DNA of 63,977 bases, filler included, from a bacterium (GTDB taxonomy: Bacteria; JBBIVP01), in assembly GCA_037439705.1 (NCBI GenBank). It is 7 parts of 7 records of this genome, joined end to end, with 100 filler letters (N's around TTAATTAATTAA, not from the genome) between each part and the next. Parts side by side here need not be neighbours in the genome. Positions count along the whole stretch, not along the records: positions 1 to 10,269 come from JBBIVP010000062.1; 6 more parts are not named here. One strand, given 5' to 3'. Position numbers and translations under genes: made by a program. The notes under the pieces were generated by a model that ran no database searches, was not told where the DNA came from, and worked only from the letters and a program-made list of their open reading frames with translations. Of the stretch, positions 1 through 63,977 are shown piece by piece (the first letter of the stretch is position 1; every line of letters starts with the position of its first letter).

Positions 1-1
1 A

Positions 2-685
2 AAGGGATTATCGTTTTTTATCCACAACGAAGTAATTAATGAAATTGAGTTTGAATCTATTTCAGAGGAATTCATTATCTTATCAAGTTCTTCAGCAGCA
101 GGAAGTTTCAGAGCCCTTGGATGGAAAGGATTATCTATTTCAGGAGAAGTTATTGGCATGGACATTTCTCCGCGTTCCTCCCACTGGAAAAAGGCACTTG
201 CCGGGAAAAAGGCACCTGATATTCTTCCAGTTTTAAAATTTGAGATTGAAAAGGGATTGCCCCTTTCATTTGATATAGGGTTTCATCTAACAAATCTTCC
301 ACATTCTCAGCTTCAGATGGCTGGATTATGGCTTGAATATGAAATAATGAAGGAGAGCATTTTCAGACCATCTTTTTCAATAAGGACTTCCTTTACAACC
401 ACCATTTTTCCAGAATCGCCTCACATCTATTCTATTTCGGCTGAAACAGGTGTGAGCAAAAGAAAGGCTGGATTTTTTTACTACGCAGGCTTTGGAGGCT
501 TTTATTCTAAAGCAAATGCAAGAGGATTTTCTGAAAGAGACTATTTCAGGGTAAAAGGAAAGTTAGGAATTACATTTCTTCTTGGAGCCTTTACTTTAAC
601 CCTGCAGGCAGACATATCAAGTATCTTCATGTATACCTTTGGAACAGGAATAAAAATTGAATCCAACGCCGGAAACTTGAATTAA
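2..685 (+). CDS. Hypothetical exported/outer-membrane beta-barrel-like protein, 5'-truncated at window start
   Basis: Frame is open from base 2 into ORF 158..685, with an alternating hydrophobic, beta-strand-like C-terminus. The probable N-terminus with signal peptide is at 63877..63977. Confidence 0.55.
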   Translation, partial: KGLSFFIHNEVINEIEFESISEEFIILSSSSAAGSFRALGWKGLSISGEVIGMDISPRSSHWKKALAGKKAPDILPVLKFEIEKGLPLSFDIGFHLTNLPHSQLQMAGLWLEYEIMKESIFRPSFSIRTSFTTTIFPESPHIYSISAETGVSKRKAGFFYYAGFGGFYSKANARGFSERDYFRVKGKLGITFLLGAFTLTLQADISSIFMYTFGTGIKIESNAGNLN

Positions 686-714
686 AAAATAAGAAGGGTA
701 AAATTAAACCATAA

Positions 715-789
715 GGGGCTGTAGTTCAGCCCGGTTAGAACACCGGTCTGTCAAGCCGGGGGTCGCGGGTTCAAGTCCCGTCAGCCCCG
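715..789 (+). tRNA. tRNA-Asp(GTC), CCA not encoded
   Basis: Acceptor GGGGCTG/CAGCCCC; anticodon arm CCGGT-CTGTCAA-GCCGG; T-arm GGTTCAAGTCC. Confidence 0.95.
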
Positions 790-793
790 CATT

Positions 794-3214
794 TTGAATT
801 TAAAAAGAATTTTGAGGGGAAGAAAAGCCTTAATAATTTTTATAGCAGGTTTTTCCGTTCTTTTAGGGGTTTTTCTTTATCTCTTCCTCCTCTACCTTTC
901 CCTTCCCTCAATTGAATACCTTCAAAATTATAAACCCCCCATAACTACAAGGATTTATTCTGCTGATGGAAAGGTAATAGGAGAACTCTTTCGTGAAAGA
1001 AGGGATTACATCCCGATTGAAAAAATTCCGGAGCACTTAATAAACGCCTTCATTGCCTCAGAAGACGCTGAGTTCTTCAGGCACAAAGGTATAAACCTGA
1101 AAAGTCTGGTAAGGGCAACTTTTAAAAACATAGAAGCGGGCGCATTTGTTCAGGGAGGAAGCACAATAACCCAGCAATTAGCAAAGATGCTCCTACTTTC
1201 ACCACAAAAAAAGCTCTCAAGAAAAATAAAGGAGATTTTTCTTGCCTTAAAAATTGAAAAGGGAATGTCAAAGGAAAAAATTCTGGAACTTTACCTCAAT
1301 CACATATATTTAGGAGGTGGAGCATACGGAATAGCCGAAGGAACAAGAACCTATTTTAGAAAGCCCGTTTCTGAAATCAGCATCGGAGAGTCCGCACTTT
1401 TAGCCGGGGTTCTCAAGGCTCCATCCCTTTATTCCCCGCAAAAAAATCCGGCAGGAGCAAAAACAAGACAGGTTTATGTGCTTGAAAGAATGCTTAAAGA
1501 AGGATTTATAAGCGAGCAGGAATATGAAGAAGCGATAAAAACTCCTTTAAGAATATACAGAACATACAGAAATCCATTCTTTTACGAAGGTGGATATTTC
1601 GCCGAAGAAGTCAGAAAGAACCTTCTTCAGAAATACGGAGAAGAAATTCTTTATACCCATGGCTTGAAGATCTGTACATCAATGATACTGGAACACCAGA
1701 AGGCAGGAGCTTCAGCGTTAAAAAAGGGACTTGAAAATTTTGACAGGAAAAATGGATTCAGAGGGGTTACAGGAAATATCAAGGAAGAAGAATGGGAAAA
1801 ATTTCTTGAAGATGTCCAGAAAAAGGAAATTATTGAAAGGTCTGATTTCTTTGAAATCCTTTCCGATGGTAGCACAGTTGAATATCCGGAAAGGGGGTTA
1901 AAAACTGGCGAGGTTTATACAGGGCTTGTAAGTAGTGTGAACGATAAAACAAAAGAAATAGAAATCAGGGTTGGCTTCTTTAAAGGGGTGATTTCCGAAG
2001 AAAATTTCTCCTGGACATTAAAAAGCGAAAATAAGCCTTCTCGGATATTTAAAAAAGGTGACATTATAAATGTAAGGTTAGAAGAAATAAAAAGCGGAAA
2101 ACTCATACTTTCACTCTATCAGAAACCTATGGTTCAGGGTGCTCTCATATCAATTGAAAACTCAACAGGATTTATAACTGCCCTCGTTGGAGGATATGAA
2201 TGGACAGAAACCCAGTTCAACAGGGCAATTCAGGCAAAGAGACAGGTTGGCTCTGCATTCAAACCAATTATTTATGCTGCTGCCCTCACTCAGGGCTTCA
2301 CTCCTGCTTCTGTAATTGAGGATATGCCGGTAGCGTATGAAATGCCTGTAAACGAAAAAGAAGCGGAAGAAATTCCTGAAAAGTGGAAACCACTTAATTA
2401 TGACATGAATTTAAGGGGTGAAATAACCTTAGCAGAAGCACTTGCAAAATCGGTGAATCTCGCGACAATAAGGCTTCTTTCAAAAATCGGGGTTAAAAAT
2501 GCAATTGACCTTGCAAGAAGTTTGGGCATAGAGTCTCCACTCCCTTACGAATTAACACTCGGTCTTGGCTCCGCCTCCCTGTCCCTTTTAGAACTAACGA
2601 GAGCATACAGCGTTTTTCCAAACAGAGGAATTCTCAGGGATGTGATATTTGTAAAAAAAATAGAAGACGCAGATGGAAATCTGATTATTGAAAACATACC
2701 TGCTGAACCTGATCTCAACTATCCAGAGGATACCAGAAAGGCTTATTACACGGCAAAAAGAGTTTATCCGGAAGACCTTTCATACATAATGGTTTCACTC
2801 CTTCAGGGAGTGGTCAAATATGGAACCGGATGGAAGGCAAAAGCTCTTGGAAGACCTGTGGGCGGGAAAACAGGAACAACAAACGACTTCAGGGATGCCT
2901 GGTTCATTGGATTTACACAGGATTATACCGTAGGGGTGTGGGTGGGATACGATAACCTAACGCCACTTGGCGAAGGAGCAACTGGAAGTGCGGTAGCCGC
3001 ACCTATATGGGTTGATTTTATGAAAGAAATCCTCAAAAATGTTCCGTTTTCGGATTTTTCTTTACCTGATAACATTGTGTTCAGAAGAATAGACCCTGTA
3101 ACAGGCTATCTTGCAAAACCTGGAGATGAAAACTCCATACTCCAGGCATTCATTGAAGGGACAGAACCACAGACCTATTACGAAGATTATATGGAGAAGA
3201 TGAAGGGGTTTTAA
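794..3214 (+). CDS. mrcA: Penicillin-binding protein 1A (transglycosylase/transpeptidase)
   Basis: N-terminal TM; EDAEFFRHKG and GGSTITQQLAK transglycosylase motifs; SAFK, SVN and KTGT transpeptidase motifs. Confidence 0.93.
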   Translation: MNLKRILRGRKALIIFIAGFSVLLGVFLYLFLLYLSLPSIEYLQNYKPPITTRIYSADGKVIGELFRERRDYIPIEKIPEHLINAFIASEDAEFFRHKGINLKSLVRATFKNIEAGAFVQGGSTITQQLAKMLLLSPQKKLSRKIKEIFLALKIEKGMSKEKILELYLNHIYLGGGAYGIAEGTRTYFRKPVSEISIGESALLAGVLKAPSLYSPQKNPAGAKTRQVYVLERMLKEGFISEQEYEEAIKTPLRIYRTYRNPFFYEGGYFAEEVRKNLLQKYGEEILYTHGLKICTSMILEHQKAGASALKKGLENFDRKNGFRGVTGNIKEEEWEKFLEDVQKKEIIERSDFFEILSDGSTVEYPERGLKTGEVYTGLVSSVNDKTKEIEIRVGFFKGVISEENFSWTLKSENKPSRIFKKGDIINVRLEEIKSGKLILSLYQKPMVQGALISIENSTGFITALVGGYEWTETQFNRAIQAKRQVGSAFKPIIYAAALTQGFTPASVIEDMPVAYEMPVNEKEAEEIPEKWKPLNYDMNLRGEITLAEALAKSVNLATIRLLSKIGVKNAIDLARSLGIESPLPYELTLGLGSASLSLLELTRAYSVFPNRGILRDVIFVKKIEDADGNLIIENIPAEPDLNYPEDTRKAYYTAKRVYPEDLSYIMVSLLQGVVKYGTGWKAKALGRPVGGKTGTTNDFRDAWFIGFTQDYTVGVWVGYDNLTPLGEGATGSAVAAPIWVDFMKEILKNVPFSDFSLPDNIVFRRIDPVTGYLAKPGDENSILQAFIEGTEPQTYYEDYMEKMKGF

Positions 3215-3476
3215 AAAATAAATATGCTCCCGCTAACTTGTAGAAGCACATACACATAGTTACTATGGGAAAGGGGGGAATTTAAGCTAAAAGAATTAAA
3301 ACTTGGATGAAAAAAGATCCTAAATTCAAAACCTGCCCGCAAAACCATATAAGAAGGATGTTTTTACAATTTTATCAAAAAGTTGAGATATAAACCAGGT
3401 CCCCCTCTCCTCCCCTCAAACAACACCTAACAAACAAAAACTTGTAGAAAATTTTTTGAGGGTGTAAAATTTATCT

Positions 3477-4394
3477 ATGTATTTGCTTATTCCCCTCATT
3501 CTTATCTTGTTGCTTCCCGAGATTTCTTATGCCTGGGGACCTGCTACACACATAAAACTCGGCATAGATGTTCTTTCCAATTCTTTTATTCCACCTGTAA
3601 TTTTTAACCTCATAAATGAATTTCCATATTATTTTCTCTACGGAAATATAGAAGCTGATGTAATCCTATGGAAGAATAAAATAGAGTACTCAAAACACTG
3701 TCACAACTGGAAGATTGGATTTGAAATCCTGAAAACAGCAAACACTCCTGAACTAAAGGCTTTCGCTTATGGATATCTCTCCCATCTTTCAGCAGACATA
3801 ATAGCCCATAACTTTTTCATTCCCATAGAGATGCTCCTTAACTATCCCTACAAAAAAGGCAAGCATCTTCCATGGGAAATAAGGTATGACAGATGGATAG
3901 ATGGGGAGGCATGGGAGGTTTTAAAAAAGATCAAAAAAGAAATAGACCCTTCCTGTGACGAACTCTTAAAAAATATGCTTGAAAGGAAATTCTTTTCTTT
4001 CAAAACCAACAAAAGGATATTTACCACATTTCTTACACTTCAGAGATTAAACAGGTGGAAACTGTTGATGAAAAACAAAAAAATTTCAGGTGAAACCCGT
4101 TTTTATTATGACCTTTCCCTCTTCGCGATGGTTTCCATCCTGTCAAAGGAACTAAATTCACCGTTTGTAAAAATTGACCCAACTGGTATCAGGGTGATGA
4201 AAAAGGCTCAAAGGCTCATAAGGGAACTAAAAGGATTAAAAGACGGGATTAGAGAAGTAAAAAGAAAGGTGCTCCTCAAAAAACTTTTAGCCTATCAACC
4301 CTATTTACCTGCTGATTGTCAGAGGTTGCTTTTCAGTGCTATAAGTTCAAGAACCCTGTATGCAAATTCATCCTTTGAACACTTCGGGATGTGA
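3477..4394 (+). CDS. Zinc-dependent phospholipase C family protein
   Basis: Signal peptide followed by AWGPATH, HNW and HLSADIIAH zinc-ligand motifs. 3' end overlaps convergent coaBC. Confidence 0.8.
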   Translation: MYLLIPLILILLLPEISYAWGPATHIKLGIDVLSNSFIPPVIFNLINEFPYYFLYGNIEADVILWKNKIEYSKHCHNWKIGFEILKTANTPELKAFAYGYLSHLSADIIAHNFFIPIEMLLNYPYKKGKHLPWEIRYDRWIDGEAWEVLKKIKKEIDPSCDELLKNMLERKFFSFKTNKRIFTTFLTLQRLNRWKLLMKNKKISGETRFYYDLSLFAMVSILSKELNSPFVKIDPTGIRVMKKAQRLIRELKGLKDGIREVKRKVLLKKLLAYQPYLPADCQRLLFSAISSRTLYANSSFEHFGM

Positions 4395-5521
4395 TGCCCC
4401 TTTCCCGAAGGAGTGAAAACATATCCTTCGTTTTCATCGGATTCAAATCCTATATCTGGTCTTGAAACATCATTAACAACTATAAAATCAAGTCCCTTTT
4501 TAATAAGTTTCTCCCTCGCATTTTTTTCAAGCTCTGAGGTCTCCGCAGCAAATCCAACGACAATCCTTTTCCCTTTCCTGGATTTTATTTCGCTCAGTAT
4601 ATCAGGAGTCATTTCAAGCTCAATATCAGGAACTCCCTTTTCTTTTTTTATCTTTCCTTTCACCCTCTTCTTGGATTTAAAATCACATACTGCAGCAGTT
4701 TTTATTATCACATCAGAATTATTTATCTCCTCTTTTACTGCTTCAAGCATCTCTTCAGCAGAAACAACCCTTTTCACCCTCACCCCATCAGGTGGTTTAA
4801 GATTGGTAGGTCCACTTACCAAACAAACCTCAGCCCCCATCCATTTTCCGACTCTGGCAAAAGAATAACCCATTTTACCACTGGACGGATTTGAGATGAA
4901 ACGCACATCGTCTATGAATTCCCTTGTGGGTCCGGCGGTAACGAGCATCTTTTTTCCATCAAAAAATTTAGGAGAGAAAAATTCTTTCACTGCATCCATT
5001 ATCTCCTCTGGTTCCCTCATCCTCCCCTTTCCCGTGAAACCGCAGGCAAGTTCTCCATAACCGGGCTCAAGTATCCTTACCCCCAATTTTTTCAATTTTT
5101 CAATGTTTTCCTGCACAGCAGGATTATTCCACATTCCAGTATTCATTGCAGGACAGAGAAGCAATTTCTGAGGAGGAGGAACGAGAAGGGAAGTTGAAAG
5201 AAGGTCATTGGCGATTCCGTTAGCCAGTTTTCCTATTATATCTGCTGTGGCTGGTGCAACAATTATAAGGTCGCTTTCAACAGGAAATTTCACATGTTTT
5301 ATTGCCACATCGGAATAATCATCAAACATCTCAACAAGAACCTGATTTTCGGATATTGCGTGAAAGGTCGCCCTTCCAACAAACTTTTCACCTGTAGGAG
5401 AAAGGATTACATTCACATCACAGCCCTCTTTCTTCAAAAGCCTCAAAAGTTCAACGCTTTTGTATGCTGAAATTCCTCCGCCCACACACAAAAGGATTTT
5501 TTTCTCCCTCAAAAAATGCAT
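4319..5521 (-). CDS. coaBC: Bifunctional phosphopantothenoylcysteine decarboxylase/phosphopantothenate-cysteine ligase
   Basis: GGISAYK, PAMN, ACGFTGKGRM, TAGPTRE, SNPSSGKMG and GFAAET motifs. Start moved to 5521 because the longer ORF overlaps a tRNA. Confidence 0.96.
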   Translation of the reverse strand: MHFLREKKILLCVGGGISAYKSVELLRLLKKEGCDVNVILSPTGEKFVGRATFHAISENQVLVEMFDDYSDVAIKHVKFPVESDLIIVAPATADIIGKLANGIANDLLSTSLLVPPPQKLLLCPAMNTGMWNNPAVQENIEKLKKLGVRILEPGYGELACGFTGKGRMREPEEIMDAVKEFFSPKFFDGKKMLVTAGPTREFIDDVRFISNPSSGKMGYSFARVGKWMGAEVCLVSGPTNLKPPDGVRVKRVVSAEEMLEAVKEEINNSDVIIKTAAVCDFKSKKRVKGKIKKEKGVPDIELEMTPDILSEIKSRKGKRIVVGFAAETSELEKNAREKLIKKGLDFIVVNDVSRPDIGFESDENEGYVFTPSGKGHHIPKCSKDEFAYRVLELIALKSNL

Positions 5522-5529
5522 TTTATAAA

Positions 5530-5604
5530 TGGTAGGCACGGGCGGTTTCGAACCGCCGACCTCTGCCGCGTCAAGACAGCGCTCTCCCCCTGAGCTACGT
5601 GCCT
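5530..5604 (-). tRNA. tRNA-Val(GAC)
   Basis: Minus strand AGGCACG...CGTGCCT-A-CCA; anticodon arm CTGTC-TTGACGC-GGCAG; T-arm GGTTCGAAACC. Confidence 0.95.
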
Positions 5605-5827
5605 GCTAAAAACAATATACAGAAATTCAAAATTTAAATCAACTTTCAAAGGTTTTACATCACCACTTGATTCCAAGAAAAAAGTCAAAATTCAAGACCT
5701 GGTTTATATAATTCGAGTATAGGAATATAGTAGTGAATAAGAGAAATATACATAATGGGGGTGTGGGGAGACTGAAAAGTTGTGGAAAAGTTAAGATATG
5801 AGCGACATTAAGGAGTGAGAGGGAGAG

Positions 5828-6019
5828 ATGAAGTTTTATTCTATATTTGGTAATATAAGGGGATTTTACAAGAGGAGGTTTCAGGATATGCTTTATAGTT
5901 TGAGAAGATTTTGAGTGTATGAGATAATAAAAAGACCTCACAAATCCCTCGGTCTAAAAAGCCCCTTAAATTTTCTCATTCAAACTCATAAAATGTCGCA
6001 TAAGTATATAACTTATACA
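5828..6019 (+). mobile_element. Internally deleted IS481-like element (MITE-like), copy 1
   Basis: 5847..6019 recurs at 30776..30929, and its 3' end recurs inverted at 20575..20619. Encodes an RPHKSLGLKSP...SHKYITYT integrase-core tail and ends in ...TACA. Confidence 0.65.
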
Positions 6020-6207
6020 ATGTATGGAAAAACTCTTTATGAGAAACTAAAATCAATAATGCCTCATGTGAAAAAAGACATCACCATCTTCCCGTCCTTC
6101 ATACTTGATAAAGTAATTCCATTTTACCAGCATATTCCTTTCACGAGAAAATAAAAAAATAAAAACGGGACACTCAAAGGGTGGTAATGATCTTTATAGA
6201 CAGTACA
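6020..6207 (+). mobile_element. Probable 3' remnant of a second IS481-like transposase
   Basis: MYGKTLYEKLK...FPSFILDKV resembles a transposase C-terminus; segment ends GGTAATGATC...CAGTACA. Confidence 0.4.
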
Positions 6208-6296
6208 CCTAACTCTTTCGGATTAAGCCATAAAAAATTTATATGCTGTAAAAAAATTGAATTGGTGCTTTCTTTCTAATAAAGTAAAAATCAAAG

Positions 6297-7589
6297 ATGA
6301 AAGTTCTTATCGCTCCATGGGGAGACCCTTACAGATGGGAAGAAGTGGAATATGAGGCAGAAGGAGAAATAGTCAAATCAAGAAATTCTACTAAACTTCT
6401 TCTGAATAGCACAGGTGCTACCAGAATTGTAGTTATTGTTCTTGATACACTAAGCGAAGTAAAGGAGTATAAATCTTATTACGAACTCTCTAAAAAAGTA
6501 GAAGAGAAAGTTAAAGAGTATATCAAATCATTTCTCAAGTTAGAACTGAATAAAATAGATGTGGTAGTTGCTCCCGGAGTTGGCAATTTTGAAAACAAAA
6601 TTTTCACCGGAAACATGAAGGACTACTATTCCTTTATTTTGCACGAACTTTCAAACCGCCTTATTCCGGAACAGGATATGATTTCAGTGTATCTCGACCT
6701 TACACACGGAATTAACTTTATGCCCGTTCTTACATATACGGCTGTGAATAAAATCTGTGGAATACTCGCTGTAAAGAAAAAAGTGAATTTCACAGTTTTT
6801 AATTCGGAACCATACACTTCAGGAAGACACAGGCTCTATATTCATAAAGTTATGGAAAAGGAAAAAATGGAATTCAATCCACCGGAAAGAAAGATGCTTG
6901 ACAAACCCCGACTCCTCAAGCCATTATCGGGGTTTCCAGAAGAAGAATTAAAAAACTTTGACAGAAAATATTGTTATTCTCACAAAGACGAAATCAATGC
7001 CTTTCTCGGAGCCCTTCAGGACGGACTACCCTTAGCTATGTTAACTTTTTATCCGGAACTGGAAGAAATAGCAGAAATTTTAAAAAGCAGTGTAGAGGGT
7101 TATAAAAATTATGTGGAAATCAAATTCATTAACGACAATAAAATTCAGGTTCAAAGAAAAACCTGTTTTACATCAAATTTTGATGTGCTCACAGAAGCAT
7201 ATTTATGCACAAGGATAATCGGGTGGAAAAATAAAACCGAAGTCTCTCTGAGCGAACTCGAAGACATGGTCAGAAGTTTATTTAAAGGAAAGGACAGGGT
7301 AAGGTTATGCATAATTGAGAATGAAATTCAGAGCATCAAAAAGAACCTCGATTTCTTTACGGATAGGTGGATGTTATACAGTGAAGCCTATGAGAAAGTT
7401 CACCAGAATGTGAAAGACATAGAAAGCAGAATCAGTTCTCCCCACAAGAGACACTTCTTCGCTCATGCTGGATTTGAACGAAATCTTGTTGAGATGAAAA
7501 AGGAGAATAACGAAATATTCGTAAGGTATAAAGAAACCTCCCTGGATACGGTTAAAAAATGGGCTCAGGAAGGGCTGAAAGAAGAGTGA
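6297..7589 (+). CDS. csx1: CRISPR-associated CARF-HEPN ribonuclease Csx1
   Basis: IAPWGDP N-terminus, DLTHGINFMP CARF motif, C-terminal HEPN RHFFAH (RxxxxH). Confidence 0.9.
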   Translation: MKVLIAPWGDPYRWEEVEYEAEGEIVKSRNSTKLLLNSTGATRIVVIVLDTLSEVKEYKSYYELSKKVEEKVKEYIKSFLKLELNKIDVVVAPGVGNFENKIFTGNMKDYYSFILHELSNRLIPEQDMISVYLDLTHGINFMPVLTYTAVNKICGILAVKKKVNFTVFNSEPYTSGRHRLYIHKVMEKEKMEFNPPERKMLDKPRLLKPLSGFPEEELKNFDRKYCYSHKDEINAFLGALQDGLPLAMLTFYPELEEIAEILKSSVEGYKNYVEIKFINDNKIQVQRKTCFTSNFDVLTEAYLCTRIIGWKNKTEVSLSELEDMVRSLFKGKDRVRLCIIENEIQSIKKNLDFFTDRWMLYSEAYEKVHQNVKDIESRISSPHKRHFFAHAGFERNLVEMKKENNEIFVRYKETSLDTVKKWAQEGLKEE

Positions 7590-8629
7590 GGAAAAAACAT
7601 ATCCTTCTCGCCCTGTGCGGGCTTAATCCTCAGGTTATAACTGAAACATTTTATTATCTCTATGGGATTAAAAAAATCCCGGTTAAGGAAGTTTACCTCA
7701 TCACCACAGGTCCCGGGGAAAGGAAGGCGAAAGAAACCCTTATTGACTCAAAGATATTTTACAGGATGTGTAAGGAATTAAATGCTGAAGATGTGAAATT
7801 CGGCGAGGACACAATTTTTCTGATAACAGATAAAAGAGGAATTCCGTTAGAAGATATCCGCACAATAGAAGATAATGAACGAGTTGCGGAAACAATGTGG
7901 AGTATAATAAAAGATTTTACCGCAGACGAAAATGTAATAATTCACTTCTCGGTGGCGGGAGGAAGAAAAACGATGAGTATCTATGGAGCAATTATAATGT
8001 CTCTTCTCGGGAGAAAGGATGACAGGCTTTATCATATTCTTGTGGAAGAGGAAGAATCAACAGATTTTTATTATCCCCGGAAAAAAGATGAAGAAAAGAA
8101 ACTCCACCTTGTTGAAATACCTTACATCAAGTTAAGGGAGGTGTTCGAAATCTCGGAAGAACATCTGAGTTTTGTCCGCAGAATAAAGAATTATCAGAAA
8201 GAATTGATGAAAATAAGACCATCAAAAATCACCGTAAATTTTGAAGACAAAATAATAAATGCTGGAAGATGCGGTGAATTCAAACTCTCTCCCCGTGAAT
8301 TTTTCGTATATTCGCTATTTATCTCAAAAAGAATGAGTTGTTCCTGCAGGGAAGGTTGCGAAAAATGCTTTTTGAGAATAGACGAATTTCTACAACCTGA
8401 AAATCTCAACTCACATCTTTCTAAATATCTGAGGTATTTTTCTGATATTCAGGAAACCGTTGAAAACCTGAACAAAGAGACCTTGAGAGAACTCATTACC
8501 AGAATAAACAGAAAAATTGACAGAAGCGATATATTTGTCAATTCCCTATTCAAAATCCAGAAAATTGGAAGAGCAAAGAATTATAAATATGGTTTGAAGT
8601 TACCCCGTACAAAGCTCACAATGTTGTAA
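7586..8629 (+). CDS. CRISPR-associated NE0113-family CARF protein (ring nuclease/Csm6-like) with C-terminal Cys cluster and wHTH-like domain
   Basis: GLNPQVITET, LEDIRT and SVAGGRKTMS motifs. GTG start overlaps the csx1 stop (GTGA). Confidence 0.85.
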   Translation: MRKKHILLALCGLNPQVITETFYYLYGIKKIPVKEVYLITTGPGERKAKETLIDSKIFYRMCKELNAEDVKFGEDTIFLITDKRGIPLEDIRTIEDNERVAETMWSIIKDFTADENVIIHFSVAGGRKTMSIYGAIIMSLLGRKDDRLYHILVEEEESTDFYYPRKKDEEKKLHLVEIPYIKLREVFEISEEHLSFVRRIKNYQKELMKIRPSKITVNFEDKIINAGRCGEFKLSPREFFVYSLFISKRMSCSCREGCEKCFLRIDEFLQPENLNSHLSKYLRYFSDIQETVENLNKETLRELITRINRKIDRSDIFVNSLFKIQKIGRAKNYKYGLKLPRTKLTML

Positions 8630-8756
8630 CAATATTTTAAAAATCATCAAACGGGTTTAACCCGAGTAATATTGAAAACAGAAAGATGCCTGGAGAAAAA
8701 AATGGAAGTCTCCTCAGATTTTCAGGTAAGGGCTGAATGATTTAGAAAAAAGCAAA

Positions 8757-9767
8757 ATGGAAAAACGAATAAACCTTTTTATCACTGAACAGGGTTCTGT
8801 GGTAAAAGTTGAGGAAGGCAGACTCGTCATAAAGAAAGGAAGTGAAAGGCTCATAGAGGTTCCTCTCATCCATCTCAGACATGTAGTCCTTTTTGGAAAT
8901 TCCACCATCACTCCCCGTGCTGTTTCGAAACTCCTGAAAGAGGGAGTATTTATTACATTCCTCACAAAACTCGGAAAATTTCAGGGAACAATTCTCCCCG
9001 CGGTTCATCCTGATGGATTGATAAGAAAAATTCAGGTAATGAGAGCAGAAGACCCTTCATTTCGAACAGAGGTGGCAAGAGAAATCGTTGCTACCAAAAT
9101 TCACAATTCAGTGAATTTTTTGAAAACGAGAAGGAAAAACAGGGTTCTGCTCAAAGAAAACATTTTTGAGTTAATAAAAATGGAAGAAAAATTGAAATCC
9201 GCCTCAAGCCTCGATCAGATAAGGGGTATAGAAGGTATCTCATCCCGGATATATTTTTCCACCATACAAAACCTTTTCGTGAACGATTTTTCTTTTGGCG
9301 GAAGAAAAAAACATCCGTCTCCAGACCCTGTCAATGCCCTTCTTTCCCTCTCCTATACCCTTCTCTACTCAATATGCTTTTCATTTCTCCACATTAACGG
9401 ACTTGACCCATTTATTGGATTCTTTCATGAAATGAAAAGAGGACATGCTTCCTTAGCCTCTGACCTTGTAGAAGAATTCAGGGTGCCATTCTGCGATTCT
9501 TTAATTCTGAGGCTCCTGAATCAGGGTTACTTTTCAGAAAGTTCTTTCCTTTACACGGGGGAGGGGGTTTTTCTTGAAAAAAATTCTTTAAAAAGATTTT
9601 TAAAAGAGTTTTCAGCCTTTCTGGACGGAAAGGTAATTTCAGATGGCATTCAGCTTTCAAGATGGCACCTGATTGAACACCAGGTAAGAAAGTTCAGAAG
9701 GAGCATTATAAGTGGAGAACCATACACGGGATATAAAACAGGAGAGACAAACGATGAGGACTCGTAG
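8757..9767 (+). CDS. cas1: CRISPR-associated endonuclease Cas1
   Basis: RGIEG, DPVNALLSLSY, GFFH and LASDLVEEFR motifs; catalytic E/H/E present. Confidence 0.96.
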   Translation: MEKRINLFITEQGSVVKVEEGRLVIKKGSERLIEVPLIHLRHVVLFGNSTITPRAVSKLLKEGVFITFLTKLGKFQGTILPAVHPDGLIRKIQVMRAEDPSFRTEVAREIVATKIHNSVNFLKTRRKNRVLLKENIFELIKMEEKLKSASSLDQIRGIEGISSRIYFSTIQNLFVNDFSFGGRKKHPSPDPVNALLSLSYTLLYSICFSFLHINGLDPFIGFFHEMKRGHASLASDLVEEFRVPFCDSLILRLLNQGYFSESSFLYTGEGVFLEKNSLKRFLKEFSAFLDGKVISDGIQLSRWHLIEHQVRKFRRSIISGEPYTGYKTGETNDEDS

Positions 9768-10077
9768 AATGTATGTGGTTGTAGTTTATGATATAATAGA
9801 AACAGCGGGAAATTTTCGTGAAAAAAGGAAAAACCGAACCCGTCTGTACAAAAAGTTAAAAGGATTTGGCTCACCGGTCCAGTACAGCGTATTTGAATTC
9901 AATCTCACTCCCTCTCAGAGGGAAAAATTAATTGAGGTTATCAATAACTACATAGAAGAAACAGACAGGGTGAGCATCTACACGCTGTGTGAGGAATGCA
10001 GGAAAAGAATAGAACGCCTTTTTACGAAACCGCGCGAAGAACCAATTTTTGATGAAATTTCATCAATAGAGGTTTGA
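9754..10077 (+). CDS. cas2: CRISPR-associated endoribonuclease Cas2
   Basis: VVVYDI, VQYSVFE and DRVSIYTLC motifs; directly after cas1. Confidence 0.95.
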   Translation: MRTRRMYVVVVYDIIETAGNFREKRKNRTRLYKKLKGFGSPVQYSVFEFNLTPSQREKLIEVINNYIEETDRVSIYTLCEECRKRIERLFTKPREEPIFDEISSIEV

Positions 10078-10078
10078 G

Positions 10079-10269
10079 ATGTCCGAAGCAAAATTATATG
10101 TAAAAGGTGCCTATTTCCCCGCATCAGAAGAAATGGAATTTACCATTCTGATAGAATATGATGAAAAACAAATCCTTAAAACAGAAAGGGTAAAGAAGAA
10201 AGGTTCAGCGCTTCAGGCGGAATATCTGGGTCTTATCAGGGCAATCCATTATCTAAAAAACTTAAAAAA
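10079..10269 (+). CDS. RNase H-fold (RNase HI/RVT_3-like) protein, degenerate, truncated by contig end
   Basis: KLYVKGA (canonical xxYxDGA) and SALQAEYLGLIRAI (canonical TNNxAEYxALIxGL). Starts 1 bp after the cas2 stop. Confidence 0.65.
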
Positions 10270-10369
10270 NNNNNNNNNNNNNNNNNNNNNNNNNNNNNNN
10301 NNNNNNNNNNNNNTTAATTAATTAANNNNNNNNNNNNNNNNNNNNNNNNNNNNNNNNNNNNNNNNNNNN
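10270..10369. other. Artificial contig linker (N44-TTAATTAATTAA-N44)
   Basis: Six-frame-stop spacer flanked by Ns. Confidence 0.99.
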
Positions 10370-10467
10370 GGAGAGTAGCACAGGCATTCTTGCCTGTGAG
10401 AAGAAGAGCAAAAAGGAGAGTAGCACAGGCATTCTTGCCTGTGAGAAGAAGAGCAAAAAGGAGAGTA
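10370..10467 (+). repeat. 45-bp tandem repeat (2.2 copies) carrying a GTAG-type REP palindrome
   Basis: Identical units at 10370..10414 and 10415..10459, each with GTAG-CACAGGCA-TTCT-TGCCTGTG. Confidence 0.85.
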
Positions 10468-10611
10468 AGAGAGTGGAGAATTGGTAAAGGTTGGGATGAA
10501 TTTTTTAGAAAAAGAATGGATGTGAGGAAAAAGATAAAAATGAAAAAATTCAAAAATAAACCAATTGCCAAAAATATCCCCTCCTTTTTAAGAGACCATT
10601 TCTATTTTCCC

Positions 10612-10658
10612 TTGACATTTATTACTATTGTAATAAAATTTTAATACTATGGTAAAAA
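10612..10658 (+). promoter_or_regulatory. Sigma70 promoter with two tandem palindromic operator-like sites upstream of the acyl-CoA dehydrogenase pair
   Basis: TTGACA at 10612 and TAAAAT at 10634. TTATTAC-TATT-GTAATAA at 10619..10636, with a 15/18 copy at 10641..10658. Confidence 0.6.
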
Positions 10659-10685
10659 CCTTACAAAACTTTAAGGAGGTGGAAG

Positions 10686-11813
10686 ATGGCAATAGATTTT
10701 TCTTTGAATGAGGACGAGAGGATACTCGTTGAAACCGTAAACGATTTTGCACAGAAAGAGATTGTTCCGAACATAAGAACTATTGAAGAAAACGGCATCT
10801 CTGACGAATTGAGGATAAAGGCTGTTGAGATGGGGTTGATGGGCATAGAATTTCCAGAAAATCTTGGAGGTTCAGGACTTGGAATGTTTCACAGGGTACT
10901 GGTGACCGAAGCAATTTCCTCAGGAGACCCCGGAACGGCGTATTCACTTTTCATTCACCTTCCCTATTCCTATTTTCTTCTTGAACTTGGAAATGAAGAA
11001 ATAAAGGGAAAATATCTCAAACCTGTAATCACAGGAGCGAAAAAAGCCTGCCTTTTGAGGTCTGAATTCTTAACCGATGATGTGATTACACCATTGAAAT
11101 GGGAAAAGAGTAAAGAGGGTTACAAAATTTCTGGAAGGGGAGTAATTGAGGTTGAAAATCCTGATTTTGTCCTTCTTCCTGCAAAATCGGATAATAAAAT
11201 CGGATTTTTTCTTCTTGATGGTTTGAATGCCATTGAGTTCGGAAAAACGCTTCATAGATGTGGTGTTCAATCATCTCCTGCAAAGGAAGTCATTTTTAAG
11301 GATGTTGAATTGAAAGAAAATATGTGTATTACAGAAGATGCTTTTTCACACGAGAACTTTTGGAAGGCAGTGGTTAGGACGAGACTTTTCATATCAAGTA
11401 TTCTTCTCGGATTAGCAAAAACCGCTCAGGAGTATTCCCTCAAATATGCTATGGAAAGGGTAGCTTTTGGTCAGCAGATAGCAAAGCATCAGGCAATATC
11501 CTTTATGCTTGCTGATCTTGCAACACAGGTTGAAGCAATAAGGCTTATACTCTGGAAAGCAGTTTATGAGTTTGACAGAAATTCATCCTCTCCCGAAAAA
11601 CAAATAAGGTCTTCTGTCCTTGACTGGTCAATAGAAGCATACCTTCAGGCAGTAGATTATTCCTCTTCTATTTCTGCAGATGCGGTTCAGATACTCGGCG
11701 GTCACGGATACATAAAAGACCATCCTGTTGAAAAATGGATGAGGGATGTAAAAGAGTTCGCCAATGCGTTCGGAAGACATGATGCTTTCAGAATAGTTAT
11801 TGAAAACCTTTAA
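10686..11813 (+). CDS. Acyl-CoA dehydrogenase family protein, probably non-catalytic partner subunit
   Basis: RVAFGQQI and QILGGHGYIKDHPVEKWMRD present; lacks the ALTEP and C-terminal I(Y/F)EGT motifs. Confidence 0.85.
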   Translation: MAIDFSLNEDERILVETVNDFAQKEIVPNIRTIEENGISDELRIKAVEMGLMGIEFPENLGGSGLGMFHRVLVTEAISSGDPGTAYSLFIHLPYSYFLLELGNEEIKGKYLKPVITGAKKACLLRSEFLTDDVITPLKWEKSKEGYKISGRGVIEVENPDFVLLPAKSDNKIGFFLLDGLNAIEFGKTLHRCGVQSSPAKEVIFKDVELKENMCITEDAFSHENFWKAVVRTRLFISSILLGLAKTAQEYSLKYAMERVAFGQQIAKHQAISFMLADLATQVEAIRLILWKAVYEFDRNSSSPEKQIRSSVLDWSIEAYLQAVDYSSSISADAVQILGGHGYIKDHPVEKWMRDVKEFANAFGRHDAFRIVIENL

Positions 11814-11832
11814 ATTTTAAGGAGGTGAGGCA

Positions 11833-13032
11833 ATGGAGTTAGAGTTAACACCAGCACAAAAAAATGTCATTGAAATGGTGAGGTGGCTTGCTCTTGAAAA
11901 ATTGAGACCACTCGGTCTTGAGTATGATAAAAAGGGAGAACCCATCCCTCCTGATCATCCTTTTTTCAAAGAAGCAAAGGCTATGGGAATAAGGATGGCT
12001 CTTGGAGATATTGGTAAGAGAAGAAAGGAACTCACCACAAAAGAGGGACCGGGCGAGATGGCAAGGCTCGGCATACTCGCTGCGGAGGAGATAGCCTATG
12101 GAGATACGGGCGTTGCTATGAGCCTTCCTGGTCCAGGGCTTGGTGGTCCACCAATACTCATAATGGGCACACCCGAACAGCAGGATAGATTCTTTGGCAT
12201 GCTTGAAGGAGATGAACCGAAATGGGGAGCATACGCGTTGACAGAGCCAGGCGCAGGTTCTGATGTGGCAATGATAAAAACCACCTGCAGAAAGGAAGGA
12301 AATTACTATGTTTTAAATGGGACAAAGATGTTCATAACAAACGGAGCAAGGGCTACATGGAATGTTGTATTTGCTACAATAGACCCATCCCTTGGAAGGG
12401 AAGGGCACAGGGTATTTGTTGTAGAAAAGGGGACCCCAGGCTTTTATGCTGGAAAAATTGAAAAGAAGATGGGATTAAAAGCTTCAGAGACAGCAGAGTT
12501 GGTTTTTGATGAGTGTAAGGTTCCGGTTGAAAACCTTCTCGGAGGCGAGGAAAGGTATAAAGAAAGGGCTGGTTTTAAGGCTGCAATGGAAACTTTCAAT
12601 ATGACAAGGCCTGCTGTTGCAGCAATGGGCATAGGAATAGCGAGAGCGGCATACGAATACACAAGGGATTACTTCAAGGAAAATTACATGCTCTCAAGGC
12701 CAATTCCCCTTTATCATTCAATAAAAGAAAAATTAAATACAATGAAAAGGCTCCTTGATACCGCAAGGCTTCTCTGCTGGAAGGCAGCCTACATGATTGA
12801 TTACAAACTTCCCAATGCAAAGGAGGCATCAATGGCAAAGGCTTATGCTCCCCCTGTCTGTCTATGGGTAACATCAAAGTGTATTGACCTTCTCGGTCAG
12901 GAGGGAACCCTTGAATACCACCATCTTGTTGAGAAATGCTACAGGGACATAAAGGTGTTTGACATATTTGAAGGAACAGGGCAGGCTCAGAGAATTGTTA
13001 TATCAAGGAGGCTATTTTCACAATTTGAATAG
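11833..13032 (+). CDS. Acyl-CoA dehydrogenase
   Basis: YALTEPGAGSD, KMFITNG and RDIKVFDIFEGT motifs. Confidence 0.93.
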   Translation: MELELTPAQKNVIEMVRWLALEKLRPLGLEYDKKGEPIPPDHPFFKEAKAMGIRMALGDIGKRRKELTTKEGPGEMARLGILAAEEIAYGDTGVAMSLPGPGLGGPPILIMGTPEQQDRFFGMLEGDEPKWGAYALTEPGAGSDVAMIKTTCRKEGNYYVLNGTKMFITNGARATWNVVFATIDPSLGREGHRVFVVEKGTPGFYAGKIEKKMGLKASETAELVFDECKVPVENLLGGEERYKERAGFKAAMETFNMTRPAVAAMGIGIARAAYEYTRDYFKENYMLSRPIPLYHSIKEKLNTMKRLLDTARLLCWKAAYMIDYKLPNAKEASMAKAYAPPVCLWVTSKCIDLLGQEGTLEYHHLVEKCYRDIKVFDIFEGTGQAQRIVISRRLFSQFE

Positions 13033-13038
13033 CGAACT

Positions 13039-13884
13039 CTAAATGCAGAGATGATGTTCTCCGGTTTTTGGATTGACCACTAAATTGCCGAATTTTATAA
13101 ATTTTATCCTTCCCGGGTCTCCGGAATAGGGAGTTAGAATTTCAAGTCTGCTCTCTGAATCAAAAGAGTTTATAATGGCAGAAGAAAGCATGAATTCATT
13201 CTCATCAAGAAGTCCTATTAGCCTTCCATTTAAAAGGTTTTCTTTGATATTTTCTTTAAACGATGAAGAATTGAGAACCCTTAAAAATGCATTTTCAAAA
13301 TATCTTCTGAAAGCTGATTCCCTGTATCTTTTTCTTTCTTCAGGACCCCTGGATTTTACCTTGGAAGAGGGACTTATGAACAGAAAATTTTTCGTAAGCG
13401 GAAGCATTGTTTCTCTTATCACAGGAGTAAGTTCTTCCTGCACAAGAATTATTATAAGGTCGAGAGAAAGTATTTTTATCTTTGATTCCTTCAGTGAAAT
13501 AGCCTCATAAGTATTTATATAACCTGTTGTATCAATTACTGTAAAATCTGGATTTCTTTGAATCAGCCACCACTTAAGTTTTAAAACCCCTTTCAAAACC
13601 TCAGGAATCACTCCCGAAGGGCTTATACTTCCTACAAAATAATGAGCTGTTTCCCTTTTCCAATCGTCTTCGTAATAGGCGTTAAGGGTTCCTGGTAATA
13701 AAGAGGACTGACCGAGATCAAGGTCAAGAAAGGCTCTTTTCAAACCTTTTGCACCAGCGATCCTTATAAGAAACTGGCATAAGGTTGTTTTGCCAGTATT
13801 TGTATCTCCGATGACCATTATACTTCCACCATTTTTCATTATATCTTTTATTTGTGGAGTAGAGAGGAGCTCTTCTATTTCCAC
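13039..13884 (-). CDS. Clp1/GRC3-family polynucleotide 5'-kinase
   Basis: Walker A GDTNTGKTT, DLDLGQ, DTTGY and lid ERKRYRE motifs. Confidence 0.85.
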   Translation of the reverse strand: MEIEELLSTPQIKDIMKNGGSIMVIGDTNTGKTTLCQFLIRIAGAKGLKRAFLDLDLGQSSLLPGTLNAYYEDDWKRETAHYFVGSISPSGVIPEVLKGVLKLKWWLIQRNPDFTVIDTTGYINTYEAISLKESKIKILSLDLIIILVQEELTPVIRETMLPLTKNFLFISPSSKVKSRGPEERKRYRESAFRRYFENAFLRVLNSSSFKENIKENLLNGRLIGLLDENEFMLSSAIINSFDSESRLEILTPYSGDPGRIKFIKFGNLVVNPKTGEHHLCI

Positions 13885-13886
13885 TT

Positions 13887-14513
13887 TTATTCAACCGGTT
13901 TTATTATAACCCTTTCCTCCTTCTCATCTATTTCCATATCACAAAATATGGTAGGAGAGTGATTCTTGAGAATCTTAAGAACTTCTATTGCAAGTTTTCT
14001 TATTTCCCACTGGCTTGATGGGTCTCCCCTCAACTGAATTATGTGCCTCCATTCCCTCATATTGGCAGTAACTACTATTTCGGTCTCTGTGGCGTTTGGA
14101 AGAACATACCTTGCATCCTGAGATTTTATTCCAGCTTCCTTCAGTTTTCTGTAAACATCGCGCGCAGTTTGCATAAATTCTTCATAAATTTTAAGGGCTG
14201 AAGGATTTTCTGAAATTGAAGGGGGAGTAATCCACGAAAAATTGCTTTCGTCCACATACCTCTGTGATTTTTGTGTGAATGATGCAATTCTGTGTCTCAC
14301 TAACTGATGGGTTAAAGCCCTTGAAACCCCTTTTATTCTGAATGTAGCCCAGCCGTGTTCAAGCACGGAGTGGTGTCCTCTTTTAAGAAGCATTTTTATA
14401 AATGATTTTTCAGTCCCCTCACCCTCTTTTTCAAAGGATTGATATGATGTCCTTCCTGCCCTTTCTATAACCTTTTCCACCTCAGGGGTTATGCTTATAA
14501 GTTCAACCTTCAT
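13887..14513 (-). CDS. thyX: FAD-dependent thymidylate synthase
   Basis: HHSVLEH, RHRIASFTQKSQRY signature, ARYVLP. Confidence 0.97.
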   Translation of the reverse strand: MKVELISITPEVEKVIERAGRTSYQSFEKEGEGTEKSFIKMLLKRGHHSVLEHGWATFRIKGVSRALTHQLVRHRIASFTQKSQRYVDESNFSWITPPSISENPSALKIYEEFMQTARDVYRKLKEAGIKSQDARYVLPNATETEIVVTANMREWRHIIQLRGDPSSQWEIRKLAIEVLKILKNHSPTIFCDMEIDEKEERVIIKPVE

Positions 14514-15360
14514 CCTTCAAAATTTCAAAATTCATATCAACGGATGGAGCGGAGTGGGTTATACTTCCCATGGAAATATAATTAATTCCCTTTATCCTTT
14601 TAAGCCTTTTTATTCTTTCTTCATCAATTTTTCCTGAAATTTCAACCTCTGCCCTTCCGTTTATCATTTTCACTGCCTTTTTTATTTCTTCATCCGTCAT
14701 GTTATCAAGCATTATTATGTCTGCTCCTGATTCTATGGCGGATTTTACTTCTTCTAATGTTTTCGCTTCCACCTCTATTTTTATAAAAGGGGTTAGCTTT
14801 TTTCTTACCTCCTCCACCGCATCTTTAATAGACCCCACCATCCTTATGTGATTTGTCTTTATAAGAATTCCATCGGAAAGTGAAAACCTGTGGTTGTATC
14901 CTCCTCCAATTCTTACTGCATATTTTTGAAGAGCTCTTAATCCCGGAAGGGTCTTTCTTGTATCCACAAGTTTTATTCCGGTTCCTTCAAGAAGTTCTGA
15001 GATTCTTCTCACATAGGTTGCAATTCCGCTCAGATGGGAAAGTATGTTCAGAGCAATTCTTTCTCCTTTAAATAAAGACCCTGCCCTTCCAGCCACAACT
15101 GCTATTACCTCTTTGTTATCAACCTCCTCTCCATCCTTCTTTAAAGGATTGAAGGAAACCAGGGGATCCACCTTTTCAAAAACAAACCTTGCAACTTCAA
15201 TTCCTGCAAGCACAAACCTTTCTTTTGCTTTTATGAATCCCCTTGCAGAGCAGTCCTTTATTGAGGAAAGATAATCTGTAGTTTTATCTCCGTAAGGAAT
15301 GTCCTCTTCTATTGCTTTATTCACCACATCTTCAATTATGTGCCTGGCTATTTCAATCAT
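14503..15360 (-). CDS. nadC: Nicotinate-nucleotide pyrophosphorylase (carboxylating)
   Basis: DTRKTLPG, NHR, IEVE and IMLDNM motifs. Confidence 0.95.
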   Translation of the reverse strand: MIEIARHIIEDVVNKAIEEDIPYGDKTTDYLSSIKDCSARGFIKAKERFVLAGIEVARFVFEKVDPLVSFNPLKKDGEEVDNKEVIAVVAGRAGSLFKGERIALNILSHLSGIATYVRRISELLEGTGIKLVDTRKTLPGLRALQKYAVRIGGGYNHRFSLSDGILIKTNHIRMVGSIKDAVEEVRKKLTPFIKIEVEAKTLEEVKSAIESGADIIMLDNMTDEEIKKAVKMINGRAEVEISGKIDEERIKRLKRIKGINYISMGSITHSAPSVDMNFEILKDEG

Positions 15361-18008
15361 CCTTTCATCTCCGAGAGAATTTTTATTTTTTCCTGAAGCA
15401 CCTTAATCCTTTCGGAAAGAAGTCCTGCCTCCATCTCCGTTTTTCTGATCACCTCCTCCGGGGCCTTTGAAATGAAGTTTTCGTTTGAAAGTTTCTTCAT
15501 AAGAAAAGAAAGTTCTTCTTCTGCCTTTTTCAACGCTTCCTGTGCCTTTTTTATCTCGTTCTCTCTGTTTATTATTAAGCCCTCTATGTTTATTCCTACT
15601 GCCATATCATCCACTTCCCTGATAACCGTATTTAAAATGTCTTTTGTCGGTTTTTCACATATAACTTCTGCATTCGCCCCTGTTAGATGGGAAATGATGT
15701 ATAAAACTTTATTTATTTCTTTTCCAATGTTTTCGGATGCCCAGATTTTACAAAAAATTTCTCTTTCTTCCCCGATGTTATAATCCGATTTTATGTTTCT
15801 TATTGTGGTAACAATTTTCTTTATTTTTTCAAAAACTTCTGCTTCAGTTTTAAACTCATATTCATCTTTTTGGGGAAAATCTGCTATCATAATGCTTTTT
15901 CTATTGCTTTTGAAATTTTCTGGAATTCTATTCCATATCTCCTCTGTTATGAAAGGAATAACAGGATGAGAAAGTCTTAAGAACTTCTCCAGAACATATA
16001 AAAGGATATTTGATGTATTTTTGCATTTTTCTTCATCACCCTTATAAATGTGATACTTTGCAATTTCTATATACCAGTCACAGAATTCCTTCCAGAGGAA
16101 ATTGTAGATTTCCTGGGCATAAATATTAAACTCGTATTTCTCAAGAGCCCTTTCTGTTTTTTCAATTGTCTCATTTAATTTTGTAAGAATCCATTTGTCT
16201 TCAATTGTAAGTGGCTGGAACCCATCTTCCGAGGGTTTACCTGCAGTGAAAATGAACCTACTTGCATTCCAAATCTTGTTTATGAAATGCTTATATCCTT
16301 CAATTCTTTCTTCTGAAAGTTTTGTGTCCCTTCCCTGAGCGGTCATCGCGGTAAGTGTAAATCTCAGAGCATCGGTTCCGTATTTTTCCACCATATCAAG
16401 TGGGTCAATTACATTTCCTTTTGTCTTGCTCATCTTCTGCCCCGTAGCATCCCTTACCAGAGCGTGTATGTAAACCTTTCTGAATGGCACCTCTTTCATT
16501 ATGTAAAGTCCCATCATCATCATCCTTGCTACCCAGAAGGTTATTATGTCAAAACCTGTTACGAGAAGGGATGTAGGATAGAAGATTTTTAAATCCTTTG
16601 TTTTTTTTGGCCATCCAAGAGTTGAAAAGGGCCACAGAGCAGAACTGAACCATGTATCAAGCACATCTTCATCCTGTTTTATCCTTTCGCTTTTGCAATT
16701 ATTGCATTTCTTCGGCGTGGTCTTTCTTACCATTATATTTCCGCAATCGGAGCAGTAATAGGCTGGAATTCTGTGTCCCCACCATATCTGCCTTGAAATG
16801 CACCAGTCCCTCATATTATTGAGCCAGTGATAATAACCTCCAGTCCACATTTCAGGAATGAAAACTGTCTTTCCTTCCTGAACCGCCTTTAATGCCTCTT
16901 CAGCGAGGGGTTTTGTTTTCACAAACCACTGTTTGGAAAGCAAAGGCTCAACCACAGTTTTGCACCTGTAGCATCTGCCAAGTAAGATTTCATAATTTTC
17001 GGTCCTCTCAAAAAGACCTTTTTCACGGAGTGCTTCTATGATTTTTTCTCTTGCGGAAAATCTGTCAAGCCCCTCAAACTCTCCCGCTTCACGGGTCATT
17101 TTTCCTTCTTCATCTATTACCTTGATGGCTGGAAGATTGCAAGATTTTGCTATTTCAAAATCGTTGAAATCGTGAGCAGGGGTAATTTTCAGGACACCTG
17201 TTCCGAATTCTTCTTCCACATAGGGATGGGTAATTACAGGGATTCTCCTTCCCACAAGTGGGAGTATGGCATATTTTTCATGATATTTCAGATACCTTTC
17301 GTCCCCAGGATTAACTGCAATGGCTGTATCTCCGAGCATTGTTTCGGGTCTTGTAGTGGCAACCGTTAGATATTCCTTTTCACCTTCAATAGGATATCTT
17401 ATGTAGTAAAGTTTTCCATTTTCCTGAGAACTTTCAACCTCAATATCTGCAAGGGCTGTTTTACACCTCGGACACCAGTTTATTATATAATCTCCTCTGT
17501 AAATTAACCCGTCATTCCATAGCCTTATGAAAGCCTCCTTCACTGCCAAACTCAATCCCCCGTCCATCGTGAAACGCTCTCTCGTCCAGTCACAGGAAGA
17601 GCCAAGTTTTTTCAATTGATAGATAATCCTGTTTCCGTACTCCTCCTTCCACTTCCAGACCCTTTCTATAAATTTTTCACGCCCGAGTTCTTCTCTTGTA
17701 AGTCCTTCCTTTGCAAGCTCCCTTTCAACTACATTCTGAGTGGCAATTCCAGCATGGTCTGTTCCGGGCAACCACAATACTTCAAATCCCTTCATCCGTT
17801 TGTATCTTGCCACTATGTCCTGAATTGTGTTGTTGAGGGCGTGTCCCATGTGAAGGGAACCGGTTACATTCGGGGGAGGAATTACCATTGAGAAAGGTGG
17901 TTTTTTTGAATTCAGGTTTGGAGTGAAAAATTTATTTTTTTCCCAGAAGGAATACCATTTGTCCTCTGTCTCTTTGTGGTTGTATGCCTTTTCCATTTTT
18001 TCTTCCAC
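15357..18008 (-). CDS. valS: Valine--tRNA ligase
   Basis: PPPNVTGSLHMGH, DWCISRQIWWGH, KMSKT, C-terminal coiled coil. Confidence 0.98.
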   Translation of the reverse strand: MEEKMEKAYNHKETEDKWYSFWEKNKFFTPNLNSKKPPFSMVIPPPNVTGSLHMGHALNNTIQDIVARYKRMKGFEVLWLPGTDHAGIATQNVVERELAKEGLTREELGREKFIERVWKWKEEYGNRIIYQLKKLGSSCDWTRERFTMDGGLSLAVKEAFIRLWNDGLIYRGDYIINWCPRCKTALADIEVESSQENGKLYYIRYPIEGEKEYLTVATTRPETMLGDTAIAVNPGDERYLKYHEKYAILPLVGRRIPVITHPYVEEEFGTGVLKITPAHDFNDFEIAKSCNLPAIKVIDEEGKMTREAGEFEGLDRFSAREKIIEALREKGLFERTENYEILLGRCYRCKTVVEPLLSKQWFVKTKPLAEEALKAVQEGKTVFIPEMWTGGYYHWLNNMRDWCISRQIWWGHRIPAYYCSDCGNIMVRKTTPKKCNNCKSERIKQDEDVLDTWFSSALWPFSTLGWPKKTKDLKIFYPTSLLVTGFDIITFWVARMMMMGLYIMKEVPFRKVYIHALVRDATGQKMSKTKGNVIDPLDMVEKYGTDALRFTLTAMTAQGRDTKLSEERIEGYKHFINKIWNASRFIFTAGKPSEDGFQPLTIEDKWILTKLNETIEKTERALEKYEFNIYAQEIYNFLWKEFCDWYIEIAKYHIYKGDEEKCKNTSNILLYVLEKFLRLSHPVIPFITEEIWNRIPENFKSNRKSIMIADFPQKDEYEFKTEAEVFEKIKKIVTTIRNIKSDYNIGEEREIFCKIWASENIGKEINKVLYIISHLTGANAEVICEKPTKDILNTVIREVDDMAVGINIEGLIINRENEIKKAQEALKKAEEELSFLMKKLSNENFISKAPEEVIRKTEMEAGLLSERIKVLQEKIKILSEMKG

Positions 18009-18050
18009 TATGAAAGAATTTTATCAAGAAGATTTCAATTTTCAAAAAAA

Positions 18051-18404
18051 TCAGTATTCAAATTCCTCTTCACCAAAACTTTCTTCCTCAGTTGGTATTT
18101 CTTCTTCCTCACCCTCCCACGGGCTTTCATAGGCAGATATAAATCTGTTTCCTTCTTCCTCAAGAAGAACAATAGAACTTCCCTCCTCAATGAATTCCTC
18201 TTCAACAACTATTCTTTCTGTTATCAATTCTCCTTCTTCCACAAAGACTATCTCCATGGTCTCTACACTCATTCCAATCTCTTCAGGTGAAATTACCTCC
18301 CCCTCTATTATTTCTCCTTCCTCTGTGAATATGTAAGCCTTTTCTGCACCTGCTGTCCCCACGATTAGAAAAATTACAAAAATAAAAGTTAATTTTTTCA
18401 TCAA
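18051..18404 (-). CDS. Small secreted Glu-rich hypothetical protein
   Basis: Signal peptide MKKLTFIFVIFLIVGTAGA followed by a highly acidic sequence. Confidence 0.6.
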   Translation of the reverse strand: MMKKLTFIFVIFLIVGTAGAEKAYIFTEEGEIIEGEVISPEEIGMSVETMEIVFVEEGELITERIVVEEEFIEEGSSIVLLEEEGNRFISAYESPWEGEEEEIPTEEESFGEEEFEY

Positions 18405-18445
18405 TTAAATTTTAGCAAATTTTTGCCTGGGATTTCAAGTGAATT

Positions 18446-18820
18446 TTAATTGTCCGGAGTTTCGCCCTTTATTGATTTTATTCTGTTTTCATCATCAACC
18501 AGAACAATTCTTGGTCTCAATCTTTTTACTTCCTCTTCATCGTAGGAGGCATAGCTCAATATTATTATTTTATCCCCAACTGCCACCTTTCTTGCTGCTG
18601 CACCGTTGAGGCATATTACCCCGCTATCCCTTTCGCCTTTTATCACATAGGTCTCAAATCTCTCTCCGTTGTTTATATTGTAGACCTGGACGAGTTCAAA
18701 CTCTTTGAGATCCGCTGCATCCATAAGTTTTTCATCTATGGTGATACTTCCCTCATAGTTGAGGTTTGCTTCGGTTACTGTTGCCCTGTGGATTTTTGAT
18801 TTCATCATCATTCTTTTCAT
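18446..18820 (-). CDS. panD: Aspartate 1-decarboxylase
   Basis: KSKIHRA, YEGS self-cleavage site, LNGAAAR. Confidence 0.97.
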
Positions 18821-19668
18821 TTTCTCACCTCCAGTTTCATATTATCTATAAGCCTTGCCCTGCCGACAAAAACAGCAAGGGCAATAACTGCCTCATTCTC
18901 AATCATTTTTATTGGTTCAAGGGTTAAGGGATGGGCTATCTCCACATAATCTATTTTTGTATGGGGTTCTTTTTCAATTATTTCTTTTGCTTTTTTGATG
19001 AGAACCTCACAATTCCTTTCACCCTGGTGAACCATCCTCTTCACTTCATAAAGGGCTTTTGAAAGGGAAAGAGCAGATTTTCTCTCCTCTTCTGTAAGAT
19101 AAGTGTTCCTTGAACTCATTGCCAGCCCATCCTTTTCCCTTACTGTTGGTCCCGGAATAATTTTTATATCCATATTCAAATCTTTTGTGAGCCTTTCTAT
19201 TATTTTCAATTGCTGATAATCCTTCTCGCCGAAAACCGCATAATGCGGTTTGACTATGTTGAAGAGTTTTGTTACAACTGTGCACACTCCTCTGAAATGT
19301 CCCGGTCTTGACCTTCCGCAGAGATATTTTGACAGTTCTGTAACTTCCACATAGGTCTGATAGTTTTCAGGATACATTTCTTCAACAGACGGTATAAACA
19401 CGAAATCAACCTTTTCTTTTCTTAAAACTGAAAGGTCTCTCTTTTCATCCCTTGGATATGATCTGTAGTCTTCAGATGGTCCAAACTGCGTTGGGTTTAC
19501 AAAAATGCTTACAATAACAATGTCTCCGAATCTCTTCGCAATTCGTACAAGGGAAAGATGACCCTCATGAAGGTATCCCATTGTGGGAACAAAGGCTATT
19601 TCCTTTTCCTTTTTTCTCAGTTCCTCAGAGATTTTCTGCATGGTTTTTATTTTTCTTATGACCTTCAT
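18817..19668 (-). CDS. panC: Pantoate--beta-alanine ligase
   Basis: [22 protein letters not shown] and RLIDN motifs. Confidence 0.97.
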
Positions 19669-20471
19669 CTGTACGAATGCTCCTCTCCGGGAAATTTTCT
19701 TTCTCTCACTTCATCAGCATATTTTTTTATTGCTGAAAGAGTTTTTTCGTAAAGGTTTTCGTACGCTTTTACAAATGTGGGACGCATACCGGGAAATAGT
19801 CCGAGGACATCGTGAATGACAAGTATCTGCCCATCGCATCCAATTCCTGCTCCTATTCCAATTGTGGGAATAGAAAGAGAAGATGTAATTTCAGAAGCAA
19901 GTTCAGCAGGAATACCTTCAAGGACAATGGAGAAAGCCCCTGCTTTTTCAAGCGCCTTGGCATCCCTTTTTAATTTTTCCCTTTTCTCTTCTTCCCTCCC
20001 CTGAACCTTATATCCTCCAAAACTGTGTATCCATTGAGGAGTGAGCCCTATGTGACCCATAACCGGAATTCCGAGTACAGTCAATCTGTGAACGAGTTCC
20101 TCAATCTCCTCTCCCCCTTCTATTTTTACTCCTTCAGCACCGTTTTTCATGGCAAGAACTGCATTCTTAATTCCTTCCTCAATTGAGGATTGATAGCTTC
20201 CGAATGGCATATCAAAAATAAGGAGGGCATTTTTTCTTCCCCTTGCCACAGCTCTCAGATGATAAAGCATTTCCTCCATAGTGACGGGAAGAGTATTTTC
20301 ATAACCGCTGAAAACCATTCCCGCTGAATCTCCAACAAGAATTATATCTACATCTGCTTCATCTGCTATTTTTGAAAATATATAATCGTAGGCTGTGATT
20401 GCTACTATAGGAATTCCTACCTTCCTCTTCTTTATTCCAGGAACTGTTCTCTTTTTTGTGTCCCGGTCCAT
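19665..20471 (-). CDS. panB: 3-methyl-2-oxobutanoate hydroxymethyltransferase
   Basis: [24 protein letters not shown] and GIGAG motifs. Confidence 0.97.
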
Positions 20472-20535
20472 CGGATCCAGGCACCTCTTTTTAATTTAAA
20501 TATAAAGTTGGGTTCCCTTTCGGGATACCCACTTT
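20458..20535 (-). ncRNA. pan RNA motif (two tandem hairpins, each with two bulged A) in the panBCD leader
   Basis: AAAG-UGGGU-A-UCCC-GAAA-GGGA-ACCCA-A-CUUU (20535..20504) and GUG-CCUGG-A-UCC-GAU-GGA-CCGGG-A-CAC (20484..20458). Confidence 0.8.
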
Positions 20536-20540
20536 TTAAC

Positions 20541-20569
20541 ATTATACTCCCCTCAAATTTTCAAGTCAA
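20541..20569 (-). promoter_or_regulatory. Sigma70 promoter of panBCD
   Basis: TTGACT-17 bp-TATAAT on the minus strand, just upstream of the first hairpin. Confidence 0.75.
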
Positions 20570-20574
20570 ATTTT

Positions 20575-20619
20575 TGTATAAGTTATATACTTATGCGACA
20601 TTTTATGAGTTTGAATGAG
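20575..20619 (-). mobile_element. IS481-like MITE right end, at contig end
   Basis: Exact reverse complement of 5975..6019. Confidence 0.7.
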
Positions 20620-20719
20620 NNNNNNNNNNNNNNNNNNNNNNNNNNNNNNNNNNNNNNNNNNNNTTAATTAATTAANNNNNNNNNNNNNNNNNNNNNNNNN
20701 NNNNNNNNNNNNNNNNNNN
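20620..20719. other. Artificial contig linker
   Basis: N44-TTAATTAATTAA-N44. Confidence 0.99.
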
Positions 20720-21092
<373 letters not shown>

Positions 21093-21137
21093 TTTGCCTT
21101 AACTTACAATGTATTCAGTTTTTTAGATTTTAAAAGC

Positions 21138-21255
21138 TTCCGGTGCCCATACCGGAGGGGAAACACCCGTTCCCATTCCGAACACGGTCGTTAAGCCCTC
21201 CAGGGCCGATGGTACTGCCTCCCCGTTGAGGCGGGAGAGTAGGACGGTGCCGGAA
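21138..21255 (+). rRNA. rrf: 5S rRNA
   Basis: CCCATTCCGAACAC, GCCGATGGTACT and GGGAGAGTAGG conserved blocks; terminal stem TTCCGG/CCGGAA. Confidence 0.96.
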
Positions 21256-21266
21256 GCTTTTTTATT

Positions 21267-24200
21267 TTATGCAAATTTTCGTCTCTTCACAATTTTGTAA
21301 AGGGAGGGGACAAAAATTAAAGTTATCATTGTTGAAGCGAAAAGTCCGCTTATGACAACTATTCCGAGCGGTCTCCATCCTTCAGCTCCTTCCTTTCTCA
21401 TGAGGACAAGAGGAACCATGCCTAACATGGTGGTAAAGGCAGTCATAAGAACAGGTCTCAATCTTCTTTTCGCTCCTGTCATTATGGCTTCTTCCAGTTT
21501 CAATCTTCTTTTCAAAAGTATGTTCATATAATCAACAAGAACTATGGAGTTTTTCACAACAATTCCTACAAGTACAACCGCTCCAACTATGGATACAATG
21601 TTCAGGGTATGCCTTGTTACAAGAAGGCCCAAAAGCACACCAGTTATTGCAAAGGGAACAGCAAACATTATGATGAAAGGGTCTATGAGGGATTCAAACT
21701 GTGAGGCAAGTATTGCATAGACAAGAAACACCGCAAGGAAAAACGCAAGTCCTAAAGCACTGAAAGCCTCCCTCTGTTCCTCAACCTGACCTGCAAATGT
21801 GACATCAACTCCCTCTGGAAGCTGAATTGAAGGAAGCCTCTTTTTTATGTCATTAACCACATCTCCGAGAGGTCTTTTGAAAAGGTCTGCTTCAACCCTT
21901 ATCATCCTTGACTGCGATTTCCTCAATATCTCAAGCGGACCTTTCCTTTCCTTGATATCTCCCACATTTAAAAGTCTTGTTGACCTTCCACCATAAGGTG
22001 AGATAAGAGGAAAATTTTTCAAATCGTCAAGCTCATTTCTGTATTCCTTTCCAAGTCTAACCACTATATCATAATCTTCTCCCTTTTCTCTGAACTTTGA
22101 AGCGGAAATTCCCTCAAATCCTGCTCTCAATTCAGTTGCGAGAAATCCGAATGGAAGTCCAAAGGTCATCGCACTTGACCTTGAAAGGGAGACCCATTTT
22201 TCAGGCTTTGCTTCCTCGTAGGTCTTACTGACAGCGTGTGTGCCGGGGACCTCTTTAACGATGTTATATATCTCATACGCTACATTTTTGAGTTCCTCAA
22301 GGTCTTCACCATAAATCTCTATGGCTACGGGTTTTATTCCACCAAGAACCGTTGAGGCCATGGGGTCCTGCATAGAAAACTCAATTTTTGTGGGTCCCGG
22401 GACATTTTCCTTTACCTTTCCTTCAAAAAAGTGCGCAATCTCTTTTGCGGTTCTCCTTCTCTTTTCCTTATCAATCAGCCTCACCATCATCATGCCCGTA
22501 TATGTATCTTCTCTTGTTCCCATGATTGTTCCCCATCCTGTTTCAGTGGGTCCAGCCCTCGTTATCATGCTTTTCAATTCAGGAATTCCCCTTCTTGCAA
22601 TTTCTTCTATTTGCCTGTTGACTCTATCAGTAAGTTCAACCCTTGTTCCCGCAGGAAGTTCAAGAGTTCCCCTGAACTGTCCCTGGTCTTCCTCCGGGAA
22701 AAATTCAGTTCCTATGAACCTGATACAAATAAGGCTCAGGATGAAAACCGCTATTCCAACAGAGATTACTGTTTTTGGTTTTCTTATGGCAAACGAAATG
22801 ATTTTTTCGTAGAAATTTTCAAGGTCATTATACCATTTCTCTGAAATGGAATAGGCTTTGTCAAAAATTGTAATTTTGCTTTTTATTTTCAGGAACCTTG
22901 AAGCGAGCATCGGGGTTAAGGTTAAAGAAACGAGAAGGGATGTAAGGATTGTTACGCATACAATCATTCCTAATTCTTTGAAAAGGATTCCTGTAATTCC
23001 CTTTATGAAAACTATTGGAAGAAAGACCATCACGATTGTGAATGTAGATGCCATAACAGCAAGTCCCACCTCAGATGCTCCTGTGACTGCGCTCTCTTCA
23101 GGTGAAAGACCCGAAGAATGATGGCGTGATATGTTTTCGTAGATAACTATGGCATCGTCAACTACCATCCCTATTGCTATGGCGAGTGAAAATAGTGAAA
23201 ACATGTTTATTGAGGAGTCGTTAAGGAAGAGAAAAATGAATGCAACTATAAGGGAGAATGGTATTGAAAGTCCAATTATAAAACTTCCCTTGATTTCCCT
23301 TAAGAAGAGAAAGACAACAAGAATTACAAGAAGACCTCCTATAAAAACAGCATCTCTGAGATTTTCTATCGCCAGCCTTATAAAGTCGGATGCGTCAACA
23401 GTTAATTCAAAATGGACATCAGCAGGTAATTTCTTCTCCAACCTTTCCATTTCCTTTTTGACCCTCTCCGCAACCTCAACTGTATTTGTTCCTGACTGTT
23501 TCTGAATGAACATTATAAGTCCCGGTTTTCCATTAACCCTCACAATGGTTTCTTTTTCTTTAAATGAATCTTCAACCCTCGCTATTTCTTTAAGCCTCAC
23601 GGGAACGGGATTCTGGAAGGTAAGTGCTGAAAGGGGCTCTTTAAATTTGAAGCCCACGATTACCTCTTCAAGTTCTTTTAGGCTCTTAAACTCGCCAGGG
23701 GTTCTTATTGTGTAATCCATCATTCCGAACTTTATATGTCCTGTTGGAATTGTAAGGTTTTCAGCCTTTATTGCATTTATCACCTGGTTCATTGATATTC
23801 CTAAAGATTCCATTTTTTCTTTGTCCACATTTACATGGATTTCCCTCTCAGGACCACCTATAAGCATAACAAGAGCCACTCCCGGAAGTCTCTTTAAGGG
23901 NNNNNNNNNNATAACCCTGTCTTCAAGGAGTTTTCACAATTTCGGATATGTTTCTTCTGCTCAAACACCATAAAACAGGATGGGCCACATGTCCATATCA
24001 AACTTGTAAATGGCCGGTGGTTCAATGCCCTCTGGAAGCCATCTCTTCGCCATATCAAGCCTTGAACGGACATCGTTCGCTGCCTCACCCATCTCCGTTC
24101 CCCAGTTAAACCTCAAACTCACAACAGAAATGTTTTCTACAGAACGGGATTCTATCTCCTTTAGATTTGGAACTGTTGCCACATAGTCTTCAATCACTTC

Positions 24201-24392
24201 CGTTACAAGTGTTTCAACATCCTCGGGAGAAGCTCCCGGATAGATGGTAACAATAGCCATCGCAGGAAGGGAAACTTTTGGCATCAGGTCTATGGGAAGG
24301 AATTTTAATGATAGAAGTCCGAGGGCGAGGATGCCAAGAAAGAGCATTGTTATTGAAACAGGCCTTCTTATGCTTATTTCAGGAAGTTTCAT
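21267..24392 (-). CDS. RND efflux permease (AcrB/AcrD/AcrF family), one gene spanning the 10-N gap with two TGA codons next to the gap
   Basis: ORFs 23961..24392 and 21267..23879 are in the same frame (1041 codons in total). GMVVDDAIV, GIVVKNSI and RLRPVLMT motifs. Confidence 0.9.
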
Positions 24393-25273
24393 AGGTTCTC
24401 CTCCATTTTTATGTTCAACTTCGCTCCCTCCCTCAGAATATCTTTTCCCATAACCACTACAAGGTCTTCTTCCTTAAGTCCATTTTTAATTTCGCTGTAT
24501 AATCCATCCGTTATTCCCCTCTCAATGAACATTCTTTTTGCAATTCCATTTTCAGAAACCCATACATATTCTTCCATTTTTTCGTTTTTCATTATAAGGT
24601 CTGCTGGAACGGAAAGAACTCGTTTTTTTTCTTCTATTATGAGAATTAATTCACCATACATTCCCGGTTTCAGAAGATAAGATGGATTATCAAAAAGCGC
24701 CTCAATCTGGGCAGAACGGGTTGAAGGATTCACAATTGCATTCATTTTCCATACCTTTCCTTCAAATTTCTCATCCAGAGCCAGAACTTTAAGAACTGCC
24801 CTTGTTCCGATTTTTACAGAAGGAAGGATTCTTTCCGGCACCTCACAAACAGTCCTTATTTTTTCTATGGAAACAACCTTTGCAATTGGTGTTCCCATTG
24901 ACCTTGACATTGTGGGAGGACTTACCTGTTCTCCTTCTTCAACATATATTGCCCCTATTATTCCAGAAATGGGAGATTCAACATTAAATGGTCTGTATTC
25001 AACGCCTGTTATGTCCTGGTCAATTATGGCAATCACCTCTCCTTTTGCAACCCTGTTCCATTCTCTCGCCTTTATTTTTATCACCTTTCCTGAAACCTTT
25101 GGAAAAACATCTGCTTCAGTCCATCCCTTTAGCGTGCAGAATACCATTTCTTTAACCTGTAAATCCCTTTTTAATGGTCTGGTCACAGTTACAGGAATGG
25201 TATCAATTTTTATAGACTTTTCAGCCTTTCCACACGAAAGGATAACCACCAGAAGAAATACTACTCTTTTCAT
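24389..25273 (-). CDS. RND periplasmic adaptor (membrane fusion protein), lipoprotein
   Basis: LSC lipobox, SPISG, LKPGMYG; lies between TolC and the permease. Confidence 0.9.
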   Translation of the reverse strand: MKRVVFLLVVILSCGKAEKSIKIDTIPVTVTRPLKRDLQVKEMVFCTLKGWTEADVFPKVSGKVIKIKAREWNRVAKGEVIAIIDQDITGVEYRPFNVESPISGIIGAIYVEEGEQVSPPTMSRSMGTPIAKVVSIEKIRTVCEVPERILPSVKIGTRAVLKVLALDEKFEGKVWKMNAIVNPSTRSAQIEALFDNPSYLLKPGMYGELILIIEEKKRVLSVPADLIMKNEKMEEYVWVSENGIAKRMFIERGITDGLYSEIKNGLKEEDLVVVMGKDILREGAKLNIKMEENL

Positions 25274-26583
25274 AGTCTACCTCCTTTCAAAAGATTTTCT
25301 GTTATGCCAAGATCCCTGTATAAAGATGTCTTGGCTACTATGTAATCGTAAAGAGATTTTATGTAATTCATCCTTGCGCTTTTAAACGCTAACTGGGCAT
25401 CCATAACTTCAACATTTGTCATCAGACCCGCTCTATACCTTTCCTCAGCGATTTCAACCCCTCTCTTTGCAGCATTTAGGGTTTCCTTTCCGGCATTAAC
25501 CTTTTCAATTGCAGAAATGGTATCCATGTATGCCTTTTTCACTTCAAGTTTCACAAGCTCTTCAACCTCTTTTCTGGTGAAATAGAGGCTTTCCTTCTGT
25601 GCCTTCATAGCCTTCCAGTTGTGATAGGTAAGACCTCCATCAAATATGCTCCATTGAAAACCAACAAGAAGCGAACCGCTTCTTACCCATTTTCCTCTTA
25701 GGTCGTTCGTTTCAACCTGATAACTTCCTGTAAGTGCAAAGGCAGGAAGAAATCCTCCCCTCTGGGAGTTCGCTGCATTTTCCAGTGCCATCTCATAATG
25801 TTTTAAAGCAAGAAGTTCGGGTCTTTTTTCGGTAGCGTTTTTAATAAACCAGTTTAAATCCTCATCAGGAGGACTTACCTTTAGCTCCTCAAGACCTCCC
25901 TTCGGGATTAAATTAGCATCAGGACCTGCTCCTATTACCTTTCTGAAATAAAGAAGGGAAACCTGATAGGCATTTTCAGCCTCAATTGCCTGCGTCTTTG
26001 TATTTGCCACCTCAACCCTTGCCCTTAAAACCTCAAAATCAATTGCCTCACCCGCTTTGAATTTTGCTTCAACAACCTTCAGATGTTCTTCAGCAGTTTT
26101 AAGTGCTTCCTTTGTTAAAGACAGGAGTTCTTTTGAAACAAGGACCCCATAATATGCCTTTATGGTTTCTTTTATTATGTCTTCCTTCTTACCCTTGAAT
26201 TCTTCTTTTTTTCCAAGAAGGCTCTCATCCTGAGCCATAAATCCATAAAAAATTCTTCCCCAGGTAAAGAGAGGCTGTGTCCCTTGAACCTGAACCGTAT
26301 AATCGTATGTAAAATCAATTTCCATTTTTCCCATTACGGGAAGTTCAATAGCCCTTAACTCTTCTCTCAATATCTTTGAGCCACCCACATTTACCTTTGG
26401 AAGAAATCCTGAAAAGGCACTCCACTTCTTCATGGTTTCACTCTCAACCTCTTTTTCTGCTCCTTTAAGTGAAAAATTGTTTTCAATTGCCATTGAGATG
26501 CTTTCCTCAAGGCTTATTTCCTTTACCTCTTCAGCGGAGAGGACAAAAGGGAAAAGAAGTGCCAGAGCAAAAATTTTCTTCAT
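25270..26583 (-). CDS. TolC family outer-membrane efflux protein
   Basis: Signal peptide, SLEESISMAIENN, two OEP repeats. Confidence 0.92.
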   Translation of the reverse strand: MKKIFALALLFPFVLSAEEVKEISLEESISMAIENNFSLKGAEKEVESETMKKWSAFSGFLPKVNVGGSKILREELRAIELPVMGKMEIDFTYDYTVQVQGTQPLFTWGRIFYGFMAQDESLLGKKEEFKGKKEDIIKETIKAYYGVLVSKELLSLTKEALKTAEEHLKVVEAKFKAGEAIDFEVLRARVEVANTKTQAIEAENAYQVSLLYFRKVIGAGPDANLIPKGGLEELKVSPPDEDLNWFIKNATEKRPELLALKHYEMALENAANSQRGGFLPAFALTGSYQVETNDLRGKWVRSGSLLVGFQWSIFDGGLTYHNWKAMKAQKESLYFTRKEVEELVKLEVKKAYMDTISAIEKVNAGKETLNAAKRGVEIAEERYRAGLMTNVEVMDAQLAFKSARMNYIKSLYDYIVAKTSLYRDLGITENLLKGGRL

Positions 26584-26592
26584 TTTTCCTCC

Positions 26593-27195
26593 TTATTTTA
26601 TTCCTTTTTTTATAATCCTCATAATTACCCCTGTGAGTTTTTCAGGATTGATTTCCCTGTTAGTTCTTATGTGAAACACAATCAATTGGTGAATCATTCC
26701 GAGATAGATAAGTGAAAAGAGAAGAACCTCCTCATCACCCTTTGCCCCAACAAATTTTTTAACAATGGACTTCACCACATCAAGGTGCTTCATAAAAATT
26801 AAAAATACCCTTTCCTTCCATTTTTCCTTTCTTTCCCTTTTAAATCCTATGGCTTCGTTCATAAAAAGGCGAAAGAACTCACCGTATTCAATTCCTGCTC
26901 TGAAATAGGAGAGTGTCATCTCCCTCAGACTCTCAAATGGGTTTTCAAATTTTAAAGCCGTTTCCTCAACCATTGTGAAGACCTCCTGAACCTTCGCCTC
27001 AAAAAGGGAAATATAAAGCTCCTCCTTGTTCTGAAATATGTTGTAAAGGCTTCCTACACTAATTCCGCAGAATTTTGCGATATCTGACATCTTTGTGGCA
27101 TGAAATCCTTTTTCTGAAAATACATTCAGTGCCACCTTCAGTATCTCATTTCTTCTGAACTCCTCTTCTTTCTCTTTTATTGAACGAATATTCAT
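26593..27195 (-). CDS. TetR/AcrR family transcriptional regulator
   Basis: FSEKGFHATKMSDIA...GSLYNIFQNKEEL HTH. Confidence 0.93.
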   Translation of the reverse strand: MNIRSIKEKEEEFRRNEILKVALNVFSEKGFHATKMSDIAKFCGISVGSLYNIFQNKEELYISLFEAKVQEVFTMVEETALKFENPFESLREMTLSYFRAGIEYGEFFRLFMNEAIGFKRERKEKWKERVFLIFMKHLDVVKSIVKKFVGAKGDEEVLLFSLIYLGMIHQLIVFHIRTNREINPEKLTGVIMRIIKKGIK

Positions 27196-27234
27196 TTTTA
27201 TAAATAATTATTCAAAATTTAGAATCACTGTTCA
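27181..27234 (-). promoter_or_regulatory. Three TGAA-N6-TTCA-like operator sites at 20-bp period over the tetR promoter and start codon
   Basis: TGAACGAATATTCA (27181), TAAATAATTATTCA (27201), AGAATCACTGTTCA (27221). Confidence 0.6.
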
Positions 27235-27341
27235 AGGATTTCTCAAATCTTTGCCCCGGAATAATTTTTTTTTCCAGTTTAAGGAGGAGAGGGGGCTAAT
27301 TTAAGAAAATATAATAGAGGTTCTTTATACCTGATACTGTT

Positions 27342-29201
27342 TTAACCCTTGTCCAGTTTTTCTTCTTTCAGAATTTTTAAAAATTCTTCTATTTTTACTC
27401 CCCTCTTCTCACTTCCATCCCTGAACCTTATGGAAACGCTTTCAGAAGATTTTTCTGCCTCACCCACAATAACCATCACAGGGATTTTCAATATCTGGGA
27501 TTCTCTTATTTTGTATGAAATTTTTTCGTCCCTTAAATCTGCGGTAACCCTGTATCCGGCATTTACAAGAATTCCTTTTACCTTTTCCGCATAATCTCTT
27601 GACTTCTCAGAAATGCTCATAACCCTGACCTGCTCAGGAGCAAGCCAGAACGGAAATGCCCCTTTGTAGTGCTCAATCAAAACACCCAGAAACCTCTCAA
27701 GGGAGCCCATGATTGCCCTGTGAATCATTATAGGGGTATGGAAAAGGTTATCCTTTTCCCTGTATGTGAGTTCAAATCTTTGAGGAAGGTTAAAATCCAC
27801 CTGAATTGTTGAACACTGCCATTCCCTTCCAAGTATGTCTTTTATTTTTATGTCAATTTTTGGACCATAAAATACTCCTTCTCCCGGGTCAACAGTATAA
27901 TCAATACCCTTATTTATGAGCGCTTTTTTTAGTGCCTCCTCTGCAAGATTCCAGACCTCTTCAGAGCCAACATACTTTTCAGGACGGGTGGAAAGGTAAA
28001 CCCCGAATTCCTGAAACCCGAAAATTTTCAAAAACCTCATGGTCTGGTCAAGAATTCTCATTATCTCTTCCTCAAGTCCTTCATTGCTCACAAATATATG
28101 GGCATCGTCCTGCGTGAATCCCCGCACCCTCAGAAGTCCGTGAAGCACTCCCGACCTTTCAAACCTGTAAACCGTGCCAAGTTCTGCAAATTTTACTGGA
28201 AGGTCTCTGTAACTTCTTACCTTGCTTTTGTATATGAGAATGTGAAATGGGCAGTTCATAGGCTTCAACTGATAAAGAACCTCCTCAACCTCTATTGGAG
28301 AGAACATATTTTCCCTGTAAAAATCAAGGTGCCCGCTCTTTTTCCAGAGGTCAATTCTTGCTATGTGAGGTGTATAAACCAGTTCATATCCCTCTTTGAT
28401 GTGAAATTCCTTCCACAGGTCCTCAATTATCCTTCTTATAATTGCACCTGATGGATGCCAGAAAACGAGCCCTGCTCCTGCTTCATCATAAAAAGAGGCG
28501 AGTCCAAGTTCCTTCATCAACCTTCTGTGGTCTCTTTTCTTTGCTTCTTCAAGAAGTTCAAGAAAATTATTGAGACTTTCTTCATCAGGAAATGAGGTTC
28601 CGTATATTCTCTGAAGCATCTCTCTCTTTTCGTCTCCCCTCCAGTAAGCACCTGAAACGCTCAAAAGTTTGAATGCCTTTATGTAGCCTGTGGATGGAAG
28701 ATGTGGTCCCCTGCAGAGGTCAATGAAATCTCCCTGCTGGTAAATGGAGACTTCTTTATCTTCAATCTCCTCAAGAATTTCCACCTTATACTTTTCTCCC
28801 ATACTTTTAAAGAGTTCAATTGCTGCTTCCATTGTTAGAGTCCTTCTGTGAAATTTTAAGTCTTTCTCTATTATCTCTCGCATCCTTTCTTCTATTCTTT
28901 TAAGGTCATCCTCTGTGAAAGGTTCCTCACGGTAAAAATCGTAGTAAAAACCTTCGGATGTCGCAGGACCTATCGCATATTTAGCATCCGGAAAAATGGA
29001 TTTTACAGCCTGTGCCATAACATGGGATGTGCTGTGTCTCAATATCTCGATTCCGTTTTCAGAATCAATCAACACGGGTTTAACCTCTTCACCGTTCCAT
29101 TCTGCTGAAAGGTCTTTGAGACCGGAAGGCGTTTCTCCTGCTATTATCCTTTCCTTCAGTTTTGGAAATTTTTCATAAAGATGTTCACCAATCGTCTTCA
29201 T
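27342..29201 (-). CDS. thrS: Threonine--tRNA ligase
   Basis: RHSTSH, DLCRGPH, KPMNCP, RVRGFTQDDAH and GSLERF motifs. Confidence 0.98.
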   Translation of the reverse strand: MKTIGEHLYEKFPKLKERIIAGETPSGLKDLSAEWNGEEVKPVLIDSENGIEILRHSTSHVMAQAVKSIFPDAKYAIGPATSEGFYYDFYREEPFTEDDLKRIEERMREIIEKDLKFHRRTLTMEAAIELFKSMGEKYKVEILEEIEDKEVSIYQQGDFIDLCRGPHLPSTGYIKAFKLLSVSGAYWRGDEKREMLQRIYGTSFPDEESLNNFLELLEEAKKRDHRRLMKELGLASFYDEAGAGLVFWHPSGAIIRRIIEDLWKEFHIKEGYELVYTPHIARIDLWKKSGHLDFYRENMFSPIEVEEVLYQLKPMNCPFHILIYKSKVRSYRDLPVKFAELGTVYRFERSGVLHGLLRVRGFTQDDAHIFVSNEGLEEEIMRILDQTMRFLKIFGFQEFGVYLSTRPEKYVGSEEVWNLAEEALKKALINKGIDYTVDPGEGVFYGPKIDIKIKDILGREWQCSTIQVDFNLPQRFELTYREKDNLFHTPIMIHRAIMGSLERFLGVLIEHYKGAFPFWLAPEQVRVMSISEKSRDYAEKVKGILVNAGYRVTADLRDEKISYKIRESQILKIPVMVIVGEAEKSSESVSIRFRDGSEKRGVKIEEFLKILKEEKLDKG

Positions 29202-29319
29202 TTTTCAAAAATATATCACTGAATTTTTATTACTCAACTCCGCAGCCTCCATATGAATGCCCTCTACGAAAAAAGATACGCCCTAATAAAACTGGCACAA
29301 AATTATTGACGGGTGCCAA

Positions 29320-29775
29320 TTATTTCATCCTATTTTTAAGAAGCACAACTGAAGCAAATCTTCTCATCTTTTCCCTTAATCCTTCATCCTTAAAGGAATT
29401 TATTATTTTTTCTATCTCCTTTGGAAGTTTAATGCCTTCACTCTCCGTTTTTCTGACTTTTTTCTTCTTCTCCTTTCTTTTCTGACAGATTATTTTTATA
29501 TCTTCAATCAAAGGCTCTCCAAGTGCTTTATTCACCACATCTTTAATTTCATTTTTTATATAATACATCTCCGTCATCACCAGTTCATCATCTGCAATAA
29601 TTGTGAGGACGGAGTCTTTAATGCCAATTGGTTCGCTTTTGCTTCCCAGTTCCTTCCCAATTACCTCTTCCCAGGATATAAAGAGTTTGAAGAGTTTTTT
29701 GTAGGGAAGTAAATATGGCTCTTCAAATACCTCAAAAATATCCATTAAATAATGCTCCACTTTTATTTCACTCAT
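29320..29775 (-). CDS. DUF721/DciA-family protein
   Basis: WEEVIG...SEP...LTI...KNEIKDVVNKALGEPLIEDIKI pattern. Confidence 0.7.
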   Translation of the reverse strand: MSEIKVEHYLMDIFEVFEEPYLLPYKKLFKLFISWEEVIGKELGSKSEPIGIKDSVLTIIADDELVMTEMYYIKNEIKDVVNKALGEPLIEDIKIICQKRKEKKKKVRKTESEGIKLPKEIEKIINSFKDEGLREKMRRFASVVLLKNRMK

Positions 29776-29882
29776 TAAACAATTTTAAAACCTCAAAAAT
29801 TGAGGGTCAAGTTAATAGATATAAACCACCACTGGAACGTCGCATAATTGACTTTTCACTTTTGTTTGCTATTATAACAATT

Positions 29883-30284
29883 ATGGAGAGTATCCGAAAG
29901 TTTCAAGATGTGCTTAAAAAACTTTTTCAGGATGAAATCTCTGCACCGGATTTCGGAATTTATAGGGTTTTAAACTCTAAGCGCAATCAAATAGAAAAAT
30001 TTATCCAGGAAGACCCTGCAAAGAAAGTCATTAAAATAAAGGCAAGAAACACTGGGAAAAAATACCCGTTTATTCTTGGTGAGAAACAAGGAAGAAATGT
30101 TGCTGTTGATTGGAGAGAATATAATGATAACCGGACAGAGGAAGATTTTAAAAAGGAAAAAAAATTTATTAATAAGGAGATTGAACTATTATTAACACCG
30201 CAAATTGTTTATGTGAATGGTCAGAGTGTTTTAACACCAAAAAATTATGAAATCAGATACATTGAACAGGAGTTTAAAAGATAG
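29883..30284 (+). pseudogene. Internally deleted type III R-M Mod (DNA methyltransferase) gene
   Basis: Mod-like N-terminus (KFQDVLKKLFQ...DFGIYRVLN.KR..IEKFI) fused to a Mod-like C-terminus (VAVDWR...IVYVNG). No DPPY or FxGxG core. Confidence 0.65.
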
Positions 30285-30298
30285 AGAGAGGGTAGAAA

Positions 30299-30595
30299 GT
30301 GAACGAGAAATTAAAGAAAATAACAAAAGTTCTTGTGAGTTTAAAAGAGCAAATAAGAAAGGAGTATAAAGCTGAAATAGTTGGAATATTTGGTTCTTAT
30401 GTGCGGGGTGATGAGAAAGAAGGTAGTGATTTGGATATTCTTGTGAACTTTCTTGAAGGAGCAACGCTACTTCATTTGGCAGGACTTGGAAATTTTCTTG
30501 AAGAAAAACTCTCATTAAAAGTGGATATCCTTCCGGTGGATACAATTAAAGAAGAAATTAAAGATTATATCCTGAAAGAAGCAATTTATTTATGA
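30299..30595 (+). CDS. MNT-family minimal nucleotidyltransferase (MntA-type antitoxin)
   Basis: GIFGSYVRGDEKEGSDLDILV signature. Confidence 0.9.
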   Translation: MNEKLKKITKVLVSLKEQIRKEYKAEIVGIFGSYVRGDEKEGSDLDILVNFLEGATLLHLAGLGNFLEEKLSLKVDILPVDTIKEEIKDYILKEAIYL

Positions 30596-30646
30596 GAAAT
30601 CCAAAACTTTATTTGAAGGAATATTCCCGATAACATCAAATTATGG
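30592..30646 (+). pseudogene. Remnant of cognate HEPN/DUF86 toxin
   Basis: ATGA-coupled MRNPKLYLK start, then an out-of-frame NIPDNIK fragment. Confidence 0.5.
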
Positions 30647-30753
30647 CCATATAAAATATTCAAGAAGGGGCATTCAAAAAAAGGAAAAAGGGGTAGGTCT
30701 TCAAATTTGACATAAAGTATTGATTTATGCCCGTAAAAAATAAAAAAATTAAG

Positions 30754-30929
30754 TGTACAAGATACAGGATATGGATTGGTAATATAAGAGGATTTTACAA
30801 GAGGAGGTTTCAGGATATGCTTTACAGTTTGAGAAGATTTTGAGTGTGTTAGATAATAGAAAGACCTCACAAATCCCTTAAATTTTCTCATTCAAACTCA
30901 TAAAATGTCGCATAAGTATATAACTTATA
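30754..30929 (+). mobile_element. IS481-like MITE, copy 2, at contig end
   Basis: 30776..30929 closely matches 5847..6017 with a 17-bp deletion. Candidate left end TGTACAAGATACA versus right end TGTATAAGTTATA. Confidence 0.65.
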
Positions 30930-31029
30930 NNNNNNNNNNNNNNNNNNNNNNNNNNNNNNNNNNNNNNNNNNNNTTAATTAATTAANNNNNNNNNNNNNNN
31001 NNNNNNNNNNNNNNNNNNNNNNNNNNNNN
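30930..31029. other. Artificial contig linker
   Basis: N44-TTAATTAATTAA-N44. Confidence 0.99.
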
Positions 31030-31521
31030 TTGAGTTATGCATTTTACCTTTTAAAATTGAGGGAATCTGGATTCAGTTCATCGCTTGTTCCCGCAGGATA
31101 TTTTCTTTTTAACATCGTATATGCAAGCGTCTCATACCCAGTTGGAATTTTATCAGATAGAATTGGTGGACTTAAAGTCCTTTTGATTGGATACATAATT
31201 CATACTCTTGTAAATTTTATTGCCATTTTCACATATTCGGTGCCTTCTGGAATATTCCTTATGCTTGCGTACGGAATAGGAATGGGAATAACCGAGGCAA
31301 TAGGAAGAAGAACAGTGGCTGACCTCTCAAAGGTTGGAGAAAGGGGAAGGGCTTACGGAATTTTTCATTTCCTTCTCGGGGTGGTAATTCTTCCTGCAAA
31401 TGCCATTGCTGGATTTTTGTGGGATAAATTCGGAAGCCATTGGACATTTATTTTTGCGACATCTATGTGTTTTATTTCCTTTATTATGATGGTATGCTAC
31501 CTGAAAATACAAAAGCAGTAA
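31030..31521 (+). CDS. MFS transporter, C-terminal part (5'-truncated)
   Basis: GILSDRIG motif A, ERGRAYG, multiple TM helices. Confidence 0.85.
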   Translation: MSYAFYLLKLRESGFSSSLVPAGYFLFNIVYASVSYPVGILSDRIGGLKVLLIGYIIHTLVNFIAIFTYSVPSGIFLMLAYGIGMGITEAIGRRTVADLSKVGERGRAYGIFHFLLGVVILPANAIAGFLWDKFGSHWTFIFATSMCFISFIMMVCYLKIQKQ

Positions 31522-32543
31522 TTTTTGAAGATAAAAACAGAGTTTCCATAAGAGAAATTCCTATAGGCACCTTAAAAAATGGTGAGATTTTACTGAAGGT
31601 GATTTTTTGTTCAATATGCGGAAGTGATATAAGAATGTTAAGACATGGGCACAGAAGGGTTAAGTTTCCAATTATTGCCGGTCATGAGATTCTTGGAGAG
31701 GTTTTTTACTCTAAAAACAAAAAATTCTCTGAAGGAGACCTGGTTGTTGTTCATCCCAGAATTGTCTGCAGAAAATGTATTTATTGTCAAAAAGTAGATT
31801 TCATACACTGCTCAAACACAAAAAGCATAGGATTTGACATACCGGGCGGATTTTCAGAGTACATAATCCTTCCAGAAGAACCAGTAGAAGGAGAAAATGT
31901 TTTAAAAGTTAGAAGTTCCGAAAAACACTATACCCTTTCAGAACCATTAGCGTGTGTTTTGAGGGTTTACAGAGAGAAATTACCCGAAGGTGAGGTGGGA
32001 ATTATAGGAGATGGTCCAATAGCATTTCTCCATGCTTTTTTCCTCAGAACAAAAGGAATAGATTCAAAAATTTTTGGAAAAAACAGATGGAGAATGGAAT
32101 TTTTAAGAAAACACGGGTTTAATGTCTGCAAAGAAGAAATCCCGGAGTCCTGTGATTTTATAATTATCTGTGCATCGCATTATTCGGCTTTTGAAAGGGG
32201 AATAAAAATGGCAAAAAAGGGAGGAACCATTATTGCCTTCAGCGGTATTGACGGAATTGTTAGAAACTCAAAATTCATTCTAAATCAAATCCATTATAAA
32301 GAGTTGAAAATTTCAGGATATCATGCCTCCCTTCCCGAAGATATGCCGGAAGCGTTAGGTTTTATTGAAAAATTTCCTTCTGTGGCGGAGATTATAACCC
32401 ACGAGTTTCCGCTTGAAAAATTTTTAGAAGGGATAAGGGTTCTTAAAAGAAGAAAGGCGATGAAGGTAATAATTACTTATGGAGAATATAGCAAAAACGA
32501 TTGTCTCTTGGATTCTATTTGCCAGAAATCTATGAAGTGGTAA
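31494..32543 (+). CDS. Zinc-dependent medium-chain alcohol dehydrogenase
   Basis: ICGSD, GHE, CRKCIYC...C and EPLAC motifs. Start placed at MLPENT. Confidence 0.88.
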   Translation: MLPENTKAVIFEDKNRVSIREIPIGTLKNGEILLKVIFCSICGSDIRMLRHGHRRVKFPIIAGHEILGEVFYSKNKKFSEGDLVVVHPRIVCRKCIYCQKVDFIHCSNTKSIGFDIPGGFSEYIILPEEPVEGENVLKVRSSEKHYTLSEPLACVLRVYREKLPEGEVGIIGDGPIAFLHAFFLRTKGIDSKIFGKNRWRMEFLRKHGFNVCKEEIPESCDFIIICASHYSAFERGIKMAKKGGTIIAFSGIDGIVRNSKFILNQIHYKELKISGYHASLPEDMPEALGFIEKFPSVAEIITHEFPLEKFLEGIRVLKRRKAMKVIITYGEYSKNDCLLDSICQKSMKW

Positions 32544-32574
32544 AATATATTCATGCTTTTAGAACAAAACTGCT

Positions 32575-33564
32575 GTGGAGGATAAAATGAAAAAAATTAA
32601 AAGAATTGGTTTACTGACAAGCGGAGGGGATGCACCTGGAATGAATGCCTGCATAAGAGCAGTTGTGAGAACCGCTATCAAAAAGGGGATTGATGTGATG
32701 GGGATAAAGAGGGGATATGAAGGGCTCATAAACGATGAAATAAAGAAACTTGAAAGGATAAGCGTATCCAATATAATCCACCTCGGAGGAACAATCCTCG
32801 GGACTTCAAGAAGTGAAGAATTTAAAACAAAGGAAGGAAGAAAAAAGGCGTTGGAAAACATCCAGAAGCACAAAATTGATTCACTTATTATTATAGGTGG
32901 AGATGGCTCATTCAGGGGAGCCAAAGAATTTTCCGATGAAACAGGAATTCCTGTTATAGGAATCCCTGGAAGCATTGACAATGATATTTACGGGACAGAT
33001 TACACAATTGGATTTGATACTGCTTTAAATACTGCTCTTGATGCGGTTGACAGAATAAGGGATACTGCAACTTCACACGAAAGGATTTTTTATGTTGAGG
33101 TGATGGGAAGGTTAAGCGGATTTATAGCCCTTGAATCAGCCATAGCAGGAGGAGCTGAAACTGTGATAATACCGGAAACAAAAACAAGCATTTCGGAGAT
33201 TGCTCATCTTATTAAAACAAGTTATGAGAAAGGTAAGAGGAGCATAATAATCATAGTTGCAGAAGGTGATGAATCTGGAAATGCCTTTCAAATAGCACAA
33301 AAGGTTTATAATATCACAAAACTGGACTACAGGGTCTGCATTCTCGGACACATCCAGAGGGGTGGAAGGCCAACTGCAAGAGATAGAATTCTTGCTACAA
33401 AACTCGGTTACTATGCGGTTGAAGGACTTCTTGATGGTGAAAGGGATGTTATGGTTGGAGAATTAAAGGGTGAAATCACATTTACTCCTCTTACCGAAGT
33501 GATAACAAAAAAGAAAATTCTTGATGCGAAACTTTCTTACCTCGTTGAACTTCTCGGAAAATAA
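32575..33564 (+). CDS. pfkA: ATP-dependent 6-phosphofructokinase
   Basis: TSGGDAPGMN, GGDGS, IDND, EVMGR and LGHIQRGG motifs. Confidence 0.97.
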   Translation: MEDKMKKIKRIGLLTSGGDAPGMNACIRAVVRTAIKKGIDVMGIKRGYEGLINDEIKKLERISVSNIIHLGGTILGTSRSEEFKTKEGRKKALENIQKHKIDSLIIIGGDGSFRGAKEFSDETGIPVIGIPGSIDNDIYGTDYTIGFDTALNTALDAVDRIRDTATSHERIFYVEVMGRLSGFIALESAIAGGAETVIIPETKTSISEIAHLIKTSYEKGKRSIIIIVAEGDESGNAFQIAQKVYNITKLDYRVCILGHIQRGGRPTARDRILATKLGYYAVEGLLDGERDVMVGELKGEITFTPLTEVITKKKILDAKLSYLVELLGK

Positions 33565-33565
33565 A

Positions 33566-35020
33566 CTATTCAACCTTTTTAGATAGAAAAGAAAACAGAG
33601 GCGTTATCAGGTCAAGAAAATCTCTTTCGTGATATAAAATCTGTGATGGAAATTTATCAATTTCCTTTTCAATGGCGCTCCTTATAGTTTTTTCACTTCT
33701 CCAATCCTGATAGATTTTAAAATCTAAATAATTTAGCCATATTCCGCCGCAGAAATTACACCTTCTCAAATTTATTTCTTCAGGGAGATTCCTGTCCTGA
33801 ATTCTACTTAGTGAAATTCCACAGCGAGGACAGATAAAATTTCCGCTTGATTCATACTTCTTCCACAACCTCTCCATATCAGGACGATTCAACTTTTGAC
33901 AGTCGGTAGAATTACCGATTGCATAGAGTTCCCATGCATCAAACCATATTCCTCCGCATTTTTGACACTGGTCAATTTTTACAAATGTGCCAATGGATGT
34001 TTTCATTGAGACTTCCCTCATTTCGCTTTCGCATTCCGGGCAGATAGCCGGTTCTTTTTCCGACATTTTTTTCAGAACCTCGGAAGGAGATACATGAGCC
34101 ATTCTCGCAAGTATCTCAATTCTTCTTTTTATCGGGGGATGGGTATTAAAAAGGTTAGAAAAGAAATCCTCTCTGTCGGATAAATCCCTTCTCATCGGGT
34201 CGGCAATAAATATGTGTGCAGTCGCATAATACCTTCCAGAGGCATTTTTGAGCCTGTTTGAATACTTCATTATCTTGTTTAACGCTTTAGCAAGAGCGAG
34301 TGGATTTCTTGTCAATTCAGCTGATATGGCATCTGCATTGTATTCTTTCCACCTTGAAATAGCCATGGTTGTAAGTCTTGAAATAAGAGGCGATAAAATT
34401 ACAAAAATCAGAACCAAAAATCCCGCTATCAGAAATGGAGTTTTTGCTAACCTTTTTATTTTAACCTTCCTGAAATAAAGACCTTTAAACCAGTCAGAAA
34501 CAAGGAGAAATGCTCCCCATGTTATTGAAAGCAATAAAAACAGAAGAGAATCCCTTGATTTTATGTGCCCGAATTCGTGGGCTACAACGCCCTGCAATTC
34601 TTCTCTTGTCATGCTATGTATAAGTCCAAGGGTCAAGCATAGATTGGCTCTTTCTGGTGAAAGTGCAATGACCATTGCGTTAGGAAATTCTTCGTTAATT
34701 ACATATACAGAAGGTTCCGGGACTCCCGCAGAAATGGAGATTTCTTTTACCACATTCATAGCCCTTTTGAAAGGCAGGGTTTTAAACTTTGAAATTGGTT
34801 CCGCTCCTAAAGCGATAAGAATAATTTTATCTCCGGACAGATAACCTGTTAAGGTAATAGCAGATGAAATCAAAAAGGCTAAAATTGTAAAAAGGGGAAA
34901 TTTAAGGGAATAGAAGAAAAAGTCAATAAATCCTCCCACCATCAAAAAGAAAAGTATGAAAAACAAAATGGAAATAAAAATTTTTCTATTGTTCTCTTTT
35001 TGAACTTCTAAAAAATCCAA
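33566..35020 (-). CDS. HtpX-like M48 zinc metalloprotease with two C-terminal zf-TFIIB-like zinc ribbons
   Basis: HEFGH, EYNAD and THPP motifs; CPEC...CQKCGGIWFD and CPRC...CNFCGGIWL. Confidence 0.85.
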   Translation of the reverse strand: MDFLEVQKENNRKIFISILFFILFFLMVGGFIDFFFYSLKFPLFTILAFLISSAITLTGYLSGDKIILIALGAEPISKFKTLPFKRAMNVVKEISISAGVPEPSVYVINEEFPNAMVIALSPERANLCLTLGLIHSMTREELQGVVAHEFGHIKSRDSLLFLLLSITWGAFLLVSDWFKGLYFRKVKIKRLAKTPFLIAGFLVLIFVILSPLISRLTTMAISRWKEYNADAISAELTRNPLALAKALNKIMKYSNRLKNASGRYYATAHIFIADPMRRDLSDREDFFSNLFNTHPPIKRRIEILARMAHVSPSEVLKKMSEKEPAICPECESEMREVSMKTSIGTFVKIDQCQKCGGIWFDAWELYAIGNSTDCQKLNRPDMERLWKKYESSGNFICPRCGISLSRIQDRNLPEEINLRRCNFCGGIWLNYLDFKIYQDWRSEKTIRSAIEKEIDKFPSQILYHERDFLDLITPLFSFLSKKVE

Positions 35021-35022
35021 TG

Positions 35023-35574
35023 TCAGATACTGAGTTTTAAGGATGGAGCTTTCCGGGTTTCTTCCTCTGTCTCAAAAAGTTCAACTTCACGAAATCCAAA
35101 AATTTTTGCTATCAGGAATGAAGGAAAAATCCGCTGATAGATGTTGAACCTTGTTGCAATATCATTGTAAAACTGCCTTGCAAAAGCAATTTGATTTTCT
35201 GTCGTCCTGAGTTCTTCCTGAAGTTCTAAAAGGTTTTTATTGGATTTTAATTCTGGATAATTTTCAACCACAGCCAGCAATTTCATAATAGAATCACTCA
35301 ACTGAGATTCTGCTTTTCCCTTTTCCTTTATTCCCTCGGTCTGCATAGCCCTCGCTCTTGCTTCAGTCACTTTTATGAGGGTTTCCCTTTCAAATTTCAT
35401 GTATCCTTTGAGGAGTTCAACAAGATTCGGGATGAGGTCGTATCTTCTCTTCAACTGAACATCTATCTGCCTCCATGCATTCTGAACATGAGCGCGAAGC
35501 CTAACAAGTTTGTTAAAAGTAAATAAAACCCATAATATTATAACCAGAATTACTGCTAAAATCAGATAACCCAC
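35023..35574 (-). CDS. lemA: LemA family protein
   Basis: QIDVQLKRRYDLIPNL, ENYPELK and ARQFYN motifs. Confidence 0.95.
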   Translation of the reverse strand: MGYLILAVILVIILWVLFTFNKLVRLRAHVQNAWRQIDVQLKRRYDLIPNLVELLKGYMKFERETLIKVTEARARAMQTEGIKEKGKAESQLSDSIMKLLAVVENYPELKSNKNLLELQEELRTTENQIAFARQFYNDIATRFNIYQRIFPSFLIAKIFGFREVELFETEEETRKAPSLKLSI

Positions 35575-35859
35575 CTATTCCCCTTCTGGAGTTACTGGCT
35601 GTTCCTGCTGAACTGGTTTATAGATTGTTTTATGAGTCTTTGTGATATAAGCAATTGAAAATGATGTAATGAGAAAAATTATTGCCGCCCACACTGTTAC
35701 TTTTTCAAGAATGTTGGCGGGTCCACCCACACCGAACAGGCTCTGTCCTGCTCCTCCAAAAGCCATCCCCAGATCAGTTCCTCTTCCAGATTGCAGTAAA
35801 ACCACGAGTATCAGGAACACACATGCAATTACATGAAGTGTTATAAGCAATGTATACAT
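35575..35859 (-). CDS. secG: Preprotein translocase subunit SecG
   Basis: VLLQSGRG...FGG, two TM helices. Confidence 0.93.
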   Translation of the reverse strand: MYTLLITLHVIACVFLILVVLLQSGRGTDLGMAFGGAGQSLFGVGGPANILEKVTVWAAIIFLITSFSIAYITKTHKTIYKPVQQEQPVTPEGE

Positions 35860-35926
35860 TTCATTTTCTAAATTAGCACAAATTTTTTTTAAATCAAGTA
35901 GTTTTTGTGGAACAATATGGAGATAA

Positions 35927-35973
35927 TTACCATAGAGAAAGAAGTTGGAGATTTGAGTTAAAAGGGATAAAAT
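35927..35973 (+). repeat. Dispersed repeat family X, copy A
   Basis: 41/47 identity to 41742..41788. Confidence 0.7.
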
Positions 35974-36516
35974 ATGAGCATGGAAAAGGAAGATATAAAT
36001 GCAAGCCTTTACAGGAAAAAAAGATACAGCACTCCTGACCAGTTTGTAGTTGACCTTCTTGAAAAAAGAAAAATGCTGAAAATCCTTTCCAAATATGCTC
36101 CATTTAGGAATGCTCTTGATATTCCCTGCGGGTACGGAAGAAATGCTGAAAGAATAAGAAAGTTCTCCAAAAACCTGGTCGGGTGTGATATATCAAAAAA
36201 TATGCTCCTTAAAGCAATTGAAAATTACGAGTACCTTGTCAGATGTGACATTAAAAACCTGCCTTTTAAAGATAACTCGTTTGACCTTGTGGTTTGTATA
36301 AGGCTTTTCCATCACTTTGAATTAGAAGAAATAAAAACATCCATTGATGAACTCTTGAGGGTTTCACGAAGTTTTATACTTTTCTCCTTTTACAAACCCG
36401 TAAAAATTCACAGATTTTTCCGAAAAATCAGAGGACTACCAGAAAGAATAAAAAGGCAGAAGTGCTACACTCAGAACCATTACTTCCCCTTATCTATGCG
36501 CAGCAATTTGTTTTGA
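35974..36516 (+). CDS. Class I SAM-dependent methyltransferase, possibly frameshifted near the C-terminus
   Basis: LDIPCGYGR and LPFKDNSFD motifs; a plausible C-terminus (PLLPLIYAQQFVLIKK) lies in another frame. Confidence 0.75.
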   Translation: MSMEKEDINASLYRKKRYSTPDQFVVDLLEKRKMLKILSKYAPFRNALDIPCGYGRNAERIRKFSKNLVGCDISKNMLLKAIENYEYLVRCDIKNLPFKDNSFDLVVCIRLFHHFELEEIKTSIDELLRVSRSFILFSFYKPVKIHRFFRKIRGLPERIKRQKCYTQNHYFPLSMRSNLF

Positions 36517-36600
36517 TAAAAAAATACCATAACACTCTTTAAGAACTTAAAAATCCAAACGGGTTATTGCCCTGTCCTGCCCCTCTATTTCTTAAGCTTT

Positions 36601-37430
36601 TCAATAAATGCCTTTATTAATATACAATTGCTCTTCAATCAAAAAGCGAGGAATATTTCTCACTTTTTGAATAAATCTACCAAACAACCTGTCAAATAAC
36701 CTGACAAAAAATCTTCTTATCCTTCTCAATTTTCTGAGTTTTATGAAGAGAAGGATTAAATTTTTAAAAATCCATGGATGGTTCATGCCCTTCATGTACT
36801 CCGAAATAAAAACCCTTTCAAATCCATGGAGGTCAATTCTTGAAATCTCAATTGCCCTTTTAAAAGCAGAAAGCGGTTTTCTTAAAATCCTTGCCCTGTT
36901 TATGTCAATAACATAAATTTTATCTCATTTAAGAAGAAAATTTGAAAGATTGAGGTCTCTGTGGTAAATAGATTTTTCGTGGATTTTTTTGTCAGTTCCG
37001 AAATCCTTTTTATTATAAACTCTTTCTCCCATCTGCTTTCAGTCTTAAGAAGGGCTTCGCGAGCGGTAAGATGCTCTCCTATATCCTCTGTAACATAAAT
37101 GTCCTCAACCACAAACCCCATTTTTCTTTTTTCAAATGAAAGAATGGATTCAGGAGTATCTATTCCATTTTTCCTCATATAAATACCTGTTAAAAAACAC
37201 CTGAAGGAAGAGGACATTCTTAACGGGCTGAAGATAAAAGAAAACGGTTTCTTTCTTTTGAAAATTTTAACGAAGAAATTTCTATTCCTGCAAGAAAATC
37301 TCCCAAGTATGTTAGGCCCCATCCTTACAATTTCACACTTTCCTTCCTTTATGAGTTTTAAAATCTCCCTCTTCTCCTCTTCGTTCAGAGAAGAAACAGT
37401 CCTTTCCACAAATTCACTTCTCAAATGCAA
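36601..37430 (-). pseudogene. Lipopolysaccharide kinase (Kdo/WaaP/InaA family), frameshift plus nonsense
   Basis: Frameshift in an A7 run (36984..36990). The shifted frame reads IYHRDLNLSNFLLK*DKIYVIDINRA (TGA at 36925..36927) and continues into ORF 36601..36795. Confidence 0.85.
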
Positions 37431-38601
37431 TAGCCGAAAAACTCACAACTGAACCGTCCTCCGGTGAATACGCATATTCATAGGAAAGAAGCCTTCCTTT
37501 TTGTTCATTCAGAATGGAAAGGAGAGTATATATGGCTGGAAATCCACAAATTTTCGTTCTGTTTTTTATTGTTTCAATCTCCCTGAAAAGAAAGGACGGA
37601 TTGCCTGTCAGTATTCTGTTTATGATTGCTTTATCTATTGCTTCCATAGCCGAAAGTTCCGAAAGTCCAAGAGGTGCTGGGTCTCCAAATCTGGGACCAA
37701 GATGGGAAAGGTCCGCAGCACATACCGCAAGAAAAATCCTCCCATTCAATACCTGTTTAAGTGCATAAACAAAATTTTTCAAATTTCCATCGTTAATCGG
37801 TTCAATGGCAAGTTCAACGAATTTTTCAAAGGAATTCACTAAAACGGGTATTATCTCAAACCCTGTTCCGTAAAGAAAACTCAAAAATAGAAGTGGGAAT
37901 TCAACGGAATGCTCGTTTTTGAATGCGAATTCCCCGGAGCAGAAATTTACTCCACACAGCTCATTGATTTTCCGTACGGATTCTTTATCGGTTTTTATTC
38001 TTCCAAAAGGTGTCATAAAATCCTTTTCAGTAAGAATGAAATAGGATTCATCCTCTGCAAAATGCGCTGTGCCGAGGATAAGAATTACATCAGGACACTC
38101 ATGCCCTTCCAGACAGGAAAATCCCTTCGCATAAACGCTCTTTCCCCTTTCCAAATCAATGTGTGGAACAATAAGTGCATTGCCATTGAACTGCTCTTTT
38201 CCGCCGATACTCAATATCCTTTCAAGATAACTTCTCAGTTCCATTTCATCAGTAGGATAAACCTTTCCCGCAAGAGCAGGTTCTCTGATAGCTGATGACC
38301 GAAATTCTTCTTCCATCTCCTTTTTCTTCCTCCAGAACCTTTCGTTGTTCAACATATAGTTTTCATCAAGCTTTCTTACCATTTCCTCTATCTGGTCAGA
38401 AAAGAGCATAATTCCGTGCCTTCTCATCCATTCCACCTGAAGGTCCTTTAAGTCTCTATTTCCATTCATAAGAAGAATCAGTGTAAGTAATTCTTCATCA
38501 ATGATAAGTGTGTTTTCCGAAATACCAAATGGGTCTCTCAAAATTACCTTCCCTCCTTTTAATGGAATTATATCTATCCTTCTTAATTGCGGTTTTTCCA
38601 C
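37414..38601 (-). CDS. AmmeMemoRadiSam system protein B (MEMO1 family) with N-terminal extension
   Basis: REPALAGKVYP, PHID, EHSVE, ADLSHLG and ICG motifs. Confidence 0.88.
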   Translation of the reverse strand: MEKPQLRRIDIIPLKGGKVILRDPFGISENTLIIDEELLTLILLMNGNRDLKDLQVEWMRRHGIMLFSDQIEEMVRKLDENYMLNNERFWRKKKEMEEEFRSSAIREPALAGKVYPTDEMELRSYLERILSIGGKEQFNGNALIVPHIDLERGKSVYAKGFSCLEGHECPDVILILGTAHFAEDESYFILTEKDFMTPFGRIKTDKESVRKINELCGVNFCSGEFAFKNEHSVEFPLLFLSFLYGTGFEIIPVLVNSFEKFVELAIEPINDGNLKNFVYALKQVLNGRIFLAVCAADLSHLGPRFGDPAPLGLSELSAMEAIDKAIINRILTGNPSFLFREIETIKNRTKICGFPAIYTLLSILNEQKGRLLSYEYAYSPEDGSVVSFSAIAFEK

Positions 38602-41079
38602 TTATTCCTTTTCTTCCGCCATTTTCAAGACCTCAGCGTTAAAATTCGGGTCATCCGGGACATATATGGTCTGATAATAATTCTTCCCTTCAATCATACT
38701 TCTTAACAAATTATAGAGGATATCGCCTGTCCTCTGTCCAAGCGAAACGCTTTCCTCATACTGATTCGGGTGCCTCATGACCTCAAGTTTCTTACCGGGA
38801 GGATTTATGTCCCTCAGATAATCTGAATAAAGGCTCCAGACATCCTCCATAAGTGCCTCAAATGTAAGTTTGCTGTAGGAATAGGGGAGGTCAAAAATCT
38901 GCCAGAGTCCTCCATTGGCATTCAGAATCATGTCTATAAGACTGGCATATTTCTTTATATCGTCAAACACACCTTCATAAAGGGGAAGGAAATCGCTTCT
39001 CGGAGGCGTGTAGCCAACTGTTGAATTTGTTTCAGCAGTGATAAAGAAGAGTGAATAGCCATTCTTTTCTGCTAAAGGGACAAGTCCTTCAATCTCAATC
39101 GCATTTATCGGATTTATTGAATTCGTGTAAAATTTTGGATAATTAGGGTCTTTTGGAATATCTCCGAGACCATCGGGAGCACTTTTCCAGAAGATTGAGG
39201 TTCTCTTTCTTCCAACCACATAATCAGGGAAAAACTCAGCGGGTGTTGTTATGAAGCCTATTTTCTTATCTTCAAAAATCCTCTTAATCCTTATAGAAAA
39301 AAGATTTATCGGGAGTTTGAAACATCCAAACGGACCACAGGAAGAATTATCCTTTGAAAGTTCCTTCTTATAGATGATATCCTTTATTTTCTCAGCATCC
39401 ACATCCTTTCCCACAAGGACCAGCCCTCCCTTGAATATGTCAAGTTTTGCACCTACATAAAATATTGGGTTCTCAAATGGGAGAAATACAAATTTTCTCT
39501 CGCTCAAAATCTCAACAGGAAGATAAGAACTTGACCCTTTAAGCCCCTCAAGCACAAATCTTCCAATAAACCTCCCAAGGCTTTCAGCCCTTTCCTTCGC
39601 CCAGATAGCAGGTTTTATGTTCTCAATCTTTGTAAAATCAATTTCTTCTCCCGTATATTTTTCTACATTTCTCAAAATGTAATTGCCTTCTTCATCCATT
39701 TTCGGAATGCATGTTCCAAGGGGCGTTGTAAGTCCTCCTTCCGGACCGATCTGAAACATACATCCTCCACCCGTCTTTCTTTCAATGAATGAACAAAGAT
39801 AACCCGGAAAATCTGCGGAAATGGCGGTATTGTCCTGCTCCATCACCTCAGCGTGATTCCCCCACACCACAAATGTGAAAAGTGGTTTTTCATTTTCATC
39901 AAGAAACTGAATCGAGTAAATGTTGTAGTCAATAACAAATGGAAGCCTTCCATCTGTAATCAAATACCTCTCAAGAAATTTATCGCTTTTTTCGCTCAGG
40001 GGAATAAAGCACTGGTCATACCTATTAGCCTTCTCCTCCATATTTTCCCAAACGGAATTTATTGATTCGGAAGTGCAGGGGGTTGAATAGGTTGTTGTCT
40101 CATATTGATAGTTGTAAAGTTCAATGTCATCCCTTCCGCTTACTCCATTCATATCGCAGTCTATGTTCATCTTAGCGTATATTCCCTCTTTAAAAAGGTC
40201 AAGGTCTATCCCTTCATTGAAAAATCCATCTTTATTGCAATCAACCTCAAATTTTTCATCATCCTGAATATCGCAGAACCTTTCTGGTTCAGAGGGATGA
40301 GGAATTTCTTCCTTGAAGAATCTCACATATTTGTAGGGTTTCATATTCTCAACAGCCTTCTTAACCGCAGAAACTGCCTTCCTCTCAACAAAAGCCCAGT
40401 ATTCTGGATTAAACCCGGAAAGTGGAAATTTCACATCCTCCTCAGAAATGGCTGGAAGTCTCAAAAGGCCTTTGAGGTCTATGTTGTGAATGAGGTCTGG
40501 ACCCCACAATCCCTGAAGGTCAGGCGCTTCATGGTCGTGCAGTGTAAAAACGAGAAGGTTTTCCTTTTTCAATGTTCCGCCGGAAAGACCCTCAATTTTC
40601 TCCCTCAGATTTGCAAGGTGGACTGGTGAAAGCCCAATTGTATCAATGGAAAGGAAGAGGACATAGTTTTTGTCCTTTGTTATTACAGCGCTCCTAACTT
40701 TTATAGGTGCATCAAAATCATATCCAGTTGCAGGTCTTGCAAAGTCAAAACCTCCAAGCCATATTGCATCAAACCATCCATTCTTATTCGCATCAATAAA
40801 TCCCTCCTGGCAATTAAGAGGGTCTGTGGCTGGCTTGTTCATAAATCCCTCAAAGGTATAATCCTTATTTTTTGGACAGATATTTTTCGGAATATGAATT
40901 GGGACCTCAAAGCAGAATTCCGTATCGCACCCTCCATCTGCAAGATATGGATGTGGCGTTATATCTTCAGTTGCAAAACCCACAAAGTTCCCTTCCTTAA
41001 GATGGAGTTCAAACTCCGCCTTCATTGAACTTGAACAGGAAAGGAAAGGCATAATGAAAAGGATGCTCAATTTTTTCAT
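38602..41079 (-). CDS. Large lipoprotein, neutral/alkaline ceramidase-like fold
   Basis: Lipobox FLSC; HDHEAPD, GNHAE, SADFPG and YEESVS motifs. Confidence 0.6.
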   Translation of the reverse strand: MKKLSILFIMPFLSCSSSMKAEFELHLKEGNFVGFATEDITPHPYLADGGCDTEFCFEVPIHIPKNICPKNKDYTFEGFMNKPATDPLNCQEGFIDANKNGWFDAIWLGGFDFARPATGYDFDAPIKVRSAVITKDKNYVLFLSIDTIGLSPVHLANLREKIEGLSGGTLKKENLLVFTLHDHEAPDLQGLWGPDLIHNIDLKGLLRLPAISEEDVKFPLSGFNPEYWAFVERKAVSAVKKAVENMKPYKYVRFFKEEIPHPSEPERFCDIQDDEKFEVDCNKDGFFNEGIDLDLFKEGIYAKMNIDCDMNGVSGRDDIELYNYQYETTTYSTPCTSESINSVWENMEEKANRYDQCFIPLSEKSDKFLERYLITDGRLPFVIDYNIYSIQFLDENEKPLFTFVVWGNHAEVMEQDNTAISADFPGYLCSFIERKTGGGCMFQIGPEGGLTTPLGTCIPKMDEEGNYILRNVEKYTGEEIDFTKIENIKPAIWAKERAESLGRFIGRFVLEGLKGSSSYLPVEILSERKFVFLPFENPIFYVGAKLDIFKGGLVLVGKDVDAEKIKDIIYKKELSKDNSSCGPFGCFKLPINLFSIRIKRIFEDKKIGFITTPAEFFPDYVVGRKRTSIFWKSAPDGLGDIPKDPNYPKFYTNSINPINAIEIEGLVPLAEKNGYSLFFITAETNSTVGYTPPRSDFLPLYEGVFDDIKKYASLIDMILNANGGLWQIFDLPYSYSKLTFEALMEDVWSLYSDYLRDINPPGKKLEVMRHPNQYEESVSLGQRTGDILYNLLRSMIEGKNYYQTIYVPDDPNFNAEVLKMAEEKE

Positions 41080-41234
41080 TGCTTCACCCATTTAATGTTT
41101 ATATTTAAAAATCCTGTCCAGCTTTCATACCTTCCATTAGCTGATGGCCACCTTGTTGAATTCTTAACTTCTCTTGGTATAAAGAAAACCTGCTGGGTAT
41201 CTGCCCTCAGATAAAATCCCTTTCCAAGTCCAAA
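41076..41234 (-). CDS. C-terminal fragment of an outer-membrane beta-barrel (OmpP1/FadL-like)
   Basis: Reads FGLGKG...ANGRYESWTGFLNINIKWVKQ*; stop overlaps the next ATG; cut by contig end. Confidence 0.45.
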   Translation of the reverse strand, partial: FGLGKGFYLRADTQQVFFIPREVKNSTRWPSANGRYESWTGFLNINIKWVKQ

Positions 41235-41236
41235 CT

Positions 41237-41336
41237 NNNNNNNNNNNNNNNNNNNNNNNNNNNNNNNNNNNNNNNNNNNNTTAATTAATTAANNNNNNNN
41301 NNNNNNNNNNNNNNNNNNNNNNNNNNNNNNNNNNNN
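41237..41336. other. Artificial contig linker
   Basis: N44-TTAATTAATTAA-N44. Confidence 0.99.
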
Positions 41337-41736
41337 ATAAGACAAATTTCCAGAAAAATCTAAAATTAAAGAAAATATATTTAGAGAGAGAACTATTCAG
41401 AAAATTTCTCTCCATCTTTCTCATACATTTAAATTATAAAAGAGAGAAAACAAAAGTTAAGCAAAATGACCCCCTCTTTTAGGTTAAGAGATAGTATCCA
41501 TGGATGTAAGGTATGGAAAAGGAGATGGAAGAATGTTTATGTTCCTGAAAATAAGGAGGCTCTTCATAAGATGATAAAGAAAATCGTTGAAATAGGGGGC
41601 TTCCCCCATCAGGATATCTTATGAAAATGATAGAAGGAGGAAGCCCATGAAAGTAGCAACACTATATCCTTCCTATAAAGAACTTTACAAAAATGATCCG
41701 GTTTTTGCAAGGAAAATCCCTGTAGAAGAACATAGG

Positions 41737-41853
41737 CATTGTTACCAGAGGAAAAGAGGTTGGAGATTTTAGTTAAAAGGGGTAAAATTGAATGAGAAAG
41801 GTTCTATTCTGGTGATAGAGAGTGCTTTGAAAGGAGCTGGATTTAAAGATTTA
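41737..41853 (+). repeat. Dispersed repeat family X, copy B
   Basis: Aligns with the reverse complement of 51637..51749 and with 35927..35973. Confidence 0.75.
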
Positions 41854-41981
41854 AAAAAGTCAAAAGGTAAGACCTGACTCCCAAACAATTCTCTCTTAAC
41901 CCAAAAGAAAAAAACCCTTGATTGAAAAGGAAATTGCTGGTATATAAAAAACAAACTTAAAAATTTAACAGGAGGTGTGAG

Positions 41982-42662
41982 ATGATGAGGGTAACTTATC
42001 ATGGACATGCGTGCTGGACAGTAAGTTCAGAAACGCACAGTGTAATAATAGACCCATTTTTGACAGGAAATGAATTAGCGAAGATAAAACCATCGGATGT
42101 GAAAGGAATTTCAGCGGTTCTTGTAACCCACGGACACTTTGACCACATAGCAGATGCAGTAGAAATTGCCAGAGCGAACAACGCACCGGTTATATCCGTT
42201 TTTGAAGTTGTCAACTATGCAATGAAAAAGGGAGCACAGGGACATCCGATGCACATCGGTGGTGCTTATAACTTTCCATTTGGAAGGGTGAAACTAACAA
42301 TAGCCCATCACGGCTCAACAACAGATGAGGGAGCAGCAGGAAACCCCTGTGGCATAATCCTCCAGATGGACGGAAAAACCCTCTATCATGCAGGAGATAC
42401 AGGTCTGTTTTACGATATGAAACTCATTGGAGAAATGAACAAAATTGATATAGCCCTTCTTCCCATAGGTGGAAATTTCACAATGGATATAGATGATGCG
42501 GTAAAGGCTGTTGAATTTCTGAAACCACAGGTTGCCATTCCAATGCATTATGATACATTTCCTGTTATAAAGGCTGACCCATATAAATTTGTCAAAAAAG
42601 TGGAAAAACTCGGCGTAAAAGCAGTTGTCCTTAAAGTTGAGGAATCTTTTGAATTAAAGTAA
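41982..42662 (+). CDS. Metal-dependent hydrolase, MBL fold (UPF0173-like)
   Basis: IDPF, THGHFDH, HAGDT and PMHY motifs. Confidence 0.92.
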   Translation: MMRVTYHGHACWTVSSETHSVIIDPFLTGNELAKIKPSDVKGISAVLVTHGHFDHIADAVEIARANNAPVISVFEVVNYAMKKGAQGHPMHIGGAYNFPFGRVKLTIAHHGSTTDEGAAGNPCGIILQMDGKTLYHAGDTGLFYDMKLIGEMNKIDIALLPIGGNFTMDIDDAVKAVEFLKPQVAIPMHYDTFPVIKADPYKFVKKVEKLGVKAVVLKVEESFELK

Positions 42663-43732
42663 TGCCCCTTTTCAGAAAAACCCGTTTTTACCTTATATCC
42701 GAACCCTTAAGGGGCGTATTTCTCGCTTCATACCTCAAAGCCGGCGGAAGAGATGTCTCATACCCATCTCCTAATTTTTTCAAATCAAAAGACTCTGAAA
42801 AAATTCCTTTCTTCCCGCTGTTTCTGCCATCGCAAGAAGAAAAAGAAATTTCATTCAATCGTGTAAAACTTGAAGGATGCTTACAGGAAGGAGAAGAAAG
42901 ATTTAGCATAGCCATCGGTGAAAGCATAAGGATAAGGGGTTTTGTAGAGGAAGAACTCATACTTGATGAATTTAAAAGGGAATTCGGAGAAAAGAGTTTC
43001 GTTGAAACCTGTTATTTCATCTGTAAAGAAATGAGAAATTTTTACACTCGGGGAAAAAAGGAAAAGGCAAGGGAAAAATGGGAAAATCTGAAAGAGTGGC
43101 TCGGAAAACTCAACGAGGAAGAAAAAAACATTATAAAAACCATCTTCACATCCTGGACATTCATCACGCACAAATTTGAGCAGAAAAAGGCAGAAGATGG
43201 AGCATTCCCGTTTCTCGCAGGTTTTCAAAAACTGAAATACATCGGTTCTCCTGAAAAACTCTGGTCAAGAACAGTTAACCTCTTCAATTTTTACCAGTTA
43301 GAAAAACCATCATACTCCCAACTCGTTGAGCCATCACAACTTCCGGATGAGGATAAAGGATTGTGCACAAGAAAGAAAATCTGGATTTTGAAATGCGAAA
43401 CCTCAAAAATCCCGGAGGAAATGAAAAACCCGTTGATATATAAAGAAAAACCCCTGAGTGAACCCATTTATGTGGAAATGCTACCATCTACCCCTGAAAC
43501 CTCATCGTTCCTTCTCTTTTCAGATGTGAACTCCTCAGAAGAAATTTTGAAGAAGGCTATAAAAACCATTGCTCCTCTCCTTGATGAACCAATCAATTTA
43601 TCCCCTATTGGTGAAGAGGACTTCTTTTACCTCTCAGATTTTGTTCCGAAAAAGGTAATTCCTCTTATACCCTCAGTTCCATCCCATATCTCAACAGACC
43701 TGCTCTTCATGGAAAAGGAGATTAAAAAATGA
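42662..43732 (+). CDS. Hypothetical protein
   Basis: 356-aa ORF translationally coupled on both sides; no confident family. Confidence 0.6.
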   Translation: MPLFRKTRFYLISEPLRGVFLASYLKAGGRDVSYPSPNFFKSKDSEKIPFFPLFLPSQEEKEISFNRVKLEGCLQEGEERFSIAIGESIRIRGFVEEELILDEFKREFGEKSFVETCYFICKEMRNFYTRGKKEKAREKWENLKEWLGKLNEEEKNIIKTIFTSWTFITHKFEQKKAEDGAFPFLAGFQKLKYIGSPEKLWSRTVNLFNFYQLEKPSYSQLVEPSQLPDEDKGLCTRKKIWILKCETSKIPEEMKNPLIYKEKPLSEPIYVEMLPSTPETSSFLLFSDVNSSEEILKKAIKTIAPLLDEPINLSPIGEEDFFYLSDFVPKKVIPLIPSVPSHISTDLLFMEKEIKK

Positions 43733-45009
43733 AGGTTCTTGTTGTTGGCGGTGGAGGAAGGGAACACGCCCTTGTCTGGGCATTGAAAAGGAGTAAGGAT
43801 GTAAAAGAAGTTCTGTGTGCTCCCGGAAACGGAGGAATTTCAAGAATAGCAAAAATTTTTCCGGATATAAAAAGTGAAGATATAAGTGGAATAAAAGAAC
43901 TGGCAAAAAAAGAAAAGGTTGACCTCGTTGTAGTTGGTCCGGAAAATCCACTTGCTCTCGGAATAGCAGATGAACTGGAAAAAGAAAAAATTCCAGTCTT
44001 TGGACCATCAAAAGAAGCTTCCCTGCTTGAATCAAGCAAGGTCTTTTCAAAGACCTTCATGAAAAAATATGATATTCCCACTGCGGACTTCAGGGTTTTT
44101 GATGACCCGGTTTCTGCAATAAAGTTTGTTGAGGAAAAGGGAACTCCGATTGTCATAAAAGCAGATGGACTTGCTCAGGGAAAGGGCGTCTATGTGGCTC
44201 ACACACTTGAATCAGCAGGTGAGGCAATTTCAGAAATAATGGTGAAGAAAAAATTTGGAAGTTCAGGAAATAGAATTGTCATTGAAGAATACCTTGAGGG
44301 AGAAGAATTATCCTATATTGCCATAATAAGCGATGAGGTCATCATTCCTCTCCTCGCCTCGCAGGACCACAAAAGGTTGAACGACAATGATACCGGACCA
44401 AATACAGGAGGAATGGGGGCTTACGCACCTGTCCCTTTTGTATCAGAAAAACTTGAGAAAAAAATTATAAATAAGATATTCAAAAGGGTATTAAAAGGAT
44501 TGAAGAAGGAAGGAATAAAATACAGAGGGGTTCTTTATGCAGGACTTATGATAGTTAGGGATGAACCCTTTGTCCTTGAGTTCAATGTCAGGTTTGGAGA
44601 CCCTGAAACTCAGCCTCTTATGCTTTTGATGAAAAGCGAACTCTTTCCCATCCTCTACAATTCAGCAACAGGAAACCTCAGGGAAGAAAAAATAGAATGG
44701 AAAGAAGGTTCCTCAATGTGTGTGGTAATGGCTTCTCAAGGATATCCGGGGGAATACAAAAAGGGCCTTGAGATAAATGGACTTGAGGAAGCGGAAAAAG
44801 AAGAGGATATTGTAGTCTTTCATGCAGGAACAGAATTCAAAAATGGAAAATTCTACACAGCAGGTGGAAGGGTTCTTGGAGTGACAGGAACTGGAAAAGA
44901 TTTGAAAGAAACTTATGAAAAAACCTATTCAGCAGTCAAAAAAATTACCTGGGAGGGATTTCATTACAGAAAGGATATAGGGATGAGGGGATTGAAATTT
45001 CTCTCATGA
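43729..45009 (+). CDS. purD: Phosphoribosylamine--glycine ligase
   Basis: GGGGREHA, KADGLAQGKGV, GPNTGGMG and EFNVRFGDPE motifs. Confidence 0.98.
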   Translation: MKVLVVGGGGREHALVWALKRSKDVKEVLCAPGNGGISRIAKIFPDIKSEDISGIKELAKKEKVDLVVVGPENPLALGIADELEKEKIPVFGPSKEASLLESSKVFSKTFMKKYDIPTADFRVFDDPVSAIKFVEEKGTPIVIKADGLAQGKGVYVAHTLESAGEAISEIMVKKKFGSSGNRIVIEEYLEGEELSYIAIISDEVIIPLLASQDHKRLNDNDTGPNTGGMGAYAPVPFVSEKLEKKIINKIFKRVLKGLKKEGIKYRGVLYAGLMIVRDEPFVLEFNVRFGDPETQPLMLLMKSELFPILYNSATGNLREEKIEWKEGSSMCVVMASQGYPGEYKKGLEINGLEEAEKEEDIVVFHAGTEFKNGKFYTAGGRVLGVTGTGKDLKETYEKTYSAVKKITWEGFHYRKDIGMRGLKFLS

Positions 45010-45224
45010 AGGTCTTTTTCAGAGGAAAAGTTTACGAATTCAACGAAAGAATGAAGGTTAAGGATTTGTTGAAAAAACTCGGGCTTCTTCCAGAATATGT
45101 TCTTGTTTTAAAAAAGGACTCACAGAATAGTGAGCATAAAATCCTCGTTGAGGAAGACTACCTTGAAAAAGAGGATGAGGTTGAAATCCTGAGCGCCATA
45201 TCAGGAGGTAAAAAAATCCTATGA
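45006..45224 (+). CDS. ThiS/MoaD-family sulfur carrier
   Basis: Ubiquitin-like size; DEVEILSAISGG followed by KKIL. Confidence 0.8.
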   Translation: MKVFFRGKVYEFNERMKVKDLLKKLGLLPEYVLVLKKDSQNSEHKILVEEDYLEKEDEVEILSAISGGKKIL

Positions 45225-46373
45225 AATTAATCCGATGAGGAAATCTCTGAGATTTTCAGCCCGAACGCTTTCCGCCCATCTTTTTCCCTCCTCTCCCATC
45301 TTCCTTCTTATCTCATCGTTTTTTAAAAGAAAAAGAACCTTTTCTGCTATCTCCTCCGGATTTCTTGGGTCAACAATAAAACCGGTCTTCCCATCAATTA
45401 TTGCATCCCTGCATCCACCCTCACCACCTATTACAGGCTTTCCGAAGTAATTAGCCTCAAGAAACACAAGTCCGAATCCCTCTCCGAAAATCCCCCTTTC
45501 ATTCTCCTCAACCCTTGATGGCATAACAAAAACCTCACATATTGAATAATAAAGAGATAACTCCTCGTCCGAAACCCTGCCAGTAAATATAACGCTATCC
45601 TTTAAACCCATAGAATCAGCCATCCTCTCGTATTCCTTTCTGAAATCTCCTTCGCCCACGATAACATAAACTGCATCTGGAAACTTTTCCTTTATAATCC
45701 GCATCGCCTCAATTGTCTTATCTATTCCCTTGTATCTCTGAAGTTTAGTAAGCCTTGCCACGGTTAAAATTATCTTTTTACCATCCCAGGCTTTTAACAA
45801 CTCTTCCACCTTTTCCCCTGATGGCTCTTTAATCTCCGGAAGGGGAAGTCTTATCCTTTTTATCTTCTCAGGATTTACAATTTTTTTTAAATAATCCTCT
45901 GTCCACCTGCTTATTGCGAGAACAGAATCAGCCCCTTTAAGAACCCTTTTTATAATCCAGAGCCTCCCCTTATCCATAATTTCAATTGCGTATGTCCACT
46001 GAATATATGGAATGCCAAGAATTTTTTTGACAATAAGGGCTGGAATTCCTGAAAGTATGTGCCCCGAATGAACAATCACCCTCCTTCCACGAAGTTTCCA
46101 TTTTGTTGTTTCAAAAATGAGAAGGAAAAAAGAAGAGATTAAGAATATGAGATTTCTTAATTTCTTATTTCTTAAACGAAAGAGCCTTCCTGTTCTTTTT
46201 ATTTTGTATTTTTGAACAGAATCAAATTCCTTTGCACCTTCTGTATCCGGCGCTATTACGATGAGGGATTCCTCTGGAAATTTCCCGTAAACATCTCCCA
46301 AACACCTCTGTATCCCTCCTCTCTCAGGAGGAAAATCGGTGGTAATAAGAATAAAAACGGGCAATTTTTTCAT
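45219..46373 (-). CDS. Glycosyltransferase family 4
   Basis: DFPPERGGI, YKGID and EGFGLVFLEA motifs. Confidence 0.92.
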   Translation of the reverse strand: MKKLPVFILITTDFPPERGGIQRCLGDVYGKFPEESLIVIAPDTEGAKEFDSVQKYKIKRTGRLFRLRNKKLRNLIFLISSFFLLIFETTKWKLRGRRVIVHSGHILSGIPALIVKKILGIPYIQWTYAIEIMDKGRLWIIKRVLKGADSVLAISRWTEDYLKKIVNPEKIKRIRLPLPEIKEPSGEKVEELLKAWDGKKIILTVARLTKLQRYKGIDKTIEAMRIIKEKFPDAVYVIVGEGDFRKEYERMADSMGLKDSVIFTGRVSDEELSLYYSICEVFVMPSRVEENERGIFGEGFGLVFLEANYFGKPVIGGEGGCRDAIIDGKTGFIVDPRNPEEIAEKVLFLLKNDEIRRKMGEEGKRWAESVRAENLRDFLIGLIS

Positions 46374-46468
46374 TTTTTATTTTTATGGAATTTCTGCTTT
46401 GAAAGCAACCTGTTTAAAGAGATAATTTTCTGAAAAGGCAAAGAGGCTTTTGAAATATGAGCAAGTAA

Positions 46469-46613
46469 TATGATGCTGTTATTAAATATGGATATACCCG
46501 GAGCGAAGTGGCTCGGGCAGTTGGAATTCATTATTCCCGAGTAAGCAAAATTTTAAACCAAACAAAAAGTCAAAAAGCAAGACCGACCGCAAAACAATTT
46601 TCATTCTGACCCC
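46469..46613 (+). mobile_element. Orphan HTH fragment resembling the C-terminus of Y1/RAYT-like transposases
   Basis: Reads YDAVIKYGYTRSEVARAVGIHYSRVSKIL, has no start codon, and ends ...TGACCCC. Confidence 0.5.
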
Positions 46614-46623
46614 AACACAATTT

Positions 46624-47058
46624 TCAGATAGATATACCTTTCCCTGTAACCTTTCTTAATATCACTTTTATTATCTCCATATCCTCACTGGATTTTGCGA
46701 AAGTCAGGAAAATTATAATAAAGGAAACAACAAACATTAATGTGCGAAAGAGAAATGATGCGGAATGGGGTAAGCTGAAAGGAATTAACAAGGAGATTAT
46801 AAATGTCATCACCTTTCTGAAATAAAACTTATCAAAAGGATGGAGTTTGAAAATCCTCCACACATGAAATTGTATCAAAATTGTCACCACTGCCCACCAT
46901 ACCGCAGTAGCAATCCCCGCACCTGTTATCCCCATGTCTGGAATAAGAACAAGGTTCAATAGAATGCTCAGGATGAGCCCGATAATAAGGTCAATGAGAT
47001 AAAGAATGTGATAACCTCCCATTACAAGAACCCATCCTGACTCACTGGCGCCCGCATT
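46624..47058 (-). pseudogene. C-terminal fragment of a polysaccharide flippase (Wzx-like)
   Basis: LNLVLIPDMGITGAGIAT motif; N-terminal part missing. Confidence 0.7.
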
Positions 47059-48744
47059 TTGTATGTTCTCGGTATAAATTATACACTGCATGAGAGTAGC
47101 GTATGTCTTTTAAAGGATAAAGAAATTATATTCGCTACCGCAGAAGAAAGGGTATCAAGGATTAAGCACGATTCTAATTTTCCTTTAAAATCCATTGCTC
47201 TTGCCCTTCGTACAGCAGGAATTTCTTTGAATGAAGTCTCTCATATCGGAATCTCATGGCCCTCAACAAATTTATCCATCTTTTTTAAAGAATATTCGCT
47301 ATTTCTCAAAAATAAATACAAAATTTCAAAGTTTAGGCTGTTAAGTCCATTGTTATGGCACATAAGAAATTATCGTGAAAAAGGAGGACTAAAATTTCTT
47401 GAGAAAAACTTTGGACCCTTTTCGCAAAATATCCAGTTTTTTGGTCACCACTTCTCTCACGCTGTAAGTGCCTGTGTGCTTTCCGGTTTTAAAGAATCAG
47501 CAGTTCTTGTCTGCGATGGAAGAGGGGCTTTAAACTCCACTACTATCTGGGAGTGGAAGAACGGGAAGTTGAACCTTTGGCGGAGATATAGAGCGCCGAA
47601 TTCAGTTGGATTCATCTATTCTCGATTTACTCAGTATCTTGGATTTGAGCCTCTTTCGGATGAATGGAAGGTAATGGGACTTGCCCCTTATGGTAAGCCC
47701 GGTGTTGACCTGTCATACTTCATAAAAATTGATGAAAACGGTTATGAAGTTAACTTAAAATCCCTTCTTGGAAAAGACTACAACGACCTTTCGGAGATAG
47801 AAAAAAGACTGGGTCCGCGAAGAAATCCCGAAGAAGAAATTACTGAGAGACATAAAGACATAGCCTATGCCCTTCAGGAAGTTACAGAAAGAATAATGCT
47901 TTTTTTAGCCAGACAGGCTGTAAAATTGACGGGAATAAGAAATTTGTGCATGGCAGGAGGAGTGGCTTTAAACTGCAAGGCTAATGGACTGATTTTAAGA
48001 AGCGGAATAGTGAATGACATCTTCATACAGCCTGCAGCAGGAGACGATGGTTCTGCTTTAGGCGCTGCATTTGCGTGCTATGAAAAAATTGATGGAAAAC
48101 TTCCATCTTTAAAAATGGAACACCCTTATTTTGGCTCTTCTTTTTCTGATGAGGAGATTGAAAAACTTTTGAATACCTATAAACTCCCTTACAAAAAATT
48201 GCAGAACCCTGCCCGAGAGGGGGCTCGTCTTCTTACGGAAGGAAAAATTATAGGATGGTTTCAGGGAAAGTGGGAATTTGGACCTAGGGCTCTTGGAAAT
48301 CGTTCAATACTTGCAGACCCGAGAGACCCCTTAATGAAGGAAAAAGTTAATAATGCTGTTAAATTCAGAGAAGAATGGAGACCTTTTGCTCCATCTGTTT
48401 TGGAAGAATATGCGGAAGAATATTTTGAAGGGTGCAAAAGTTCTACTTTTATGATACTTACTTTCTATGTAAAAGCCGAGAAAAGAGCAAAGATTCCAGC
48501 AGTAACCCATGTGGATGGTACTGCACGGGTTCACACAGTTAAAAAAAGTGTAAATCCTCTATACTGGAGATTAATTGATGAATTCAGGAAACTCACAGGG
48601 ATAACAGTGGTTCTCAATACCTCTTTTAACCTTAAAGGAGAACCTATTGTAGGAACTCCTTTTGACGCAATAAGAACATTTTATACCTCTGGACTGGATG
48701 CTTTGATTATTGGAAATTTTATAATAGAGAAAAAGCAGAAATGA
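47059..48744 (+). CDS. Carbamoyltransferase (NodU/CmcH family)
   Basis: EERVSRIKH, HHFSHA, KVMGLAPYG, GGVALN, GPRALGNRS and NTSFN motifs. Confidence 0.93.
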   Translation: MYVLGINYTLHESSVCLLKDKEIIFATAEERVSRIKHDSNFPLKSIALALRTAGISLNEVSHIGISWPSTNLSIFFKEYSLFLKNKYKISKFRLLSPLLWHIRNYREKGGLKFLEKNFGPFSQNIQFFGHHFSHAVSACVLSGFKESAVLVCDGRGALNSTTIWEWKNGKLNLWRRYRAPNSVGFIYSRFTQYLGFEPLSDEWKVMGLAPYGKPGVDLSYFIKIDENGYEVNLKSLLGKDYNDLSEIEKRLGPRRNPEEEITERHKDIAYALQEVTERIMLFLARQAVKLTGIRNLCMAGGVALNCKANGLILRSGIVNDIFIQPAAGDDGSALGAAFACYEKIDGKLPSLKMEHPYFGSSFSDEEIEKLLNTYKLPYKKLQNPAREGARLLTEGKIIGWFQGKWEFGPRALGNRSILADPRDPLMKEKVNNAVKFREEWRPFAPSVLEEYAEEYFEGCKSSTFMILTFYVKAEKRAKIPAVTHVDGTARVHTVKKSVNPLYWRLIDEFRKLTGITVVLNTSFNLKGEPIVGTPFDAIRTFYTSGLDALIIGNFIIEKKQK

Positions 48745-49532
48745 AGCTTCCTGATAAAAATTCCCTTAAGGAAAAAGAACATCTTTTTCTTTACGAACAC
48801 GACTTAATGGAACTCCACAACCCGAATGTAAACTCCTTTGAATACCAGAGATATAAAACCAGAATAGATGAAATCATCAAACATATTCTGATGTATGTTG
48901 AGGAAGGAGGAAAAGTAGCAGAAATAGGATGCGCTCAGGGTAATATGTCTCTCATACTCGCTGAAAATGGGCGCATTGCTTTTGCGTTAGACTTAAGACA
49001 TCCATTCCTGACATACATGATGCTGAAGTATGAAAAAGGAAAATTATTCCCACTTGCTGAAAATGCAGAAAATCTGCCTTTTAAAGATAATTCTCTGGAC
49101 GGGATAATAGTAGCTGAACTTTTAGAACATACCATTTTTCCCCATCTAATTCTTAGAGAATCTAACAGGGTTTTAAAAAAAGGCTGAATAATATATATCA
49201 CCACTCCAAATGGGGAATATATAAGAAACTCACTCCCTTCTTACAGTTCCTTCGAGCCAGCAAAAATAAAAGTTCAATTTTTACCGGATGCAGATGGGCA
49301 TCTATTTGCGTTTAAATTGAAGGAACTTATGCAACTGGTAGAAGAGAATGGATTTGAGGTTCTTAAATGCAAAACCTTCATAACCCCATTTATATCAGGC
49401 TATCTTAATTTCAGAAAGGTAGGATGGTTCTTACCCTCCAGAGTAAGGGCACTGGCTGATAAACTCTTGCTCAGACTCCCCTTCGATAAAAAAATAACAT
49501 CAACTATTTTTATACTGGGTAGAAAGAGATGA
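48741..49532 (+). pseudogene. Class I SAM-dependent methyltransferase with one in-frame TGA
   Basis: RVLKKG*IIYITTPN (TGA at 49185..49187); same frame stays open through ORF 49317..49532. Confidence 0.85.
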
Positions 49533-49822
49533 AAGTCTCTGTGATTATTCCCTCATACAGAAGACCTGATTATTTGAAAAGATGTATAAATGCACTGCTC
49601 AATCAGAGCATTTCTCCTTACGAGATTATTGTTGTTCTGCGGGAAGAAGATGAAGAGTCAAAAATGGTGGTAAGTGAGTTTAAGAACAGCCTCATAAAAA
49701 CAGCATTTGTCAGGGAAGCAGGGGTTCTCATCGCTATGAATAAAGGGCTTGAGGAGGCAACCGGAGATATAATTGCATTTACAGATGATGACGCAGAACC
49801 ATTTCCTCAAAAGTTTCCCTGA
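49529..49822 (+). pseudogene. Truncated glycosyltransferase family 2
   Basis: VSVIIPSY...FTDDD, then ends at 97 aa. Confidence 0.8.
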
Positions 49823-49877
49823 AAAATCTCCTTATAGCGCTTAAAGGAAAATATGAGGGGATAAAATCCGCAGTATT

Positions 49878-51034
49878 ATGAAAAAAGAGATAATCCTTGT
49901 CATTCCTGAATTCAACAGGAAAGGAGGAACTCAAAGGGTAATGCTGGAACTGGTAAAGCATCTCTCCCATCATTTTCATTTCACCGTCCTTTCCGGCAGT
50001 TTTGAAAGGAAAGAAAGTAAAAAGGTTAGATGGATAAAGATACCATACATAAAGAGACTTCAGATTTTAAAGTTTTTATCATTTTTTATAACTTCACACC
50101 TCTTTCTCATTTACTGCTGGCTTACAAACAAACAAAAATTCCTTGTATGGAGCACCGGTGCTGACTGTGTGAAAGCACATCTCCTCACCATGCACGACTG
50201 CTCCAGAAAAAGAATGTATATGGCGCTCAAAGACCTTAAACAAAACCTGTGGAGTCTTCACAGATGGAACAGTTTTTTATATCATTCTCTTACAGCATTC
50301 TTTGAAAAAATTGCTTTAAGAAACGCAATGAAAGTGGTGGCTGTATCAGAAAACCTCAAAAGAGATATTCTTAAATTTTATCCATGGATTGAGGGTAAAA
50401 TAAACATAATTTACAACGGGGTGAATACAGACGAATTTTCTCCTGAAAACCGTAGATTCAAAGCAGAGATACTCAAATTGGTTAAAGTAGAAGAAAAAAG
50501 AAAAGTTCTCATTTTCGTTGGTGGAGAATGGGACAGGAAGAATCTTGAAACGGTTCTAAAAATTCACTCTCACCTTTCTGAAGACTTCCATTTAATTGTC
50601 ATAGGAAAAGGAAAAAAGAAGTGGCTTGAAAATCAGTTGAGGAAATATGGAATAGAAAATCGCACGAGTTATATTCCCTTCACTGATAAAATTCCTCTGT
50701 TCATAGCCTCAGCGGATGTTCTCCTCCTTCTCTCTGAACACGAACCATTTGGGCTTCCAGCTATTGAGGCTATGGCTTCCGGAATACCTGTTATAGTGAG
50801 TGATAGATGCGGGGTTAGTGAGATTGTAGAAGATAAAAAAGATGGGTTTGTTGTTCCATTAAATTAAAAAACTGTTGAAACATGCGTTTCCATAATAAAG
50901 GAGATTCTCAGCGATAAATCAGCATTTCAAAAGATGGGGGAAAGTGCTTATAATAAGCCATAAAATTTTCGTGGGATAGAATTTCGAAAGAATACCTAAA
51001 TGTGATAAATGATGTTGTTGATTTTTTAAAATAA
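49878..51034 (+). pseudogene. Glycosyltransferase family 4 with disrupted C-terminus
   Basis: EPFGLPAIEAMASG. TAA at 50865..50867, frame continues to KMGESAY, then a frameshift to FSWDRISKEYL. Confidence 0.75.
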
Positions 51035-51051
51035 TCTTCTAAACTTATTGT

Positions 51052-51402
51052 ATGGGTCTGGTTTTCATTGAAGGAAAGGTAAGAGGACCAAAGGGAGAAA
51101 GAGCGGTTAACTTTCTTGTGGATAGCGGTGCAACTTATTCTTTGCTTCCAGAAGAAGTGTGGAAAGAGATAGGGCTTGAACCAAAGCGTGAACATACCTT
51201 TATCCTGGCAGATGGTAGAACCATAACGAAAAAAGTATCCGAATGCTACATCATCCTGCCGAAGGGTGAAGCGCACACTCCAGTGATTCTGGGTGAAGGT
51301 GATGACGAAGCCATTCTGGGTATTGTGACATTAGAAATCCTGGGGCTTGTGCTTAACCCTTTTAAAAGAACACTTGAGCCCATGAGGATGATGCTCGCAT
51401 AG
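51052..51402 (+). CDS. Retropepsin-like (clan AA) aspartyl protease
   Basis: LVDSGATYS, LADG and ILGIVTLE motifs. Confidence 0.88.
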   Translation: MGLVFIEGKVRGPKGERAVNFLVDSGATYSLLPEEVWKEIGLEPKREHTFILADGRTITKKVSECYIILPKGEAHTPVILGEGDDEAILGIVTLEILGLVLNPFKRTLEPMRMMLA

Positions 51403-51536
51403 TTTATAAGCCGTATCAAAAAACCTCTAATTCCTCCATTTTTTTCCTTCAAGAAAAATCCTCGCCCAAATCCCGAGACATAGAAGTATATAGAGTTTGC
51501 GGGAATGGTCTGTTATCCCTTTCTGGTGTTCGTCAA

Positions 51537-51636
51537 NNNNNNNNNNNNNNNNNNNNNNNNNNNNNNNNNNNNNNNNNNNNTTAATTAATTAANNNNNNNN
51601 NNNNNNNNNNNNNNNNNNNNNNNNNNNNNNNNNNNN
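51537..51636. other. Artificial contig linker
   Basis: N44-TTAATTAATTAA-N44. Confidence 0.99.
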
Positions 51637-51749
51637 TAAAGCTTTAAATTCAGCTCCTTTCAAAGCACTTTCCATCACCAGAATAGAACCTTCTCATCCG
51701 GTCTTACCTTTTTAACTCAAATTTTCCACCCCTTTCCCTGGTAACAATG
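51637..51749 (-). repeat. Dispersed repeat family X, copy C, at contig start
   Basis: Reverse complement shares GGTTCTATTCTGGTGAT and AGTGCTTTGAAAGGAGCTG with 41737..41853. Confidence 0.75.
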
Positions 51750-51818
51750 GCCGTGTGTGTTTACACTCCCGCGCTGTGTCCTTGAAAAATTCTTAAGGAT
51801 GTATTAAAATAAAATCAT

Positions 51819-52157
51819 GGGGGCGAATGGGCTCGACAGAAGGGCTGTAGTTAGTGCTGCATGCCGGGTCGGGCAACCCGTAAAAAGCCCACCTAAGAAG
51901 TGCGAACGAAGTAGCACTCGCTGCGTAATGCAGCAAAGTTCTCTTTCCTGTTCCCTGTTGCGGGAAAGGGAACTGGGAACCAACAGGGCTGAGGCTGAGG
52001 GAATTCCCGTGCCCTCGCTTCAGAAATAAGTCGGGATAGCCATTTTTCTCCCTGCTCCATCGGGAGGAAACGGGCGAATTTTAAAGATGGAGATAAGCAT
52101 GTAGATGCACTGGTGAAAACCTTCTGGACGGGGGTTCAATTCCCCCCGCCTCCACCA
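51819..52157 (+). ncRNA. ssrA: tmRNA, tag peptide (A)ANEVALAA
   Basis: 5' GGGGGCG...CTCGAC; 3' GGGGGTTCAATTCCCCCCGCCTCCACCA; tag ORF at 51902..51928. Confidence 0.95.
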
Positions 52158-52390
52158 TAAGGTTTGAGGAGCAAGAATTCGGACATAGATAGCTTAAACC
52201 TTTAAGGAAGTATTTCATCTACAATGTCTCCAAAAAGGGGTCGGAAGGTGTATTCTATGGAGACATCAAGAATAAAAGGAGAAATGGCAAAATTTCTCTC
52301 CGCTCTGCTAAAAATACTAAAACTTGATAAGAACTATTTCCAGTTTTCTTGAAAATTTAGAATAACAGTCTATAATGTGAACCAATATAA

Positions 52391-55138
52391 ATGAAAATTT
52401 CGGATGTAAGAGATTTTTTCTTAAACCTCATTGCTAAAGTTACAACGGAACATCCTATTACTGTACTGAGCCTGTGTTTTCTTCTGGTTCTCGTTTCAGC
52501 TTACCTTTCAAAAAATTTGAGAGTTGACCTTTCCATGATAGCAGAACTTCCTGTTGATGACCCAATGGTGAAGCAGTTCAGAAATGCTTACAAAAACTAC
52601 GGAGGACTTGAATATGTTTTCATCCTTTTGAAATCAGAGGACATTGAAAGAGCAAAGGATTTTGCAGATTATATAGCTCCTATGCTGAAAGAGAGGAAGG
52701 ACCTTTTCAGGTCAGTTAGGCACAAAATAGATATTGATTTTTTTAAACCCTACAGCCTCCTTTTCCTGAAGGAAGATGAGATAAAAGAGTTAACTGAAAC
52801 ATTTGAGAAGCATATTGAAACTTATAAAAGAATGCTCAAAAGACTTGACCTATTTTCTTTTCTTGAAGGAACATACCAGATTCTTGACAGGGAGATTTCT
52901 GAAAGGGAAGAGATAAGGGGAGAGGAAGAGGAAGCGGGAATGATAAAAGGATTGAGGAAGTGGTCAGACCTTTTGAAAAAAGCGATTGTGGATGGAAAGA
53001 AGATAAGCGAAAGGGAATATAATAGGGTTTTGGCAGGGGTTTTTTCTACAAGGATGGATGAGGAGGAAATATCAAGTGAGTATTTTACATCGAAAGACGG
53101 AAAGATGCTTGTCATTATGCTTTCTCCTGTTGAATCAAGCGAGAATATAGCATATTCGCTCAAGGCATATGAATTTATAAAAAGTGTGATTGAAGAGGGG
53201 AAGAAAAAATTTTCTGATGTTAAAGAGGGGGTCACAGGTTCTGTTCCTGTAATCGCTGAGCAGTATTACATAATAATAAGGGACCTTTTCCTGACAAACA
53301 TCGTTTCCATGCTACTCGTTGTCATAATTTTTGCTATTGGATTTGGAAGCATATTCTATGCAATTTTAATGGTTATGCCACTTTTATCTGGTCTCCTCTG
53401 GTCATTCGGTTTTGCCTATATTTACAGGGGGACAATCACAATGACAACATCTGTTTTTGGAGCAATTCTTACAGGTCTCGGAATAGACTTCGCAGCCCAT
53501 TTAATATCAAGGTTCAACGATGAAAGGGATAAGGGGATGCGGATAAAAGATGCTGTTAGAGCTTCAATTACTGGATCAGGTAGAGGAATAATAACAGGCG
53601 CAGTAACCACATCTGCTGCCTTCTACACACTTATTGTTGCATACCATAAGGGGGTTGAGGAACTCGGCATTATTGCTGGAACAGGATTACTTCTCTCAAT
53701 GCTTGCTATGTTTCTCATCGTTCCATCAACCCTCGTCCTTTTCGGCGAGACGAGGCTTTTTAAATCAAGGATAAAAATTCCAATGGTAGAAGAAAAAATT
53801 GCTCGTCTTGTTATAAAAAGGCCCTTCATATTTTTAATCTCTTTTTTGATTATCAGTGGCTTTTTCCTCTGGTCTTCAACGAGGATTTCCTTTGATAACA
53901 ACTTCAGAAATCTTATGCCGAAGGATATGGAAGCCCTGAGGGCGCTTGATGAATTTGAGGCAGGATTTGAAAGAGGAACGGATTACGGACTTATAACTGC
54001 AGAAAGTATAGAGGAGGCAAGGGAGGTGGTTGAAAAACTTGAGAGCCTATCCACAGTTTCCCTTGTTGAATCAATATCAAAGTTTCTGCCAGAAAATCAG
54101 AAGAAAAAAAAGGAAATGCTCAGACCATTAAAAAATCTTCTTCAACCACTAAATCCAGAGGACCCCAGAAATATAGACTGGAATTACAACGAAGCACACC
54201 TTCATTCTTACATAAAAGTTTTTGAAAATATGAAAGATATGGCTCTTGCCCTGAAACAGCTTTCAATAGCAGGAGGGTATTTTGAAGGTGAAGATGAATC
54301 GGAAAAATTGAAAAATAATTTTGAGGAAATAATTGAGAAACTTAAGAAAGGAGACAATCTATCAGGTCTTTCAGAAATTAATAAAATCCATATAAAAGAA
54401 TTTCATGATGCCTTCCTTGACCTGAAAAAGGCTTCATCACCTGATTTTCTCACTCTTAACGAACTTCCAGAAGACATAAGACATACATTCATCGGAAAGG
54501 ATGGTAAATTTCTCATATTTGCCTATCCAAAACAGTCTGTCTGGATATCAAAGAAGTTTATGGGAGAATTTGTTAATGAGATACGGAATGTAAAAAGCGA
54601 TGCATTTGGAATTCCAGTGATATTCTATTTTCAGACACAGAGGATTCTAAAAGACCTTGAATCATCTGCATTTGCCTCTTTTTTGTGTGTTCTTTTTCTT
54701 GTTTTCTTTGATTTTAGAAATCTCTTCAGAACCCTCATATCTTTTGTCCCTCTACTTTTTGGAACATTGTGGATGCTCGGCATGATGCCCGTTCTTGGAG
54801 TGAAATTCAACTTCATAAATGTTGGTGTTGTTGCTCTCATTCTGGGAATGGGTATAGACTATGGCGTTCATTTCACCCATAGATTCCTTCAGGAGAAGGA
54901 TGCATTTCTTTCCATATCAAGGACTGGAAGAGCTATTCTTGTTTCTGCCTTAACGACTATGGCAGGGTTTGGCGCAATAATGCTTGCAAAATTCAGGGGA
55001 TTGAACTCAATGGGTGAGGTTTTGTTGACAGGTATTGGTATGTGCCTCATAACCTCAATGATTGGTATGGGGACGATTTTTGCACTGTATGAAAAAAAAG
55101 AAAAAAAAATCCTTGATAATGATTCAGGAGAGTTATAA
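52391..55138 (+). CDS. MMPL/RND family transporter (HpnN-like)
   Basis: Two GLGIDF/GMGIDY repeats, about 12 TM helices, two large periplasmic loops. Confidence 0.88.
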   Translation: MKISDVRDFFLNLIAKVTTEHPITVLSLCFLLVLVSAYLSKNLRVDLSMIAELPVDDPMVKQFRNAYKNYGGLEYVFILLKSEDIERAKDFADYIAPMLKERKDLFRSVRHKIDIDFFKPYSLLFLKEDEIKELTETFEKHIETYKRMLKRLDLFSFLEGTYQILDREISEREEIRGEEEEAGMIKGLRKWSDLLKKAIVDGKKISEREYNRVLAGVFSTRMDEEEISSEYFTSKDGKMLVIMLSPVESSENIAYSLKAYEFIKSVIEEGKKKFSDVKEGVTGSVPVIAEQYYIIIRDLFLTNIVSMLLVVIIFAIGFGSIFYAILMVMPLLSGLLWSFGFAYIYRGTITMTTSVFGAILTGLGIDFAAHLISRFNDERDKGMRIKDAVRASITGSGRGIITGAVTTSAAFYTLIVAYHKGVEELGIIAGTGLLLSMLAMFLIVPSTLVLFGETRLFKSRIKIPMVEEKIARLVIKRPFIFLISFLIISGFFLWSSTRISFDNNFRNLMPKDMEALRALDEFEAGFERGTDYGLITAESIEEAREVVEKLESLSTVSLVESISKFLPENQKKKKEMLRPLKNLLQPLNPEDPRNIDWNYNEAHLHSYIKVFENMKDMALALKQLSIAGGYFEGEDESEKLKNNFEEIIEKLKKGDNLSGLSEINKIHIKEFHDAFLDLKKASSPDFLTLNELPEDIRHTFIGKDGKFLIFAYPKQSVWISKKFMGEFVNEIRNVKSDAFGIPVIFYFQTQRILKDLESSAFASFLCVLFLVFFDFRNLFRTLISFVPLLFGTLWMLGMMPVLGVKFNFINVGVVALILGMGIDYGVHFTHRFLQEKDAFLSISRTGRAILVSALTTMAGFGAIMLAKFRGLNSMGEVLLTGIGMCLITSMIGMGTIFALYEKKEKKILDNDSGEL

Positions 55139-55166
55139 AATTTGAAAAAGTAAAAAGGAGGTTCTG

Positions 55167-58163
55167 ATGAAGAAGGGATGGGTGATAATAATAGGCGCTT
55201 TTTTCTTGGCAGGATGTGGAGAGGAGAAGAAGGTATGTGTTCCATCTGAACTTATGGATGAAATTAATTCAATAAAATCTGAAGGAGGGATTGTAGAATT
55301 TCAGCAGATCGTTGAGCCTGTGGAGCAGTTTTTGCCTCCTGAATATGGTGGTTCCTTCGGTGCAAAAAAAGGAGATTTTCTCATTAAAAACGACAGAATA
55401 AGGTTTATAATTCAGAATTCATCAAGGCAGATTTCTCCTGCCCCTTACGGAGGAAACATAATAGATGGAGATGTATTGAGGGATAATGATGAATGGAAAG
55501 ATGTTATAGGAGAGATTTCTCCATTTATCGGCTTGAGTTATACCATTGATTCTGATGATTTTGAGGTAATAAGGGATGGCAAGGATGGAGTCCTTGTTTT
55601 CAGGACAACGGGACACACAGAACTTATTGATTACATAAATCTCCAATCAGCAGTTTACTCCTTAATCGGATTTCCTGAGCTCAATCTTCCATGGGACTTC
55701 AACAAGGGCGTTCCAATATATGGCTCAAATTATTATATTTTAAAAGCAGGTGATTCACACATAAGCGTTATCACAGCACTCTGCAACGATTCAGATGAAA
55801 AAATTTATACAGCATTAGGAGATATAATAGATTCTGGTGGAACCGTATCTTTTTTTAACAAATCCCTTATCGTTGATGGAATGGGTGGATTTGGATACAC
55901 AGGAAATCCAGTTGTTGACCTTAAACCTGCAGAGATTTTCGGATTTATGGGTGAGGAATCAGGATATGCAATAGTTCCTCATCATCCCGCATTCAACCTG
56001 ATTATTTCAGGAGTGGCAGTTGCTGATTACGGGACATCGGATGGAATTCTCTTCATAATGAACGCAATCACAGGAATTGATTTGAAAAATCTACCCGAAG
56101 GATATTATGCAATTGAAAAGGGAGGTTCAATATTTTATAAAAGGGATGTTATAGTTTTCAAAAATTATTCCGATATGATGGAGGAGTTTTACAGGATAAA
56201 GGGTATTGAAAACAAGGGTAATGTCCTTGTGAGGACAAAAAATATAGACGGCGCAAGGATTGCCTTTGTTAATAAAGATGGAAGCCTTGAAAACATTCTT
56301 ATAACATCAGACGGAATTGCCAATGGGGTATTGAAAGAGGGAGAATACTATGTTCTTGCAGATGTTTCCGGATGGCCTGAACCTGCTTCTCAGACATTGG
56401 TGGTTCAATCAGGCAAAGAGCAGCAAATCAATTTTTCGTTTTCAGAGCCTGCTTATCTCAAATTCAATATAAAAGGAATTGACCCAGAGGTTTCTCCTGA
56501 TGAAGTTACAATGCCTGCAAAGGTAAGCCTTGTATGTAATGGAGAATGTCCGAGGAAGGAGAAGAGGTTTTTCACTGATACCCTTTACGACAAGTTTCCT
56601 CAAGGGGTTCAGGTTCAGGCATTTGTTGATAACAGGGGAAGGGTAAATGTGATGGCAAAGAGGGGGCTCACATCCCTTGATGAACTTCCAGTTCCTCCCG
56701 GAAACTATAGAGTTGTTATATCAAAAGGTATGGAATTCTCAAGGTATGAAGAGGATATATCGTTTTCACAAGGTGAGCACAGGGTTATAAATGCAAGGAT
56801 TGACAGGGTCGTTGACACATCAGGATATATCTCTGCTGACCTTCATGTTCATTCTGTAAACAGTCCAGATTCTCCAGTTCCATTGATAGACAGGGTTATA
56901 ACATTTATGGGAGAGGGCGTTGATGTGCTCGTCTCAACAGACCATGACTTCATTACAGATTATGAACCTGTGATAAAATCGCTCAATGCGGAAAATTATC
57001 TTGCCACATTTAGGGGAGAAGAACTCACCACCTTTGACCTCGGGCATTTTAATGGATACCCTTTAAGGATAAGCGAGGAAGTTTATCAAAATGGAGCAGT
57101 TGATTGGGCTGGAGGAAGGGGTCCTAACCTTACACCTGAGGAGATTTTCCTTTCTCTCAAGGATATGGGAGAAATTGAAAATCCTGTTGTTCAGGTCAAC
57201 CATCCGAGGTCTGTCCTTATGGGATATTTTACTGCAGTAAAACTTGATACAGATACATTAAAAACCCATCAGGACCCAACTGTTTTCAGGATGCCCCCTG
57301 AAAAGTTTGAAATGAAGGAGGATGACACTGGAATGTTCAGTCCTTTATTTGATGCCTTTGAGATTTATAACTCCTACGACGAAATAGCCCCTGTCCTTAA
57401 CGATTATTTTGCGTTCCTTAACATAGGGTTAAAGAAAACAGGGGTTGCAGTCTCTGATACCCATCACTGGTATTCTTCAGAGGCAGGCGTTCCAAGAAGT
57501 CTCATATATGTAGGAAATAATTTTGATTCTCCATCAAAAATAACACCTGAGGCATTTGCGAGAGGTATCCAGAATGGAAGGGTGATAGGCACAAATGGTC
57601 CATTCATGCACCTGTGGATAGAAAGACCCGGGGATACGAAAAAATACCTGATGGGAGAGCTTGTCCCTTCTTCAACCGGAACCCTTCGTGTTGAAATCAG
57701 ACTTGCTCCATGGATAACAGTTGATACCCTTGAGGTTTTTTCCAATACGTCGGATGTTTTTTCAAGAAATGGCAATCCGGTGAATTCCTGGCCAAATCCA
57801 TTGACTGCCATTCGTATTTCTCCTGGCAATTTTGTCCTTCAAAATGGGCAGAAGGTTTATGAATATTCTTACGCATTTAACCTTGATAAAGATGCATGGT
57901 TCGTAGTCGTTATAAGGGATGATAAAAACTACGGAGATAATTATCCGATGAATCCTGTTCTTTATGACACGAATGAACTCCCATTTGCCTTCTCAAACGC
58001 CATATTTGTGGATGCGGATGGAGATGGAATGTTTGACCCTCCAGGTGTCATTGAAACAAAGGTTTCTCAAATAAAGAAAGAAATAAAAGAGAAAGGGTTA
58101 ATAACAGAAGAGAGCGTAAAAGAACTCCTTGAGGAAGTTGGAAATATAGACCATTGTCATTGA
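55167..58163 (+). CDS. Lipoprotein with C-terminal PHP-like (CehA/McbA family) metallohydrolase domain
   Basis: LAGC lipobox; ADLHVHS, STDHD, GHFN, NHPR and SDTH motifs. Confidence 0.82.
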   Translation: MKKGWVIIIGAFFLAGCGEEKKVCVPSELMDEINSIKSEGGIVEFQQIVEPVEQFLPPEYGGSFGAKKGDFLIKNDRIRFIIQNSSRQISPAPYGGNIIDGDVLRDNDEWKDVIGEISPFIGLSYTIDSDDFEVIRDGKDGVLVFRTTGHTELIDYINLQSAVYSLIGFPELNLPWDFNKGVPIYGSNYYILKAGDSHISVITALCNDSDEKIYTALGDIIDSGGTVSFFNKSLIVDGMGGFGYTGNPVVDLKPAEIFGFMGEESGYAIVPHHPAFNLIISGVAVADYGTSDGILFIMNAITGIDLKNLPEGYYAIEKGGSIFYKRDVIVFKNYSDMMEEFYRIKGIENKGNVLVRTKNIDGARIAFVNKDGSLENILITSDGIANGVLKEGEYYVLADVSGWPEPASQTLVVQSGKEQQINFSFSEPAYLKFNIKGIDPEVSPDEVTMPAKVSLVCNGECPRKEKRFFTDTLYDKFPQGVQVQAFVDNRGRVNVMAKRGLTSLDELPVPPGNYRVVISKGMEFSRYEEDISFSQGEHRVINARIDRVVDTSGYISADLHVHSVNSPDSPVPLIDRVITFMGEGVDVLVSTDHDFITDYEPVIKSLNAENYLATFRGEELTTFDLGHFNGYPLRISEEVYQNGAVDWAGGRGPNLTPEEIFLSLKDMGEIENPVVQVNHPRSVLMGYFTAVKLDTDTLKTHQDPTVFRMPPEKFEMKEDDTGMFSPLFDAFEIYNSYDEIAPVLNDYFAFLNIGLKKTGVAVSDTHHWYSSEAGVPRSLIYVGNNFDSPSKITPEAFARGIQNGRVIGTNGPFMHLWIERPGDTKKYLMGELVPSSTGTLRVEIRLAPWITVDTLEVFSNTSDVFSRNGNPVNSWPNPLTAIRISPGNFVLQNGQKVYEYSYAFNLDKDAWFVVVIRDDKNYGDNYPMNPVLYDTNELPFAFSNAIFVDADGDGMFDPPGVIETKVSQIKKEIKEKGLITEESVKELLEEVGNIDHCH

Positions 58164-58708
58164 GGAAAGCATTTCTGATATTGATTTTCCTTATAGGGCA
58201 TCACGAAAAATATGATAGGGTTGATTTTATTTCCATTGATGATGGAGAAATTCTCATTGAGGTCCTTGATATAACATTTCCATACGAGAATTCTTATGAT
58301 TCAAAAAAAATTAAAATTGATAGGGACAGAAATGGTTATATATCCGATGAGGAATTAAAAAAGGCAGGAGATGAGGACGGGATTTTTCAATTGATGAAAA
58401 TTAGTTTGAAGGTAAACGATAGACCAATTTTGCTGAAAAGGTTGAAGAGTGAGGTTAGGGAGTGCCCGAGGGAGATTCTTAAAAACACGCCAATTTCAAT
58501 ATGGCACAGGTTTTATGGAAGGACGGAAGGAAATTTGTGCGGAAATATAACTTTTTCTGACAATGGGGATTTTAAAAGGGGGATTGTGAAGTTAATAATC
58601 AATAAAAATTGCCCAATAAAGGAAACAGACGGAATAAAGAAGGAAAACTATGTTATAAAAGAAATTGGTGAAAAGGAAAGGATGTTTAATGTTATTCTTG
58701 AAAAGTGA
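58154..58708 (+). CDS. Hypothetical protein with EF-hand-like loop
   Basis: DRDRNGYISDEEL; overlaps the upstream gene end. Confidence 0.55.
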   Translation: MSLRKAFLILIFLIGHHEKYDRVDFISIDDGEILIEVLDITFPYENSYDSKKIKIDRDRNGYISDEELKKAGDEDGIFQLMKISLKVNDRPILLKRLKSEVRECPREILKNTPISIWHRFYGRTEGNLCGNITFSDNGDFKRGIVKLIINKNCPIKETDGIKKENYVIKEIGEKERMFNVILEK

Positions 58709-58737
58709 GGTCCTTTTGTGATAAAATAGTTCAAAAT

Positions 58738-58811
<74 letters not shown>

Positions 58812-58824
58812 TAAGGAGAATTCA

Positions 58825-59379
58825 ATGAAAAATGGTTTTACTCTTATTGAACTTTTAATAGTGATAGTTGTTATTGGCATTCTTGCCACAATTGCTATTC
58901 CAAACTTTCTTGGTCTTCAGGAAAGGGCAAAAAAGAGGACGATAATTGGGGATGTTGAGAATGGAGCAAAGGAGATGTCAGTATGGTTGACCATCCTTTC
59001 TTCAGACAGATGGGTTCAATCACCAATTGATTGCGATGGGGATGGGGTAGCAGACGATATGATTGATAATAATGGGTGCGTTCCTGATGGATGTTCTAAT
59101 GGTTCGTGCCCAATTGGAATTTTTCCTCAGAATAAGGCAGATGGTGTAGCAAGGGCATGGGTATATCGTATGAGAAACGATGTAAGCATTTATAATTCAT
59201 CCATTCCACAATGGGTATATGGCGGAAATCAAGGCATTGGATTTACCCCTCCAGAAAGAGACCAAAATCATGCGGGGCAGATAGTTGTCTATAGCGTTGG
59301 AAGTAATATCATTTTCCCTACGGGTTATGATAAAACGGGCTCTCAGATTCTATGGAAGAGGCTATTCGCTTCAGAATGA
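58825..59379 (+). CDS. Type IV pilin-like protein 1
   Basis: MKNG/FTLIELL prepilin cleavage motif; SD AGGAG immediately after the tRNA. Confidence 0.9.
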   Translation: MKNGFTLIELLIVIVVIGILATIAIPNFLGLQERAKKRTIIGDVENGAKEMSVWLTILSSDRWVQSPIDCDGDGVADDMIDNNGCVPDGCSNGSCPIGIFPQNKADGVARAWVYRMRNDVSIYNSSIPQWVYGGNQGIGFTPPERDQNHAGQIVVYSVGSNIIFPTGYDKTGSQILWKRLFASE

Positions 59380-59455
59380 CAGAAATCGTCTTTAATGACA
59401 AAAATTGTCATAATTTTTTTATAGTTTTGATTTTTTTAATGGCACAAAATTTGTA
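59377..59455 (+). promoter_or_regulatory. Sigma54-type promoter with upstream TGACA-N5-TGTCA activator (PilR-like) sites
   Basis: TGGCAC-AAAAT-TTGTA at 59440..59455; ATGACAAAAATTGTCAT at 59395..59411; degenerate copy at 59377..59391. Confidence 0.65.
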
Positions 59456-59490
59456 AATATAATGGCAAAAAAGAAAGGAGGTGAAAGAAG

Positions 59491-60153
59491 ATGAAGGTAT
59501 TCAGAGAAGAAAAGGGTTTTACACTGATTGAACTACTCATCGTTGTTGCAATAATCGGAATCCTTGCTGCAATAGCAATCCCTAACTTCCTCGGTCTTCA
59601 GGAAAGGGCAAGGAAAAGGACAATAATCTCCTCTGCTGACAATGCTGTATCTGAGATTCAGGGATGGATAAATGCTACATACGCAAGGCCGCCACTGAAT
59701 GCTCTTGAGGCAGTTGACTGCGATGGAGATGGCGAGGCTGACGATGCTGTTGATAATTCCAATGACTGCAATCCCAATCAGTGTCCTCAAGGTTCGTGTC
59801 CATCCATTCCAGCAGGAGGTCCTCAACCACCTGCTGAAGCAGATAGAATGGGAGCAGTGATAGCGGCCTGGATAAATGCTCACAATGGAGAGGGTGCAAC
59901 CCCTGCAGGAGCAGGAGGAAATATACACCAGCAGGTCTCTCCTTATGATGCCTCAAAGGGATTGTGGATTAATAATGGTTCCTCAGTGACTACATGTGAT
60001 GTAGCTGGTGGAATTACTCCACAGGCTGGGCAGATAGTTCTTGCTCCACTTCAGCCATCTGGAGCGGCAAATCCAACAGGAATATGCATAGTAGGATTTG
60101 ATAACGCAAACCCTCCAAACGTATTAATTATTAAAACTACATCCGCTGACTGA
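59491..60153 (+). CDS. pilA: Type IV pilin, probable major pilin
   Basis: KG/FTLIELLIVVAIIGILAAIAIP; strong SD AAGGAGGTGA; own promoter and terminator. Confidence 0.8.
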   Translation: MKVFREEKGFTLIELLIVVAIIGILAAIAIPNFLGLQERARKRTIISSADNAVSEIQGWINATYARPPLNALEAVDCDGDGEADDAVDNSNDCNPNQCPQGSCPSIPAGGPQPPAEADRMGAVIAAWINAHNGEGATPAGAGGNIHQQVSPYDASKGLWINNGSSVTTCDVAGGITPQAGQIVLAPLQPSGAANPTGICIVGFDNANPPNVLIIKTTSAD

Positions 60154-60154
60154 G

Positions 60155-60180
60155 AAAAGGGGGGATATCCCCCCTTTTTT
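60155..60180 (+). terminator. Intrinsic terminator after the major pilin
   Basis: AAAAGGGGGG-ATAT-CCCCCCTTTTTT. Confidence 0.85.
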
Positions 60181-60196
60181 ATTTTTGGAGGAGAAG

Positions 60197-60616
60197 ATGA
60201 AAGGTTTAACATTAATTGAATTGCTAATTGTTCTTGTAATTATAGGAATTCTTGCAGCAATTGCTATTCCAGGATATAGGGGAATTCAGAGAAGGTCAGC
60301 AATAAGAAGTGGGGAGGCATCTGTAAATTCAATAAAAATGGCTGTTGAGCAATACAGGACATTTCAGAGGACATATTTAACTCCATGCGGTTCACCTGTT
60401 ACCCAGGATAGCACCCATCAGGATATAGACACTTGCTACAGAGGTGCAAACATAGGAAATAATGTCAATCCATGGTGGTTTCGTGTTGAAGCGAATGATA
60501 CCGATTACAGGATATGTGCATTCCCTGTAGCAGGTTCAATCGTAGCTAACTCCCCTCCAATATGCGTTGATGAGGCTAACAGGTGGGGAGATGATGCAAC
60601 TGTTACATTTCCATGA
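60197..60616 (+). CDS. Type IV minor pilin (PilE/ComP-like)
   Basis: MKG/LTLIELLIVL motif; four Cys; SD GGAGGAG. Confidence 0.85.
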   Translation: MKGLTLIELLIVLVIIGILAAIAIPGYRGIQRRSAIRSGEASVNSIKMAVEQYRTFQRTYLTPCGSPVTQDSTHQDIDTCYRGANIGNNVNPWWFRVEANDTDYRICAFPVAGSIVANSPPICVDEANRWGDDATVTFP

Positions 60617-60663
60617 TTTTTAGCATTTTTTTGTTTTTTCTTATAAATCAGGGAGGAGAAAAG

Positions 60664-61281
60664 ATGGAGTTCGTAAATAGAATTCACTGGCTCGGTCATG
60701 CGAGTATAAGAATTGATGCGGAGAAGGTCATATACATTGACCCATGGAAGATAAGCGGAGGGAAGAAAGCAGACCTCATCCTCATTACCCATGACCATTA
60801 CGACCATTGCTCATCTGAGGATGTTAAGAAACTTGAAAAAAAGGATACGGTTATTGTGACAATAAATGCCTGTGCAAGTCAAATCAAAGGAAATGTGAAG
60901 GTTATTAAGCCAGGTGATACAATAGAACCAATAAAGGGGATAAAGGTTCATGCTGTTCCTTCTTATAATAAGACAAAGCAGTTTCATCCCAAGAATAAGG
61001 GATATGTGGGATATGTGATAGAGGTTGAAGGAGTTAAGGTTTATCATGCTGGCGATACAGATTTCATAGATGAAATGAGGTCTTTAAAGGTTGATATAGC
61101 TCTTCTTCCAGTTGGTGGAACATATACTATGAACTGGAAGGAAGCTGTTGAAGCTGTTAAGTCCTTCAATCCAAAGGTTGCAATTCCAATTCACTGGGGA
61201 GATATAGTTGGTTCTGAAGAAGATGCAAAGAACTTCTGTAACTCCCTCAAAGGAAACTGCACCATTCTGAAAAGGGAATAG
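60664..61281 (+). CDS. MBL-fold metallo-hydrolase
   Basis: WLGHAS, THDHYDH, HAGDT and PIHW motifs. Confidence 0.9.
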   Translation: MEFVNRIHWLGHASIRIDAEKVIYIDPWKISGGKKADLILITHDHYDHCSSEDVKKLEKKDTVIVTINACASQIKGNVKVIKPGDTIEPIKGIKVHAVPSYNKTKQFHPKNKGYVGYVIEVEGVKVYHAGDTDFIDEMRSLKVDIALLPVGGTYTMNWKEAVEAVKSFNPKVAIPIHWGDIVGSEEDAKNFCNSLKGNCTILKRE

Positions 61282-61368
61282 TTTAAAATATGATGGGGGG
61301 TGGGGAAAAGGATTGAATCTAACTAATCTCATTGAAGAGAGATTCTATATTTTGTAAATTTCAAAATT

Positions 61369-61677
61369 ATGGAGGAAACTTTTGAGAGAATAAAAAGGGG
61401 ATGTGTTGAAATCATTGAGGAGTATGAGTTGAGGGAGAGATTGAAAAAAGGCGGTCAGAGCGGGAAGGAATTGAGAATAAAATGCGGATTTGACCCATCT
61501 GCTCCTGATATCCATTTAGGACACTATCTTCTGTTGAGGAAGTTGAGGGAATTTCAGGACATCGGTCATAAGGTTTTACTTCTAATAGGAAATTTTACTG
61601 GAATGATAGGCGACCCATCGGGTCAGGTTTCAACGAGAAGGGCTCTCACGAGAGAAGAAGTACTGGTAAATGCAAAA
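61369..61677 (+). CDS. tyrS: Tyrosine--tRNA ligase, N-terminal part (contig end)
   Basis: [13 protein letters not shown] and [10 protein letters not shown] motifs. Confidence 0.95.
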
Positions 61678-61777
61678 NNNNNNNNNNNNNNNNNNNNNNN
61701 NNNNNNNNNNNNNNNNNNNNNTTAATTAATTAANNNNNNNNNNNNNNNNNNNNNNNNNNNNNNNNNNNNNNNNNNNN
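61678..61777. other. Artificial contig linker
   Basis: N44-TTAATTAATTAA-N44. Confidence 0.99.
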
Positions 61778-61798
61778 CCCTGCCCAGAAGAGGAAAAA

Positions 61799-62551
61799 AT
61801 GAAAATGTTTTTATTGACAGTTAGTTTTTTAATTTCTGCTGAACCAATGAAAATAAACCTTTTGAAATCCGTCCATTATTCCTTTAAAGGAGGAGAGGAA
61901 GCGAGTTTTGTAATTTCTGTCCCCCCTCTAAAAGAAGATTTTGTACTGCTCCTTTCTGGGAATTTCAAATCCGATATGGAAGTTGCGCTTGAGACAGAAA
62001 ATGGCATAATTTCTGGAAAGCTTGAGGGAGAAGGGGATTTTAAATACACCGCATTTGTCCTTTCAGGAATAAATAATTCTCCTGTTTTAAAGATAAAAAA
62101 TAACTCGTCAGAAATGGTGGATGTAAAATTTTATGTTGATTCATCAGAAATAAAAATAAAAGAACTTCCATATGAAGACGGATATTTTGTGACAGGATTT
62201 CGTCATCAGGAAAATAAGCCCTTAGTAGTCGGGTGCGTTTTTCCATTTCGTTCAAGAAGTAATACATGGGTTAAGGCGCTGAGAAACCTTAGAATTGAAG
62301 AGGCACTTTACACCACCTTTTCTGCAGGAGAAAATGTGGCATTCAGAAGAATGGAAATAAAAGAAGGTGCGGGGCACTATCTTGTGTTTTCTGAACTTCA
62401 TAATGGTAGAGGATTTGTTAATTGCGAGTCAGAAGAAATAAAAATTGTAAAAAAAGCCCCTGTGGGAAAATGGGTTCTTTTTCTCAGTATAGGACTTGCA
62501 ATAATACTCGGTGGAAGCATTATTTATTTTGTCCTTTATAGAAAAAAATAA
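61799..62551 (+). CDS. Hypothetical exported protein with C-terminal membrane anchor
   Basis: Short signal-like N-terminus; C-terminal TM followed by RKK. Confidence 0.6.
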   Translation: MKMFLLTVSFLISAEPMKINLLKSVHYSFKGGEEASFVISVPPLKEDFVLLLSGNFKSDMEVALETENGIISGKLEGEGDFKYTAFVLSGINNSPVLKIKNNSSEMVDVKFYVDSSEIKIKELPYEDGYFVTGFRHQENKPLVVGCVFPFRSRSNTWVKALRNLRIEEALYTTFSAGENVAFRRMEIKEGAGHYLVFSELHNGRGFVNCESEEIKIVKKAPVGKWVLFLSIGLAIILGGSIIYFVLYRKK

Positions 62552-62567
62552 TAATTTGGAGAAGGAA

Positions 62568-62804
62568 ATGGAGAAAACGCTTGAAGAAAAAATAAAGGAA
62601 TACATAGAAGAAAAGATAAAACCCTTCATTCAGAGAGATGGTGGAGATATTGAGTTTGTGAGATTAAGCGGGGGAGTGGTTGAAGTGAAACTCAAAGGAC
62701 AGTGCACATTCTGCCCATCCGCAGGGTATACCCTTAAGGTTGGAATTGAAGACACAATAAAGTCGGAATTTCCTGAGGTGAAAGAGGTTAGAACAGTAGA
62801 ATAG
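62568..62804 (+). CDS. NifU/NfuA C-terminal domain Fe-S carrier
   Basis: RDGGDIE and GQCTFCPS (CxxC) motifs. Confidence 0.88.
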   Translation: MEKTLEEKIKEYIEEKIKPFIQRDGGDIEFVRLSGGVVEVKLKGQCTFCPSAGYTLKVGIEDTIKSEFPEVKEVRTVE

Positions 62805-62806
62805 TT

Positions 62807-63880
62807 TTGGAAAAGGACTTCACCCCCTTTCTTAAAGAATTAGCAATTCCCAGATTTTCAGGAGGGGAAGGCGAAAGGATTGTGAGGGAGAAAATCATAA
62901 ATTATATGAAGGAACTGGGATTTAATGTAGAAGCGGAAGATTTTCGCTTTTCAACATTTCCTGCAGAAATTTTTCAGAGAGGAATTCTACTTCTTTTCTG
63001 GCTCCTTTTATCCTTGATTATCTTTTTCAAAAATTTTCTTCTTTTCAAAATTCTGTTTTATTTCTTTATATTTTTAAGTCTTTTTTTTCTTACAAGGTGG
63101 TCAGAAAAAATTGAATTCATCTATAACATATTTAGAAAAAGAATAAGCTCCAACATTTTAGCATGTCGGAAAAAAGGAGATACGGAAATTTTGTTCGTCG
63201 CCCATTATGATTCAAAATCCCAGTTTCTTCCGCTTCCTCTACGGGTTTCTCTCTTTTTCCTTTTTCTTTTGTTCACTCTAATTGTTCCTCTATCAGGAAA
63301 CCTGTGGAGGTTATTTTTCATCCTCCAGAGCGTATCCCTTGTCCTTTTAATTTTAAACATTACTTCCAATGCCTCTCCCGGAGGAATTGACAATGCATCA
63401 GGCGTTCTTGCTTTGCTTATTCTTGCAGAAAAAATTAAAGATGAAAGGGTGGCTTTTTTGTTTACAGGAGCGGAAGAGATGGGACTCTGTGGGGCCTTAG
63501 AGTTTTTGAAAAAACATGAAAAAGAGCTTTCCAAAAAAACTATAATTATAAATGTAGATGGTATAGGAGATGGAAATACGCTTATTCTGACAACAAAATT
63601 TGGTATTCCTCCAAGAAAAACCTCAAAACAGATTCACGCTCTCTTGAAGAAAGTTGCCGAGAAAAACGGGATAAAGGTAAAAGAAGGATGGCTTCCCTTC
63701 GGAGCAGGTCTTGACCACATTCCATTTGCTGTAAAAGGATATGAATCGGTTACAGTTCACCTTTCTTCTTTTAAAGATGCCTTTTTTGTTCATACATCAA
63801 AGGATACCCCTGAGAGGGTCAACCTTCAGCGCATAAAACAGATTTCGGAAATCCTATATCAATTTTTAAAACAAGTATGA
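62807..63880 (+). CDS. M28 family membrane peptidase
   Basis: AHYDS, DNASG, AEEMG, DH and HTSKD motifs. Confidence 0.85.
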   Translation: MEKDFTPFLKELAIPRFSGGEGERIVREKIINYMKELGFNVEAEDFRFSTFPAEIFQRGILLLFWLLLSLIIFFKNFLLFKILFYFFIFLSLFFLTRWSEKIEFIYNIFRKRISSNILACRKKGDTEILFVAHYDSKSQFLPLPLRVSLFFLFLLFTLIVPLSGNLWRLFFILQSVSLVLLILNITSNASPGGIDNASGVLALLILAEKIKDERVAFLFTGAEEMGLCGALEFLKKHEKELSKKTIIINVDGIGDGNTLILTTKFGIPPRKTSKQIHALLKKVAEKNGIKVKEGWLPFGAGLDHIPFAVKGYESVTVHLSSFKDAFFVHTSKDTPERVNLQRIKQISEILYQFLKQV

Positions 63881-63977
63881 AAGGAAAAATCGCTCTTTTA
63901 TTCATCCTTATTCCTTTAAAGGGATTTTCGTTTTTTATCCACACCGAAGGAATGAATGAAAGTGAGTTTGAATCTAT
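63877..63977 (+). CDS. N-terminus of an exported protein, probably the same gene as 2..685
   Basis: MKGKIALLFILIPLKGFSFFIHTEG; last 60 bp match bases 1..60 at 55/60. Confidence 0.6.
   Translation, partial: MKGKIALLFILIPLKGFSFFIHTEGMNESEFES

Follow-up and report, generated by a model that had tools for sequence, protein, structure and literature searches.

A csx1-NE0113-cas1-cas2 block at a contig end is most likely the truncated start of a CRISPR-Cas locus of type III, with a dead-looking RNase H-like gene behind cas2

Five genes at the end of a bacterial contig, running from csx1 over a NE0113-family CARF gene, cas1 and cas2 into a gene for a small RNase H-like protein (ORF5), most likely represent a type III segment of the ordinary kind, with accessory and adaptation genes, that the assembly has cut short, because they abut the edge of an assembled fragment. 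We consider it probable, though well short of certain, that a type III (III-A-like) CRISPR-Cas locus begins here and is interrupted by the contig end, the block being its 5′ portion and not a self-contained cassette. Its modestly novel element is ORF5, which, judged by its family alignment, looks like a catalytically dead RNase H-like pseudo-nuclease coupled to cas2. The window, that is, the whole stretch of 63,977 nucleotides that was analyzed, consists of unrelated contigs joined by six N44-TTAATTAATTAA-N44 linkers, the pieces being ordered by falling length (10269, 10250, 10210, 10207, 10200, 10041). The contig bearing the block is 10,269 bp long, a length also recorded for the proteins it encodes, and the artificial joiner behind it (10270..10369, unstranded) marks a real contig end, which cuts ORF5 after 63 codons; the sequence past 10269 is unrelated DNA. 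Five co-oriented genes had been described in the initial annotation, and all five are recovered as ORFs at the positions given below, in one tightly packed block; the identities proposed for the first four also hold, each scoring above curated family cut-offs.

The first gene, csx1 (6297..7589, +), encodes a CARF-HEPN RNase of 430 aa, with residues 3-172 matching Csx1_CARF (PF22230, 4.3e-41), residues 339-412 matching Csx1_HEPN (PF09455, 5e-18), and an NCBIfam score of 264 bits on TIGR01897 against a cut-off of 110 (2.7e-78). Its HEPN motif, RHFFAH at residues 385-390, is of the R-X4-H form and falls within the R-X4-6-H pattern. RNase activity triggered by cyclic tetra-adenylate would be expected of a Csx1. 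Csx1 depends on a messenger made by Cas10, and the earlier suggestion that a Cas10 must exist elsewhere is supported. At 507 nt upstream of csx1 lies a 16-mer (5774..5789, +) built from a tandem pair of roughly 11-nt units, which has one exact match in the window and, across 163 loci, a single identical copy, at L081:4899-4914 in a non-coding tail; as an idea only, it may be a candidate regulator site.

The second gene (7559..8629, +) encodes a CARF protein of the NE0113/TIGR02584 family whose C-terminal domain is an OmpR-type winged helix, as assigned from PF09623 (1e-36, 127.1 bits vs 23), TIGR02584 (149.4 bits vs a cut-off of 80.65; 1.3e-43) and a structural model (pLDDT 84.1). The protein has 356 aa if translation starts at ATG 7559, with a csx1 overlap of 31 nt; GTG 7586, whose overlap with the stop codon of csx1 reads GTGA, is the more likely start because relatives of 348 aa fit it. 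The modeled CARF domain, Rossmann-like in fold, superposes on Sso2081 with Z 13.8 (rmsd 2.3, 146 residues) and on the Cad1 CARF domain with Z 13.9. Residues 215-356 have no Pfam match, and residues 221-356 of the model resemble DNA-binding domains of the OmpR/CadC/ToxR type (CadC, GlnR, VanR and ToxR; Z 8.0-8.8, rmsd 2.8-3.3, 89-99 residues), values near the tool's noise ceiling of 7-8 that thus lend moderate support to the CARF-wHTH architecture first proposed.

NCBIfam labels TIGR02584 a ring nuclease, and in Crn1 enzymes the Ser/Thr after the first strand and the Lys of GGxK are both reportedly crucial for cA4 cleavage (PMC8284326). The window protein keeps the lysine (AGGRK from residue 133; K137 is invariant) and has Asn (GLNPQV from residue 21) at the position of the Crn1 catalytic serine, where 13 of the 16 relatives in the alignment have Thr. 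In Sso2081 this Asn aligns with a serine, presumably Ser11. Because Asn replaces the catalytic Ser/Thr, the protein may, as far as the alignment tells, sense cyclic oligoadenylate (cOA) instead of cleaving it. The CARF fold, an aligned G-x-[ST]-P motif near the N-terminus and the lysine of GGxK are common to it, to the Crn1 ring nucleases (Sso2081, Sis0455) and to Csx14, a predicted ring nuclease; unlike these, the window protein has the Asn substitution and an extra winged-helix domain of 135 residues. Transcription regulation is its predicted role, as NE0113 was put forward as a transcription regulator in Makarova et al. 2014 (PMC4012209), and our literature search found no experimental work on the family. 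Csa3a and Csa3b of Sulfolobus islandicus, described as regulators of adaptation and interference genes (PMC5587795, PMC7480081), likewise combine a CARF sensor and a DNA-binding domain in one protein and are encoded beside cas1-cas2, and the whole NE0113 model superposes on cA4-bound Csa3 (6wxq) with Z 9.2, but with an rmsd of 9.2. In contrast to Csa3, the window protein belongs to another CARF family (TIGR01884, the Csa3 model, gave no match to it), its DNA-binding domain resembles the OmpR/CadC/ToxR class, and its system is bacterial, with a type III-A-like context.

After a gap of 127 nt follows cas1 (8757..9767, +), encoding 336 aa without a Cas4 or RT domain (PF01867, 1.6e-83, 280.6 bits, 282 of 283 model positions covered; TIGR00287, 255.3 bits vs a cut-off of 71.7). 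The motifs GIEG, KHPS, ASDL and EEFR, which we take to contain the catalytic residues, lie at residues 157, 185, 234 and 239. The downstream cas2 (9754..10077, +) overlaps cas1 by 14 nt and encodes 107 aa (PF09827, 4.5e-20, 72.1 bits vs 23.8; TIGR01573, 2.9e-16). The longest ORF begins at GTG 9712; ATG 9754 is the likely start, and from there the protein aligns from residue 1 with Cas2 of the related locus L081, at 72% identity over 107 aa. Both residues of the N-terminal Y-D motif that goes with the ferredoxin-like Cas2 domain, Y12 and D13, are unchanged in all eight Cas2 sequences aligned.

Among the loci compared, L081 is the closest relative. The expectation that the gene order would recur in other genomes is borne out directly there, in the order NE0113-(51-aa Zn-ribbon ORF)-cas1-cas2-ORF5, again with a cas2/ORF5 spacing of 1 nt, and identities to the window are 46% for NE0113, 57% for Cas1, 72% for Cas2 and 41% for ORF5. 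Past ORF5, L081 continues with an APE2256 CARF gene (PF09651, 4.5e-24) and cas6 (TIGR01877, 1.1e-18) before its contig ends; its terminal 238 nt are non-coding and hold no CRISPR array, nor was an array found elsewhere in L081. Further links come from contigs of identical size, read by inference as the same contig: sizes 2055 and 3868 connect the Cas1 clade with the ORF5 family, 11404 is common to NE0113-clade, Cas1-clade and ORF5-family proteins, and 6207, 30371, 47344, 18880 and 4932 are common to the NE0113 and Cas1 clades. Farther away in the family, NE0113 loci have the canonical type III-A form: L036 reads APE2256-csx1-NE0113-cas10/csm1-csm2-csm3-csm4-csm5, and in L099 the order cas10-csm2-csm3-csm4-csm5-NE0113-x-cas1-cas2 leads into an array of 18 repeats. 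In L001, also of the wider family, csm genes, cas6 and an array of 11 repeats come before NE0113, which is followed by a SAVED-like ORF, cas4/cas1 and cas2. Arrays adjoin NE0113-cas1-cas2 in L001, L004, L085 and L099. With the Csm proteins of L036 as tblastn queries, csm genes are present in 70 of 160 NE0113 loci. Where 3 kb or more of downstream sequence is available (104 loci), cas10 lies on the same strand within 3 kb downstream of NE0113 in 44 and cas1 in 7, so that cas1 directly downstream is a minority arrangement. The window shares with these type III-A loci the NE0113 gene and the co-oriented, tightly packed genes, with L036 the csx1 directly upstream of NE0113, and with L099 the cas1-cas2 directly downstream; unlike L099 and L036, its 10.3-kb contig has no cas10/csm genes or array, it has the extra RNase H-like gene after cas2, and its NE0113 protein is only 29-31% identical to theirs.

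No cas10 or csm/cmr genes were found in the 10.3-kb contig with Pfam and NCBIfam profiles, no CRISPR array was found anywhere in the window, and tblastn of 151 ORFs from the window against a set of 160 cas-rich loci revealed no cas-like ORFs in its remaining six pieces. The right edge of the block, however, is an assembly break inside ORF5, so the absence of effector genes cannot be read there. To the left, the cas region is bounded by tRNA-Val (5530..5604, −; ARAGORN, Rfam), beyond which lies coaBC (TIGR00521); the block thus begins beside housekeeping genes, and any effector genes would stand to the right or elsewhere. The initial annotation had called the cassette stand-alone, a description that the data do not support: the block ends where the contig ends, the L081 operon runs on into the APE2256 gene and cas6, and NE0113 of the wider family sits within or beside csm operons. 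A truly separate island for signaling and adaptation, which would work in trans because its partner type III locus and array lie elsewhere in the genome, is a minority reading that we regard as unlikely. It draws on the housekeeping left border, on the lack of cas10 in the 1.9 kb visible past ORF5 in L081, the only close relative with downstream sequence, on the lack of csm/cmr genes, cas10 and array in the visible DNA of the window's own clade, and on ring nucleases in 31 loci without effector, for which trans roles are suggested (Hoikkala et al. 2025, PMC12409355). Set against this are the assembly break itself, the cas6 of L081, a crRNA-processing gene that fits best beside an array or effector genes, and the cas10 directly after NE0113 in 44 of the 104 more distant loci counted above. 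Much less probable still is a type I (I-D or I-G-like) or mixed I/III locus whose cas1-cas2 would serve a Cascade-type system, with csx1 and NE0113 riding along. For Cas1, the highest-scoring subtype models are indeed Cas1d, at 247.8 bits, and, at 240.7 bits, the Cas1 portion of Cas4g/Cas1g, both below cut-off and neither of them specific to type III; the more distant L001 and L082 bear Cas4g/Cas1g-type fusions above cut-off, and the NE0113 protein also matches the Csx14 model (1.9e-11, below cut-off). Yet L001, with its fusion, also has csm genes by tblastn (L082 has none in 9 kb), no annotated relative has cas3, cas8 or a type I cas7, and Csx1 requires its Cas10-made messenger.

ORF5 (10079..10269, +) comprises the first 63 codons of a gene for a small RNase HI-fold protein and starts 1 nt after cas2. 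The window fragment itself has no family profile match in Pfam or NCBIfam; it was recognized by tblastn to L081:2596-3048 (41% over 61 aa) and by the family alignment. Full-length relatives have about 150 aa, and the family counts only six representatives at E<=1e-10 among 1.84 billion. That the gene is RNase H-like, as first called, is supported by the full-length relative L081:2596-3048, which matches RVT_3 at 1.8e-4 (21.8 bits vs a cut-off of 21.6) and whose model (pLDDT 82.7) has the RNase H fold, finding Sulfolobus tokodaii RNase HI 3aly_A with Foldseek at 2.1e-10 and TM 0.69/0.73. Archaeal-type RNase HI (S. tokodaii, PDB 2ehg/3aly; Pfam RVT_3) and the ORF5 relative thus share the fold, a sequence match of 2.4e-4 and the AEY glutamate. 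The ORF5 family differs in its replaced first and third catalytic Asp, in a family-specific C-terminal helix followed by an acidic tail ending E-D-[LIV]-W-[VKT], and in the coupling of its gene to cas2.

Whether such a protein could be an active nuclease, processing prespacers or removing RNA from RNA/DNA hybrids in spacer capture, in the slot of Cas4 or a Cas2-fused DEDDh domain, turns on these residues. The RNase HI fold, a position just 1 nt behind cas2 in two loci, and the lack in window-clade Cas1 of the Cas4 domain present in the more distant L001 and L082 would suit activity, as would the AEY Glu, kept in 8/8 members including the window's, and the acidic residue (E or D) that both alignments place at the fourth catalytic position, where alignment is uncertain. 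Against it, the first position is Lys in 6/8, Leu in 1/8 and Asp in 1/8 members, with Lys in the window, and the third is T, I, T, S, N, K and T, with Asp in none of the seven full-length members, whereas D-E-D-D/N is retained by all nine ordinary RNase H-like sequences aligned alongside. The D-E-D-D carboxylate set of RNase HI (PF00075/PF13456) is therefore incomplete in this family, and we give an active enzyme little chance, although the sequence by itself leaves some room for an active site of unusual make-up. The position beside cas2 in the adaptation module does recall Cas4 and the Cas2-fused DEDDh domain, and DEDDh exonucleases are likewise RNase H-like in fold; unlike these, ORF5 has no Cas4 family match and no intact DEDD set, and is predicted to be non-catalytic. 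The Cas4/DEDDh-like prespacer nuclease proposed at the outset is not supported, given the absence of the third Asp in 7/7 full-length members and of the first in 7/8 members, the window's included; with one or both of these Asp missing across the family, a trimming role of the Cas4 kind is unlikely. Most likely, ORF5 serves the Cas1-Cas2 integrase as an accessory that binds nucleic acid or acts as a scaffold, without catalysis.

With the block read as the start of a truncated type III locus, a Cas10 complex, with its genes farther downstream or on a different contig, would make cyclic oligoadenylate on meeting target RNA, and Csx1 would then be turned on as an unspecific HEPN RNase. The CARF domain of the NE0113 protein would bind the same messenger, possibly sensing it instead of cleaving it given the Asn at its catalytic Ser/Thr position, while the OmpR-type winged helix would regulate transcription. 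This regulation may extend to the cas1-cas2 genes directly behind, as archaeal Csa3a drives adaptation genes, and coupling of cOA sensing to adaptation is, by this analogy, a reasonable inference for which the activation of adaptation genes by Csa3a serves as precedent (PMC5587795). Spacers would be inserted by Cas1-Cas2, and the ORF5 protein, lacking two of four catalytic carboxylates and translationally coupled to cas2, would bind nucleic acid or scaffold the integrase.

Taken jointly, and only tentatively, ORF5 might be a new dedicated, dead Cas1-Cas2 accessory of a small type III clade, whose expression would be controlled by a cOA-sensing CARF/OmpR-type regulator acting on a tandem TGTGGAAAAGT-like repeat; we hold this combined picture to be rather doubtful. 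If it were true, ORF5 would be a hybrid- or duplex-binding module that hands nucleic acid to the integrase, and it might mark transcribed invader DNA or RNA:DNA hybrids, or alternatively dock nucleic acid via its conserved acidic E-D-x-W tail. The whole would then be a bacterial circuit in which type III signaling switches on spacer acquisition.

Positions 6297–10269, on contig JBBIVP010000062.1, hold five co-oriented genes, and the ORF listing and family scans bear out the identities that the initial annotation gave to four of them, csx1, an NE0113-family CARF gene, cas1 and cas2, all of which are ordinary members of their families. The csx1 product (430 aa) matches both Csx1_CARF (4.3e-41) and Csx1_HEPN (5e-18), scores 264 bits against the equivalog TIGR01897 (cut-off 110) and carries the R-X4-H motif as RHFFAH at residues 385–390. 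For the product of the second gene, the matches are to Cas_NE0113 (1e-36) and to TIGR02584 (149.4 bits against a cut-off of 80.65). Cas1 (336 aa) covers its Pfam model end to end (1.6e-83), with no Cas4 or reverse-transcriptase part in the window's product. Cas2 (PF09827, 4.5e-20) has its best start at ATG 9754, giving a product of 107 aa that is 72% identical to a relative's Cas2 from residue 1. The fifth gene, ORF5 (10079–10269), has no family match of its own: its 63-aa fragment had no Pfam match, even with the limit relaxed to E ≤ 10, and, as a query, did not find longer relatives.

The genes are tightly packed at three of the four junctions: the NE0113 frame overlaps the stop of csx1, with which GTG 7586 forms GTGA, a start that agrees with that of 348-aa relatives; cas1 and cas2 overlap by 14 nt; and a single nucleotide separates cas2 from ORF5. 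The fourth, between NE0113 and cas1, is a gap of 127 nt. The left flank consists of tRNA-Val and coaBC, the tRNA was the sole match of an Rfam scan, and promoter and terminator scans of 5500–10269 gave counts close to the shuffle expectation.

The right end is set by the assembly. Positions 10270–10369 are an N44-TTAATTAATTAA-N44 linker, one of six (the others at 20620–20719, 30930–31029, 41237–41336, 51537–51636 and 61678–61777) that join pieces of 10269, 10250, 10210, 10207, 10200 and 10041 bases, that is, contigs in order of size, and the protein database records the window's own NE0113 and Cas1 proteins on a contig of exactly 10269 bp. An assembly break therefore truncates ORF5 after its 63rd codon, so that the missing cas10, cas6 and array to the right say nothing about the genome. 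Gene neighbourhoods read across linker points are meaningless, and the acyl-CoA dehydrogenase genes “downstream” of the cassette belong to another contig. The other six pieces of the window contain no CRISPR array and no ORF similar to a cas gene from any of 160 cas-rich loci. Three sequencing runs gave no assembled piece reaching the contig end at 10269 and no loose end there; one of them, with 12% of the sampled words, gave seven short low-depth pieces, and a second gave one partial piece. A 10-N scaffold gap at 23901–23910 is separate from the linkers. The next contig starts with an exact 45-nt tandem duplicate (10370–10459), which we rejected as a CRISPR array because it has no spacers.

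The locus was then placed among its relatives. A search at E ≤ 0.001 found 387 relatives of the NE0113 protein, 16 of which were aligned and used to fetch 80 genome and 80 metagenome loci. The closest fetchable locus, L081, is a metagenome contig of 4,951 bp that reads, from its start, NE0113, a 51-aa zinc-ribbon-like ORF, cas1, cas2 and an ORF5 homologue, with identities to the window of 46% (NE0113), 57% (Cas1), 72% (Cas2) and 41% over 61 aa (ORF5). The order NE0113–cas1–cas2–ORF5 is thus conserved elsewhere, including the 1-nt cas2/ORF5 spacing, and the ORF5 homologue is full length at 150 aa. Beyond it follow an APE2256-family CARF protein (PF09651, 4.5e-24), which also matches an NCBIfam ring-nuclease model below its cut-off, and cas6 (TIGR01877, 1.1e-18), and the contig ends after a further 238 nt of non-coding sequence; no cas10 is visible in the 1.9 kb past ORF5. 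The 51-aa ORF directly before cas1 (L081:1116–1271) has two C-x2-C pairs and a weak double zinc ribbon match (E 0.012), and it has no counterpart in the 127-nt gap of the window.

Loci with more distant NE0113 genes are of the canonical type III-A kind. In L036, from a Thermodesulfovibrio MAG, ftsEX-envC-ctpA-tRNA is followed by APE2256-csx1-NE0113-cas10/csm1-csm2-csm3-csm4-csm5, and this is the only one of the 160 loci in which tblastn showed a window-like csx1 beside NE0113. L099 reads cas10/csm1-csm2-csm3-csm4-csm5-NE0113-(121-aa ORF)-cas1-cas2, then an 18-repeat array; in L001, csm genes, cas6 and an 11-repeat array precede NE0113, after which come a SAVED-like ORF, a Cas4/Cas1 fusion and cas2; and L082 has a Csx14-like CARF gene, cas6, a TIGR02710 CARF protein, NE0113 and a Cas4/Cas1 fusion. 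By tblastn, whose counts are lower bounds (one query set, many loci short), csm genes occur in at least 70 of the 160 loci, cas10 in at least 65 and cas1 in at least 30. Among the 104 loci having at least 3 kb downstream of NE0113, cas10 lies within those 3 kb on the same strand in at least 44 and cas1 in at least 7, and cas1 lies within 5 kb upstream in at least 15 of the 160 (tblastn). In both L001 (11209–11823, 2e-7) and L082 (6732–7316, 1e-8), a small ORF (about 200 aa) that partly matches the SAVED domain sits between NE0113 and the Cas4/Cas1 fusion. A tRNA after housekeeping genes precedes the start of the cas block in the window (5530–5604) as in L036 (4266–4349), and may mark an insertion hot spot.

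The Cas1 clade of the window comprises 14 clusters at 48–70% identity, and Cas1 of the L081 type also occurs on JGI genome contigs of 2.41–2.42 Mb. Source contigs of equal size (6207, 30371, 47344, 18880 and 4932) link NE0113 with Cas1, those of 2055 and 3868 bp link Cas1 with ORF5, and one of 11404 bp is common to the NE0113, Cas1 and ORF5 protein lists; we infer that exactly equal sizes across lists denote the same contig. As a query, the Cas1 protein alone found nothing in the genome-contig or viral-contig collections. Since one 55%-identical Cas1 is labelled Calditerrivibrio nitroreducens, we searched the phylum to which the Deferribacter locus L031 belongs; across its 68 representative genomes the best Cas1 identity was 32–34%, with no clade member.

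The initial annotation described a stand-alone cassette for signalling plus adaptation. Its right end, however, is an assembly break within ORF5, and the cas operon of L081 runs on past that gene. The idea keeps a small share of the probability, as an unlikely reading, because no effector gene has so far been seen in this clade. What looks like a cassette is most likely a type III locus of which the fragmented assembly shows one end, and its module order makes it a variant of the type III-A loci that carry NE0113.

The initial label “RNase H-like” for ORF5 holds for the full-length relative in L081, which matches RVT_3 (1.8e-4, 21.8 bits against 21.6), an NCBIfam RNase HI model below its cut-off (3.1e-10) and, by sequence, chains of S. 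tokodaii RNase HI (2.4e-4). Its structural model (pLDDT 82.7) matches RNase HI structures, best 3aly_A (2.1e-10, TM 0.69/0.73), and the ESM Atlas agrees with this fold. When 1.84 billion representatives were searched exhaustively, 92 matched at E ≤ 0.001; the six of them at E ≤ 1e-10 are all about 150 aa, and the remainder resemble ordinary RNase H-like proteins. At the catalytic columns, nine of nine ordinary sequences in the same alignment as the ORF5 family have D-E-D-D/N. In the family, position 1 is K in 6/8 (the window fragment included), L in 1/8 and D in 1/8; position 2 is E in 8/8; position 3 is T, I, T, S, N, K and T in the seven full-length members, never D; and position 4 is acidic, in a poorly aligned region. 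A C-terminal helix is specific to the family, as is an acidic tail with E-D-[LIV]-W-[VKT] at its end. From these residues and the modelled fold we conclude that ORF5 is a putative pseudo-nuclease with an RNase H fold. The suggested prespacer-trimming role of Cas4 or DEDDh type appears unlikely, as position 3 is never D and position 1 is D only once.

This cas2-coupled family is small. Translational coupling of ORF5 to cas2 is seen in at least two loci, and equal-sized contigs suggest three more. Its profile had no match in the viral-contig collection; in the 68 genomes of the L031 phylum it matched in 23 (best 56.6 bits), and the five matches examined are ordinary D-E-D-D RNase H genes without adjoining cas1/cas2. 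We found no paper on an RNase HI-like protein coupled to cas2, although such families may figure in the supplements of PMC12669027, whose tables cover Crf families, and of PMC12409355. The RNase H-fold nuclease reported from class 2 loci (VI-F and V-A2), DUF3800 (PMC12669027), is of a different family from ORF5.

The “CARF-wHTH” assignment of the NE0113 protein fits the AlphaFold model built on the 16-row alignment (mean pLDDT 84.1). Residues 11–194 of the model form a CARF domain, which matches the ring nuclease Sso2081 (Z 13.8, rmsd 2.3, 146 residues) and the CARF domain of the Cad1 deaminase (Z 13.9), as well as Csm6, Card1 and Can2. Residues 221–356 align to OmpR-class winged-helix DNA-binding domains (CadC Z 8.8, GlnR 8.4, VanR 8.1, ToxR 8.0), with values that barely exceed the stated background of 7–8, so that the model lends moderate support to an OmpR-type winged helix. 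Inserted in this domain at residues 261–270 (window 8339–8368) is a Cys cluster, C-x-C-x2-G-C-x2-C, which may be a zinc knuckle; of the 16 aligned proteins, the 11 closest, with the window's among them, have it and the others lack it. In a profile alignment the family's G-L-T-P motif falls on G-T-S-P of Sso2081. For Crn1-type ring nucleases, a conserved Ser/Thr and a conserved Lys are reported as crucial to cA4 cleavage (PMC8284326); the Lys, K137, is invariant here. The Ser/Thr position is Asn in the window and two other rows and Thr in the remaining 13; because of this Asn, the window's protein may bind the messenger without cleaving it.

NE0113, like Csa3, was predicted in 2014 to regulate transcription (PMC4012209). 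Csa3a turns on adaptation genes in Sulfolobus (PMC5587795), and Csa3 binds cA4 (PDB title 6wxq; PMC8284326). A CARF domain with an OmpR-type winged helix, placed before cas1–cas2, would parallel this archaeal link between cyclic oligoadenylate (cOA) signalling and spacer uptake; a literature search found no paper combining CARF, winged helix, OmpR and cOA.

The non-coding DNA holds several repeats. The window has one copy of a 16-mer at 5774–5789, 507 nt upstream of csx1, that consists of two units of about 11 nt in tandem. Among 163 fetched loci it has one exact match, in the non-coding end of L081 (4899–4914), where an inverted repeat of about 11 bp encloses it in its loop; both copies flank homologous cas genes. 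OmpR-class domains usually bind tandem direct repeats, and the 16-mer is possibly a regulator site, a lead rather than a finding. Between tRNA-Val and csx1 (5847–6020) lies a dispersed repeat of about 170 nt, with a copy (87% over 171 nt) at 30776–30929, the end of piece 20720–30929, and an exact 46-nt fragment on the other strand at 20574–20619, the end of piece 10370–20619. Two other contigs of the assembly therefore break at this repeat, possibly a REP-like element or a small mobile one. Beside the copy at one such end, 30299–30595 encodes a 98-aa MNT-type nucleotidyltransferase (PF01909, 1.2e-14), of a kind that occurs in HEPN-MNT toxin-antitoxin pairs.

In the mechanism that we propose, a Cas10 complex encoded past the contig end would make cOA and Csx1 would degrade RNA. 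The NE0113 protein would sense cOA and regulate transcription, possibly of the adjacent cas1–cas2, as Csa3a does, and ORF5 would help Cas1–Cas2 without catalysis.

The result mainly corrects an artefact. Two smaller points could be of interest to CRISPR specialists. To our knowledge, little is known of helpers of Cas1–Cas2 in type III systems, and the cas2-coupled ORF5 family consists of rare proteins with an RNase H fold and an incomplete active site. A protein with a CARF domain and a predicted OmpR-type winged helix, encoded directly before cas1–cas2 in a bacterium, offers a testable parallel to Csa3a.

Follow-up and report, generated by a model that had tools for sequence, protein, structure and literature searches.

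A rare cas2-coupled RNase HI-like protein with a degenerate active site and a putative role in type III spacer acquisition

A truncated gene behind cas2

What kind of protein is encoded by the small gene that begins directly behind cas2 in this bacterial cas cluster, and what might it contribute to the Cas1–Cas2 pair whose genes it adjoins? We refer to this cas2-coupled gene with an RNase HI fold, and to its product, as X, both for the copy in the window (the whole stretch of 63,977 nucleotides analysed here) and for its relatives. In the window, X is represented by its first 63 codons (10079–10269, + strand), recognized from their translation and from the RNase HI homology and catalytic columns of the relatives; the 3′ end of this piece is the end of a contig. 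The stop codon of cas2 (TGA, 10075–10077) is followed by a single g and then by the start codon of X (ATG, 10079), with the sequence AGAGG located 8 nt upstream of that ATG. These coordinates agree with the earlier note on this DNA, which had placed the start of X 1 nt past the cas2 stop, and both of the motifs that it had named, KLYVKGA and SALQAEY, are present in the visible 63-codon translation, MSEAKLYVKGAYFPASEEMEFTILIEYDEKQILKTERVKKKGSALQAEYLGLIRAIHYLKNLK. X is readable to 63 codons only, as also stated there, because contig 1 stops at 10269. A nominal open reading frame (ORF) of 80 amino acids (10079–10321) was rejected as a real gene, as it reads into an artificial linker. In the window, the contig end cuts short what is a stand-alone gene of some 150 codons, leaving its 5′ part.

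The linker in question (10270–10369) is a non-biological contig joint of the form N44-TTAATTAATTAA-N44. Six such joints, spaced about 10.3 kb apart (10270–10369, 20620–20719, 30930–31029, 41237–41336, 51537–51636 and 61678–61777), divide the window into seven contigs of about 10.2 kb, and a 10-N scaffold gap is located at 23901–23910. ORFs and repeats that span one of these artificial joints are artefacts, and contigs that are adjacent here may not be neighbours in the genome.

The cas cluster of contig 1 lies on the + strand. Its first gene, csx1 (6297–7589), encodes a CARF–HEPN protein (PF22230 Csx1_CARF, E = 4.3e-41; PF09455 Csx1_HEPN, E = 5e-18; TIGR01897, E = 2.7e-78). It is followed by the gene for a CARF protein of the Cas_NE0113 family (7559–8629; PF09623, E = 1e-36, residues 23–214; TIGR02584, E = 1.3e-43), the NCBIfam name of which is ring nuclease Csm6 family, and then by cas1 (8757–9767; PF01867, E = 1.6e-83; TIGR00287, E = 7.3e-76) and cas2 (9754–10077; PF09827, E = 3.5e-20; TIGR01573, E = 2.1e-16), which starts with an ATG at 9754 and shares 14 nt with the end of cas1. 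No CRISPR array was found on contig 1. A tblastn search of the seven contigs with the proteins of a complete related locus (L001, described below) found no effector genes and returned only the known X fragment. As a side observation, about 140 C-terminal residues of the NE0113 protein (7559–8629) have no Pfam match; the architecture of this protein, including the C-terminal part, recurs in three related loci (L001, L002 and L004) with 46–55% identity over the full length.

A rare family of single-domain proteins

Taken alone, the X fragment (P0001) has no match in Pfam, NCBIfam or the PDB sequences. When 1.84 billion representatives were searched exhaustively with HMMER, just two relatives reached E ≤ 0.001; they have 151 and 153 amino acids and align to fragment residues 1–63 (E = 8.1e-11) and 4–60 (E = 2.0e-6), respectively. 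Among 5.8 billion clusters, a profile search recovered 12 members of the family, 150–160 amino acids long (E = 3e-79 to 2e-26), together with five weak matches (E = 3e-6 to 9e-3); the latter are ordinary RNases H, bearing PF13456 and PF00075. One family member is annotated as 'hypothetical protein, Calditerrivibrio nitroreducens' (Deferribacterota). The window fragment, the 12 database proteins and five variants translated from metagenome loci together form the alignment of 18 sequences used below.

All 17 full-length sequences are intact, single-domain proteins of 150–160 amino acids, which speaks against the proposal, made when only the fragment was in view, that X might be the N-terminal domain of a larger fusion. 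Searches for such a fusion, with the family profile among proteins of 281–2000 amino acids and with the fragment among longer proteins, returned no fused form, although both are weak evidence. Nor were relatives found in plasmid, phage or viral collections, and scans of genome collections with Cas1 and with the X family alignment gave pattern matches and zero confirmed relatives.

X is under purifying selection. The ratio dN/dS is 0.14 for the L002/L003 pair, 0.06 for L005/L007 and 0.05 for L005/L006; the value of 0.42 for L003/L004, at a dS of 0.03, reflects too few changes to weigh, and saturation prevails among the more distant pairs. The family is very rare and thus no general requirement of type III adaptation: with about 17 distinct sequences found, X is a lineage-specific add-on rather than the instance of a general rule.

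An RNase HI fold

The RNase H fold that had been suggested from the motifs of the fragment is borne out, for the relatives, by profile and by structure comparison. This fold consists of a five-stranded mixed sheet with helices packed on its flanks. A profile of 13 X sequences matches Sulfolobus tokodaii RNase HI (3aly/2ehg) in the PDB with E = 1.3e-8, LC11-RNase H1 (4h8k/3u3g) with E of about 1e-5 and Rv2228c (3hst) with E = 0.005. An AlphaFold2 model was obtained for P0003, a relative 46% identical to the fragment (pLDDT 83.8, pTM 0.76). Its top Foldseek matches in the PDB are all RNases H1, the best being 3aly (E = 5.4e-10, TM 0.71/0.75), and Foldseek aligns it to 3hst with an r.m.s.d. of 2.2 Å across 125 columns. 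A language-model look-up also gives RNase H clusters.

Family models recognize X at a distance. NCBIfam NF041175 ('ribonuclease HI', a Thermoprotei model) matches 12 of the 13 sequences with a best score of 49.4 bits against a cutoff of 140, and X scores 29 bits with NF041306 against a cutoff of 300, far under the cutoffs of these RNase HI equivalogs. Pfam RVT_3 (PF13456) matches five of the 13 at E ≤ 0.1, with P0003 reaching 22.7 bits against a cutoff of 21.6. The predicted RNase HI fold is sound for the X family and reaches the window fragment by way of homology: the fragment matches full-length relatives, and the family of these is RNase HI-like, so that the likeness of its motifs goes beyond chance, by transitivity only.

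The closest family by descent is the S. tokodaii (Sto) type of type 1 RNase H (2ehg/3aly; 3u3g/4h8k; the N-domain of 3hst; PF13456). X shares with it the fold, sequence homology, a length of about 140–150 amino acids and the motifs AEY and GEY(R/K)V. However, active RNase HI is encoded by a housekeeping gene, whereas X is encoded in cas operons, and the two differ in the active site.

Loss of the active site

Type 1 RNases H use four carboxylates (DEDD) to coordinate two catalytic metals, according to the accessible part of PMC9719913. We read the corresponding columns from alignments of the 18 X sequences to five active homologues and to E. coli RnhA (K-12 record). At the position of E. coli D10 (Asp1), X has Lys in 14 sequences, Asp in 3 and Leu in 1 (n = 18), and at that of E48 it has Glu in 18/18. 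At D70, the residue is Thr in 4, Ile in 8, Gln in 1, Lys in 3 and Asn in 1 (n = 17), and at D134 it is Phe in 1, Met in 5, Ile in 4 and Leu in 7 (n = 17). The D70 column is off by one in the RnhA alignment with respect to the active homologues; the adjacent column holds Asn or Ile, and the position is acidic in neither placement. An HMM alignment to 4h8k independently sets the Lys of X on the Asp of IYTDGG.

In the window copy, the first two catalytic columns alone are visible, as K and E. The loss of the first catalytic Asp, reported earlier for this copy, extends to the family, where the position is Lys or Leu in 15/18, and the relatives lack Asp70 and Asp134 as well. The expectation that homologues keep the exchange of Asp for Lys held for most of them: 13 of the 17 relatives (14/18 with the window copy) have Lys, and the other four have Asp (three) or Leu (one). 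The presence of Lys in 13/17 relatives argues against a sequencing error at the AAA (Lys) codon of the window. One public DNA run, which contained a quarter of the sampled sequence words, gave three low-depth pieces of 179–196 nt that cover parts of cas1 and no part of X; no RNA run was listed as a match.

Judged by its sequence, X is a pseudo-enzyme, an RNase HI homologue without the full DEDD signature of catalysis, three of its carboxylates having been lost. The three sequences that retain Asp1 (P0014, L006 and L007) form a sub-branch in which Glu is also kept and the Asp70 and Asp134 columns are non-acidic; residual or altered metal binding is possible in this sub-branch. Elsewhere in the family, the Lys at the Asp1 position lies beside the invariant Glu and probably forms a salt bridge that fills the former metal site.

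The changes extend to the TNN motif, the Asn pair of which (N44/N45 in E. coli RNase HI) we take to be substrate contacts. The N44 column is Ala, Pro or Thr and the N45 column is Ile or Leu in 18/18 sequences, whereas the T43 column carries a conservative Ser in 18/18. The loss of both Asn residues throughout the family weakens the idea that X binds RNA:DNA hybrids. Thus, compared with the Sto-type enzymes, X has replaced three DEDD carboxylates and the Asn pair of TNN.

Alongside these losses, X has conserved features of its own. The core is basic, with a pI of 9.2–9.7 in 17/17 sequences, and the block KGS(A/P)(I/L)(E/Q)AEY is conserved across the family. The C-terminal tail is acidic, of the form ...ID(F)D(E)ED(I/L)W(V/I), with a Trp that is invariant in 17/17; in the P0003 model the last six residues (146–151) have a pLDDT of <50 and are predicted to be disordered. 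The five active homologues have neither this acidic tail with its Trp nor a Lys at the Asp1 position.

A constant position behind cas1 and cas2

The genomic context of X was compared between the window and eight metagenome loci (L001–L008), which account for three of the 12 database proteins and the five new variants. The genes cas1 and cas2 are located directly upstream of X on the same strand in 8/8 of these loci, and the gap between the cas2 stop and Met1 of X is 1–2 nt in 9/9 loci including the window. The cas linkage first noted for the window copy is therefore shared by the homologues in these eight loci, with the order cas1–cas2–X in all nine. Compared with the proteins of the window, Cas1 of the related loci is 47–58% identical and X is 28–48% identical.

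Beyond this unit, the loci diverge. L001 contains a complete Csm (III-A) locus in the order csm6, NE0113 gene, cas1, cas2, X, APE2256 CARF gene, MNT–HEPN pair, cas10, csm2–5 and cas6. In L004, the locus extends to a RAMP gene and Cmr2, L005 contains a divergently transcribed Cas10 gene and four RAMP genes, and L008 has cas6 immediately after X and an STIV-B116-like gene upstream on the opposite strand. The effector modules thus vary (Csm, Cmr, divergent Cas10 with RAMP genes), and the adaptation pair is the sole constant partner of X. A gene for an APE2256 CARF protein lies downstream of X in 4/8 loci (L001–L004; 64.7–65.7% identity to the L001 protein), and its junction with X is a 10-nt overlap in L001 and a 1-nt gap in L004. 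The contig of L007 ends about 250 nt past X.

In the related loci, the DNA immediately downstream of X shows no CRISPR array. In L005 and L006, X is followed by about 370 nt with no ORF of at least 80 amino acids and then by the contig end; these independent contigs (non-coding parts 10457–10828 and 9968–10339, respectively) both stop exactly 372 nt past the X stop. Such a shared end is the pattern to be expected if assembly broke at the first array repeat beyond a leader; no repeat is visible in the sequence of either locus up to the contig end. In L001, array-like repeats are confined to the far end of the contig (19909–20058), where there are two 75-nt units, each composed of a 37-nt repeat, GTTAACAGAGGACTCATTCCCGACAGGGAATTGCGAC, and a 38-nt 'spacer'. 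The two units share 95% identity; either a CRISPR array whose spacers are duplicated or nearly identical begins here, or the assembly is at fault.

Further genes of note adjoin the unit in single loci. The STIV B116-like gene of L008 (203–526, − strand; PF08960, E = 4.8e-21) borders the cas1–cas2–X–cas6 unit; we take PF08960 to be the family of the Crn2/AcrIII-1 cyclic-oligoadenylate ring nucleases, and the L008 copy would then be host-encoded in a type III locus. In L001, a nucleotidyltransferase gene (PF01909) and a HEPN gene (PF05168), together resembling an MNT–HEPN toxin–antitoxin pair, lie between the CARF gene and cas10 (11347–11975). In L004, three small ORFs (77, 67 and 90 amino acids) lie between the NE0113 gene and cas1 (2885–3595).

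Candidate roles of X

On balance, we lean towards X being a non-catalytic accessory of the Cas1–Cas2 spacer-acquisition module linked to type III systems, an association read from gene order. X would be translated as the last cistron of a cas1–cas2–X unit in type III CRISPR–Cas loci, and its basic RNase H-like core may hold nucleic acid without cutting it. Candidates for the nucleic acid held are a prespacer end, a leader–repeat intermediate and, possibly, an RNA:DNA hybrid; any particular substrate deserves much less weight than the accessory role in adaptation itself. The acidic tail with its Trp would dock X on a partner, which might be Cas1–Cas2 or a host factor or enzyme. A complex prediction for the cognate Cas1, Cas2 and X of L001, run without controls, gave a score of 0.00, which does not bear on whether the three bind.

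Gene order also admits a role in the cyclic-oligoadenylate signalling or ancillary branch, with X as a partner or regulated target of the downstream Cas_APE2256 CARF protein. The tight placement of the APE2256-like gene behind X in L001–L004 favours such a role, and the window cluster is itself rich in CARF proteins (csx1 and NE0113). However, L008 has cas6 at that place, L005 and L006 have the stretch of about 370 nt with no ORF of at least 80 amino acids, and coupling to the CARF gene is seen in only 4/8 loci, compared with 9/9 for coupling to cas2. A nuclease-dead domain would, moreover, make a poor effector, and we regard a signalling role as unlikely.

Slimmer still is the chance that X regulates the cas operon, or that it chaperones or buffers the levels of Cas2 or Cas1, as a small basic binder that controls expression or restrains the integrase. 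The small size of X, its core pI of 9.2–9.7, its place as the final cistron of the adaptation unit and the non-coding DNA that it adjoins in L005 and L006 would all suit a regulator; but X consists of an RNase H fold with no DNA-binding regulator domain, and its translational coupling to cas2 points to stoichiometric production alongside Cas2 and away from a separate regulator.

A more specific form of the adaptation role, to which we give little credence, makes X a reader of hybrids or R-loops: it would bind RNA:DNA hybrids at transcribed invader DNA, dock on Cas1–Cas2 by its tail and steer capture to transcribed regions, possibly also setting spacer orientation. Should this be true, a type III system that is PAM-less and dependent on transcription would obtain productive spacers without a reverse transcriptase.

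It is very improbable that X has retained nuclease activity with a non-canonical site, one-metal or Lys-assisted, and trims prespacers or strips RNA from hybrids during acquisition. The invariant Glu (18/18) and the Asp1 kept in 3/18 could belong to such a site, and the Cas2/DEDDh fusion described in the accessible text of PMC10284694 is a precedent for a trimming nuclease linked to adaptation; set against this, the Asp70 and Asp134 columns are non-acidic in 17/17, Asp10 is Lys or Leu in 15/18, and type 1 RNases H use all four carboxylates for two metals (PMC9719913, same part as above). Finally, that X is a housekeeping rnhA that came by chance to lie beside cas2 and is now decaying without a function, as its lost catalytic residues and very narrow distribution might suggest, is hardly credible and already contradicted by selection and conservation, given 17/17 intact ORFs of constant length, dN/dS of 0.05–0.14, new conserved features (the Lys in place of Asp1 and the acidic tail with its Trp) and a position kept across loci whose Cas1 proteins are only 47–58% identical to that of the window.

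The preferred reading, an accessory of spacer acquisition, bears on a poorly understood matter, the choice of spacers by type III systems. For these systems, the target must be transcribed and correctly oriented, and they have, to our knowledge, no PAM. Each of the known helpers of Cas1–Cas2 (Cas4, Csn2, IHF, DnaQ-like trimmers and reverse transcriptase) has revealed a step of adaptation. X adds a structurally new candidate to this list, coupled to cas2 in all nine loci compared, maintained by selection and, by its predicted active site, nuclease-dead. The Lys/Glu pair and the acidic Trp tail offer experimental handles on it, and X would also provide a clean natural example of an RNase HI turned pseudo-enzyme.

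Relation to known systems

Inactive RNase H folds are known to serve as binders in defence, in the form of the dead PIWI domains of short prokaryotic Argonautes. X resembles these, by analogy only, as a putatively non-cutting RNase H scaffold devoid of its carboxylates in an immune system; it differs in belonging to the RNase HI branch, in the system in which it is found and in its partner. The tail has a counterpart in bacterial SSB, which has a disordered acidic C-terminal tip with a hydrophobic or aromatic end that recruits partner enzymes. Like that tip, the tail of X is acidic, predicted to be disordered and carried on a basic core, ending in Trp plus one residue; we claim no homology and treat the likeness as a lead.

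The DEDDh domain that is found attached to Cas2 presumably also belongs to the RNase H-like superfamily. Some type I-E systems have such a Cas2/DEDDh (DnaQ-like) trimmer-integrase, as described in the accessible text of PMC10284694. There, an active 3′–5′ exonuclease is fused to Cas2 in a type I system, whereas X has a cistron of its own, belongs to the RNase HI family, is apparently dead and occurs in type III loci. Among accessory genes of type III systems, the main text of Shah et al. 2018 (PMC6546367) describes Csx18, cluster 216 and the PrimPol cluster 227 as linked to adaptation. X is like these in being small, in adjoining type III cas1/cas2 and in its putative role in spacer acquisition, but none of the accessories in that main text is RNase H-like; the online cluster tables and supplements may differ. 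By role, then, as far as the accessible texts describe them, the type III adaptation accessories of Shah et al. and the Cas2/DEDDh trimmer-integrase are closest to X.

Databases of defence and CRISPR families gave no established name for X. In PADLOC-DB 2.0, no family matches more than one of the 13 sequences, and the best match (E = 5.8e-4) is to an unrelated JetB model; the cas models of NCBIfam/TIGRFAM and Pfam gave no Cas match, RNase H models being the only ones to respond. An RNase HI-like adaptation accessory is likewise absent from the accessible texts of PMC6546367, bioRxiv 10.1101/270033, PMC12669027, PMC11127173 and PMC6452270, the supplements of which may number it. The sole RNase H-fold accessory named in those texts is the DUF3800 nuclease of some VI-F/V-A2 (class 2) loci. 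X is thus apparently a rare cas2-coupled pseudo-RNase HI that is new to the literature, although the 915 PSSMs of the 2025 classification by Makarova et al. could include it.

Other features of the window

At the start of contig 2 (10370–10471), a 45-nt unit, GGAGAGTAGCACAGGCATTCTTGCCTGTGAGAAGAAGAGCAAAAA, is present twice in perfect tandem, followed by the beginning of a third copy. The unit contains the inverted repeat GCACAGGCA...TGCCTGTGA. Lacking spacers, the tandem does not qualify as a CRISPR array, and it could be either an assembly-end repeat or a regulatory tandem that precedes the ORF at 10686, which by eye is acyl-CoA-dehydrogenase-like. Rfam matches elsewhere in the window comprise the 3′ end of a 23S rRNA with a 5S rRNA at the start of contig 3 (20711–21255), a tmRNA on contig 6 (51819–52157) and a match to the 'pan' motif at the end of contig 2 (20454–20534).
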